Source: Deltaproteobacteria bacterium
GTDB lineage: Bacteria > Myxococcota_A > Polyangia > JAAYKL01
Direction: 5' to 3'
NCBI GenBank assembly: GCA_030591725.1
Contig: JAUVAN010000003.1
Coordinates: 1 to 42,185 of the forward strand
DNA: 42,185 bases
Within the stretch, counting starts at the first letter, position 1. Each line of letters begins with the position of its first letter. This document shows positions 1 through 42,185 of the stretch, in pieces. The position numbers and the translations under genes are program-made. Below the pieces are notes generated by a model, which was not told the origin of the DNA, ran no database searches, and saw nothing but the letters and a program-made list of their open reading frames with translations.

Positions 1-10
1 CGCCAAGTTT

Positions 11-1207
11 GTGCTCAACCTCAGGGGCAAGGACGGTAAACCGATAACCGGCGCCACCGCAACAGCGACGGTGTATCTGCCCGGTCCCTGGCCGGGCCAC
101 GACGTGGCTCTGGAGGTGGGTTCCAACCTGGCGTTGGTCAAGAAGCTCAAGCAGTCCAAGAGCATGGCGGCGGTAGATAGTGGATCCGTGGCCGACACGA
201 TACTCGGACAGATGTACTCAAAGAGTGCCTTTGAGCCGGGGCCGCAGAAGAAACTGACGTTGTCGCACGTGGGCAAGGGAGTCTATGAGGCGCAGCTCAA
301 GCTAGACCGGCCGGGGCCTCACAACATTGATGTCAGCGTGGGATTGGATCGCAAGAGCCTTCCGGGTGAGCGAGATTTCAAATTGAAGGCGCACATCGAC
401 AGAATAGGCGATATCTACTCGGCGGTGGATGCCAGGGCAGAGAAAGCGTTTGTCAAGAAGGCAGCGGGGGCTCGCCAGGCCTTTGGGCTCGAATTGCGAA
501 GACAACTCTCCGCGGGCTTCCTCCCCACGGTCAAGGATTCCGAGACCGGTGGGTATTTCATGAGCGGAGAGACAATCCGCCTGATGGTGCAGCCTGCGGG
601 CAAGGGAGACGTGCTTCTCGGGCCCGGCTGGGCAGACTCTATCCAGTTCGTCGCGCCCGGTGGCGAAGTGCTTCCGTGGCCTGTCGTCGACCTGGGGGAC
701 GGAGACTACTTGCTGGACTTCCAGCTCGACGCGACCGGCCCGAGATTCGACATGGGCAGCACGGCCATCGTTTCGGACCGGATGGTGTTGAGGCATGCGT
801 CAGGAGCGGACATCGGCGTGGCCGATCACACACTCCCGCTCAAGGGTTTCTCGGTGACGGTGCTTGGAATCAAGATGCCCATCGAAGTTCGGGCCCTGGT
901 GGGTAACCGGAGATCCGGAGAGGTTCACCTGATCACCTGTCGGTACGCTGAGAAGATCGTCACGAAGAACAAAGTCTGGTTGCACGATCTGAAGCAGGCC
1001 AAACGCCTGGGTTACGACACCTGCGAGCACTGCCTGCCGCTCATCTGCAATACGGATCCGAACCACATGGAGGCTCACAAGTTGTTCTGCTCGCACGTCC
1101 GGAGGATAAAGACATCCAACCGTATCGAGGTTCACAACTGGAGCCAGGCCGAGAAACTCGGATTCGACGGGTGTTTCCACTGCCTGAAAGATAAACACAC
1201 CAGGTAG
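11..1207 (+). CDS. 5'-truncated protein with Ig-like/YtkA-like segments and two C-terminal Ada-type metal-binding (H-x3-C ... C-x2-C) modules
   Basis: The frame is open to the left edge of the window. The C-terminus has GNRRSGEVHLITC...AKRLGYDTCEHC and CNTDPNHMEAHKLFC...AEKLGFDGCFHC, which resemble the Ada_Zn_binding pattern. Confidence 0.6.
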   Translation: MLNLRGKDGKPITGATATATVYLPGPWPGHDVALEVGSNLALVKKLKQSKSMAAVDSGSVADTILGQMYSKSAFEPGPQKKLTLSHVGKGVYEAQLKLDRPGPHNIDVSVGLDRKSLPGERDFKLKAHIDRIGDIYSAVDARAEKAFVKKAAGARQAFGLELRRQLSAGFLPTVKDSETGGYFMSGETIRLMVQPAGKGDVLLGPGWADSIQFVAPGGEVLPWPVVDLGDGDYLLDFQLDATGPRFDMGSTAIVSDRMVLRHASGADIGVADHTLPLKGFSVTVLGIKMPIEVRALVGNRRSGEVHLITCRYAEKIVTKNKVWLHDLKQAKRLGYDTCEHCLPLICNTDPNHMEAHKLFCSHVRRIKTSNRIEVHNWSQAEKLGFDGCFHCLKDKHTR

Positions 1208-1255
1208 GGAATCCTGTTTTCGCAATTGCGCGAAGATGAGTTATTCTCGTCAAAT

Positions 1256-2269
1256 ATGAGCACCCTGTCTGCCAGCGTAGCGAATGCCATCTTGAGGGCT
1301 ACTACTACGTCGAACGAAGAGTTCGAGCACGTAGCTGCCGAGATCGGGTTCGACTTGTCCGAGCTTCGCGATCCCGAAGCCCGCGTGAGCTACGATCAGT
1401 ATGTCTCCATATGGAACGAGGCCATCCATCGTACCGGCGACACGTACCTCGGGCTCCACGTGGCCGAGCGCGTGAACATGGACCAGCTCGGTGTGGTCTC
1501 TCAGGCTTGTCTGTTGTGCTCCAACCTCGGGCAGGCGCTGGATCTTTTACTGCGGTACAACCGCCTGACCAACGACGCGCTCGACGTTCATCTCGAGCAT
1601 ACCGACGACGAGGTGAGGCTCTCATTCAAACTCGCCTTTCCACCCTGGGCCGTGCCCCGCCCGGAGGCCGAGTTCGTCATGGCCGTGATATGCCATTCAA
1701 TCAGCCGTGTCCTTGGCAGGAAGATTTACCCGCTCGAGGTCCGTTTCAAGCACACGGAACCACCGGAGATAGGCGAGTACAAACGAGTATTCGGCAGTAA
1801 CCTCGTCTTTCGCCACCGGATCAATGAGCTGGTTTTTTCATCCACGCTTCTCGATGAGCCGAGCAGTAACTCCGATCCGGCGGCGTGCGCCGAAATGGAA
1901 AAGCGTTCGGCGGAGATGATCAAGAGGCTTCCTCCCGCTGATCCATTGATCGACAAACTGCGCAAGATGGTCTTCAACGCTCTGGGAATGGGCGACGTGT
2001 CAATGCAATCCATTGCGCGTCGAATGAATATCAGCGTCGACAAGCTGCGAAAGGAACTCACGACCCGGAGGACCTCCTTTCGATTCCTGGTCAACTCCAT
2101 CAAGCGGGATATCGCGCTCGTCTATCTGGAGGACCGGAGCTGGTCTCTGGCGGACGTGGCCTTTGTGCTCGGATTCTCTGATACGTCCTCTTTCAATCGG
2201 TCGTTTCGGGGATGGACAGGAGAGACGCCGACCGAGTATCGGAGGTTCTTCTTCGGGGATCCGGAATAG
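1256..2269 (+). CDS. AraC family transcriptional regulator (Arabinose_bd_2-type N-domain plus C-terminal double HTH)
   Basis: C-terminal SLADVAFVLGFSDTSSFNRSFRGWTGETPTEYR is the AraC signature; the N-domain has DPEARVSYDQY...GDTYLGLHVA. ATG 1256 was preferred over TTG 1226. Confidence 0.9.
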   Translation: MSTLSASVANAILRATTTSNEEFEHVAAEIGFDLSELRDPEARVSYDQYVSIWNEAIHRTGDTYLGLHVAERVNMDQLGVVSQACLLCSNLGQALDLLLRYNRLTNDALDVHLEHTDDEVRLSFKLAFPPWAVPRPEAEFVMAVICHSISRVLGRKIYPLEVRFKHTEPPEIGEYKRVFGSNLVFRHRINELVFSSTLLDEPSSNSDPAACAEMEKRSAEMIKRLPPADPLIDKLRKMVFNALGMGDVSMQSIARRMNISVDKLRKELTTRRTSFRFLVNSIKRDIALVYLEDRSWSLADVAFVLGFSDTSSFNRSFRGWTGETPTEYRRFFFGDPE

Positions 2270-2271
2270 TC

Positions 2272-2982
2272 ATGCGAAAACCTGTACCAGCGGTGGCCGA
2301 AGAGAATGTTTCAGACATCCACGTGGTGATCGCCGCTTACAACGAGGAGCGATCGATAGGTGATGTGATCTCTCAATTGCGACGAGGTTACTCAAATGTG
2401 ATCGTCGTCGATGACGGATCGAGCGATGACACTTCAAAAAAAGCTCTGCAAGCCGGAGCCACTGTCCTGCGGCATGTAATCAATCGCGGTCAGGGGGCGG
2501 CGCTCCAGACGGGTATTACTTTCGCCCTGAGACGCGGAGCAAGGGTGCTGGTCACGTTCGATGCGGACGGACAGCATTCAGTGGAAGACATCCCGGCGAT
2601 GGTCGCGCCGATCCTCGACGGTCGTGCGCAGATAACTCTTGGATCTCGGTTCATCGAGGACTCGAGTTCCGTTCCCTTCGGACGCAGGGTTCTTCTGGGA
2701 GCTGCCGTGATTTTCACTCGCCTGACCTCGGGTATGCAGCTTACCGACAGTCACAACGGTTTTCGGGCGTTCTCCCGGGAGGCCGCGAAACAACTGGATA
2801 TCCGGCTCGACCGGATGGCCCACGCCAGCGAGATCATCGACCAGATCCGCCGCAGCCGGCTGCCTTATCTGGAGATTCCAGTCCACATCCGGTATACCGA
2901 GTACTCGATGGCCAAGGGACAGAGTTCGGCGAACGCCATCAAGGTGGCGGCAGACTATCTGATCAACAAGTTTATGGAATGA
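2272..2982 (+). CDS. GT2 glycosyltransferase, DPM1-like (polyprenol-phosphate glycosyltransferase)
   Basis: VVIAAYNEE, VVDDGSSD, NRGQGAAL, FDADGQH, GSRF, TDSHNGFRAF; followed by a DUF2304 gene, the usual partner. Confidence 0.9.
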   Translation: MRKPVPAVAEENVSDIHVVIAAYNEERSIGDVISQLRRGYSNVIVVDDGSSDDTSKKALQAGATVLRHVINRGQGAALQTGITFALRRGARVLVTFDADGQHSVEDIPAMVAPILDGRAQITLGSRFIEDSSSVPFGRRVLLGAAVIFTRLTSGMQLTDSHNGFRAFSREAAKQLDIRLDRMAHASEIIDQIRRSRLPYLEIPVHIRYTEYSMAKGQSSANAIKVAADYLINKFME

Positions 2983-3353
2983 CAGCTTTTCAAATAATTG
3001 CCATATCATTTCTCGCGTTGCTGATCGCCTTCAGCACGTGGAAGATGATCCAGAAGAAGGCCCGAAAACGAGTCGCGCTCACATGGATTCTCTTGTGGGT
3101 CATTGCGCTGGCCGCTGTTCTTGTGCCCGATAAAATAACGGAGCTGGCTCATTTTCTGGGAATCAATCGCGGCGCCGATCTCATCCTCTATTGCTCCGTT
3201 CTCGCCGGCCTGGTGAGTTTCTTCTATCTTCTGACAAAGCAGCGGGCTACCCAACGTCAGATCACTTTATTGACCAGGCAACTCGCCATCAAGAACGCAG
3301 ACGACCCCACTGAGGACGTCAAGGAGGAGGGCGTTGACCCAGAAGGACGTTAG
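2979..3353 (+). CDS. DUF2304 family small membrane protein
   Basis: About three TM segments, LAHFLGINRGADLILY and ITLLTRQLAI; ATGA overlap with the upstream GT2. Confidence 0.8.
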   Translation: MTAFQIIAISFLALLIAFSTWKMIQKKARKRVALTWILLWVIALAAVLVPDKITELAHFLGINRGADLILYCSVLAGLVSFFYLLTKQRATQRQITLLTRQLAIKNADDPTEDVKEEGVDPEGR

Positions 3354-4320
3354 CCTCGTGATCCCCGGTCGGGATTGCGAGAAGACCCTGGCCCAATGCC
3401 TGGAGTCAGTAGTCCCGCTTCTGAACGGGCCCCGCCTCAAGGAAATTATCTTTGTGGACGACGGATCGGTTGATAGCAGCGCTGAGATCGCCTCGAGATA
3501 TTCGGTTACCGTCTTGAAGGGTACCGGTTCCGGGCCCGGGGCCGCCAGGAATCTCGGATGGCGAGCTTGTAATACGCCCTTTGTGTGGTTCATCGATTCG
3601 GACTGTGTTGCCGAAGATGGGGCACTTGATATCCTGATGAATCATCTTGAAGATCCCACCGTTGCCGGTGTCGGCGGAAGTTACGGTAACATGCGGCCGG
3701 ATTCGCTATTGTCGTGCCTTATTCATGAGGAGATAGTCGCTCGTCACGCCAGGATGCCCGACCGGGTAAACTTTCTCGCCACCTTCAATGTAGTTTACAG
3801 GCGCAAGATCCTCGAAGACCTCGACGGTTTCAACGAGACCTTCATCAACGCCCAGGACGCGGAATTTTCTTTCCGTGTTCACCGGGCCGGCCACACATTG
3901 GCCTTCGACATCGCATCTCGGGTCAAGCATCACCACCCGGTTGCCCTTGCATCTTATCTTCGTACACAAAACCGTCAGGGTTATTGGCGAGCGCTATTGT
4001 ATGCTCACCACCCGAAAATGATGAAGGGGGACTCATACAGCGGTATGAGCGATCACATTCAGCCCGTGCTCACCATGCTTTCAATCGGAATGGCACCAAT
4101 AATTCTCCTCGGTCCCCTCGGCATGTTGCAGATCCCGTTGCTCTCGGCGCTGGCGCTCTCCCAGGTCCCGATGACCGCCAGACTCGTGGCCCAGACAGGG
4201 GATCCGAAGTTCCTGAGCTTCGCGGCGTTGAGCATGATACGCGCATATGCAAGAGGAGCTGGATTGGCCAGGGGCGGAGCGCAGGGATTGCTGACTCGAT
4301 TGCGGGGGAGGGCGAAATGA
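3334..4320 (+). CDS. GT2 glycosyltransferase with C-terminal membrane segments
   Basis: SLVIPGRD, FVDDGSVD, GPGAARNLG, FIDSDC, GFNETF...QDAEFSFR. Confidence 0.85.
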   Translation: MTQKDVSLVIPGRDCEKTLAQCLESVVPLLNGPRLKEIIFVDDGSVDSSAEIASRYSVTVLKGTGSGPGAARNLGWRACNTPFVWFIDSDCVAEDGALDILMNHLEDPTVAGVGGSYGNMRPDSLLSCLIHEEIVARHARMPDRVNFLATFNVVYRRKILEDLDGFNETFINAQDAEFSFRVHRAGHTLAFDIASRVKHHHPVALASYLRTQNRQGYWRALLYAHHPKMMKGDSYSGMSDHIQPVLTMLSIGMAPIILLGPLGMLQIPLLSALALSQVPMTARLVAQTGDPKFLSFAALSMIRAYARGAGLARGGAQGLLTRLRGRAK

Positions 4321-4360
4321 AAACCCAAAGAGCCATCTATCAGCGACAACGAGGCGGCCG

Positions 4361-6025
4361 GTGACGGAAAAAATTGATCAGTTTCTGGACAGACGCTTCT
4401 ACTGGGTCATTGCTACTATCTGCGTGATCTACGCCGTGATCGAGATGATCTACGTGACCGGCCTCCCGCTGGTCATGGACGAGTTTCGGGGCGCCTGGGC
4501 CGTCACGCGTTTTTCGGAGGGGATCCCGTATCGCGACTTCATGCCGTACAAGACCATTCTCGGTTACTACATACAGCTCCCTGCGCTGATGCTCCCGGGC
4601 GACACCTGGTCAAAGCTGATGTACGTGAAGACAGAGATGACGGTCATCAACACCGTCGCCATTTTCTTTGCCTGTGTCCTCCTCGCTCGTCAATTTCGTA
4701 GAAGCGCCGTTGTCTTCGCCGCACTATTGATGGTCTTCGTTAGCACTTTTCTGGAACGATCCGGTGCCCTTCGAGTGGACATGCTCACTGCCTGGTTCGG
4801 CCTGTTCTCCTTGCTGTTTACCCTCGAGCGCCGGATGATCACGGCGGGCCTGCTGGTCTCGTTGAGCTTTCTCACTTCTCAAAAAGGCGTCTACTACGCC
4901 CTGGCTGCAGGGTCGGCCTTGTTCACGTACTGGCTTTTTTGCGATCGCACAAAAGAAACCTTCATCCAGATGGTCAAGTACGCCCTCGCGGCGATCATCC
5001 CTATCGCTATTTACTTTGGGGTTTTCGGCCTCGTCGGAAGGAGCATGGGCGGCACGGTAGATCAGGTGGTCGTTGCCAATAAGGCCGTCGCGCTCGAAAA
5101 CCTGTACGTGGAGGTCAAGCGGTACTGGTTTCAGACCGTGGAGCGAAACCCCCTCTTTTACGGCCTGACCGCGATCGCGGTCGGAAGATTGTTCGCCCGG
5201 CGCGCGGAAGGATTTGTGGAGTGGATCCTTTGTGTGTACGGAGCAGTTTTCATGGGCCTGTGCATCTGGCACCGGCAGCCCTGGCCGTACTTCTTCGTCA
5301 TGGTAATTCCCATCGGGTTTGTTCTCATCGCGTCGCTGCTGCACGGGGAGGCAAAAGAGCGCGGCTCTCTGTCAATCTCGTTTATGGTGATTATCCTCCT
5401 TGTGGGCGTGGCCTTCCCCCTGTGGAATCGAATGCCCGTGGTGCTCGAGCGGGGTAACGGAGCCCAGAAAAACACGGTCGTTGTGTCTGACTATATCCTT
5501 GGAGACAACGATCCAAGCCTGGACGGCATCAGCATGATGTTCAACAATCCTTCCCCCAAAGGAAAATTTGGGTGGCTGGACAGGGGAAAGCTGTGGAGCC
5601 TGAAGCGAACGCCGGTCGCCGAATCGATAAACACCATCGAGAAGAGATTTCCAAAGATAGTGATCATGAACTATCGCATCCGGTCGCTTCCCCGGGCTGT
5701 GTACAAGTACATCAGGAAGACCTACTGGCGACTGCACGGTAATGTGTTTATCTACAGTCCCATCATCAAGAGTGGTGTGTTAAAGATCAAGATCCGGTTC
5801 GACGGGACATACCGGGCGGTCAACTTCAAGGGGGGCTCGAGGACCGTGAAGATCGACGGCAAAGAGATCAAGCAAGGCGACCTCCTGTTTCTGGATGCGG
5901 GGAAGCACACCGTCGATTCCAACGTCAAGCTCCGTCTTCGCCTCGAGCCAGAGGGGTGGAGGAATGTAGCGGATCCCCTGTACGAGAGACAGAGTTCGAT
6001 TTTCGACAAGCCGTATCGGTATTGA
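4361..6025 (+). CDS. polytopic membrane glycosyltransferase (GT-C / ArnT-PMT-like)
   Basis: An acidic DE pair after the first TM (LVMDEF), PYRDF, about 10 TM segments, a soluble C-terminal tail, and the position next to a DPM1-like GT2. Confidence 0.6.
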   Translation: MTEKIDQFLDRRFYWVIATICVIYAVIEMIYVTGLPLVMDEFRGAWAVTRFSEGIPYRDFMPYKTILGYYIQLPALMLPGDTWSKLMYVKTEMTVINTVAIFFACVLLARQFRRSAVVFAALLMVFVSTFLERSGALRVDMLTAWFGLFSLLFTLERRMITAGLLVSLSFLTSQKGVYYALAAGSALFTYWLFCDRTKETFIQMVKYALAAIIPIAIYFGVFGLVGRSMGGTVDQVVVANKAVALENLYVEVKRYWFQTVERNPLFYGLTAIAVGRLFARRAEGFVEWILCVYGAVFMGLCIWHRQPWPYFFVMVIPIGFVLIASLLHGEAKERGSLSISFMVIILLVGVAFPLWNRMPVVLERGNGAQKNTVVVSDYILGDNDPSLDGISMMFNNPSPKGKFGWLDRGKLWSLKRTPVAESINTIEKRFPKIVIMNYRIRSLPRAVYKYIRKTYWRLHGNVFIYSPIIKSGVLKIKIRFDGTYRAVNFKGGSRTVKIDGKEIKQGDLLFLDAGKHTVDSNVKLRLRLEPEGWRNVADPLYERQSSIFDKPYRY

Positions 6026-6065
6026 ATAGGATGAACAAGAAGGGATCCGATCGGCAGAGGTGACT

Positions 6066-7238
6066 ATGGCCAGAATAGCAATGGTGGTCAGCAATCGCCA
6101 CGACCCGGACGTTCGCGTCCAAAAAGAAGCGGCGACCCTGACGCGAGCCGGCCACAATGTAACGATTTACGCGTTCGACCGGGAGCACAACGCGTCCCGA
6201 CTTCCAGAAACAATGGATGGCGTACGGATCGAGCGTATCCAGGTGCGTGAAGCACCCATTGGCAATCTTCCCCTTACAATGATGGGGCTGGTCGAATTTC
6301 GAGCTGAAGTGAGAAGGCGCCTTTTGGCGAACCCAGTCCAGGTTGTTCACTGCCACGATCAGGACACCTGTGCCGTCGGCCTGTGGTGGAAACAAGAAGG
6401 CGCGGAAAAGAGCGGTCCTGGTTCACGAGGGTACTTCGTGTTCGACGCCCACGATCTGTACTGGACCTGGCTACTGATGCCCGATCCTAAATCGCTCTGG
6501 AGGAAATGCGGCGCACAGGTTCTCAAGGCCCAGGCATTCGGTTATGCAAGGGCGGCCGATCTCGTCATCACCGTCACCGAAGGCTCCTTGCGCCATCCCG
6601 GATTGGCGGAGGTTTTTCGCGGTTGGGGTATCGAGCCTGAGGTGATCTGGAATGCTCCTCATGTTCCCGAATCGGTCCCTGGATTGCCCGGGCGGTTCAC
6701 CGTTGGTTACATTGGATCGGTACGCGAGCCGGCGATGTTCAATTGGCTCATCTCGGCCATTGCAGCAATTCCAGCAAAAGAGCGTCCGGCGCTGTTCGTT
6801 GCCGGCGGCGGTGCGGCGGAATCCGTCGTGACAGAAAATCTGCAAACGGCCTCGGAGAAACTCGATTTCCCCCTGATAGTCACCGGGCGATTTTCACTGG
6901 ATGAACTCCCGTCCCTGATGGCGCAAACGAGCATCCAGTACTGCCTGTACCCACAAGACCGCGGGAATATCGCTCGCGCAATGCCAGTCAAACTACTCGA
7001 ATCCATCGCATACGGCCGACCCGTCATCGGCAATGCAGATACATTGATGGGGGAGTGGATCGAACGCAACAAGTGGGGATATCAAGTACCGCAAGCCGAT
7101 CCGGAAGCGCTTGCGAAGGCTATCCGGGCCGCTCAGGTTGGTCTTTCCCGTGGTGATTTCTCCGTATTGCGGGAGGCGCCACTCTGGAGTGACGAAGGAC
7201 AGAAGCTGGTAAGCGTTTATGAGCGTCTGTTGAAGTAA
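6066..7238 (+). CDS. GT4 family glycosyltransferase
   Basis: DVRVQKEAATL, VHCHDQD, VFDAHD, PVKLLESIAYGRPVI. Confidence 0.85.
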   Translation: MARIAMVVSNRHDPDVRVQKEAATLTRAGHNVTIYAFDREHNASRLPETMDGVRIERIQVREAPIGNLPLTMMGLVEFRAEVRRRLLANPVQVVHCHDQDTCAVGLWWKQEGAEKSGPGSRGYFVFDAHDLYWTWLLMPDPKSLWRKCGAQVLKAQAFGYARAADLVITVTEGSLRHPGLAEVFRGWGIEPEVIWNAPHVPESVPGLPGRFTVGYIGSVREPAMFNWLISAIAAIPAKERPALFVAGGGAAESVVTENLQTASEKLDFPLIVTGRFSLDELPSLMAQTSIQYCLYPQDRGNIARAMPVKLLESIAYGRPVIGNADTLMGEWIERNKWGYQVPQADPEALAKAIRAAQVGLSRGDFSVLREAPLWSDEGQKLVSVYERLLK

Positions 7239-7281
7239 GGTCCGTTGTTTCGTCGGCCTTTTCACGCTATATCTTCAACCC

Positions 7282-8421
7282 ATGAGTTCGATGAAAAGAG
7301 TCGTCTCGTTTGTGTTGAACAATTTCACGAACGACAACAGGGTGCACAAGACTGCGAGGTCCCTCGCCGAAGCGGGTTATGACGTTACCGTCATGGCCCT
7401 GAAGCGGGGCGATGTCAAAGTCCGGGAAGAGATGGACGGCTTCAAGATTCGAAGAATCGAACTCATGTCCGATCTCCTTCCCGATGGAAAGATCTTCTCT
7501 GTTTTCAGACTTGCCGAGTTAGTAACAAAGACTTTCAATAACGGCGATAGGTTCGACATCTGCCACTGTAATGATTTCGAGCCAATGATTGTTGCGTCCC
7601 TGTGGAAAAAGCAAAATCCATCGCTGAAGATTGTCTACGATACTCACGAATACGCCCGGGAGAAGAACGGATTGAACGGGCTCAAGAAACTGTTTGTCAG
7701 GAGTGTCGAGCCCCTGTTGATCAAGAATGCAGACGAAGTGATCACGGTGAGCGAAGGCATAGCAACGGAATACAGGCGACTCTTCGGGCTCGAAAAAGTC
7801 AACGTGATCTACAATGCTCCTCACAAGGAGAAGACGAAGCGGCGGGACTTGCTTCAGAAGAACCTTGGTATCGGCCGGGAGAAAAAGATCTTTCTTTACC
7901 AGGGCGGGCTGGCGAAGGGACGCGGCGTCGAGCTGTTGATCAAGTCCTTTGAACGACTGCAGGAAACAAACGCCGTACTCGTCTTCATGGGTTACGGCGA
8001 TCTGATCACAAAAGTTCAGGAAGCCGCCGATAGAGAAACCAACATCTACTACCATCCGGTGGTACCGTACGACGAAATAGTGGCCCATACTTCCTCTGCA
8101 GATTTTGGTCTTCTTTCCGTGGAGAATGTTTGTCTCAGCTACTATTACTGCATGCCAAACAAGATGTTCGAATACATACATGCCCAAATTCCCATCATCA
8201 CCACCAACCTTCACGACTGTAAAAACCTGATAGAGGAAGAAAAGATCGGCCTGGTGATCCCCGAGTTCACAGTGGACAAAACTGTTGAAACCATTGAGGA
8301 AGCGCTCAAAATCGACACAGCACAGTTCGCTCCGGGTCTGCGTGCCGCAAAAGAGAAATTCCACTGGGCAATTGAAGAAAAAAAGTTGCTTGGCATATAT
8401 GCGCATCTGGAAAGTCGTTGA
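7282..8421 (+). CDS. GT4 family glycosyltransferase
   Basis: NDNRVHK, HCNDF, VYDTHE, LYQGGLAKGRG, PNKMFEYIHAQIPII. Confidence 0.9.
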   Translation: MSSMKRVVSFVLNNFTNDNRVHKTARSLAEAGYDVTVMALKRGDVKVREEMDGFKIRRIELMSDLLPDGKIFSVFRLAELVTKTFNNGDRFDICHCNDFEPMIVASLWKKQNPSLKIVYDTHEYAREKNGLNGLKKLFVRSVEPLLIKNADEVITVSEGIATEYRRLFGLEKVNVIYNAPHKEKTKRRDLLQKNLGIGREKKIFLYQGGLAKGRGVELLIKSFERLQETNAVLVFMGYGDLITKVQEAADRETNIYYHPVVPYDEIVAHTSSADFGLLSVENVCLSYYYCMPNKMFEYIHAQIPIITTNLHDCKNLIEEEKIGLVIPEFTVDKTVETIEEALKIDTAQFAPGLRAAKEKFHWAIEEKKLLGIYAHLESR

Positions 8422-8476
8422 TAGTTGGCATGTCTCTTATAGTTACTAGAGTCATCATTTGCCGGTCAGAAAATCC

Positions 8477-10024
8477 ATGAGCAAGATTGTTATCAGTAAA
8501 AAGCTCGCTTTCATCAATTCCGCCAGCGCATTTTTCATTCGCGTCTTGAGCATATCTGTACTTGTCTGGCTGCAGAGATTTCTTCTCAGTACCATTGATG
8601 TTGACGAGTATAGTCTTCTTCCAGTCTTGACCTCCCTGATTGTATTTCTGCCCCTCTTTTCCGGCACTCTCACAAATGGCTTATCAAGATTCGTAATCGA
8701 AGCGTATGCAACGGGAGACAATCAACGCGTCACGCAGATTACTTCGTCGATGAGTTTGCTCATTTTTCCTTTTGGGTTGGTAATCCTTGTAGCGGGAGGG
8801 ATTTTCGCATGGAATGTCGGAAATATTCTGACCGTCAGTGAACACCTCATTCCCGATGCCCGTTTGATGATGTTCTTGATGGTAATATCGTTTGTCCTCA
8901 ATACCGTAATGACGCCATTTCTCACCGGTTTCCATGTCAAACAGAAATTCGTCGCTCTCAATCTGATTAAACTTGGCCAGGAGTTATTGAGATTTGCGTT
9001 GCTCTTTCTTCTTCTTTTTGGAATTGGACCCAAAGTACTCTGGCTGGTCGTCGCTTCTTTTATTGCCGACATTACGTCGCTCTGTGTGAAGGTTACCTAT
9101 TCGTATCGACTAGTTCCATCAATTCGTTTCCGTTTCAGTCAGAGGAACTGGTCTGTTGCAAAGGAGGTCTCTTCTTTCGGCGGTTGGAGCATTCTTGGGC
9201 AACTAGCTAATTTGATTCGCCTGAGTGCGAATCCGATTATTCTCAACAAACTCAGCACTGAACTTGAGGTGGCCTGTTTTCATCTGGGCTCGATGCCGAC
9301 AACTCAGATTAGCCAGTTTCTGACTGTCATTCAGCAGCCGTTGAATCCACAACTGACCGCGCTATATGCAATGAAACGCATGGACGACTTGCGTAAAGCA
9401 TACGTTCGTGTGAACCGTTATGCTCTATTGGTTGTGTTGCTGGTGGCTGTGCCTCTCATGGTTTTCGCGGACGAATTAGTCATTCTCTGGGTTGGCAGCA
9501 ATTACTCTGATGCTGCATTGGTGGCAATACTTGGACTCGCCGTTTTTCCAACGCTGTATGCCAATATGCTTATGGGCAATATCGTAATTGCTACCGGCAA
9601 AATACGACAGTTCGCCATATTTTCATTGCTAATCCAGATAGGGAATCTGTTGCTGACTCTCTATCTTGTGGGAGAACAGCATCTTGGCGCCGTGGGAGCA
9701 GCATTTTCCAATTTTGTTACCATGTCTTTCGTTTTTCCCGTTGTCATGATTCCAATTACATTGCGACTTATTGATCTGAAGCTCTCTCGGTTCTTGAGAG
9801 ATACGGTCATTCCCGGTTGGCTCCCAGGAATCGCAGCAGTGTTCGTTGCCCTATCACTCAAATACTTCTTACAACCCGACACAATATTGTGGTTGATTCT
9901 CTCTGGTGTTATTATTACGTCTGTATATGTGTTAACGGCACTGCGATTTTCTCTAACAGAAGAAGACCATAAGATGATAAATACCTTTTTGACTGAAACA
10001 CGTGCCAAAATTCCCTTTTTATAG
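8477..10024 (+). CDS. oligosaccharide flippase (Wzx/MOP superfamily)
   Basis: About 12-14 TM segments, around 515 aa, SFGGWSILGQL and LGAVGAA, inside a glycan cluster; start is uncertain (8459 or 8477). Confidence 0.8.
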   Translation: MSKIVISKKLAFINSASAFFIRVLSISVLVWLQRFLLSTIDVDEYSLLPVLTSLIVFLPLFSGTLTNGLSRFVIEAYATGDNQRVTQITSSMSLLIFPFGLVILVAGGIFAWNVGNILTVSEHLIPDARLMMFLMVISFVLNTVMTPFLTGFHVKQKFVALNLIKLGQELLRFALLFLLLFGIGPKVLWLVVASFIADITSLCVKVTYSYRLVPSIRFRFSQRNWSVAKEVSSFGGWSILGQLANLIRLSANPIILNKLSTELEVACFHLGSMPTTQISQFLTVIQQPLNPQLTALYAMKRMDDLRKAYVRVNRYALLVVLLVAVPLMVFADELVILWVGSNYSDAALVAILGLAVFPTLYANMLMGNIVIATGKIRQFAIFSLLIQIGNLLLTLYLVGEQHLGAVGAAFSNFVTMSFVFPVVMIPITLRLIDLKLSRFLRDTVIPGWLPGIAAVFVALSLKYFLQPDTILWLILSGVIITSVYVLTALRFSLTEEDHKMINTFLTETRAKIPFL

Positions 10025-10062
10025 GAACAGAATCAAGTGAAAAGGAAAGCGCGGTAAATGAA

Positions 10063-10923
10063 ATGATCATCGTTCGCTTATCTGGGGGACTCGGGAACCA
10101 GATGTTTCAGTATGCTGCTGGAAGGCGACTTTCTGTTGTTCATGGAACAGCGTTGAAGCTTGATCTATCCTGGTTTGATGATTGGGATGCCAGAACATTT
10201 TCACTGGAATGCTTCGACATGCAAATACAAATCGCAACCAGAGAAGAAGTAGCTGCATTTACAAAAAGGTCATTGTCGAAAAATATTCTGGAGAAACTCT
10301 CGGGAAAACCTCCTGTAACACGAGAGAAATTCTATCATTTTGATCCAAAGGTTTTGTCGCTGTCCGACAAAGAATATCTCGACGGATACTGGCAGAGCGA
10401 GCAGTACTTTTCAGGCGTATCTGACACAATACACGCAGATTATCAGTTCCGTTCGCCCGTTTCCGGCAGAAACAAGTATCTTCAAGAAAAGGTACTTGAT
10501 ACTCAATCTGTCAGTATACATGTCAGGCGCGGAGACTATGTTACTGATCCAAAGACAAACAAGAAGCATGGTACATGCAGCGTCGAATATTATAAAAAAT
10601 GCATTCAGGAATTGAACCAAACACTGTCAGAACCTGTTTACTACGTTTTCAGTGATGATCCCGTTTGGGCAAGAGAGAATCTTTCCGGTTTAATGGACAT
10701 GGCAGAATACATCGACCACAATAAAAATAAAAATGCCTTTAATGACATGCGATTGATGAGTCTCTGCAAACACAATATTGTTGCCAATAGCAGTTTTTCC
10801 TGGTGGGGCGCATGGCTTAATAGAAACAAAGACAAGATTGTCTATGCACCAGAGAATTGGTTTGCCCCCGAGGAAAATAGAGACACGAGAGATCTATTCC
10901 CGCCAGATTGGAACACAAGGTGA
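10063..10923 (+). CDS. alpha-1,2-fucosyltransferase (GT11)
   Basis: GGLGNQMFQYA, GYWQSE, HVRRGDY, NSSFSWWGAWL are the GT11 motifs. Confidence 0.95.
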   Translation: MIIVRLSGGLGNQMFQYAAGRRLSVVHGTALKLDLSWFDDWDARTFSLECFDMQIQIATREEVAAFTKRSLSKNILEKLSGKPPVTREKFYHFDPKVLSLSDKEYLDGYWQSEQYFSGVSDTIHADYQFRSPVSGRNKYLQEKVLDTQSVSIHVRRGDYVTDPKTNKKHGTCSVEYYKKCIQELNQTLSEPVYYVFSDDPVWARENLSGLMDMAEYIDHNKNKNAFNDMRLMSLCKHNIVANSSFSWWGAWLNRNKDKIVYAPENWFAPEENRDTRDLFPPDWNTR

Positions 10924-10957
10924 TTGAAATGCCCGAGAAGAAAAACAGGAAGGGAAG

Positions 10958-11128
10958 ATGACCACGCCCCAAACGCCATTAGTCAGTGTTGTTATCACAA
11001 CATATAACAGGGCGGAAATGATTTGTGAATCTCTCGACTCCGTGCTGGAGCAGGACTTTGATTCATACGCAAGAATAATGGTTGCTTTTCGAAGAAGTTT
11101 CAAGATTCCTATGAATGGGATAAACTAG
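10958..11128 (+). pseudogene. truncated GT2 glycosyltransferase (N-terminal remnant, 56 codons)
   Basis: Manual translation MTTPQTPLVSVVITTYNRAEMICESLDSVLEQDFDSY... is the classic GT2 start. Similarity stops just before the expected E-x-I-V-V-D-D-G-S and the frame ends at TAG 11126-11128. A purine-rich RBS-like stretch lies upstream. Confidence 0.75.
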
Positions 11129-11129
11129 A

Positions 11130-11858
11130 ATGAGAGTTCGCAATATTATAGAGTCGCTGATGCCCAAGGTTGGAAGGGGTAACGAAGGCTTCCGTGAACG
11201 TTGGTTGGAAGAAGCCCTATTAAACATTCCTGACAACAGCAGGATTTTGGATGCCGGAGCTGGAACTCAACGGTATCGAAAATACTGCAGGCACTTGGAA
11301 TACGTTTCGCAGGATTTTGGGGAGTACGACGGAAAAGGTGATAATGCGGCGCTCCAAAAAGGGAAATTTGATTATGGAAAGTTGGACATTATCAGTGATA
11401 TTGTTTCAATTCCTGAACCAGATACATCTTTTGACGCAATAATGTGTATCGAGGTACTGGAACATTTGCCTGATCCTGTTCAGGCCATCAGGGAATTTAC
11501 CCGGTTACTCAAACCTAACGGGCATCTGATTCTTACGGCTCCATTCTGTTCATTTACCCATTTTGCCCCATATCATTTCGGTACCGGCTTCAATGAATAT
11601 TGGTATGAAAAACATCTGTTTGAAGACGATTATGTAAAAATAGACATGTGCAAGAATGGCAATTATTTCGAATTTCTGTCCCAGGAGATTCACAGAATTC
11701 CTTCCGTTTCAAGTCGTTATTCAAAAAGCAAGCCCAATCTGATTGAATCATTGAGTATTGTTGTTCTGCAAAGAATGCTCTTTCGTTTCAGCCAAAGAGA
11801 CCAGGGTTCTTCAGAGTTTTTGTGTTTTGGACATTGTATACATGCGAGAAAAACATGA
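11130..11858 (+). CDS. class I SAM-dependent methyltransferase (Methyltransf_11-like)
   Basis: ILDAGAG, FDAIMCIEVLEHLPDP, LLKPNGHLILTAPF. Confidence 0.9.
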   Translation: MRVRNIIESLMPKVGRGNEGFRERWLEEALLNIPDNSRILDAGAGTQRYRKYCRHLEYVSQDFGEYDGKGDNAALQKGKFDYGKLDIISDIVSIPEPDTSFDAIMCIEVLEHLPDPVQAIREFTRLLKPNGHLILTAPFCSFTHFAPYHFGTGFNEYWYEKHLFEDDYVKIDMCKNGNYFEFLSQEIHRIPSVSSRYSKSKPNLIESLSIVVLQRMLFRFSQRDQGSSEFLCFGHCIHARKT

Positions 11859-11877
11859 GAAATTGCGGGAGAATAAA

Positions 11878-12672
11878 ATGAAACGACAATTGCAAGGAGT
11901 AAAAAATATCTTGGTGATGTTCGGAGTAGACTTGGGCAAAATGCGAAGAACTTTGCGTGGTTTACCATCATACTATCGCGATTTGCGAATACTTAAAAGT
12001 CAGAGGTCATCGTCAATAGAGCAATTTCCGTTCAGAGAGCCATACCCTTGTCTTCACGATCGATATATGAAAAGTGGCGTAGCCAGTGGTCATTACTTTC
12101 ATCAGGATTTATTGGTGGCGAGAAGAATCTTTTTGAATCGTCCGAAAACTCATGTGGATATTGGATCAAGAATAGATGGTTTCGTTGCTCACGTCGCGTC
12201 ATTTCGGCAAATTGAGGTGCTCGATATACGTCCAATGTCGAGGAATATACCGAACATTAGTTTTACAAAAGCTGACCTTATGACGCCAATAGACGAAAAG
12301 TTGACGAATTACTGTGACTCGCTGTCATGCTTGCACGCGCTGGAACACTTTGGACTGGGGAGATACGGAGATCCTGTGAACAATGATGGCTACCTTATGG
12401 GATTGGATAATATGTGGAAGATACTGAAGAAGGGTGGAAGATTTTATTTTTCTGTCCCTATTGGTCCACAAAGGATAGAATTCAACGCTCACAGAGTATT
12501 TTCAGTTAGTTATTTGATGGAACAATTTTCTGGAAAATACAATATTGAACAGTTTTCATTTGTGGATGATAAAGGGGATTTGCATGAGAATGCAACGATC
12601 AATGGCGATGAAGCAGGAAATAGCTTTGGATGCAAGTACGGTTGCGGAATCTTTGAAATGACGAAAATATAG
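11878..12672 (+). CDS. DUF268-like methyltransferase-fold protein
   Basis: HYFHQDLLVA, HVDIGSRIDGFVAHVA, SLSCLHALEHFGLGRYGDP, FNAHRVF. Confidence 0.8.
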   Translation: MKRQLQGVKNILVMFGVDLGKMRRTLRGLPSYYRDLRILKSQRSSSIEQFPFREPYPCLHDRYMKSGVASGHYFHQDLLVARRIFLNRPKTHVDIGSRIDGFVAHVASFRQIEVLDIRPMSRNIPNISFTKADLMTPIDEKLTNYCDSLSCLHALEHFGLGRYGDPVNNDGYLMGLDNMWKILKKGGRFYFSVPIGPQRIEFNAHRVFSVSYLMEQFSGKYNIEQFSFVDDKGDLHENATINGDEAGNSFGCKYGCGIFEMTKI

Positions 12673-12733
12673 ATATGGATAAAGGCAACAATCAACGGTT
12701 ATTGCGACATGATAGCTTGGGGAACGAAATAGA

Positions 12734-13537
12734 ATGATAGGGATGGCAAAAAGAATAGTCAGAAGAGTCCTCAAGAGAGCACTCAGGAAAGTGCCAGGAT
12801 ATCGTTACTTTGAGGATTATTGGAAAACATATAGATATCAAGTTCTAAGCGAAGATGAAAAACGCTGTGTCAAATTCTATCAACAGTTTGTCAGGGAAGG
12901 TGATCTGGTTTTCGATGTTGGCGCAAATATGGGAACAAGGACAAAGGTGTTTTTAAAGCTTGGCGCCAGAGTTGTAGCATTTGAACCACAAAAGGCATGC
13001 TCTGATTATCTCAAAACGGTTCTGAAAGAGGAAGACGGTTTTACCCTGGTTGAAGCTGCCCTGGGAGAAGAAGACGGGGAAGCAGAAATGCTCATTAGCA
13101 ACGCGCATACTATTTCTACACTTTCAGAAGACTGGGTGAAGGCAACCAGGGAAAGTAGTCGTTTCAATCAATACGAATGGAACAGGAAACAAGCAGTTCG
13201 CGTTACTACATTGGATAATGTCATCAAGAAATACGGAACGCCGTCTTTCATAAAAATAGACGTTGAAGGCTATGAGAACGAAGTTCTAAAAGGTTTGTCG
13301 ACTCCGATACAATGCATTTCAATTGAATTCGCTGCTGAAGTTATCGAAAATACCTATAAATGTATTGAACACCTGTCCTCACTCTCAACTGTGTCATTTC
13401 AATATTCAGAAGGCGAGTCCATGGAGTTTAGTCTTCCGACATGGGTTTCAAAAAAGGAAATGGAGAACATACTTGAAGAGGTAGCTGAAAAGAATAAATT
13501 GGCATGGGGGGATGTGTATATTGTCAAAAAAGGATGA
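12734..13537 (+). CDS. FkbM family methyltransferase
   Basis: VFDVGANMG, VVAFEPQ, TLD...FIKIDVEGYENEVLKG. Confidence 0.92.
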   Translation: MIGMAKRIVRRVLKRALRKVPGYRYFEDYWKTYRYQVLSEDEKRCVKFYQQFVREGDLVFDVGANMGTRTKVFLKLGARVVAFEPQKACSDYLKTVLKEEDGFTLVEAALGEEDGEAEMLISNAHTISTLSEDWVKATRESSRFNQYEWNRKQAVRVTTLDNVIKKYGTPSFIKIDVEGYENEVLKGLSTPIQCISIEFAAEVIENTYKCIEHLSSLSTVSFQYSEGESMEFSLPTWVSKKEMENILEEVAEKNKLAWGDVYIVKKG

Positions 13538-13539
13538 TC

Positions 13540-14334
13540 TCAAGCCGGCTTCTTGCACACCATTATTTCCGTCGTCGGACTCTCGCTCAATGAAAGCGCA
13601 AGAAACAACTCAAGAGGATATAGAAAACCGCCGATAACCAAACCGGCAAGCTCACTCCGTGAGATAATCTTGCTTGTAAATCGCCAAAAAGCCTTGAGAA
13701 ACACATTATTAGTGTCAACTGGCGCATTCATCAGGCAAAACATGGGGGAGCGATCAAGTATTTCAAACCCGCACCCAGTCAGGAAGTGTTCAATTGTATC
13801 AAGTTGCCTACAGACTTGATGCTTGGACACTATTGTTTCCGTGTGTAAGAAATTTTCAGAGAGAACAAAAAGTCCACCTGGTTTGAGCAGAGAATAGATA
13901 TTTTCAATAGCTTTCTGATACTGTTGGTCATCTATAATATGGAACAAAACGTCAAACGCAGAAATGACATCGAATCTGCGATTGGCGAGAGTTCTGGTAT
14001 CTCCTCCTATATCAACCTGGTAAAATTCATGCTCCGGATATTTTTGTTTCAAATTATCAACTGCTGTTTGGGTCAGATCAACACCGACAAGATTTCGGAC
14101 AGCAAGCTCTCTCCATCTCTCAATGTAAAATCCCGTTCCTGAACCTATATCCAGGACATCGACACTGCGAAAATTTAAGAGCGTTGCTTTCATCTTGCGA
14201 AGAAAAACGTTTCTCCGTACTTTATACAGCCAGGCATTGTAATGCTTTCCAAGTCCAATAAAACCAACCCCTTGCAAATCGAACTGGTTGGATAACCGGG
14301 ATTCCCAATAATCTTTCGTACTAGCAGTCTTCAT
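13540..14334 (-). CDS. class I SAM-dependent methyltransferase
   Basis: VLDIGSGTG, FDVISAFDVLFHI, LLKPGGLFV; ATG 14334 overlaps the upstream GT2 stop (ATGA). Confidence 0.9.
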   Translation of the reverse strand: MKTASTKDYWESRLSNQFDLQGVGFIGLGKHYNAWLYKVRRNVFLRKMKATLLNFRSVDVLDIGSGTGFYIERWRELAVRNLVGVDLTQTAVDNLKQKYPEHEFYQVDIGGDTRTLANRRFDVISAFDVLFHIIDDQQYQKAIENIYSLLKPGGLFVLSENFLHTETIVSKHQVCRQLDTIEHFLTGCGFEILDRSPMFCLMNAPVDTNNVFLKAFWRFTSKIISRSELAGLVIGGFLYPLELFLALSLSESPTTEIMVCKKPA

Positions 14335-15350
14335 ACATCCTCCTCCTGGCACGCCAAGCGTCGAAGCAAATCTTTAACGATTTTAACCACGATCAAAGGA
14401 TTTACGTAGCAAGCCAAAGCAATAACATCTAGGGTACGCCTACCATGCCCATCATCCTTTCGACGATAGGCCAAGCCGAGCAGCCTTTCGGAGACATAGT
14501 TGCGTATAAAACGCTTCTCGGCTAGTGATAAAGCACTATTATTCATACCAACCTGGTAAAGTTCGTAGACAAGAGAGGCTGCTTGATGCACTTTTCGCGC
14601 TGATCCACAGTTCTGTCCACAAACACATCGAACTACATCTACGGGCACATCTTCACCCAGGAATTCCGACATCATCGTGTGGAACGCCCTTACCCGGTTC
14701 TGCCGATGCTCCACCGAACGCACTTTCGTGATGTTCGACCGGTGTTGTCGTAGGTGAAGCAATACATCGGGCAAATTTGCCAAACGGGTTACAAGACTTA
14801 GTCGTCGCCATAGGTCATGATCTTGGGCGGTCAACATCTCAGTGCAATAATCGCCGACCTGCTTTACAACCTCTTGTCGCATCATCACCGTAGGGTGTGC
14901 AATAGGAGTGAACAGGCAAAGGCACCACCTCAGAACCTCGTGCGTTTCAGGTGGCTCCCACTTACGGGATATGTTGCCATGTTCGTCAATGATTTGTACG
15001 GCACTTCCTACAACTCCAATCTCGTGATGCATGTCTAGAAAGTGAACCTGTTTGGCTAGTCGCTGTGGTAGGCTTGTATCATCTGCATCCATACGCGCCA
15101 AATATGGAGATCGCACCAGTGACAGTCCACGGTTAAGTGAGCGAGTCAAACCAATGTTACATTCATTCTCGAAATAGCGAATGCGCGGATCATCATACAA
15201 TTGTACTACCTCGGCACTACGATCCGTCGAACCATCATTAATGACAATGAATTCAAAATCGTCAAACGTCTGCTGCAATATGGATTCAATTGCTTGACCA
15301 AGAAAGGCTTCTCCATTGTAAACCGGCATGAGAACACTAACTTGGGGCAT
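14331..15350 (-). CDS. GT2 family glycosyltransferase
   Basis: VSVLMPVYNGE, INDGSTD, LARMDADD, AHPTVMMR, AQDHDLW. Confidence 0.93.
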   Translation of the reverse strand: MPQVSVLMPVYNGEAFLGQAIESILQQTFDDFEFIVINDGSTDRSAEVVQLYDDPRIRYFENECNIGLTRSLNRGLSLVRSPYLARMDADDTSLPQRLAKQVHFLDMHHEIGVVGSAVQIIDEHGNISRKWEPPETHEVLRWCLCLFTPIAHPTVMMRQEVVKQVGDYCTEMLTAQDHDLWRRLSLVTRLANLPDVLLHLRQHRSNITKVRSVEHRQNRVRAFHTMMSEFLGEDVPVDVVRCVCGQNCGSARKVHQAASLVYELYQVGMNNSALSLAEKRFIRNYVSERLLGLAYRRKDDGHGRRTLDVIALACYVNPLIVVKIVKDLLRRLACQEEDV

Positions 15351-15527
15351 CTAGGAATTCTCCAGAACGATTTCGGTGAACAATGCTTGAAAACAGCACT
15401 GATAGGTGTGATCGCGCAGAGTACGAGCGTTGCCGACTTGGCGAATCTTTTCCGCTTCTGTCGAATATGCCAGATAAGACCATACTACATTCAGAAAATC
15501 GTGATGTGCCGTAATTGACATCGACAT
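15351..15527 (-). pseudogene. C-terminal remnant of a CgeB/Glyco_trans_1_2-type glycosyltransferase
   Basis: SYLAYSTEAEKIRQVGNARTLRDHTYQCCFQALF resembles the typical tail YYLxxxEERxxIAxAGxxRxLxEHTY. Its stop abuts the GT2 start at 15350, and no N-terminal part is present. Confidence 0.6.
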
Positions 15528-15546
15528 TGAAAATCTCACCACCTGC

Positions 15547-16692
15547 CTAGCCCGTAGACTGGCATTTAAGAGCGCACTGGTAAAGATTCCCAAGATTCTC
15601 GACCAATCTCGCGGGTCCAAATCTGTCCAAACAACTCTCGCGAATTCGGGTGTCGTCATAGGAGTCGATATCTTTTTTCATCTTGGTCATCGCCGCCGCT
15701 AATGCATCGATGTCTCCCGCTGGCACCAGAACTCCTGATTCGTCATCAATTATATTATTCGGGCCGCCGCAAGCAGTCGCCACACAAGGCTTCCCACACG
15801 CCATCGCCTCGATGAGCACCACGCCAAACGTCTCGCCATGGCTGGACAGCACGAACGCATCGCAGGACTGCATTTGAGACAAGACCTCGTTTCTGCTCAG
15901 GTCGCCGAGAAAATGAACGCGCTTTTGAATTCCAAGTTCACAAGAGAGGTTTTTGAGATCATCAAGGAGCGTTCCACCTCCGCCGATAACCAACTCCACT
16001 TCGTCTTTGTCGGTGAAAGCTTTGGCGAAAGCTCGCAACAGGTCCTCGTGGCCCTTATTCTCTTTTAGCCAGCCTACATTCAGAAATTTAAAAGGGGTAC
16101 CCGCGCGTGAGTCGGCGGGGCGAAAAACGGGATCGACCATGTTTGGTACCCACTTCCATCCAGACGCACAGCGGCCCACCACCCGCTCAAGAACCTCACC
16201 TAGCGATGGGCTAACCACCGCCAAGCCAGCAGTTTTATCAAAAACTTTTCTTAAAATAGCCAAATGCCAAGGGGGTATTGCCGCACGTTCAAATACCGAG
16301 GCATGCTCCGTGATGACATACGGCACACCACAACGCGAAAATATCTGCAGCGCGGCCGGACCGGAGTAGATAGCGCTTTGCACGTGAATGACATCCGGTC
16401 TTCCGTGTCGGGCTTCGTACTCCCTGAACAATCGATAGAAACTCGCGGTCAACAAGACTAGATTCCAGATTTTGATCGTTATCGGTAGCGCTGGAATATA
16501 CCCGTAGATGGTCTCGATGCCGTCGTCATTATATCGCTCCACCCTTTTCTTGGTGCCCCTTTCCAGCTTCGAGGCAACCACACCGACTCTGAAACCGGCA
16601 TTTTTCAACGCGCGCGCTTGTTCGCGAAAGAAAATGCCATTGGTTGGCTGATCTGGATCGGGGTACCAGGATGGTAAAAAGAGAACATGCAT
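15547..16692 (-). CDS. GT4 family glycosyltransferase
   Basis: LFLPSWYP...GIFFREQA, YVITEHAS, ETFGVVLIEAMACGKPCVATACGG. Confidence 0.92.
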   Translation of the reverse strand: MHVLFLPSWYPDPDQPTNGIFFREQARALKNAGFRVGVVASKLERGTKKRVERYNDDGIETIYGYIPALPITIKIWNLVLLTASFYRLFREYEARHGRPDVIHVQSAIYSGPAALQIFSRCGVPYVITEHASVFERAAIPPWHLAILRKVFDKTAGLAVVSPSLGEVLERVVGRCASGWKWVPNMVDPVFRPADSRAGTPFKFLNVGWLKENKGHEDLLRAFAKAFTDKDEVELVIGGGGTLLDDLKNLSCELGIQKRVHFLGDLSRNEVLSQMQSCDAFVLSSHGETFGVVLIEAMACGKPCVATACGGPNNIIDDESGVLVPAGDIDALAAAMTKMKKDIDSYDDTRIRESCLDRFGPARLVENLGNLYQCALKCQSTG

Positions 16693-16807
16693 GAAGATCT
16701 AGTAGCACAACTGAATCGCCTGCCCAACCCGCCGGTGCGCTTCGGGTGAGTAGTTGTGTCCAGTCTCGACTATTTGTTTTTGTTCTTGTTTGAAGTTAAG
16801 TAGACGG

Positions 16808-17998
16808 ATGAGAAATCTCCTTTCATTTGCAAGAATGCTTGTTGTTGTAGCGCTTGGCCTTGTCGTGTTTTCGTCCCGAGCCGTGGCCCAGGAGGGAGGG
16901 GAAGAAGCCCCCACCACCGAAGATACACCACCTGCCGAAGAACCACCGCCCGCCGAAGAAGCGCCGCCTGCGGAAGAGGCTCAGCCTGCGGAGGAAGCTC
17001 CTGCTACGGAAGAGGAGCCGCCGGTCGAGGAAGAGCCACCGCTTGCGGAAGAACCGCCCCCCGAGGAGCCGCCGGTCGAGGAGGAAGAGCCGCCTGTGGA
17101 AGATCCCCCGTTATCCGAAGCGGCGATACTCGCCGCCGAGCGAGCGGCCAGGGCCAATGCGGCCGCTGCTGCCCCTTCGGTACCGCCTCCGTATGTTGAA
17201 CAACAGGCTGTCCCCCCGGAGGAACCCGCCGCGATCGATCCACCCAAGAAACCGGCTGCAATGCCGGATGAGGAGGAGGGGAAGGAAAAAGAAGAGGAGG
17301 AGGATATCTTCTCCTGGTTTTCGGTGGCTCCACAAGTGGGGTTCGCCTACTTCCCGGAGTCAAAATTCACGGTTGAGCAGTATGGCCGGACGGTAAATTT
17401 AACGGTGAAATCCCGAAAGGCCTTCGTTGGCAAAATCCACCTGGATCTGGGCGGAGATGGTATCGCGTTGGAGATCTCTCCGTTCCTGGCTTTGGAATCT
17501 GACGGCAGTGATTTTTCGAAACTCTCGGTCAACCCGGTGGCTGCTACGGGAGGGGTCGGAGGTGATTTCATAGCGGTAGGCGGCCAGCTCAGCCTGGTTT
17601 ACAGATTTGGAAGCGGGCCCTTCTTTCCGCACCTGGGACTGGGTTTCCACGGCGCCTACCTGATCAGCGACGCGATAGAATACGGCGCCGAGCTGTACGG
17701 GAGGATCCCTCTGGGTTTCACCTGGTATTTTGCCGAGCACGCTGCGCTCGTCATGGAGATAGGCTTTTTGTACGGGGTCACGGGCATCAAGGGCAAGGTG
17801 ACCATTGATATGAACTCGATCTATGAAGACTACGACATTGATCCCGATGACTTCGATCCCGACAATCCCCCGGCGGGTATGAGCGAGACAGAACTGGATG
17901 CCATGTTGCAGGGTCAGATCGAGAAGGAGCTGAACAAGGCGGTAAAGTTCGGCAAGGGATTCGGTTTCGACGCGCTCATCGGTATTCGTTTTCCCTGA
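16808..17998 (+). CDS. exported protein with a Pro/Glu-rich linker and a probable outer-membrane beta-barrel
   Basis: Signal peptide ending AVA-Q, a long EEPP/EEAP low-complexity tract, alternating amphipathic strands, and C-terminal ALIGIRFP. Confidence 0.7.
   Translation: MRNLLSFARMLVVVALGLVVFSSRAVAQEGGEEAPTTEDTPPAEEPPPAEEAPPAEEAQPAEEAPATEEEPPVEEEPPLAEEPPPEEPPVEEEEPPVEDPPLSEAAILAAERAARANAAAAAPSVPPPYVEQQAVPPEEPAAIDPPKKPAAMPDEEEGKEKEEEEDIFSWFSVAPQVGFAYFPESKFTVEQYGRTVNLTVKSRKAFVGKIHLDLGGDGIALEISPFLALESDGSDFSKLSVNPVAATGGVGGDFIAVGGQLSLVYRFGSGPFFPHLGLGFHGAYLISDAIEYGAELYGRIPLGFTWYFAEHAALVMEIGFLYGVTGIKGKVTIDMNSIYEDYDIDPDDFDPDNPPAGMSETELDAMLQGQIEKELNKAVKFGKGFGFDALIGIRFP
16908..17110 (+). repeat. 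degenerate ~18-bp coding repeats (PPAEE/EEPP)
   Basis: Repeated units such as ccgcctgcggaagag and gagccgccggtcgaggaa. Confidence 0.6.
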
Positions 17999-18010
17999 AT
18001 CAGCATTTTT

Positions 18011-19255
18011 TTATGCGCGAGCCCAGGGCTTCGCGATTACACCGGTTCTCACCAGCGCAAACAGGGCGAGGAGATTGCACGCGGTCGCGACGGCAATTAC
18101 GCCCCAGTTACCCTGTATGAACGGACCGATCTTCATCACCACATCGATGAGGATCAACCCCATGGAGGCGATGAGGTACCAACGAATAAGCCATGAGGTT
18201 CGTTCGCTCAAGGAGGCCTTGAAGATCAATTTGAATGCGGGCCCCAGCAGCCAGAGGTGAAGAAAAGGGTTCACCAGCAGGTTCTCGTTGTAGTGGGTGT
18301 CAAAGTGGGTGGTCGCGGTCCAGTACAGGAGGAGCATGAGTCCGCCCAGTCCGGCGATCAGCCCCCAGACGAGCAGGCCGAGCCCGGTCAGGCGCGCCGC
18401 GATCTTGCGTTTTCCAAGCGCGATGGGAAGAAGGAAACCGAGCGCCAGCAGTCCCAGGAGCACCGCCGGAATCGCGGTCTCGTAGGTCGGGGTGACCGAT
18501 TCGACGGCAGGCCCCTGTCTCTTCACGTCGACGCGCTTTCTTGAAACCAGGGGATGGTTGTCGGGACCGATACGGATCTCGTCCAGGTCCTGTGCCAGCA
18601 CCGAGGGAAGAAACTGCTCGTCCCATCGGGTTACCGGCTTGTCTATGGCCGGGCCCAGGGAATACACGATGATCGCGCAAGAAACCGGAAGTCCTTCGAG
18701 AGCATCCAGTGTCCAGTCCCGATATGTGCGCCCGGTGGGTTCCCGATCGTACTTCTTTTTTATTGCGCCCCCGATGGCATCGTCGATGATATCGCGGATC
18801 CTCGTGCAGCAGTTGTCGATGTAATGTCGGTATTCGTACTCGCGGTTTTCCGGCAGGGCGTTGGTGTCAAGTCGGTGAGCGACCTCCCGCGCCTGCTTGG
18901 GGGTCAAATCCAGGGTGCGCACGGTGACCTCGCGGTCGAAATACCGGTAGCGACCGACGATGCCCCTGTAGGTGGTCACCGACACCCAATAGATGAGGAA
19001 TCCCCGAGCGTACTTTATCTGAAGCTCCGGGTCGTTGAAGCTGAAGGTGCCGAAGTTGTAGACCTTCCTGGTCCTGCTCACCTTGTCGTCCACCATCAGG
19101 GCGATGTGCCCGAATCGGGCGAACAGATCCTCGCCCTTGCCCATGGTGAGCACCGAGATCTTGTACCTGTCTTCTGACTTGTCTGGTTGCGCTCTGCACA
19201 GTGCGGGGACAAGCGAAGCACAGGCAACAACGATTACTAGCAGTCCTCGAAACAT
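18011..19255 (-). CDS. DUF4105 domain membrane protein (Lnb-like putative lipoprotein N-acyltransferase)
   Basis: Signal peptide, FARFGHIAL, VYNFGTF, YRHYIDNCCTRIRD, FLP, then about five C-terminal TM helices; start could also be 19279. Confidence 0.75.
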   Translation of the reverse strand: MFRGLLVIVVACASLVPALCRAQPDKSEDRYKISVLTMGKGEDLFARFGHIALMVDDKVSRTRKVYNFGTFSFNDPELQIKYARGFLIYWVSVTTYRGIVGRYRYFDREVTVRTLDLTPKQAREVAHRLDTNALPENREYEYRHYIDNCCTRIRDIIDDAIGGAIKKKYDREPTGRTYRDWTLDALEGLPVSCAIIVYSLGPAIDKPVTRWDEQFLPSVLAQDLDEIRIGPDNHPLVSRKRVDVKRQGPAVESVTPTYETAIPAVLLGLLALGFLLPIALGKRKIAARLTGLGLLVWGLIAGLGGLMLLLYWTATTHFDTHYNENLLVNPFLHLWLLGPAFKLIFKASLSERTSWLIRWYLIASMGLILIDVVMKIGPFIQGNWGVIAVATACNLLALFALVRTGVIAKPWARA

Positions 19256-19369
19256 GGATGTCATTCTAGGACGAAACACGGCTTTGGTATAGGTGTTCTG
19301 ATTCCGGTTTCGTTATTCATGGGATGATTGACGCTTGCCCACCGTCGCCCTTCGGGCTATGGCGGATGG

Positions 19370-20107
19370 ATGAGACGTTTCAAGAAGCCGGTGGTCGATA
19401 AGGTCGATCCTCGATACCCCGAATACGAGATTGCGCAAAAAAGCAGACGGGAATTCATGGTCCTTCTGGGGGGCGCGGGAGCGGCGAGCCTGCTGATGGG
19501 TTGCGGTTCAAAAAATGAGCCGTTGGCGGGAAAGGTCACTTCTCCTCACGGGAAACTCGACGGGACAGACGTTTCTGAAGGTGCCGACTCGGCGCTCCTG
19601 ATCGCAAAGGAACCCGGTGATGAGCCGTCTGATAGCCAGCGCAAGCCGTCTCCTCCGGGTATGCCGCCACGGCCCGAGCATCTGGAAGTGCTCCGTCTTC
19701 CGCCCAACGCTGTTTACATTGCCTCCTTCTCCGGGGGCGGCAGCATCTCCTTCGCCGTATGGATAGAACACGACAATCCCAACCTCAGACCGTTCGTTCA
19801 CAAGAACCTCGATACGATAGGAAAAGCATTCACTGACGTAATCTCAAGGGGGTTTCACGCCTCGGATTTCGATCATCCCCGGGGCGAGGCGAGCGCAACG
19901 CGGCGTTTGCAAGAAACACTTGAGAAGCTCTACACAGGCGAGACAGGCGAACCCGCGAGAATAGGGTACTTGCGGCTCGAGATAAAACGCAATGACGACA
20001 AGATACCGGTTCCCGGCGGAATCGTAGCCCCGGTCGAACCCGAACCGCGTCCACGCCCTCGAGGTGTACCCGTGCTCAGGCCCATCATCCCAAAGGGAGT
20101 CAAGTGA
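19370..20107 (+). CDS. Tat-type lipoprotein with PxYP leader and FliL-like domain (radical SAM partner 1)
   Basis: MRRFKKPVVDKVDPRYP...SRREFMVLLGGAGAASLLMGC (twin-Arg plus lipobox); paralogous to the next two genes. Confidence 0.7.
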   Translation: MRRFKKPVVDKVDPRYPEYEIAQKSRREFMVLLGGAGAASLLMGCGSKNEPLAGKVTSPHGKLDGTDVSEGADSALLIAKEPGDEPSDSQRKPSPPGMPPRPEHLEVLRLPPNAVYIASFSGGGSISFAVWIEHDNPNLRPFVHKNLDTIGKAFTDVISRGFHASDFDHPRGEASATRRLQETLEKLYTGETGEPARIGYLRLEIKRNDDKIPVPGGIVAPVEPEPRPRPRGVPVLRPIIPKGVK

Positions 20108-20205
20108 TTGAACGCCGTTCCTGACGCGGTGCCGAATAATCACTGATCCTTTTATCGTTTCATTCGTCGAAAGAACCAGGGGCGGAAAACCCCCGGGGTA
20201 AAAAA

Positions 20206-20814
20206 ATGAAACGATCAAAAAATCCAGTCCGGGCATCGAGTAATCCAGCGTATCCAGAAGCCCGCGATGTATCCCACGTCAACCGCAGGAAGTTCATCTC
20301 GCTGCTCACGGCGGGAACAGCCTCCATTGCTGTCTTCGGCGCGGCGAAGGCCATTGGCGCGGCCCCTCACGATCCCCGTTTCGCGCCTCCTCCCCCGCCC
20401 CGGCCGTACGACCCGCCCGATCATCCGGTCCCTGGCGGGATGCGGCCTCCGGTCTTTGCCAACTACCGCTTACCTTCCCATGGGAGCTGGTCGACAATGA
20501 TGGATGACGGGCGTTACGTATCCTATGCCCTCTGGATCAAATACGACTACACCGAAGTGTTGAGATGCGTGAAGAACAGCAGTTCCGCCATCCAGAGTTA
20601 CCTCGGCGAGCTCGTGCGCAGATACCTGTACACTGAGAATATGTACAACCCCCGGCGTTTGAGAAAAGTCGAGCGGAAGATCCTGAAGAAGATCCGACGC
20701 CTCCTCCCGGATGTTCTCGACGACGACCTGTTGGGCGTGGAACTTGAAATACTTCGGGAAAAATACATTCAACCACTGGACGGCGATGTAGCCATCCCGC
20801 ACTATTTCGACTGA
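20206..20814 (+). CDS. Tat-type exported protein with PxYP leader and FliL-like domain (radical SAM partner 2)
   Basis: MKRSKNPVRASSNPAYP...NRRKFISLLTAGTASIAVFGAAKA (twin-Arg plus AxA site); TGATG overlap with the next gene. Confidence 0.75.
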   Translation: MKRSKNPVRASSNPAYPEARDVSHVNRRKFISLLTAGTASIAVFGAAKAIGAAPHDPRFAPPPPPRPYDPPDHPVPGGMRPPVFANYRLPSHGSWSTMMDDGRYVSYALWIKYDYTEVLRCVKNSSSAIQSYLGELVRRYLYTENMYNPRRLRKVERKILKKIRRLLPDVLDDDLLGVELEILREKYIQPLDGDVAIPHYFD

Positions 20815-21536
20815 TGGCACGTAACAAGAAACCTGCATTCGCGGTTGCGGAACCGACGTATCCCAGCGTCGAAGACGCCGGAATCAACCGCAGGCGTTTT
20901 CTCGCAATTCTGGCCGGCGGCGCGGCGGCCACCGCGATCTTCACCGGTTGCAAAAAGAATGAACACGAAAGGCTTCCCGGACAAGAACCGGTTCCCCGGC
21001 TGTCAGGAGTAGCGCCCAACCCGGATCCGCCGGTGGAGGTAATTCCGCGTGCGTTCGCAATTCCCAGGATAGTACTCCCCGGTCTCGTCGATCTGAGCAA
21101 CGACCTGAATGCCCCCCCGCCCAACATTACCGGCATGCAGGTGAATCTGCCCGATCGAACATCTACGGCATTCACCCTCTTCTTTTCGTGGGAGACTGAC
21201 GCAGATCGCGACCTGATTGTCCGCCGTGCCGATCTGCTCATGACGACGGCGAGCAATTACCTTTCGAGCAGCTGCAATCATCGCTCTGTCACCGATCCGG
21301 TTGGCATTACCGAGACCCGGAACGCCCTTCGGCCGCTGCTCCTGGACAAACTCGGGAGACCGGGGCGAATTTACTTCCTCGATATCCAGTTCGGGCGGGT
21401 GGCACGTGTAGACCATGTCATGGGTCGTACGCCCAGACCCAGACCCCGGCCCCGGCCCCGGCCGAGACCGAAACCGCGCCTGAATGGCAAGTCTGCGATG
21501 CCGTTGAACGTCAAGGACCCCTTCAAGGAACGTTGA
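20814..21536 (+). CDS. Tat-type lipoprotein with PxYP leader and FliL-like domain (radical SAM partner 3)
   Basis: MARNKKPAFAVAEPTYP...NRRRFLAILAGGAAATAIFTGC; (RP)n tract; TGATG overlap with the radical SAM gene. Confidence 0.75.
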   Translation: MARNKKPAFAVAEPTYPSVEDAGINRRRFLAILAGGAAATAIFTGCKKNEHERLPGQEPVPRLSGVAPNPDPPVEVIPRAFAIPRIVLPGLVDLSNDLNAPPPNITGMQVNLPDRTSTAFTLFFSWETDADRDLIVRRADLLMTTASNYLSSSCNHRSVTDPVGITETRNALRPLLLDKLGRPGRIYFLDIQFGRVARVDHVMGRTPRPRPRPRPRPRPKPRLNGKSAMPLNVKDPFKER

Positions 21537-22630
21537 TGGACGTAACTCTTTTCCTGAATCATGCGTGCAATATGGCTTGCACATACTGCTACAACGGCAA
21601 CAAGTTTCATCGCCCCATGTCGGAAGAGATAATGCGAAAGGCCGTTGAGATGGCCTTCTTCGGGAAGGACGCGCGTGTCTCATTCTTCGGTGGCGAGCCG
21701 TTACTGGAGTGGGAAATGATGCAGCGGGCCATGGCCTACGCCCGCGATCTGGAGAAAAACAAATACGAGGGCAAGACCCCCGTGCGCTTCTCCATGACCA
21801 CCAATGGAACCCTGGTGTCAAGGGAGGTGCTCGAGATCCTGAAGAACGAACGCTTTCACCTCGTCTTCAGCCTCGACGGAAACCGCGAGTCACATGAGCG
21901 CACCCGATCCTTCGCGAACGGCGCCTCTTCGTATGATGTGATCGTGGAAAACCTGAAGCGCGCAGTCAAGGCCATTCCTTCGGTGGAGACAATAACGGTC
22001 ATCGATCCCCAAAACGCCGAGCTGATCCCTGAGTCGTTCGAATCGATAATGTCCCTCGGCGTGAAGAACCTGAACTTCTCCCTGAATTACGAAGCCGAAT
22101 GGACCGACGAGCAAGTGGCGACGCTCGAGCATTCTCTCGATCGGCTGGTGGATATCTATATCGCAAAATACCGTGAGGGTATCGACTTCGCGCTGGATCT
22201 GTTCGACTCCAAGGTGATCACCCACCTCAAGGGCGGATACGCCTGTCGAGATCGGTGCAAGTTTGGAAAGGAAGAACTCTGCGTTGCCCCCAGCGGCATG
22301 CTCTATCCCTGCGAGCGCCTGGTTGGAGAGGATACCCGTCATGACGTGACGATCGGAGACATCTGGAAGGGCCCCGATCTCCAGAAGGTTGTGGAGATGG
22401 GCAAACAAAAGGACGAGCCCGACGCCGAATGTGTGGACTGCAAGCTCCAGCACCGCTGTATGTTCTGGTGCGGCTGCGTCAACTACGCAACCACGGGCAA
22501 CGTGGGAGAGACGTCCGGTATCCTTTGCAAGCTCGAGCAGATGACCATCGCGGCTGCCGACAGGGCGGCGGGAACGCTCTTCAAGGAAGAAAACCCGATG
22601 TTTATCGGAAAGTTCTACTGCGCCACGTAG
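21536..22630 (+). CDS. radical SAM/SPASM domain enzyme (anSME-like maturase)
   Basis: CNMACTYC, FFGGEP, TTNGT, SLDG; SPASM cysteines CKFG...PSGMLYPC...CVDC-x5-C-x3-CGC...LC; no N-terminal RRE extension. Confidence 0.93.
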   Translation: MDVTLFLNHACNMACTYCYNGNKFHRPMSEEIMRKAVEMAFFGKDARVSFFGGEPLLEWEMMQRAMAYARDLEKNKYEGKTPVRFSMTTNGTLVSREVLEILKNERFHLVFSLDGNRESHERTRSFANGASSYDVIVENLKRAVKAIPSVETITVIDPQNAELIPESFESIMSLGVKNLNFSLNYEAEWTDEQVATLEHSLDRLVDIYIAKYREGIDFALDLFDSKVITHLKGGYACRDRCKFGKEELCVAPSGMLYPCERLVGEDTRHDVTIGDIWKGPDLQKVVEMGKQKDEPDAECVDCKLQHRCMFWCGCVNYATTGNVGETSGILCKLEQMTIAAADRAAGTLFKEENPMFIGKFYCAT

Positions 22631-22696
22631 ACTGGTTTTTCAGGGGAAAATGGCAACCTGTAAGAAGTGCGGCGACCGCCGCTCAGGAACTTAACC

Positions 22697-22918
22697 TCAC
22701 GAGAATCCACCGCCTCCACCGCAAGATCCCCTCGGCGCGCCGCAGGCGGGAAGCGACCCGCCCGACGAGCCCATGGAGACGGCAAATGACGAGAGAACCC
22801 GCTCTACGTCGTGGGAACCGCACCCGGGGCATTCCACGTCTTTGTTATCTTTCGAGTTGCGGATCAACTCCTCGAACACGTCGCTGCATTTTGTGCATTT
22901 GAACTCGTACATGGGCAT
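22697..22918 (-). CDS. FmdB family zinc-ribbon protein
   Basis: MPMYEFKCTKC...FEEL...CPGCGS...RVLS; GGAG upstream. Confidence 0.9.
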   Translation of the reverse strand: MPMYEFKCTKCSDVFEELIRNSKDNKDVECPGCGSHDVERVLSSFAVSMGSSGGSLPACGAPRGSCGGGGGFS

Positions 22919-22939
22919 GGGAAGAACTCCTTTTTTTAC

Positions 22940-24490
22940 CTAGTCTGAAATCAGCGAACGTCCGGTCATTTCCTGAGGGACCGGCAAGTTCATGAGGTGG
23001 AGTATGGTGGGCGCCACATCCCGCAGGGAGCCGCCCGATCGAAGGGTTACCTCTTTATATCGATCATCCACCAGAATGAGGGGCACCGGATTGAGGGTAT
23101 GGGCCGTGTGGGGCTCCCTCGTGCGTTCGTCCAGCATCTGCTCGCTGTTTCCGTGATCGGCCGTCACCAGCATTGCTCCGCCCCTGGCCATGATCGCATC
23201 GCGCAGCCGACCGAGCTGGACATCTACGGTAGCTGCCGCCTCCACCGCCGCCGCGAGCACCCCCGTGTGTCCAACCATGTCCGGGTTGGCGAAGTTCACC
23301 AGGATGAAGTTGTCGTTGTGCTTCTCGATGCGGGCGATCACGGCGTCAGCCACCTTCGATGCGCTCATGTCCGGCGCCAGATCGTATGTGGCCACCTCCC
23401 TGGGGGATGGGATGAGCTGCCGTTCCTCGAGGGGAAAAGGCTCCTCTGCGCCGCCGTTGAAAAAGAATGTGACGTGGGCGTATTTCTCGGTTTCGGCGAA
23501 TCGGTATTGGTGGAGGTTCCGGTCGGCAATTACCCGGCCGAGGATGTTGCTCAGGGGGTGCGGCAAAAAGGCTGCGGGAAGGCCGAAGTCGGAACGGTAC
23601 TCGGTCATGCAGATATAGGTTGCGAGACTGGGGATTTCTTCACGGGGAAACTGCGTAAAATCCGCGTCCGTGAGCGCCATGGTGATCTCCCTGGCTCTGT
23701 CCGCCCGGAAGTTGAAGAAGAAAACACCGTCCCCGTCGACGATATTCCCCCTGGGCTCGCCGTCGTCGCCGACGATTATCCGAGGCTCGATGAACTCGTC
23801 CGACTGACCGGCCTCGTACGCAGCGGCCACCGCCTCATCGCTTGTGTTGTGCCGGGATCCTTTGCCTGAAACATGGGCATCGTATCCGCGCCTCACGCGA
23901 TCCCAGCGATTATCCCGATCCATGCTCCAGTAACGGCCCACCACGACGGCGATCTCAGCCTTGCCGAAGATTTTCTTCTCGATTTCTGCCAGGTAGTCGC
24001 GCGCCGAGTAAGGCGGCGTGTCGCGCCCGTCGGTCAGGGCGTGTAGAAATACCCGGATGCCGGCCCCGCTGAGAAGATCGATCAACGCGTAGAGGTGCTC
24101 GAGGGAACTGTGCACCCCGCCAGGGGAGCAGAGCCCCATCACGTGCGCCCGCCCGCCCGATGCCCTGATCTTTTCTATGGCATCCTGGAAGACGGGGTTA
24201 TTCGTAAAACTTCCGTCCTCGAGTGCGTCGTTGATGCGAGTGAGCTCCTGCTTCACCACGCGACCCGACCCCAGGTTGAGATGTCCCACCTCGGAGTTGC
24301 CCATCTGCCCGTCGTCCGGAAGGCCCACGGCCTTCCCGTGCGCCAGAAGGGCAGTGTGCGGTCGGCTGGACCAGAGATCGTCGAAGACGGGTGTCGCAGC
24401 CAGGGAGAGCGCATTATACGGCCCGGCCGGGGCCATCCCCCAGCCGTCCATGACAACCAGCAACACCGGGCTCGTACCTGTCTCGTTCAT
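22940..24490 (-). CDS. gpmI: 2,3-bisphosphoglycerate-independent phosphoglycerate mutase
   Basis: MDGWG, GQMGNSEVGH, DGRDTPP, NFRADRAR, AETEKYAHVTFFFNGG, NPDMVGHTG, TADHGN. Confidence 0.97.
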   Translation of the reverse strand: MNETGTSPVLLVVMDGWGMAPAGPYNALSLAATPVFDDLWSSRPHTALLAHGKAVGLPDDGQMGNSEVGHLNLGSGRVVKQELTRINDALEDGSFTNNPVFQDAIEKIRASGGRAHVMGLCSPGGVHSSLEHLYALIDLLSGAGIRVFLHALTDGRDTPPYSARDYLAEIEKKIFGKAEIAVVVGRYWSMDRDNRWDRVRRGYDAHVSGKGSRHNTSDEAVAAAYEAGQSDEFIEPRIIVGDDGEPRGNIVDGDGVFFFNFRADRAREITMALTDADFTQFPREEIPSLATYICMTEYRSDFGLPAAFLPHPLSNILGRVIADRNLHQYRFAETEKYAHVTFFFNGGAEEPFPLEERQLIPSPREVATYDLAPDMSASKVADAVIARIEKHNDNFILVNFANPDMVGHTGVLAAAVEAAATVDVQLGRLRDAIMARGGAMLVTADHGNSEQMLDERTREPHTAHTLNPVPLILVDDRYKEVTLRSGGSLRDVAPTILHLMNLPVPQEMTGRSLISD

Positions 24491-24513
24491 GATTTGCTCC
24501 GAAATGCGAAACT

Positions 24514-24954
24514 CTATTTCTGGTATGGCACGTTTCTGATTATGCACAAGGCGCGATAGAGTTGTTCCATCAACATCAGGCGCGCCATCCGGTGTGGGAG
24601 GGTCATTTTCGAGAGTGCCAGGGTGAGCCCGGCGGCGTTCACCACATCGTCCGGCAGGCCGTCAGCTCCTCCTATTGAGAGCGTTACCTGGCGAAACCCC
24701 CTGTTCATCCATCCCGAGACGATCTTCGCAAACTGCCGGGAGTCGTGCTCCTCGCCCCGTTCGTCCAGCGCTACCAGGAGATCTCCCTTTTCGGCTTCCT
24801 TGAGCATTCTTGCGGCGATGCGGTCTTCGCGATCTTTCTTCAGGATGACCTCGTCCACGGGCAGGAACTTACGGCAGCGGGACGCATAGTCGGCCACCGC
24901 CGAGGCAAACGGATCGGATCGTTCTCTTCCGACGCTGACTATCTTGAGTTTCAC
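24514..24954 (-). CDS. rlmH: 23S rRNA pseudouridine(1915)-N3-methyltransferase
   Basis: LDERG, IGGADG, LSKMTLPH...EQLYRA...PYQK; follows rsfS. Confidence 0.95.
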   Translation of the reverse strand: MKLKIVSVGRERSDPFASAVADYASRCRKFLPVDEVILKKDREDRIAARMLKEAEKGDLLVALDERGEEHDSRQFAKIVSGWMNRGFRQVTLSIGGADGLPDDVVNAAGLTLALSKMTLPHRMARLMLMEQLYRALCIIRNVPYQK

Positions 24955-24960
24955 CCGGTT

Positions 24961-25320
24961 CTACCGGCTCTCGGCGACCCGCCGGATCGGCACCCTTACC
25001 GCGTCGATCCAGAGACCTTCCAGGTCGTAGAATCCGCGTGTCATATCCTCGAAGATATGGACCACGACTTCACCGTAATCCATGAGCACCCAATTGTTGT
25101 TCTCACGTCCTTCCACCCCGAGCGCCGTGACGCCCTCCTTCTTGAGAGTCGCCTCCACCTCCGAGGCGATGGCGTCCACCTGGCGATCCGTTCGCCCCGA
25201 GCAGATCACGATGTAGTCGGTGTAGTCCACCTTCTGCCCCACATCCATGATCTCCACTGATAGTGCTTGTTTTTCCAGCGCCGTATCGGCAATTTGAAGG
25301 GCCAATTCCTTTGCGTTCAA
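24961..25320 (-). CDS. rsfS: ribosome silencing factor
   Basis: DYIVICSG..RQVDAIA, WVLMDYGEVVVHIF, RGFYDLEGLW; GGAGGT RBS with a TTG start. Confidence 0.96.
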   Translation of the reverse strand: MNAKELALQIADTALEKQALSVEIMDVGQKVDYTDYIVICSGRTDRQVDAIASEVEATLKKEGVTALGVEGRENNNWVLMDYGEVVVHIFEDMTRGFYDLEGLWIDAVRVPIRRVAESR

Positions 25321-25330
25321 ACGTTACCTC

Positions 25331-26017
25331 CTACAGACCGAACTCGACCGCAACGAGGAACATGATGTTCATCGCCCGGATCGAGTCGTCGAATTCGTCG
25401 GGCATATCCTTGTATTCGTTGAGAACGTGCAGCGACCAGTACATTCCCGGCACGATGGAGATGGGTCCGACGGGGATGGCATACCCAACCCTTAACCGCG
25501 GTCCCATGTTGAAGCGTCGGAAATTGTCCCAGTCGTCTCCATCCCATTTGTGCTCGGTTTCGGTGTCCCCGGACTCTGATTTGCTCTTCCCCGTGAGGGC
25601 GAACGCAATCTCCCAGGCCGCGCCGATCTGCAGCCCTTTGATGTTCAGCATGACGCCCAGGGGAATGGTCAAGTAGGCGAACTTCAACCTGGTTTCGTAG
25701 TCGGCTTCGTAGCCCATTTCTTCTATGGTCCCCTCCTCGCGCGTTCCCTTCCCGACTATTCCCAGGCCGGCCTCCAGCGCCAGCAACGGCGTAAGATAGA
25801 AATCGAAATACGCGCCGCCGCCGCCCGCGAATCTGAACTTGGCGTCGTCGTAGTCTCCTACCTCATGGGCCATGCCCATCGTTACGTAGCCTCCGATTGC
25901 CATTGTTTTACCGTCATCCGGAACGTCGACGGTCAACACCGCCGTCTCCTGCGCCGAGGCGCTGGAACAGATGAGGCAGGTAGCAAGTGCGAGCCCGACT
26001 ATTGATGCTTTTTTCAT
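25331..26017 (-). CDS. outer-membrane beta-barrel protein (PorT/OMP_b-brl_2-like)
   Basis: Signal peptide ending ASA-Q, YLTIPLGV strand, C-terminal VAVEFGL; AGGAGG RBS. Confidence 0.75.
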   Translation of the reverse strand: MKKASIVGLALATCLICSSASAQETAVLTVDVPDDGKTMAIGGYVTMGMAHEVGDYDDAKFRFAGGGGAYFDFYLTPLLALEAGLGIVGKGTREEGTIEEMGYEADYETRLKFAYLTIPLGVMLNIKGLQIGAAWEIAFALTGKSKSESGDTETEHKWDGDDWDNFRRFNMGPRLRVGYAIPVGPISIVPGMYWSLHVLNEYKDMPDEFDDSIRAMNIMFLVAVEFGL

Positions 26018-26104
26018 AATTCCCTCCTGTCGACACCATGATGGCGTTGACGAAAAATGTGATACCATGTTTCCCTTTTCAAAAGAGAACACCAAGGAAG
26101 AGCC

Positions 26105-29056
26105 ATGAGTCAAGAGATGGAAAAAATTTGCGCGCGTTGTGGAGTGCCAGTTCAGTCCGGTGAGGATCTCTGCAAGGTGTGTGCCGCGGACGCCAGGTCC
26201 CGAACCTCCACCATGCCCTGCATTGCCTGCGGGGCGGCAAATCTTTCGAACGCCGTCGTGTGCGAGGCATGTGGAGCTCCGTTCCAGTCCCCGGGATCAT
26301 TGGGCGGGCAAGAGTCGGAGGAATTCGGGCACCAGAGCATGGGGATCAAGGGGCGCCGAGCGGAGTTGCAGGTGATCGAGGATTGCTTTGATCTTTGTCT
26401 GGAAAAGGGCTTCGTCGGCGGTTGCATCGTGGTGGGCGAGAGCGGTATGGGCGTCAGCACGCTACTCAATTCCCTGTGCGAACGGCTCAGCGGGCGCATG
26501 TCCGAGAATCGCATTTTTCACGTTCATTGCAGAAAGGATCAAGATCTCTTCGGTCCCATCCGCGGGGTTATCCGCCAGAGGTTGCAGGCGGCCGAGGGAG
26601 CCGACCCGGTGGCATCGCGGTTGCGGTTGGCGACGATGGTGGGAGAGGTGCTGGGCGCCGAGTCGGCTACGCTGGTGACGGAGACTGCCCACCTGCTGGG
26701 TTATCTGGCCAACATGCCGTTCCCGAACAGCCCGGTCCTTCAGGCCCTCGAATCCGATCAGGAGCTCCTGTTCAAGCGCGTGACAGAGGCCATCGTTCGT
26801 TTCCTCCAGAATGACGCCGTGGACGGACCCATCGCCCTGGTGCTCGACGGAATACACAGGACCACGCCGGAGTCCCGAAGATTCCACATGGAGATCCTGA
26901 ACGCTCTTGGACCGGTGCCTGTGATGGTGGTGATCGGCGGCAAGCCCGAGATCTGGGACATGACCGACAATCCCTCCGTGGTTCGTGTGAGGCTCGAGCC
27001 TCTCGACGACGACATCATGACCGGTCTGTTCAGGGAGTTCATGCCACTTCTGGATGATCCGCCGCAGGAGCTACTCGAGGCGGTCATCAACCGATCCGCC
27101 GGAAACCCCGGTTCCATGAAGCAGCTCTGTGCGCTTCTTCGGGAGTCCGGTGTCGTGGACACCACCACCGAGCCGTGGACCTCCGACGTGAGCAAGCTGA
27201 GCATGGCCGATATGCCGGTCAGTCTGATCGACGCGCTCAAGGCGAGAATGGAGCGGCTTGACCCGAGGGATCGTGCGGTCCTCAGGTACGCTTCCGTCAT
27301 TGGCGACGTGTTCTGGGACGAGGGTGTGACCTCTCTCACCCGGCAGCGGGTCAAGATGAAGGATGGGACCAGCGCCGCCCAGATATGGGCCGACGATTCC
27401 GACGGACTCGCGCTTTCATCGTCGCTCAATCGTCTGGTGGAGCGACTGTTCATCGTCGAGTTGCCCGATCGGGATATTTTCGGATCGATCAAGTACGCGT
27501 TTGCAAAGTCCGGCATACGGGAAGAGATCCTGAAAGACATGAAAGATGACGAGCGCCGGGCCCTGCACATTCTCGCCGCTCAGTGGCTCTCACACGTTAC
27601 GGAGAAAAACGGTCACCTCTTTTCATGGGATGAGGCCGTTCAATGGGAAGCTGCGGGCGAAAACCAACTGGCAGCCCAAGCCTACGCGCGCGCCGCCGGA
27701 TATGCTCGCTCGCGCTATCTGAACCAGAAGGCCATCAGGCTCTATCAGAAGGTCCTCGACCTTGCCGATGATCGAGATCGAATTCTCATCCTGGACACCC
27801 TCCACGATATGGGATCGGTGCAAGAACTGCTCGGGCAATACGAGGCCGCCGAACTGTATTATACCGAGATGCTGCGACACGCATGGATTCTGGTTCATCG
27901 AGGCAAGGCGGGTGCGGCCCTCAACAAAATCGGTCGCCTCTATCGGTCCCGTGGCGACGCCGCTGCCGCTCGGGCGTTCCTGGACAGGGGCATGTCGCTC
28001 TTCAAGGCCGCTGGTGACGCCAAGGGCGTGGCCGCATGCCTCGGGGATCTCGGCGAGCTGGCGCGACGGCAGGGCTCTTACGACCGCGCCTTCAAGCTGG
28101 TCACCCAGGCGCTCGAACTTCAGCGCAAAATGAACAACAAGCTCTCCGTCGCCGTTTGCCTTCACAGCCTAGGGCATATCGAGGCGGGACGTGCGTCGTA
28201 TGCTCAGGCGGGACGGTACCTGGAAGAGGCGTTCAACCTGAGGCGTGAGCAGGGCGATAAGGGAGGTATGGCCCACACCCTGTCGGCTCTGGCGATCGTG
28301 CACTTCAGCCGGGGAGATCTCGACAGCGCCATCGCCAGATGGGAGGCGGCCTTGAACCTGGCGCAAGAGGTCGGAGACCGCAGGATGCTGGCCATCGTGC
28401 ACAACAATCTCGGTGAGGCCCTGCGGGATCAGGGAAAACTCCAGGAGTCCATGAATCAGTTCAAGTCGTGCGAGGTTGTAGTAACCACCCTGGACGACCG
28501 GATCCTTCACTCGGAGGTATCGCGGAACATTGGGTTTCTTTCCCACAAGATGGGAGAGCTTGAATCCGCCAGGCTGCAGCTCGACAGGTCATTGATGCTG
28601 GCCCGTGAGGTAGGGGCCAGGGAACTCGAGGGCCTGGCACTGCGTGCCTCCGGAGAGTTGGCCGCAGAGACCATGTGGGATACCTCCAATCCAGAGGCAC
28701 AGGACGAGGCCGTGAGTTATTTCGACAAGGCCCTGGTCATCTTGCGGTCTACGGGAAATGAGTACGAGGTGGCGCGAACGCTGCATGCCTACGGAAATCG
28801 TCTGCTCGAGAAGGGTGACATGAGCGGGGGCAAGGAACTGCTGGAGCAGGCCGAGGGTATCTTTCAGAAAATCCAGTCCAAGACGGGTGACAAGGTATCG
28901 CGTACCATCAAGGAGATCATCTCCCCGCCTGCAAAACAATCGGCCCAAAAGAAGAGCAAGCTGGCGGGGGTCAAGTCGATGTTGACCGGGAAGAAGGCGA
29001 ATCCCTCCGTGGCAATCCCGGATATGACCGAAGATCTGGAGAGCAACGACGACTAG
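26105..29056 (+). CDS. double zinc-ribbon + STAND/AAA_16-like NTPase domain + TPR repeats
   Basis: Four CxxC pairs at the N-terminus; GESGMGVST, LVLDGIH, SAGNP and ASVIG; many TPR/MalT-like helical repeats. Confidence 0.85.
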   Translation: MSQEMEKICARCGVPVQSGEDLCKVCAADARSRTSTMPCIACGAANLSNAVVCEACGAPFQSPGSLGGQESEEFGHQSMGIKGRRAELQVIEDCFDLCLEKGFVGGCIVVGESGMGVSTLLNSLCERLSGRMSENRIFHVHCRKDQDLFGPIRGVIRQRLQAAEGADPVASRLRLATMVGEVLGAESATLVTETAHLLGYLANMPFPNSPVLQALESDQELLFKRVTEAIVRFLQNDAVDGPIALVLDGIHRTTPESRRFHMEILNALGPVPVMVVIGGKPEIWDMTDNPSVVRVRLEPLDDDIMTGLFREFMPLLDDPPQELLEAVINRSAGNPGSMKQLCALLRESGVVDTTTEPWTSDVSKLSMADMPVSLIDALKARMERLDPRDRAVLRYASVIGDVFWDEGVTSLTRQRVKMKDGTSAAQIWADDSDGLALSSSLNRLVERLFIVELPDRDIFGSIKYAFAKSGIREEILKDMKDDERRALHILAAQWLSHVTEKNGHLFSWDEAVQWEAAGENQLAAQAYARAAGYARSRYLNQKAIRLYQKVLDLADDRDRILILDTLHDMGSVQELLGQYEAAELYYTEMLRHAWILVHRGKAGAALNKIGRLYRSRGDAAAARAFLDRGMSLFKAAGDAKGVAACLGDLGELARRQGSYDRAFKLVTQALELQRKMNNKLSVAVCLHSLGHIEAGRASYAQAGRYLEEAFNLRREQGDKGGMAHTLSALAIVHFSRGDLDSAIARWEAALNLAQEVGDRRMLAIVHNNLGEALRDQGKLQESMNQFKSCEVVVTTLDDRILHSEVSRNIGFLSHKMGELESARLQLDRSLMLAREVGARELEGLALRASGELAAETMWDTSNPEAQDEAVSYFDKALVILRSTGNEYEVARTLHAYGNRLLEKGDMSGGKELLEQAEGIFQKIQSKTGDKVSRTIKEIISPPAKQSAQKKSKLAGVKSMLTGKKANPSVAIPDMTEDLESNDD

Positions 29057-29073
29057 CGGGAGAAAGAAGCAAT

Positions 29074-29397
29074 ATGGACAAGCAAGACAAGAAGGTATCG
29101 AAAGGAAAAGAGGGCAAGCCCGTTCGGTTGCAGATCAAGGCATCCGACGATGTAGCCAAGGGCGTCTATTCAAACATGGTGCTCGTTCACAACAACGAGT
29201 TGGAGTTTGTAATGGATTTCGTTTTCATGGAGCCTCAGCGTCCACAGGGACACGTGGTGTCCAGAATTGTCACCAACCCCAAGGCCGCCAAGAAGCTACT
29301 CAAGGGTCTCAACGAACTCGTCCGGCGCTACGAGGAGAGGTTCGGGGAGATAGAGATTCCCGAGACCCCCGCCGGTCCGCAGGGAAGCTACCATTAG
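29074..29397 (+). CDS. DUF3467 family protein
   Basis: AKGVYSN, EFVMDF, SRIVTNPKAAK, YEERFGEI. Confidence 0.88.
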   Translation: MDKQDKKVSKGKEGKPVRLQIKASDDVAKGVYSNMVLVHNNELEFVMDFVFMEPQRPQGHVVSRIVTNPKAAKKLLKGLNELVRRYEERFGEIEIPETPAGPQGSYH

Positions 29398-29455
29398 GTT
29401 CGGTTATCAGCTACGATTCGAGAGTAAACGATATCAACAGCGGGAATGATCTCTC

Positions 29456-29836
29456 ATGGCCAACGAACGACGAAGGTATCCGAGGTACGAAATCATTGCC
29501 CAGGTGACTATCAGAAGCGGGGGCGAGAACTACCTGATGGACGTCGGAAACATCAGCTGTTCCGGGGTGCTCATCTCTACGGACAACCTGGACAGCATTT
29601 CTTTTTTATATGAAGGCCAGAATCTGGAGATGGACCTGTTCACCACGGAGCATCTTGAAAACATCAAGGTGAAAGGCCGGGTTGTCCGTTTTGAATATGG
29701 CCAGGACGGCGCGAAGAAAAGTTTTGGTGTGGAGTTCGATAAGGCGACTGCGAAAGGCAACGTTGCGCTTCTTCGCCTGGTGAATCAAGCAGCCGAGTCG
29801 ATACATCCCCCACCGCTGCCCGGCAGCGGGCTTTAG
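29456..29836 (+). CDS. PilZ domain protein
   Basis: RRRYPR (RxxxR), NISCSG (D/NxSxxG), GRVVR, FGVEF. Confidence 0.88.
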   Translation: MANERRRYPRYEIIAQVTIRSGGENYLMDVGNISCSGVLISTDNLDSISFLYEGQNLEMDLFTTEHLENIKVKGRVVRFEYGQDGAKKSFGVEFDKATAKGNVALLRLVNQAAESIHPPPLPGSGL

Positions 29837-29867
29837 GAGCGCGCCCGACCAGGATTGGGAGACAGTC

Positions 29868-30407
29868 ATGATATTCAGATTAACGATACTTGCCATGTTA
29901 TTGCCGGCGGTGGTCGGCTGTGAGAATGACCTGCACGCGGCCCTCGACCAGGTTCGCGCCGCAGCGCCCAATGTCTGCAAGGACTATTGCGAGGACAAGC
30001 TGGCTTGCGAGTTCCCGGCCGCGCAAGGCGACGAGGAAGACATGGCGTTTGCCGCAGCCATTCGGCGGTGCACAATAAACTGCGCGTGGTACATGGACGA
30101 TGGCGCTTATGTTGTCGAGGTGGGCGATCCGACGGAGAAAAAGGCCTACGAAGATCACGTGACGGGCTCCATGCTCCGGGACATGCTCAAGTGTTCATTC
30201 TACGAGGGGGTTTTCCTTTGCACCGAGCAGGAAAATGGTGAAGATCTTCTCATGATCAATCCCCTCGTACAGTCCATGTGCATCGACGCGGACAACTGTC
30301 TCTCCCTGCTGGGAATCGACCAGGAGATGGAGTGGATGCCCTTCACCGATGGTGGAGGAGAATGCATCACTTCGGGGGATCAGATCATCGAATCGATGTT
30401 CTACTGA
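29868..30407 (+). CDS. Cys-rich putative lipoprotein
   Basis: Lipobox VVGC followed by about 10 further Cys. Confidence 0.65.
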   Translation: MIFRLTILAMLLPAVVGCENDLHAALDQVRAAAPNVCKDYCEDKLACEFPAAQGDEEDMAFAAAIRRCTINCAWYMDDGAYVVEVGDPTEKKAYEDHVTGSMLRDMLKCSFYEGVFLCTEQENGEDLLMINPLVQSMCIDADNCLSLLGIDQEMEWMPFTDGGGECITSGDQIIESMFY

Positions 30408-30416
30408 CGGGTTTGA

Positions 30417-31319
30417 TCAAACCTGCGATTTGAAGGGCTGCAAGACGAGCCAGGCTTTCATCTGTTCGCGGTAGATTTCCACCGGGACTTTTTCGATCTT
30501 TTCTACGAGCCCCAAATATCTCTTCTTGAGTTTTTCCGCTGTCTTTTTGAGTCTCTTGCAGGTTTTTCCCTTGCAGCTTGTCAATTTGATATCCTCAATG
30601 AGTCCGTCTCTCGTGGCGGTCTCCCAGCTCAGATCGATAGATCTACCCTGAGGGTGGATGGGTTTGCATTTCACTGCAAAGCCAAGGACATTGACCTCCA
30701 GCATGCAGCGGAACTTGTGGATCTCGTTGATCTCCTTGAGCATGGCGCTCAGGGATTCCACGGGTTCGAGCACGGCCGCAATCTCTTCGGATTTTGAGGC
30801 GACTTGCTCCCATGTCTTTGCCCGCTGCGCCACGACTTCAGGGTCCGCCCCCACCTTGAACGAGCCGATCACATCCATGGCCACCACGCAAGCCGCGCCC
30901 CTGGGATCGGACTCTATTCGTTCTTTCACCCAGTCGACCAGCGCGCCGCCGTCGGTCGACGCCCTCTCGACCATCGGTCCGAGAAGATCGGGTGGTACGC
31001 ATCGCCATTTGGAGAAGACATCCATCAGGGAGAGATCGCACTTCTCCTGAAATTCCTGCTCGTCGAGAACTCGAATAGCCTCGATCCGTGGCCAGACGTC
31101 GCCGGGTGTGTCGATGGGTCTCTTGCAGACGTGAATCGTCACGGGGCTCGATTCATCTTCTGTTGGGTCGCCGCTCGATTTGTCCGAGGAGGAGGTCTCC
31201 GTCGCTCCGGAGACGCCGTCCGGGCGTTGCGGCCTCGCGCCCGATTTCGATCCACCGCAATTTGTAGTTACCAGGGCAAAAGCCGCAAGTAGCAACGCGT
31301 AAAACCAGGTTCTTCCCAT
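30417..31319 (-). CDS. putative lipoprotein of unknown function
   Basis: MGRTWFYALLLAAFALVTTNC, a Ser/Pro-rich linker and several Cys; GGAGGT RBS. Confidence 0.65.
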   Translation of the reverse strand: MGRTWFYALLLAAFALVTTNCGGSKSGARPQRPDGVSGATETSSSDKSSGDPTEDESSPVTIHVCKRPIDTPGDVWPRIEAIRVLDEQEFQEKCDLSLMDVFSKWRCVPPDLLGPMVERASTDGGALVDWVKERIESDPRGAACVVAMDVIGSFKVGADPEVVAQRAKTWEQVASKSEEIAAVLEPVESLSAMLKEINEIHKFRCMLEVNVLGFAVKCKPIHPQGRSIDLSWETATRDGLIEDIKLTSCKGKTCKRLKKTAEKLKKRYLGLVEKIEKVPVEIYREQMKAWLVLQPFKSQV

Positions 31320-31371
31320 CTTTCCTACCTCCGTTGTCTTTTCCCTGGGGGATTCTACCCGTAGCGTCGCC

Positions 31372-31408
31372 AAAGAAAAAGGGCACCTACGAAAAAACGT
31401 AAGTGCCC
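31372..31408 (-). terminator. intrinsic terminator (third unit)
   Basis: gggcacctacg-aaaaaa-cgtaagtgccc hairpin preceded on + by aaagaaaaa (U-tract on -). Confidence 0.75.
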
Positions 31409-31493
31409 CAAATTATTCTGCGCGCCCGGAGAGATTCGACCCGTAGCGTCGGCGGAGTCAAAAGAGCAGTCAATGGGCTGAATCGCAGATGAG

Positions 31494-31530
31494 AAGAAAA
31501 AAGGGCCTTCCGATGATATTCGGAAGGCCT
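31494..31530 (-). terminator. intrinsic terminator (second unit)
   Basis: Perfect 10-bp stem ggccttccga-tgatat-tcggaaggcc plus an A-tract on +. Confidence 0.8.
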
Positions 31531-31610
31531 CAACAAGCGCGGCCGGAGCGATTCGACCCGTAGCGTCGGCGGAGTCTACAGAACAGTCAATGGGCTGAAT
31601 CGCAGGTAAG

Positions 31611-31646
31611 AAGAAAAAAGGCCCCGCCGATAAATCGACGGGGCCT
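31611..31646 (-). terminator. intrinsic terminator of the tRNA operon
   Basis: ggccccgccga-taaa-tcgacggggcc plus aagaaaaaa on +, directly after tRNA-Arg. Confidence 0.85.
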
Positions 31647-31652
31647 TTACAG

Positions 31653-31726
31653 CGCGCCCGGAGAGATTCGAACCCCCGACCCTCGGTTCCGTAGACCGAT
31701 GCTCTATCCAGCTGAGCTACGAGCGC
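31653..31726 (-). tRNA. tRNA-Arg(ACG)
   Basis: GCGCTCGTAGCTCAGCTGGATAGAGCATCGGTCT-ACG-GAACCGAGGGTCGGGGGTTCGAATCTCTCCGGGCGCG folds as a cloverleaf; CCA is not encoded. Confidence 0.95.
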
Positions 31727-31758
31727 GGTTCTTACAAGTCCAAGTTTTCAAAAACCAG

Positions 31759-31844
31759 CGGAGAGGGAGGGATTCGAACCCTCGATACCTTGCGGTATAC
31801 ACGCTTAGCAGGCGCGCGCCTTCGACCGACTCGGCCACCTCCCC
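31759..31844 (-). tRNA. tRNA-Ser(GCT)
   Basis: GGGGAGGTGGCCGAGTCGGTCGAAGGCGCGCGCCT-GCT-AAGCGTG, a long variable arm, then GGTTCGAATCCCTCCCTCTCCG. Confidence 0.95.
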
Positions 31845-31869
31845 AGCGAAACAATCAAGTCGCCAAAGT

Positions 31870-31957
31870 TGGCGGAGGAGCAGGGATTCGAACCCCGGGA
31901 GCCTTGCGACTCAACGGTTTTCAAGACCGCCGCCTTCGACCACTCGGCCACTCCTCC
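31870..31957 (-). tRNA. tRNA-Ser(TGA)
   Basis: GGAGGAGTGGCCGAGTGGTCGAAGGCGGCGGTCT-TGA-AAACCG, a long variable arm, then GGTTCGAATCCCTGCTCCTCCGCCA (CCA encoded). Confidence 0.95.
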
Positions 31958-31999
31958 AATTGCAAAAGATCAGACCCTCAATAAAAAGTCAGGGAGAGG

Positions 32000-32028
32000 T
32001 GTATAAAATCACAGTGGGTGGTTGTCAA
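32000..32028 (-). promoter_or_regulatory. sigma-70-type promoter of the tRNA operon
   Basis: TTGACA-N17-TATACA on the - strand, about 40 bp upstream of tRNA-Ser(TGA). Confidence 0.65.
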
Positions 32029-32140
32029 GGTTGGGGAAGACCCCGCGCTCGCATATGCAATTCGTCTTTCTGGCTGTGGTAACGTACTAATTGCTATACA
32101 ATGAAAATCTTGATGCTTCATGCGTGGGAGTTGTAAGAAA

Positions 32141-32665
32141 ATGAAAACCAGAATGAAAATAACGACCTGGCTGGGCGCATTGATCATGTTGTTCGGATGT
32201 GGTGACGAGTTACCGGTCATTATCAACATTGCCGACGCCTCTGCAGACGCTGATATCGATGGCGACACGGATGGTGATACCGATGGCGACACGGATGGTG
32301 ATTCCGACGGTGACGGCGATTCGGATAACGACGCGGACGGTGATTCCGACGGTGACATGGATGGAGATTCCGACGGCGACAACGATGTTGATTCGGATAG
32401 CGACGTGGACGCTGACGCGGACAGTGATTCCGACAGCGATGCGGATACGGACGACGGGTATTCCTGCTCCGAGGCGCTTACGTGCATGGTCGGCGGCGAC
32501 AGTCTCTGGGACTGTCTGGCCGGCACCAGCAGCTCATCTTACGGCATCATGTGGGATCTGGGCCAGTGCCTGCTGATGTCCGGCTGCATGTCTGGTGATG
32601 ATCTCATGGGCTGCGCCATGTCCAATTGTTCGTCGGAGACAATGGCCTGCCTGGCCGATTCCTGA
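32141..32665 (+). CDS. lipoprotein with an Asp-rich (DGDxD/DSD) repeat linker and a Cys-rich C-domain
   Basis: Lipobox LFGC(G)C-like, about 55 aa of alternating Asp, then seven Cys. Confidence 0.75.
32245..32456 (+). repeat. 12-bp-periodic coding repeats ([12 protein letters not shown])
   Basis: Units such as gatggcgacacg, gatggtgatacc and gacggtgattcc. Confidence 0.7.
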
Positions 32666-32667
32666 TC

Positions 32668-33609
32668 TTGGATTTCACCTCTCACAAGAAACTGTTGGAA
32701 GAGACAACCGGTCTGACTCTGGAAAAAGGCGTACCGTTACGTGGGTTCACCTCTTTTGGGATCGGTGGGCCGGCGGCGCTTTTTGCCGTGGTGGATTCTC
32801 CATACACGATGGGGAAACTGATCTCGACGGCGACGGACTGCGGTGTGGAGATTCTCATCCTCGGCGGTGGAACCAACCTGCTTGTGAGTGACGACGGCTT
32901 CGATGGTATCGCGGTTCATGCGTGTATTTTGGGAGTGGATCTGAGCGTGGATGGTGATCGAGTAACGGTCGGCGCCGGCGTTCCGGTGGCCGGACTGGTG
33001 GAGGATCTGATCGCAAGGGGAATCGGTGGGTTGGAGTTTGCCGCCGGGCTACCCGGTACGGTCGGGGGCGCCGTTGCAGGCAACGCCGGATGCTTTGGTG
33101 GAACGTTTGGGGAGAGGCTCGTGGGGGCGACTGTTGTGACCGGCAGGGGAGAGGTCGTGGAGGTGGATGATCCATCCTGGTTCGGGTTCGAGTATCGCAG
33201 GTCGAGTGTGTCTGTCCGACAGGCGGTGGTTACAAGCGCGACCTTCGCCGTGCGTCCGGATGATCGGTCCAGATTGCGTCGCGAGGCAGACGAGTACCTG
33301 CGCACCAGATGCGATCGACACCCCTCAAGAGAAATATTGACCGCCGGTTCCTACTTCAAGAACCTTGAACCGTCAGAGCCGGGGGGGCGTCGCACGGCCG
33401 CCGGAGCGCTGCTGGATCAGGTTGGCGCTCGGGAGATGTCCGTTGGGGATGCGGCGGTCTTCGAAAGACACGCAAACATCGTGATCAACCGCAAGAACGC
33501 CACCGCTGAAAATGTGCTCGAGCTTGCTGGACGAATGGCGGCGAGGGTGAAGAAGAAATTTGATGTCGAACTGGAGCCCGAGGTGCGTTTTGTTGGAAGA
33601 AGGGGCTAG
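32668..33609 (+). CDS. murB: UDP-N-acetylenolpyruvoylglucosamine reductase
   Basis: TSFGIGGPA, LGGGTNLLVSD, GLPGTVGGAVAGNAG, FEYRRS, AGSYFKN, HANIVIN, LEPEV; start is uncertain (TTG 32668 or 32626). Confidence 0.95.
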   Translation: MDFTSHKKLLEETTGLTLEKGVPLRGFTSFGIGGPAALFAVVDSPYTMGKLISTATDCGVEILILGGGTNLLVSDDGFDGIAVHACILGVDLSVDGDRVTVGAGVPVAGLVEDLIARGIGGLEFAAGLPGTVGGAVAGNAGCFGGTFGERLVGATVVTGRGEVVEVDDPSWFGFEYRRSSVSVRQAVVTSATFAVRPDDRSRLRREADEYLRTRCDRHPSREILTAGSYFKNLEPSEPGGRRTAAGALLDQVGAREMSVGDAAVFERHANIVINRKNATAENVLELAGRMAARVKKKFDVELEPEVRFVGRRG

Positions 33610-33618
33610 GGACGGGGT

Positions 33619-34728
33619 CTAGAAGTCGATCCTGAAGAGCTGAGCTCCCATGAGCAGGAAGTCACCGCCGGAAACCGTTGCCTCACCGTTGATCTTCTGG
33701 AAGCTTCCGTTGGAGCTGCCGAGATCCGTGATGAAGTACTTGTCCCCATCCGCGTGGATGCGAAGGTGAATGCCGGAGACGTAGCCATCTTCAGGGAAGA
33801 TGATGTTGCCGCGCTCGCGACCGAGGATCACCCCATCGCCGCCTGCGGGGAAGGCGTTTCCGAGGCGTCCCTTGCCCACGATAAGGCTCAGGCGGCCCCA
33901 CAGGCCCTCCACGGGAGATCCCATCTTCTCGGTTCCGTCGGAGGAGGCCGAACCCCGGTCGATTGCCTCGAAGAGAATGAGCTCCTGACCGATCCGGAAG
34001 ATATCTCCGGAGCCAATTTCCCTCGATTCGTTGGGCATGATCTTGACGAAGACGCCGTTGAGGCTTCCCTCGTCTTTGACACTCACGTTCTTTCCGTCGG
34101 ACTTGAACACGGCGTGCCGTGGCGATAGATACGCGTCCGAGCCGAAGAACCCGCCCGCATCCCTGCCGACGGCCACTTCTGACGTGGGGATCTCCACTGT
34201 GCCACCCTCGGTTCCATCGGGCAGGATGAGCACGAGCTTGGCGGAGTCCTTGCCAAACGCGCCCACTGACACCGATGTTGGCGATACACCAGCCACTGTC
34301 GAACCGCAGGCTCCACAAAAAGCGAAGCCCGGAGAAATCATGGCGCCACAGCTGGCGCACTGTGTTCCTTCTGAGTCGCCGGCCGGCGCAGGGGCAGCAG
34401 CCGCGGGCTCGGGCTCGGGCGCAGGGGCAGCAGCTGCGGGCTCGGGCTCGGGCGCAGGGGCAGCCGCAGGTTCGGGCGCAGGGGCAGCCGCAGGTTCGGG
34501 CGCAGGGGCAGCCGCAGGTTCGGGCGTCTCGGCGACGGGTTGCGGGGTTACCGGTGCCGGGGCAGGCGCAGGAACGGGCATATTGCCCACTGCTGCAACA
34601 CCGGCCGGCGGCGTCGTGGTTGCGAGAGGCTTATCGTCGCCACCGGGGCGCGGAAGATCCGAACCACAACCAAGGCAGAACTTGTAGTGGTCCTGGTTTT
34701 CTTTTGAACATGTCGGACAGACAATCAC
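33619..34728 (-). CDS. zinc-ribbon + tandem FHA domain protein
   Basis: CPTC..FCLGCG and CASCG..FCGACG; two FHA domains with GR...SxxH...NG (VGRD/LSPRH/SLNG and LGRE/VSGIH/SSNG). Confidence 0.9.
   Translation of the reverse strand: MIVCPTCSKENQDHYKFCLGCGSDLPRPGGDDKPLATTTPPAGVAAVGNMPVPAPAPAPVTPQPVAETPEPAAAPAPEPAAAPAPEPAAAPAPEPEPAAAAPAPEPEPAAAAPAPAGDSEGTQCASCGAMISPGFAFCGACGSTVAGVSPTSVSVGAFGKDSAKLVLILPDGTEGGTVEIPTSEVAVGRDAGGFFGSDAYLSPRHAVFKSDGKNVSVKDEGSLNGVFVKIMPNESREIGSGDIFRIGQELILFEAIDRGSASSDGTEKMGSPVEGLWGRLSLIVGKGRLGNAFPAGGDGVILGRERGNIIFPEDGYVSGIHLRIHADGDKYFITDLGSSNGSFQKINGEATVSGGDFLLMGAQLFRIDF
34385..34525 (-). repeat. coding tandem repeats: 3 x 24 bp (PEPAAAPA) and 2 x 33 bp (PEPEPAAAAPA)
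   Basis: ggcgcaggggcagccgcaggttcg x3 plus two longer variants. Confidence 0.85.
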
Positions 34729-34741
34729 CTTGGACCTCCTT

Positions 34742-35779
34742 TTAGGTTATTTCGACCCTGAGAAGTTGACGACCCATGAAAATGTAGTTTCCATGTACCA
34801 ACTCGTATTCGTCCTCAATTTTGAAAAATGTGCCGTTCTTGCTGTCAAGATCGGTCAACATCAACTTTTCCTCGACTATCTCTACCTTGACGTGATTGCC
34901 CGAGATGTAGGGATCGTTTGGGAAGTTCATGTCGCAGCCTTCCCTTCCCAGGGTGATCACATTGTCTCTCGAGTGAACGACCATCCCGTCTCCGCCGCCC
35001 TCCAGGATCTGCACCAACCTGAAGCTGCTGTCGGTCCTCGGGCTGGCGAAGAAAAAGGTGCCGTCCGGTTCCGCATCATCATTGTAAGGCTCGATCGTAT
35101 CGATGCGGAAGACCTGCTCGCCTGCAAGGAAAGTGAATCCGGGCGTTGCCTCCGTCGTCCCCTTGAGGCCGATGAAAACTCCGTTCACGCTGCCCTCGTC
35201 CTTTACCTTGAGCTTGCCGTCGTCGTAGATGAAATTTGCATGGCGGGGAGAGAGCCACTTGTCCTCGGTGAAGAGGATGGGGCCGTCGGTCCTGCCCGCA
35301 ACGTGCTCGTTGGAGTTGAGATGGTAGGAAATGCCGTCCATCCCCTCTCCCTTGATCAAGATCAGCTTCGCCTTGCCCGGTGCTTGCATGTCGCCGAAGT
35401 ACTTCGCTTCCGATTCGGAAGGGACGCCCTCCACCGAAGTGCCGCACTTCCCGCAGAACTTGTGGCCGCCGGGCATGGGGCTGTAACACGACGGGCAGAT
35501 GAAATGGCGTGCTTGCTCCATTGGTTCTACCTCTGCTCCTTGTTGGGCCGCTCTGGGCGGCGATTCATTTTCTTCGATGCCGGTTTTTTCCGGCTCACTT
35601 TCGAGCGCTTCAGAAGACGGACCAACCTGAACAAGTTTCAGGTTGGAGGCGCAGTCTTCACATGCCGAGCAATCCACTGGATTCAGTAGATCACATTTCC
35701 CACATACAATGCCCGCAGTAACGGTCAACAGAAACGCTCTTTTTTTCAAATTCGAAAGATCATTCTGTTCGAAGATCAC
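34742..35779 (-). CDS. zinc-ribbon + tandem FHA domain protein (paralog of 33619-34728)
   Basis: CGKC..CEDC and CPSC..FCGKCG; FHA motifs AGRT/LSPRH/SVNG and LGRE/ISGNH/SKNG; start may be TTG 35728. Confidence 0.88.
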   Translation of the reverse strand: MIFEQNDLSNLKKRAFLLTVTAGIVCGKCDLLNPVDCSACEDCASNLKLVQVGPSSEALESEPEKTGIEENESPPRAAQQGAEVEPMEQARHFICPSCYSPMPGGHKFCGKCGTSVEGVPSESEAKYFGDMQAPGKAKLILIKGEGMDGISYHLNSNEHVAGRTDGPILFTEDKWLSPRHANFIYDDGKLKVKDEGSVNGVFIGLKGTTEATPGFTFLAGEQVFRIDTIEPYNDDAEPDGTFFFASPRTDSSFRLVQILEGGGDGMVVHSRDNVITLGREGCDMNFPNDPYISGNHVKVEIVEEKLMLTDLDSKNGTFFKIEDEYELVHGNYIFMGRQLLRVEIT

Positions 35780-35952
35780 CTGGTGGTCAACATCTTTCTC
35801 GCATGGGATTCACTGAACTAACCTACAGTAATTGCACGTCTAATCCCCACTCAACATGAAGGCCGATTGGTGCTCGCTTCAAGCCGTGTTATTGGTTATT
35901 GTCAATTAGCGTAGAGATAGCCGCTTATAATGAGAACCAACAAGGAGAAAGC

Positions 35953-36549
35953 ATGAAAATCGGCCTGTTCACAATGACGAGTTTACTTACTGCGGTATCG
36001 TCTCTCGCTCTTATGTCCTGCGGCGGCGCGGTCCCGACATCAACCACAACAGCCGGCACAACAGCGGGTTCTGCGGATACCACGTCCGATGTTGAACCTT
36101 CGAGTTCGAGCGGCAATCTTACGGATTTTGTTTTGAAGGACGTGAACGGTCGATCCCATGCCCTCACTGATTACCTTGGCGAAAAAGTCATCCTGATCAG
36201 TTTTTGGGCGACCTGGTGCGAGCCGTGTAAAAAAGAGATGGTTCAATTGCAGGCGCTCTTCGACGAGCACAAGGACTCGGGCCTCATGATCCTGTCCATA
36301 TCCATGGATGAACCCGAAACTCAGGGGGACGTCCGGACCTACATCAAACAACGCGGATACACTTTTCCGGTTCTGCTCGATACGGAAACGCAGGTCACAA
36401 ACCAGCTCAACCCGCGCCGCGCCGCCCCTTTCAGCCTGGTTATCGGAAAGGATGAGGTCATCACGTGGGAACACGAGGGATACGTACCCGGTGACGAGAA
36501 GGAGCTCGAGGAAGCGGTCCTCAAGGCATTGGGCTTGACGGCTCCCTAG
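35953..36549 (+). CDS. TlpA/ResA-like thiol-disulfide oxidoreductase lipoprotein
   Basis: Lipobox LMSC, FWATWCEPCKKE, YTFPVLLD; AAGGAG RBS. Confidence 0.9.
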   Translation: MKIGLFTMTSLLTAVSSLALMSCGGAVPTSTTTAGTTAGSADTTSDVEPSSSSGNLTDFVLKDVNGRSHALTDYLGEKVILISFWATWCEPCKKEMVQLQALFDEHKDSGLMILSISMDEPETQGDVRTYIKQRGYTFPVLLDTETQVTNQLNPRRAAPFSLVIGKDEVITWEHEGYVPGDEKELEEAVLKALGLTAP

Positions 36550-36561
36550 AGTATCCGGACT

Positions 36562-37587
36562 ATGGACCCGGTATCGCGATATATGGATGATGTGGGCAAC
36601 GGTACGGTCAGATGTCGTCTGTGCCCGCGAGGTTGCACGCCGGCGCCGGGCGCCTGGGGGGAGTGCCGAACCAGGTTCAACGATTCCGGTACTCTGAGGA
36701 TTTCCACCCATGGCCGTCTCCTGACCGTTGCGGTCGATCCCATCGAGAAGAAGCCTCTCAACCACTTTCGCCCCGGTAGCCTCACATTTTCGGTGGCAGC
36801 TGCGGGGTGTAACCTGGTCTGCCCCTTCTGTCAGAACCATTCCCTGTCCCAGAGCTTGGTGGACAATCCGGAGGTGGAGGGCAGGCCTGCGCGCGAGTGG
36901 AATCCGAAGGATGTGGTCGACGCCGCGATCGAGCACGGCTGCAAATCGATCTCGTTTACCTACTCCGAACCCATCCTCCTTCTGGAATTCGCCGATCTTG
37001 TGGCATCCATTGCCCGCGAGCGAAACATCCATATCGTTTTTGTGACCAATGGACAGGCCACCGAGGAGGCCGCGCGAGACATGGCCGGTTTCCTCGCGGC
37101 TGCGAATGTAGATCTAAAGTGTTTTGACAGGGACGATTATCGGCGCACTCTCGGGGGTAGCCTGGACGCCACGCTGGATACCATACGCATTCTGCGGGAG
37201 GCGGGTGTCTGGGTGGAGGTCACGACCCTTGTCGTACCCGGTTTCAACGACCGGGACGATCAACTCCGGTCGATCGCACAGTTTGTCGCGAGCGTGGGTT
37301 GTGGTATTCCGTGGCACGTGTCCAGGTTTCACCCGGCATACAGGTGGACGGACAGACCGGTGACTCCTCTCGGAACGCTAAACCGTGCAGCGGTCATCGG
37401 CCGATCTGCCGGTCTGGAGCACGTGTACACCGGCAACTTGCCCGGGCACGAAGGGGAAAAGACCCGATGTGCCCACTGTGAAACTGTATTGATAGATCGC
37501 GTGGGTTATCGCATAGATGTCGTGCAGACAGAGGGTGGTCGTTGCAAGACGTGCGGCGAGCCCATCAATGGAGTGGGGTTTCCATGA
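36562..37587 (+). CDS. amrS: AmmeMemoRadiSam system radical SAM enzyme
   Basis: CRLCPRGC, VDPIEKKPLNHFRPG, GCNLVCPFCQN, TYSEP, WVEVTTLVVPG, PWHVSRFHPAY, YTGN, and C-terminal CxxC pairs. Confidence 0.93.
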   Translation: MDPVSRYMDDVGNGTVRCRLCPRGCTPAPGAWGECRTRFNDSGTLRISTHGRLLTVAVDPIEKKPLNHFRPGSLTFSVAAAGCNLVCPFCQNHSLSQSLVDNPEVEGRPAREWNPKDVVDAAIEHGCKSISFTYSEPILLLEFADLVASIARERNIHIVFVTNGQATEEAARDMAGFLAAANVDLKCFDRDDYRRTLGGSLDATLDTIRILREAGVWVEVTTLVVPGFNDRDDQLRSIAQFVASVGCGIPWHVSRFHPAYRWTDRPVTPLGTLNRAAVIGRSAGLEHVYTGNLPGHEGEKTRCAHCETVLIDRVGYRIDVVQTEGGRCKTCGEPINGVGFP

Positions 37588-38306
37588 ATGAGCCGAAGAT
37601 CAGGATAGGGACCGTGGGATATCCGATTGCCAGGAAAAGGGTCCTCAAGCAGGTGGATGTGGTGGAGCTCACCGATGGCCGACAGATCCCGCCCGGGAAA
37701 GCGGCGGCGAAGCGGTGGAGGGCCAGCGCACCTGAACGAGTTGCCTTCACCATTCAGCTATCGCGCTATCTCATGGATCCATTGGAGGAAGGTGTTCCCA
37801 TGCCGGGTGAGCGTTCCGGCTATGGTGGGCTCAAGCTTTCAGATGAGAACCTGGGCCTGTGGAAGAAGGAGCTCGAGTTTGCGTCGGCTGTGGATGCGCT
37901 CGCCCTCGTGCTGATCACGCCCCCAACCCTGACCCCGGCGGCGATCAACAAGCGATTGATGACCGACTTCTTTGCCGGTGTGGAGCGCGCGCGCTTCAAA
38001 TTGATCTGGGAACCTCACGGCCCCTGGGAACCGGAACAGGCTGCCGAGTTCGCCCTGGAAAACGATCTTGTGCTTGCGGTTGATCCACTGCGCGACCCTG
38101 CGCCTGCGGGGCCGCTGGCCTACTTCAGGATGGGCCCGTTCGCTTCTCTGGGATCGAGGGTCGGCCTGTACGATCTCGAACGGATCATGGACGCGGGCGA
38201 GAGTTTCGACCGGACCATATGCGTGTTCGAGACGCCTCGCGCTTTCGATGACGCCCGGAACCTGAAAAAGGTGCTCTCAGGAGACGATAACGACATTGGC
38301 TTCTGA
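37584..38306 (+). CDS. DUF72-like TIM-barrel protein (divergent)
   Basis: IRIGTVGY, VVEL, WRASAP..FTIQ, LIWEPHGPW, AVDP, AYFR; ATGA overlap with amrS. Confidence 0.7.
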   Translation: MNEPKIRIGTVGYPIARKRVLKQVDVVELTDGRQIPPGKAAAKRWRASAPERVAFTIQLSRYLMDPLEEGVPMPGERSGYGGLKLSDENLGLWKKELEFASAVDALALVLITPPTLTPAAINKRLMTDFFAGVERARFKLIWEPHGPWEPEQAAEFALENDLVLAVDPLRDPAPAGPLAYFRMGPFASLGSRVGLYDLERIMDAGESFDRTICVFETPRAFDDARNLKKVLSGDDNDIGF

Positions 38307-38498
38307 GAAGATCTCGGCGGTGGTGTTATTGGATCAGTATGGCGGCTGTAGCACACCGCGACGATCGAGTGTGGCGATTTATTCACACAAACAATAATAG
38401 CATCCAGGGGCCAATAACCCCCTCAAGTGCTGAAAAATACTACGAATAACTGCCAGAATCGAATTGCGGGAATTCATCCGTGCAGGCTTCGAAACGCT

Positions 38499-38514
38499 TG
38501 GCTCGGTTATTGCT
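38499..38514 (+). promoter_or_regulatory. putative sigma-54 (-24/-12) promoter
   Basis: TGGCTCG-GTTA-TTGCT against consensus TGGCACG-N4-TTGCW (one mismatch), about 90 bp upstream of ATG 38603 in a ~300-bp intergenic region. Confidence 0.6.
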
Positions 38515-38602
38515 GCCCTTTGGCAATTATGAGGCATCAGCGGCAACAAAACTATGTGGGCGTTTTTTGCGCACGGCATTTTGTGGTCACGGGGAGATCG
38601 AA

Positions 38603-39646
38603 ATGACTTTTCGAAGACTTGCGGTTTGTTTACTGGCTCTCGTCACCACCATCATCTTTTCGGGCACATTACTCGCGAAGGAGAGCGGCGCGAAGGCGTC
38701 GGAGAGGGAACGGGTGACGGTCTTTCCCTTTGTGGGTGTAAACGTGCCGCCGGGCCTCCTGACGGCGTCCGATGAGATTTTGATTTCCTCTCTCGTCGAG
38801 AGCGGCTTCATCGTCGCTGACTGGGAGCGTGGCCTGGACAAGGTCGGCGAGCTTTCGGAGGGGGAGGAGACCAGATTGACCTCGACGAGCAAATCCACAA
38901 TTGCGATGGAACTCGGGTGTCATGGATACGTGGACGGCAAGATGGTCAAGCTCGGCTCCAAGATTCGCGTGACCATCAACCTACGTAATTCGAATGGCGA
39001 TATCCTGCAGAGCAAGGTGATGGATGGTGAGACGGAGGACGATCTGGTCATCATCCTGGAGAGAATCGCCATCGCCTTCGCCCATGACGTGTCCGTTGAC
39101 GAAACACTCAATCTGGATAACGCCACCCGTGCGGAGACCACGCACAAGACCCAGCGATTTCGGCCGGAAAAGAATTTCGGTGTCATCATAGGGGAAACCT
39201 TCAGCGTGACGGATGCCATGGACCACTACACCATGTTCGCGTTCGACGTACGGCTCGAGCAGAAGGACGTCCTGGTAGAGCTGAGCGCCGGCTTTGGTGT
39301 CCACGGCGGCCAGGATCCGGCCGGGCATTTCTTTGCCGGAGTGGGAGTGGCCTACTACCTGAGTCACACCGGGATTTCACCGTATCTCGGCGCCGGGTTC
39401 GGTATCTTCCTGGGCGATCGCCTGAATATCGAGAAAGATGACGCTGTTGATGACTATGTTCCAGTCCATGAGGAAGATGACGACGACGAGTTTGGAGTAG
39501 GATTTGAGCTTTATCCGACTCTGGGCATCGAGTTTTTGAGAAACGCTTCCATGAGACTTCACCTGGAGATGAGGTACGGATTCAGCATCTCTCCGGACAC
39601 CGATCTGGGCCACGGCCCGGTGGTGGTGGCCGGCATTGCCTTCTAG
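38603..39646 (+). CDS. exported protein: CsgG/FlgO/TolB-N-like alpha-beta domain + C-terminal beta-barrel
   Basis: Signal peptide; VTVFPF...AMELGC..YVDGKMVKLGSKIRVTINL; amphipathic strands (SPYLGAGFG); terminal F. Confidence 0.65.
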   Translation: MTFRRLAVCLLALVTTIIFSGTLLAKESGAKASERERVTVFPFVGVNVPPGLLTASDEILISSLVESGFIVADWERGLDKVGELSEGEETRLTSTSKSTIAMELGCHGYVDGKMVKLGSKIRVTINLRNSNGDILQSKVMDGETEDDLVIILERIAIAFAHDVSVDETLNLDNATRAETTHKTQRFRPEKNFGVIIGETFSVTDAMDHYTMFAFDVRLEQKDVLVELSAGFGVHGGQDPAGHFFAGVGVAYYLSHTGISPYLGAGFGIFLGDRLNIEKDDAVDDYVPVHEEDDDDEFGVGFELYPTLGIEFLRNASMRLHLEMRYGFSISPDTDLGHGPVVVAGIAF

Positions 39647-39677
39647 TCGCAAAAAGGACTGTAAAGGGGACCGGGCC

Positions 39678-41060
39678 ATGAAAAACAAGAGCACGATACT
39701 CTACCTGCTCCTGATCGCGACCCAGATCTCAATATCGCCCGAACTCGCGGCGAGCGATGACAAACAGGATCAAGAGAAAGCCAAACCCGAGGCGGTCGAA
39801 AAGGACGTGCAAACCAGGGTTGCCACCAGGATAGTCGCCTTTCCTCTCGAGGGAGTGAACGTTCTTCCCAGGGTTCTGGACGCGTCCAACGAGGTCTTGT
39901 GGATGTCTCTCACGGAAGAGGGGTACATAGTTGCTGACTGGGAGATGGGGTACAAGAGGGTCACCGGGTTTGACGCTCCTCCGCCTCCTCCGCCTCCTGC
40001 TCCAAAACCCGTCGAGCCCCGTCCCGCTTCGGTTATGGTTCCGATCGTACCCTACTATCCGGTTGTTCCGCAGGAGTCGGCGCCGTCCGTGCTCTCCGGC
40101 GGAGGCGTGGTGGATCACGCTTCACCACCGCCATCTCCAGGCGTGCAAACACCGCGAAATATTCACGAGCAACCCTCGGTCGTCGAGCAACCCTCGGTCG
40201 TCGAGCAACCCCCGGTCGTCGAGCAACCCTCGGTCGTCGAGCAACCCCCGGTCGTCAAGCAACCGGAACCGTTGACCTGGGTGGAGCCGGAGCCGGATCC
40301 GCCTCCCGCTCCGAAGCTCACGGCGGAGTTGAAAAGCCGGATCGCCAGGGAAATGGGGTGTGAAGAATACGTGGACGGAAAGCTGGTTCTGCTGGGATCC
40401 AAAATCCGCGTGACCGTCAAGATGAAGAACGCCGAGGGCGACATCCTGGACAGTAAGCAGATGGAAGCTCAAACCGAGGATGACCTGCACATCATCTTCA
40501 AACGCATCGCGAAGGCTCTGGTTCTTGGCATGACCATCGAGGAGACCCTGGATCTCGATAACGCGACGGTGGCCGAGGCCCATCAGATGGCGAACCGGTT
40601 CAGGCTCGAGAAGAATATGGGGCTCCTCATCGGGCAGTTCTTCTCTGTAAACGACAAGATGGCGCACCATACCTTCATCGCGTTCGACGGCCGTTTCGAG
40701 CTGAACGATGTGCTGATCGGCGTCAACGTGGGCATGGGGTTCACCGACACCTCAGAAACAGACACTCACCTCTTTTTGGACATTCTGGGCGGCTACTATC
40801 TGTCCCATACATCCTTTGCCCCCTACCTTGCCCTGGGCGTCGGTATAATGCTGGGCAACTTTCTGAGCATAGGGGACAACGATTCGGATGGATTGGAGTC
40901 CTTCAGGCAGATCGGCTTCCACGCTTTCCCGGCCTTTGGAATCGAGTTCATCAGAAATTCTCAGATGCGCGCTCATATCGACATCCGTTACGCCATCGTT
41001 GTAGGCCAGGACTCGGAGATCGGGCACGGTCCCATGATCACCGCCGGCCTCAATTTCTGA
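39678..41060 (+). CDS. paralog of 38603-39646 with a Pro-rich insertion
   Basis: Shared VAFPLEGVNV, IVADWE, YVDGKLVLLGSKIRVTV, ETLDLDNAT, EKNMG and GHGP..AGLNF. Confidence 0.7.
   Translation: MKNKSTILYLLLIATQISISPELAASDDKQDQEKAKPEAVEKDVQTRVATRIVAFPLEGVNVLPRVLDASNEVLWMSLTEEGYIVADWEMGYKRVTGFDAPPPPPPPAPKPVEPRPASVMVPIVPYYPVVPQESAPSVLSGGGVVDHASPPPSPGVQTPRNIHEQPSVVEQPSVVEQPPVVEQPSVVEQPPVVKQPEPLTWVEPEPDPPPAPKLTAELKSRIAREMGCEEYVDGKLVLLGSKIRVTVKMKNAEGDILDSKQMEAQTEDDLHIIFKRIAKALVLGMTIEETLDLDNATVAEAHQMANRFRLEKNMGLLIGQFFSVNDKMAHHTFIAFDGRFELNDVLIGVNVGMGFTDTSETDTHLFLDILGGYYLSHTSFAPYLALGVGIMLGNFLSIGDNDSDGLESFRQIGFHAFPAFGIEFIRNSQMRAHIDIRYAIVVGQDSEIGHGPMITAGLNF
40167..40264 (+). repeat. 18-bp coding tandem repeat x5.4 (EQP[S/P]VV)
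   Basis: gagcaaccc(t/c)cggtcgtc x5 followed by aagcaacc. Confidence 0.92.
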
Positions 41061-41108
41061 GAATTTTCTTCTTCGCTTTGGGTTCGCTCCCCATGTAACA
41101 TCAGACAA

Positions 41109-42011
41109 ATGAACGATATGTCGTCGGATCGAAAAACAGAATCGCTTGCCTCTCTGATCGTGATCACGGGACTCTCGGGGGCGGGCAAGTCCACCGCCAT
41201 GCGGGTGTTCGAGGATCTCGGATGCTACTGCGTGGATAACCTCCCTCCCGGACACATTCCGGACTTCTTCAATCTCTACGAGAGCAGCGGCTCGGCCGGA
41301 TCCAGTCTGGTGATCGCCAGCGACATGCGTTCCGGAGCCCTTTTCGACGATTTCGTCGAGACTCACAAGGCGCTGCACGAAGAGGGAATGGATCTCCAGG
41401 TTCTTTATCTCGACAGCTCCACGCACGTGCTCATCAACCGCTTCAATGAGGTAAGACGCACGCACCCGCTGCAACCCGACCTTTCCCTCAAGGAGGCCAT
41501 TGAGGAGGAGAGAAAGAGGTTGGAGCCCATTCGCGCCGTGGCGACACACGTTATCGACACGAGCGGACTCGATACCTCACAGCTTCGCGAGACGATCTTG
41601 CACACCATGGCGGGGGAAGACACCGGGAACGTGATTCGCCTCAAGTTCGTCAGCTTCGGATTCAAGTACGGGATCCCGAGGGACGCCGACTTCGTCCTGG
41701 ATGTCAGGTTTCTCCCCAACCCCTTTTACGTCCCGGAACTGCGGGTTCACACGGGGGAGGATCAGGACGTCTACAATTACGTAAGGTCGTGTGACGAGGC
41801 CGACGGTTTCTTCAGCCGGGCAGTGGAGATGCTGGGGGTGACCCTGCAGTCGTTTGTAGGGGTGGGCAAGCTCAACCTCAACGTGGGCGTCGGGTGTACC
41901 GGTGGGCGGCACAGAAGCGTGGCGTTTGCGCGCAGGCTTGCCGAGCACTTCGATAGCAGGGGGCATCGATCGACCGCGGTTCACAGGGACGCGGGCAAGC
42001 TCCAAAACTGA
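41109..42011 (+). CDS. rapZ: RNase adapter RapZ/YvcJ family P-loop NTPase
   Basis: ITGLSGAGKS, EDLGCYCVDNLP, RRTHPL, SFGFKYGIP, DVRFLPNP, GCTGGRHRSV, HRD. Confidence 0.96.
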   Translation: MNDMSSDRKTESLASLIVITGLSGAGKSTAMRVFEDLGCYCVDNLPPGHIPDFFNLYESSGSAGSSLVIASDMRSGALFDDFVETHKALHEEGMDLQVLYLDSSTHVLINRFNEVRRTHPLQPDLSLKEAIEEERKRLEPIRAVATHVIDTSGLDTSQLRETILHTMAGEDTGNVIRLKFVSFGFKYGIPRDADFVLDVRFLPNPFYVPELRVHTGEDQDVYNYVRSCDEADGFFSRAVEMLGVTLQSFVGVGKLNLNVGVGCTGGRHRSVAFARRLAEHFDSRGHRSTAVHRDAGKLQN

Positions 42012-42185
42012 TCGTTTCTGTAATTTTCGGTGCCAGTCACTTTTTTTCTTTCATCGGACGAATTTTAGCAACTTTTCCTGCGAGCGACCGATTAAAGGAG
42101 TATGGCGCGAAGAATCAGGGTCTGGAAGGAAAACGGAATGTATCACGCAACGCTCAATTGCGTGGACAGGATGTTTTTCTTGAAA

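What the first reader, a model, noticed from the sequence alone, without database searches (positions are those of the whole stretch)
19370..22630. Candidate new protein-modification system: radical SAM/SPASM enzyme with three Tat-exported partners sharing a PxYP leader
Seen: three otherwise divergent genes start with a perfectly aligned motif, MRRFKKPVVDKVDPRYP / MKRSKNPVRASSNPAYP / MARNKKPAFAVAEPTYP (M-x-R-x-K-x-P-x6-P-x-Y-P). It is followed 8-9 residues later by a twin-arginine signal (SRREF, NRRKF, NRRRF), a hydrophobic stretch, and a lipobox (genes 1 and 3) or AxA site (gene 2). Genes 2, 3 and the radical SAM gene are chained by TGATG overlaps. Established: SPASM radical SAM enzymes mature peptides and proteins in the cytoplasm, leader motifs commonly recruit them, and Tat exports folded or modified proteins. 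Inference: the extension ahead of the Tat motif is a recognition tag, the ~200-250 aa proteins are modified before export, and signal peptidase removes the leader. The enzyme has no N-terminal RRE, and I see no sulfatase (C/S)xPxR site or nearby sulfatase, so this does not look like ordinary anSME biology. I cannot confirm novelty without a search.
Basis: partly seen in the sequence, partly recalled or inferred. Interest (0 to 1): 0.88.

Follow-up and report, generated by a model that had tools for sequence, protein, structure and literature searches.

The report
Leader-tagged lipoproteins with radical SAM maturase
An iron-sulfur radical enzyme sits beside exported, mostly lipid-anchored proteins that all begin with the same short tag ahead of their export signal; this pairing recurs in many bacterial phyla under no family name and suggests an undescribed protein modification made before export.

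Summary
Three paralogous genes (W1 19370-20107, W2 20206-20814, W3 20814-21536) start with M-x-R-x-K-x-P-x6-P-x-Y-P. An RR motif, a hydrophobic stretch and a lipobox (W1, W3) or AxA site (W2) follow. TGATG overlaps chain W2, W3 and an RRE-less radical SAM/SPASM gene (21536-22630).

- Adjacent leader-bearing genes were found in 11 of 12 related genomes that carry the enzyme, in 57 of 80 loci from public genomes, and in 22 of 35 held-out loci from the same phylum. The loci carry about ten phylum-level labels.
- No other neighbour is conserved.
- A co-fold puts leader residues 3-22 on a family-specific C-terminal helix of the enzyme (ipSAE 0.77, best control 0.00).
- A fourth leader-bearing protein, an OmpA-like lipoprotein, lies elsewhere in the genome.

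Tat is lineage-specific: Akkermansia, Bacillota and other relatives carry the leader on Sec-type lipoprotein signals. The cargo varies (FliL/SPFH-like fold, OmpA-like, acidic repeats, short Pro-rich peptides). The shared parts are the leader, the signal peptide and an h-x-G-x-x-P motif just after the lipobox Cys.

The chemistry is unknown, and no Pfam or NCBIfam family covers the precursors. I rate this a new variant of a known kind: a radical SAM counterpart of the MNIO 'DAG-RiPP' lipoproteins.

The parts
19370..20107 (+). W1: 245-aa precursor. Leader (residues 1-17), SRREF, h-region, lipobox LMGC (Cys45), linker motif EPLAGKVTSP, FliL/SPFH-like domain (about 100-210), C-flank motif PVPGGIVAP.
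20206..20814 (+). W2: 202-aa paralogue. Leader, NRRKF, h-region with an AKA site and no lipobox Cys. Motifs KAIGAAPHDP, PVPGGMRPP and PLDGDVAIP.
20814..21536 (+). W3: 240-aa paralogue. Leader, NRRRF, lipobox FTGC (Cys46). Motifs RLPGQEPVP and HVMGRTPRP, then a PR-repeat tail. Its start overlaps the W2 stop (TGATG).
21536..22630 (+). Radical SAM/SPASM enzyme, 364 aa from ATG 21536 (the ORF list gives TTG 21533). CxxxCxxC near the N-terminus, no RRE. Cysteine columns 242, 260, 300, 303, 309, 313 and 332 are kept in 80-81 of 81 family members and column 315 in 76 of 81. Family-specific C-terminal helix xADRxAxxL[YFW]...FY.
19370..19420 (+). W1 leader (residues 1-17), the predicted enzyme-binding tag.
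20206..20256 (+). W2 leader (residues 1-17).
20814..20864 (+). W3 leader (residues 1-17).
19517..19546 (+). W1 linker motif EPLAGKVTSP, 5 residues after the lipobox Cys. Candidate modification site (inference).
20003..20032 (+). W1 C-flank motif IPVPGGIVAP. G216 and P221 are invariant in W1-3. It aligns with the I-D-G-D / I-L-G-D motif of relatives.
20176..20196 (.). GC-rich hairpin in the 98-nt W1-W2 spacer, just upstream of the W2 start. It has no T-run on the + strand. Its role is unknown.

Best explanation
This is a two-component maturation system for exported proteins. A cytoplasmic, RRE-less radical SAM/SPASM enzyme recognises a fixed N-terminal tag that sits ahead of the signal peptide. 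The tag reads M-x-[R/I]-K-P-V-x5-6-P-x-Y-P, with Tyr most often 13 residues from the Met. The enzyme binds it with a family-specific C-terminal helix of its SPASM domain. It then uses a 5'-deoxyadenosyl radical to modify the precursor before export. The most likely target is the short h-x-G-x-x-P motif just after the lipobox Cys, which repeats at the C-terminal flank of the domain or many times in acidic or Pro-rich precursors.

Export follows by Tat in this lineage (RR motif, foldable FliL/SPFH-like cargo) and by Sec in others. Lgt and LspA, or signal peptidase I for W2, then remove tag and signal peptide together. That leaves a modified, mostly lipid-anchored protein.

Shown here: the gene order, the motifs, the cross-phylum co-location, and the presence of Tat and lipoprotein machinery. 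Inferred: binding (from a co-fold and conservation), catalysis, the target site, the order of events and the chemistry. The chemistry may be a non-thioether change such as epimerisation or a C-C/C-O link, because most motif copies have no Cys.
For: 1. Co-location in relatives. 12 of 41 related genomes hold the enzyme at E<=1e-40. All 8 orthologues at >=42% identity have a PxYP-RR-lipobox gene immediately upstream. G006 and G031 have RR-less leader variants upstream and downstream. That makes 11 of 12 genomes.
2. Leader profile. Built from those sequences, it gave full-length hits (E<=6.4e-15) only in the 9 genomes with a >=42% orthologue. The other 32 gave only partial, generic Tat matches (E>=8e-5). 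The three genomes of the window's genus each also have a remote OmpA-like lipoprotein with the leader.
3. Public genomes. 57 of 80 loci have an adjacent leader-bearing gene: 50 by rule, minus L065, plus 8 by eye. These span Myxococcota, Akkermansia, Bacillota, Riflebacteria, Spirochaetota, Ignavibacteriota, Fibrobacterota, Zixiibacteriota, Krumholzibacteriota and GN15.
4. Held-out test. 22 of 35 new phylum-sample loci have one, plus one PxFP variant.
5. No other neighbour is conserved.
6. Co-fold. ipSAE 0.77 (runs 0.75, 0.80, 0.77) against a best control of 0.00. Partner pLDDT >=53; contacts agree >=69%. The mark was reached by 58 of 80 solved complexes and 2 of 110 mismatched pairs; these counts hold only roughly, because my own alignments and ligands were used. 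The interface is leader residues 3-12, 14-20 and 22, with Tyr16 in a pocket formed by 228/231/343/346/347/349/350/351.
7. Pocket conservation in 81 family members: D343 76, A346 68, L349 80, aromatic-350 67, Y362 72, W190 78, H231 55. These positions differ or are missing in the genome's CXXX-type paralogue.
8. All cluster cysteines are kept in 76-81 of 81 members.
9. In the W-type precursor family, 136 of the best 150 representatives have Y[PSA] in the first 45 residues. Most of the 14 without it are fragments or carry an upstream start.
10. The linker motif occurs within 25 residues after the lipobox Cys in 35 of 51 precursors against 39 of 356 control lipobox ORFs of this genome.
11. TatC, LspA (partial) and four Lgt copies are present.
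12. The same genome has a bona fide CXXX-repeat system (TIGR04115, 517 bits, above the 350 cut-off). Its precursor also carries an N-terminal extension, RR and a lipobox.
Against: - No modification has been observed. There are no mass, RNA or protein data (one search listed no RNA holder).
- 18 of 80 loci and 12 of 35 held-out loci show no adjacent precursor. Among them are an Akkermansia subclade, an ATP-grasp-linked subclade and a murI-linked family.
- The leader profile was built from the very genomes that scored, so only the absences and the OmpA-like hits in G001 and G002 are independent.
- The linker motif was defined after seeing the sequences, the precursors are kin, and the control set is crude. 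The p-value therefore overstates.
- Adjacent genes co-occur by inheritance, so co-location alone does not prove enzyme-substrate pairing.
- The closest named enzymes make Cys thioethers, yet W1-3 have no conserved Cys apart from the lipobox Cys, so no chemistry can be assigned.
- The co-fold is a model's confidence, not a measurement. It placed only the leader (and Cys45) with confidence, not the proposed core.
Confidence: 0.68

Rival explanations
1. Same system, thioether chemistry. The enzyme is a PapB/CteB-type thioether synthase. It links a Cys, either the 'lipobox' Cys or Cys in the motif, to a nearby residue, and the non-Cys motif copies are not substrates.
For: The best NCBIfam and PDB relatives are thioether formers: PapB 211 bits, SCIFF 147 bits, CteB 5wgg at 1.3e-49. 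Riflebacteria-type precursors carry PPPC-x-G-[DE] repeats, with Cys at -2 of the Gly and an acidic residue after it. L050-type precursors replace the C-terminal GD motif with H-D-C-x-x-L-C. The co-fold lists Cys45 among the confident contacts.
Against: W2 and several relatives have no Cys in or near the motif. Most motif copies have V/L/I/T at the position that Cys takes in Riflebacteria. A thioether on the lipobox Cys would block Lgt. All thioether-family models score far below their cut-offs.
Confidence: 0.15
2. The enzyme binds the tag but acts mainly as an export chaperone or proof-reader. Like the chaperones that hold Tat signal peptides, it holds the precursor until it is folded, with little or no covalent change to the mature protein.
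For: The predicted contacts run to residue 22, close to the RR motif at 26-27. Precursor and enzyme genes overlap (TGATG), which suggests near-stoichiometric synthesis.
Against: All three Fe-S cluster motifs are kept in 76-81 of 81 members across phyla, which argues for catalysis. The same tag occurs on Sec-type signals, where no folding checkpoint is expected.
Confidence: 0.08
3. Adjacency without partnership. The radical SAM enzyme acts on some other substrate, for example as an anSME-like or cofactor maturase, and the N-terminal tag serves another factor.
For: 30 of 115 loci examined (18 of 80 and 12 of 35) show the enzyme without an adjacent tagged gene. A tagged OmpA-like protein lies far from the enzyme.
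Against: The pairing is kept across about ten phylum labels, with the gene order flipped in some (downstream in the FCB group). No other neighbour is conserved. Full-length leader hits appear only in enzyme-bearing genomes. The co-fold is specific against three controls. There is no sulfatase motif or sulfatase neighbour. anSME scores 93 bits against a cut-off of 349.
Confidence: 0.07

Closest known systems
PapB / ranthipeptide maturases (NCBIfam NF047865)
   Same: Best-scoring named family: 211 bits over residues 4-325. It is a radical SAM plus full SPASM enzyme that acts on a ribosomal precursor encoded next to it.
   Different: The score is below the 340-bit cut-off. W1-3 have no Cys-X3-Asp/Glu core, and the precursors are 60-500-aa exported (lipo)proteins. 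The tag lies ahead of a signal peptide. The PapA motif is recalled, not taken from a call.
CteB (SCIFF thioether maturase, PDB 5wgg)
   Same: Closest solved structure by sequence: 1.3e-49 over profile positions 3-339.
   Different: CteB aligns only from its residue 99, so its N-terminal RRE has no counterpart here. The last ~25 residues of this family, the predicted leader-binding helix, are not covered.
DAG-RiPPs: MNIO-modified RiPP-lipoprotein hybrids (PMC13056109; abstract and passages read)
   Same: A precursor encoded beside a cytoplasmic modifying enzyme carries an SPII lipobox signal. The lipoprotein pathway both removes the leader and lipidates the product.
   Different: The enzyme there is an MNIO (ChrH/DybH type) that acts on Cys motifs. 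That paper's text holds no 'radical SAM' and no 'rSAM' or 'twin'. Here the enzyme is radical SAM/SPASM and a separate conserved tag precedes the signal peptide. Tat is used in this lineage.
Anaerobic sulfatase-maturating enzyme (anSME, TIGR03942; PDB 4k36-4k39)
   Same: An RRE-less radical SAM/SPASM enzyme of similar length that modifies whole proteins in the cytoplasm before export.
   Different: 93 bits against a cut-off of 349. W1-3 have no (C/S)xPxR site and there are no sulfatase neighbours.
CXXX-repeat peptide system (TIGR04115/04119/04116), present in the same genome
   Same: An RRE-less radical SAM/SPASM maturase. In this genome its precursor also has an N-terminal extension, RR and a lipobox.
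   Different: 27% identity to the window enzyme. Its leader is different (MKKRPNEIEAV...) and its core is Cys-rich. The window enzyme scores 158 bits against a cut-off of 350.
QhpD/QhpC and CrpC/CrpA (radical SAM cross-linking of protein-sized substrates; PMC13692751, abstract read)
   Same: SPASM enzymes that modify a protein rather than a short peptide. In Qhp the product works outside the cytoplasm (recalled).
   Different: Both act on Cys-rich substrates. QhpD scores 122 bits against a cut-off of 453. CrpC has an RRE, according to that paper's section heading.
Cyclopropylglycine synthases TvgB/TigE (PMC10878394; passages read)
   Same: SPASM enzymes that act on Val/Ile just before Gly in repeated motifs (TVGG, TIGSVS). 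Many precursors here carry T-V-G, V-V-G or I-V-G.
   Different: Their defining GYW motif is found in 0 of 81 family members. They have an RRE. The 472-aa chain 8vpo_A scores only 2.3e-14; I have not confirmed that it is TigE.

Membership tests
Radical SAM superfamily | CxxxCxxC cluster motif and a Pfam PF04055 match above cut-off | tested here: met
   C12/C16/C19 are present in 81 of 81 family members. PF04055 scores 76.3 bits against a cut-off of 29.5.
SPASM subfamily | C-terminal seven-Cys domain for two auxiliary 4Fe-4S clusters | tested here: met
   PF13186 scores 24.5 bits against 21.5. C242-x12-G-x4-C260 and C300xxC303x5C309x3C313...C332 are kept in 80-81 of 81 members; the extra C315 in 76 of 81.
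PapB ranthipeptide maturase (NF047865) | Whole-protein score above the curated cut-off | tested here: not met
   211.3 bits against a cut-off of 340. Orthologues from Akkermansiaceae and Ignavibacteriales score 214 and 244.
PapB ranthipeptide maturase (NF047865) | Cys-Xn-Asp/Glu core in the precursor (recalled definition) | tested here: not met
   W1 has a single Cys (lipobox), W2 one (position 121) and W3 two (46, 154), none in such a motif. Riflebacteria-type relatives do have C-x-G-[DE].
Anaerobic sulfatase maturase (TIGR03942) | Score above cut-off, plus a (C/S)xPxR substrate or sulfatase nearby | tested here: not met
   93.4 bits against 349.45. No motif in W1-3. No sulfatase in the window neighbours, and a crude regex found none in 1833 ORFs of 80 loci.
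SCIFF maturase (TIGR03974) and other RRE-dependent RiPP maturases | N-terminal RRE (PqqD-like) domain | tested here: not met
   The first cluster Cys lies at a median position of 11 (range 5-12) in 81 members. SCIFF scores 147.5 bits against 425 and matches from model position 100.
CXXX-repeat maturase (TIGR04115) | Score above cut-off | tested here: not met
   157.8 bits against 350. The genome's true member scores 517.4.
Cyclopropyl synthases (TvgB/TigE) | GYW motif that ligates auxiliary cluster I | tested here: not met
   GYW occurs in 0 of 81 members. The motif definition comes from PMC10878394.
RiPP-lipoprotein hybrids (DAG-RiPPs) | Precursor next to the modifying enzyme and carrying an SPII lipobox signal | tested here: met
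   LMGC (W1), FTGC (W3) and LSAC (C58) by pattern only; no SignalP was run. 51 of 60 non-redundant precursors have a lipobox-like Cys. W2 does not.
RiPP-lipoprotein hybrids (DAG-RiPPs) | MNIO modifying enzyme | tested here: not met
   The conserved neighbour is a radical SAM/SPASM enzyme. No other neighbour is conserved.
RiPP-lipoprotein hybrids (DAG-RiPPs) | Diacylglycerol/acyl modification of the N-terminal Cys shown on the product | not testable with these tools
   This needs lipoprotein extraction and MS. Lgt (4 copies) and LspA (partial, at a contig end) are encoded.
Tat substrates | S/T-RR-x-F-L motif followed by an h-region, and Tat machinery in the genome | tested here: inconclusive
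   The motifs SRREF, NRRKF and NRRRF are present and TatC is present. The HMMs score below cut-off: TIGR01409 13.1 against 16.7, PF10518 16.3 against 22.7.
FliL / SPFH (band-7) fold | Structural match of the cargo domain | tested here: met
   The W1 model has pLDDT above 90 over about 100-210. 7sgn_A gives Z 13.0, rmsd 2.0 A, 97 aligned; 6ahq_A gives Z 12.2; stomatin and HflK-type chains give Z 9-10. Foldseek E is 4.6e-4. This is fold level only; Pfam shows no sequence membership.

The most novel reading that the evidence does not exclude
A previously undescribed, cross-phylum class of radical SAM-modified exported proteins ('rSAM lipoprotein RiPPs'). A 15-17-residue tag at the very N-terminus, ahead of a Sec or Tat lipoprotein signal, is read by the C-terminal helix of an RRE-less SPASM enzyme. 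That enzyme installs a new, non-thioether modification on h-x-G-x-x-P tether motifs of lipoproteins with unrelated cargo. Among them are short Akkermansia peptides and FliL/SPFH-like and OmpA-like envelope proteins.
Probability: 0.4. Interest if true: 0.85.

Novelty: new variant of a known kind. Interest (0 to 1): 0.74.

Why it matters
If the reading holds, it adds a radical SAM branch to the recently described idea that bacteria route enzymatically modified precursors through the lipoprotein pathway. It would also show a new way for SPASM enzymes to recognise substrates without an RRE. It would imply that envelope lipoproteins in Myxococcota, gut Akkermansia, Bacillota and several candidate phyla carry an unknown covalent modification near their lipid anchor.

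The system is directly testable. It is a two-gene unit, some precursors are only 60-100 residues long, and specific residues to mutate are predicted on both partners.

Tried and rejected
- **anSME/sulfatase reading: rejected.** There is no motif, no sulfatase neighbour, and the score is far below cut-off.
[quoted passage not shown] The one paper that holds the term ties it to DUF1842/1843 (XYE) operons, which is a different system. It is not among the 25 best NCBIfam hits shown of 72.
- **Cyclopropyl synthase: rejected** on the GYW motif.
- **Pfam and NCBIfam scans of 18 precursor proteins** named none of them. The exception is the OmpA-like domain of the C58 protein.
- **ESM Atlas** gave only weak leads for W1: best 0.81, with a FliL cluster at 0.76, both under the 0.9 mark.
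- **Type-B cargo domain (L064 model):** only middling matches, best Z 9.0 to a homing-endonuclease catalytic domain, so no fold is assigned.
- **Enrichment around all Gly residues** was weak. The motif became clear only when anchored on the lipobox Cys.
- **Promoter and terminator scans** were at shuffle level.
- **Sequencing runs:** no RNA holder listed. DNA holders with half or more of the words number 1, and it may be the source sample.
- **Tree:** this is the quick IQ-TREE run, because the careful search did not finish. In it L065 was labelled 'prec', which I later judged a false hit.
- **Literature:** six full-text searches found no paper on this enzyme-leader pairing. Subscription journals and supplementary files were not searchable, so a prior description there cannot be excluded.

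Full report
**What is in the window.** Four same-strand genes occupy 19370-22630.
- W1 (245 aa), W2 (202 aa) and W3 (240 aa) are paralogues at 28-29% identity. Their first 29 residues align without gaps, and M1, R3, K5, P7, P14, Y16, P17, R26, R27 and F29 are invariant.
- After the RR motif comes a hydrophobic stretch that ends in LMGC (W1), FTGC (W3) or AKA (W2).
- The W2 stop and W3 start, and the W3 stop and enzyme start, share TGATG.
- The fourth gene is a radical SAM/SPASM enzyme: PF04055 76 bits, PF13186 24.5 bits. Its cluster motif begins at residue 12, so it has no RRE.
- The best NCBIfam match is PapB at 211 bits, below the 340-bit cut-off. SCIFF, CXXX-repeat, QhpD and anSME models all score lower and below their cut-offs.
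- The closest solved chain is CteB, aligned only from its residue 99.
- W1-3 match no Pfam or NCBIfam family and hold no sulfatase motif.
- The neighbours are housekeeping genes: glycosyltransferases, an Lnb_N protein, a zinc-ribbon protein, iPGM, RlmH and RsfS.

**Is the motif more than chance?** The window lies in a 4.13-Mb, 513-contig, 86%-complete genome. A six-frame regex for P.YP followed by RR gave 10 matches. Four of them sit at the start of a signal peptide: W1-3 and a 236-aa lipoprotein on contig C58. That protein has an OmpA-like C-terminal domain (E 2.7e-21 to an OmpA-like lipoprotein model, below its cut-off) and lies between gmk and an aspartic-protease-like gene, with no radical SAM gene near it. 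By my reading, the other Tat-like lipoprotein signals of the genome have short, unrelated N-regions.

**Association with the enzyme in relatives.**
- Twelve of 41 related genomes carry the enzyme at E<=1e-40.
- All eight orthologues at >=42% identity (five genera of the family and one other family) have a gene with the same tag, RR and lipobox immediately upstream. There are three such genes in the window's genus and one elsewhere.
- Two of the three distant orthologues (31-33% identity) have RR-less tag variants, one upstream and one downstream. The third sits behind an ATP-grasp gene.
- A profile of ten Myxococcota-type leaders gave full-length hits (E<=6.4e-15) in exactly the nine genomes with a >=42% orthologue. 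The other 32 gave only partial generic Tat-region hits (E>=8e-5).
- That profile also found the OmpA-like protein's counterparts in both sister genomes. It was built from those genomes, so only the absences and the two sister-genome OmpA hits are independent.

**Wider distribution.**
- A scan of one genome per species returned 80 loci.
- An automatic rule found a tagged gene next to the enzyme in 50 of them. I checked the calls by eye, dropped one (L065) and added eight. The result is 57 of 80.
- Of the rest, five have under 400 bp upstream and 18 show none.
- In six FCB-group and candidate-phylum loci the tagged gene lies immediately downstream.
- No other neighbour is conserved.
- As a held-out test I sampled 401 genomes of the phylum, of which 40 carry the enzyme at E<=1e-70, some in 2-4 copies. 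I fetched 40 loci, five of which duplicated earlier ones. Of the 35 new loci, 18 rule hits are genuine by eye, four more were found by eye, one has a PxFP variant, and 12 show none.
- The pairing is therefore strong and old but not universal.

**The tag.** Anchored on the Tyr, the consensus is M(-13)-[EK]-[IRK]-[KR]-[PK]-V-x-x-(Y)-x-x-[PA]-x-Y-P. The Met lies 13 residues before the Tyr in 25 of 60 non-redundant precursors and in 53 of 134 representatives of the W-type family. In Akkermansia the YP abuts the hydrophobic core of a plain lipoprotein signal. Bacillota and the FCB group have a 25-35-residue spacer without RR. Most Myxococcota have RR. Tat is thus a lineage feature, not part of the system's definition.

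**The cargo.**
- A profile of the W-type family found 266 representatives at E<=0.001. Of the best 150, 136 carry Y[PSA] in the first 45 residues and 113 carry RR. Most of the 14 without it are fragments or carry an upstream start.
- The AlphaFold model of W1 (mean pLDDT 73.5; above 90 over about 100-210) matches the FliL periplasmic domain (7sgn_A: Z 13.0, rmsd 2.0 A, 97 residues) and SPFH domains (Z 9-10).
- A second family, shared by Bacillota, the FCB group and one myxobacterium, has a different alpha/beta domain with only middling structural matches.
- Other precursors are acidic DTDT repeats, Pro-rich 60-130-residue peptides (Akkermansia), Cys-bearing PPPCxG[DE] repeats (Riflebacteria), or the OmpA-like protein.
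- What they share after the signal peptide is a short motif: a hydrophobic residue, any residue, Gly, then Pro within four residues. Examples are PLAGVPAPP, TVGPPPLP, IVGIVPNP and, in W1, EPLAGKVTSP.
- This motif occurs within 25 residues of the lipobox Cys in 35 of 51 precursors against 39 of 356 control lipobox ORFs of this genome. The motif was defined post hoc and the sequences are related.
- In the W-type family a second copy (I-D-G-D, I-L-G-D; W1 PVPGGIVAP) follows the domain near the C-terminus.

**Recognition.**
- A co-fold of the enzyme (7-row alignment) with W1 residues 1-62 (15-row alignment), three 4Fe-4S clusters and SAM scored ipSAE 0.77 (0.75, 0.80, 0.77) against 0.00 for the best of three controls. 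Partner pLDDT was at least 53, and contacts agreed in at least 69%.
- In calibration the mark was reached by 58 of 80 solved complexes and 2 of 110 mismatched pairs. Those counts hold only roughly here, because my own alignments and ligands were used.
- The confident contacts are leader residues 3-12, 14-20 and 22, which is the conserved tag. On the enzyme they are 190, 228, 231-234, 299-305, 327-336, 343-351 and 362-363. Tyr16 lies in a pocket of the last helix.
- In 81 family members those positions are well kept: D343 76, A346 68, L349 80, aromatic-350 67, Y362 72, W190 78. They differ or are absent in the genome's CXXX-type paralogue.
- The model supports binding but does not show it. A resemblance to solved leader-enzyme complexes cannot be excluded.

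**Mechanism.**
- Shown: the gene arrangement, the motifs, their co-location across phyla, intact cluster ligands, and TatC, Lgt and LspA in the genome.
- Inferred: the cytoplasmic enzyme docks on the N-terminal tag, modifies the tether motif or motifs, and releases the precursor for Tat or Sec export. LspA or signal peptidase I then removes tag and signal peptide together.
- The chemistry is open. The nearest enzymes form Cys thioethers, but most motif copies have no Cys. The cyclopropyl-synthase signature GYW is absent (0 of 81). Epimerisation or a carbon-carbon or carbon-oxygen link remain possible.

**Comparison with what is known.** The logic matches the MNIO-dependent 'DAG-RiPPs' (PMC13056109; abstract and passages read). 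That paper's text holds no 'radical SAM' and no 'rSAM' or 'twin'. The same genome holds a bona fide CXXX-repeat system whose precursor also has an N-terminal extension, RR and a lipobox, so radical SAM-linked Tat lipoproteins are not unique to this operon. Database names for the enzyme family are only 'radical SAM protein' or 'uncharacterized protein'. Six full-text searches found no description; supplements and subscription journals were not searchable.

**Verdict.** I rate it a new variant of a known kind, with interest 0.74.

Noticed in passing
L009 (G000 contig C409) 180-4032; a second copy of the precursor start on contig C191: A bona fide CXXX-repeat modification system: TIGR04115 at 517 bits, plus TIGR04119 and TIGR04116. 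Its 378-aa Cys-rich precursor starts with a long N-terminal extension (MKKRPNEIEAV...), then DRRGF and the lipobox LQSCG. So a known radical SAM system is also built on a Tat-type lipoprotein signal in this organism.
   Followed up: partly
L004 (G000 contig C58) 1498-2208: An OmpA-like peptidoglycan-binding lipoprotein that carries the same PxYP-RR leader, far from any radical SAM gene. It is conserved in both sister genomes (G001 C112, G002 C140). It is a candidate in-trans substrate.
   Followed up: partly
window 20176-20196: A GC-rich 8-bp-stem hairpin in the W1-W2 spacer, directly before the W2 ribosome-binding region. It is not followed by a T-run on the coding strand.
   Followed up: no
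window 21533-21538: The ORF list starts the enzyme at TTG 21533. Orthologues and the TGATG overlap favour ATG 21536.
   Followed up: yes
window 8001-14000: GC content falls to 0.41-0.45 against 0.55-0.60 elsewhere. Glycosyltransferase genes adjoin this stretch at 14331-16692, which suggests a possibly acquired polysaccharide gene block.
   Followed up: no
window 16754-17998: A 414-aa protein with a signal peptide and a long Pro/Glu/Ala-rich repeat (PPAEE-like). It has no Pfam match.
   Followed up: no
L079, L091, L104, L111 (Riflebacteria-type loci): The tagged precursors here carry repeats of PPPC-x-G-[DE]-[VI]-A-x-P, with Cys where other lineages have Val/Leu/Ile. This variant could undergo thioether chemistry.
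   Followed up: no
L034 (G032) and L106 (Haliangium-labelled MAG); L168, L179 (G170, G204): These enzyme subclades have no adjacent tagged gene. One sits directly behind a D-Ala-D-Ala-ligase-like ATP-grasp gene and another behind a glutamate-racemase-like gene.
   Followed up: no
L038-L042, L053 record titles: MAG records labelled Enterobacterales or Rickettsiales. L038-L042 group inside the Myxococcota part of the enzyme tree (L053 branches alone) and carry Myxococcota-type RR leaders, so the labels look unreliable.
   Followed up: no
G000 contigs C60, C24, C168, C47: Four Lgt (PF01790) matches above cut-off in one 4.1-Mb genome, an unusually high copy number for the lipoprotein diacylglyceryl transferase.
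   Followed up: no
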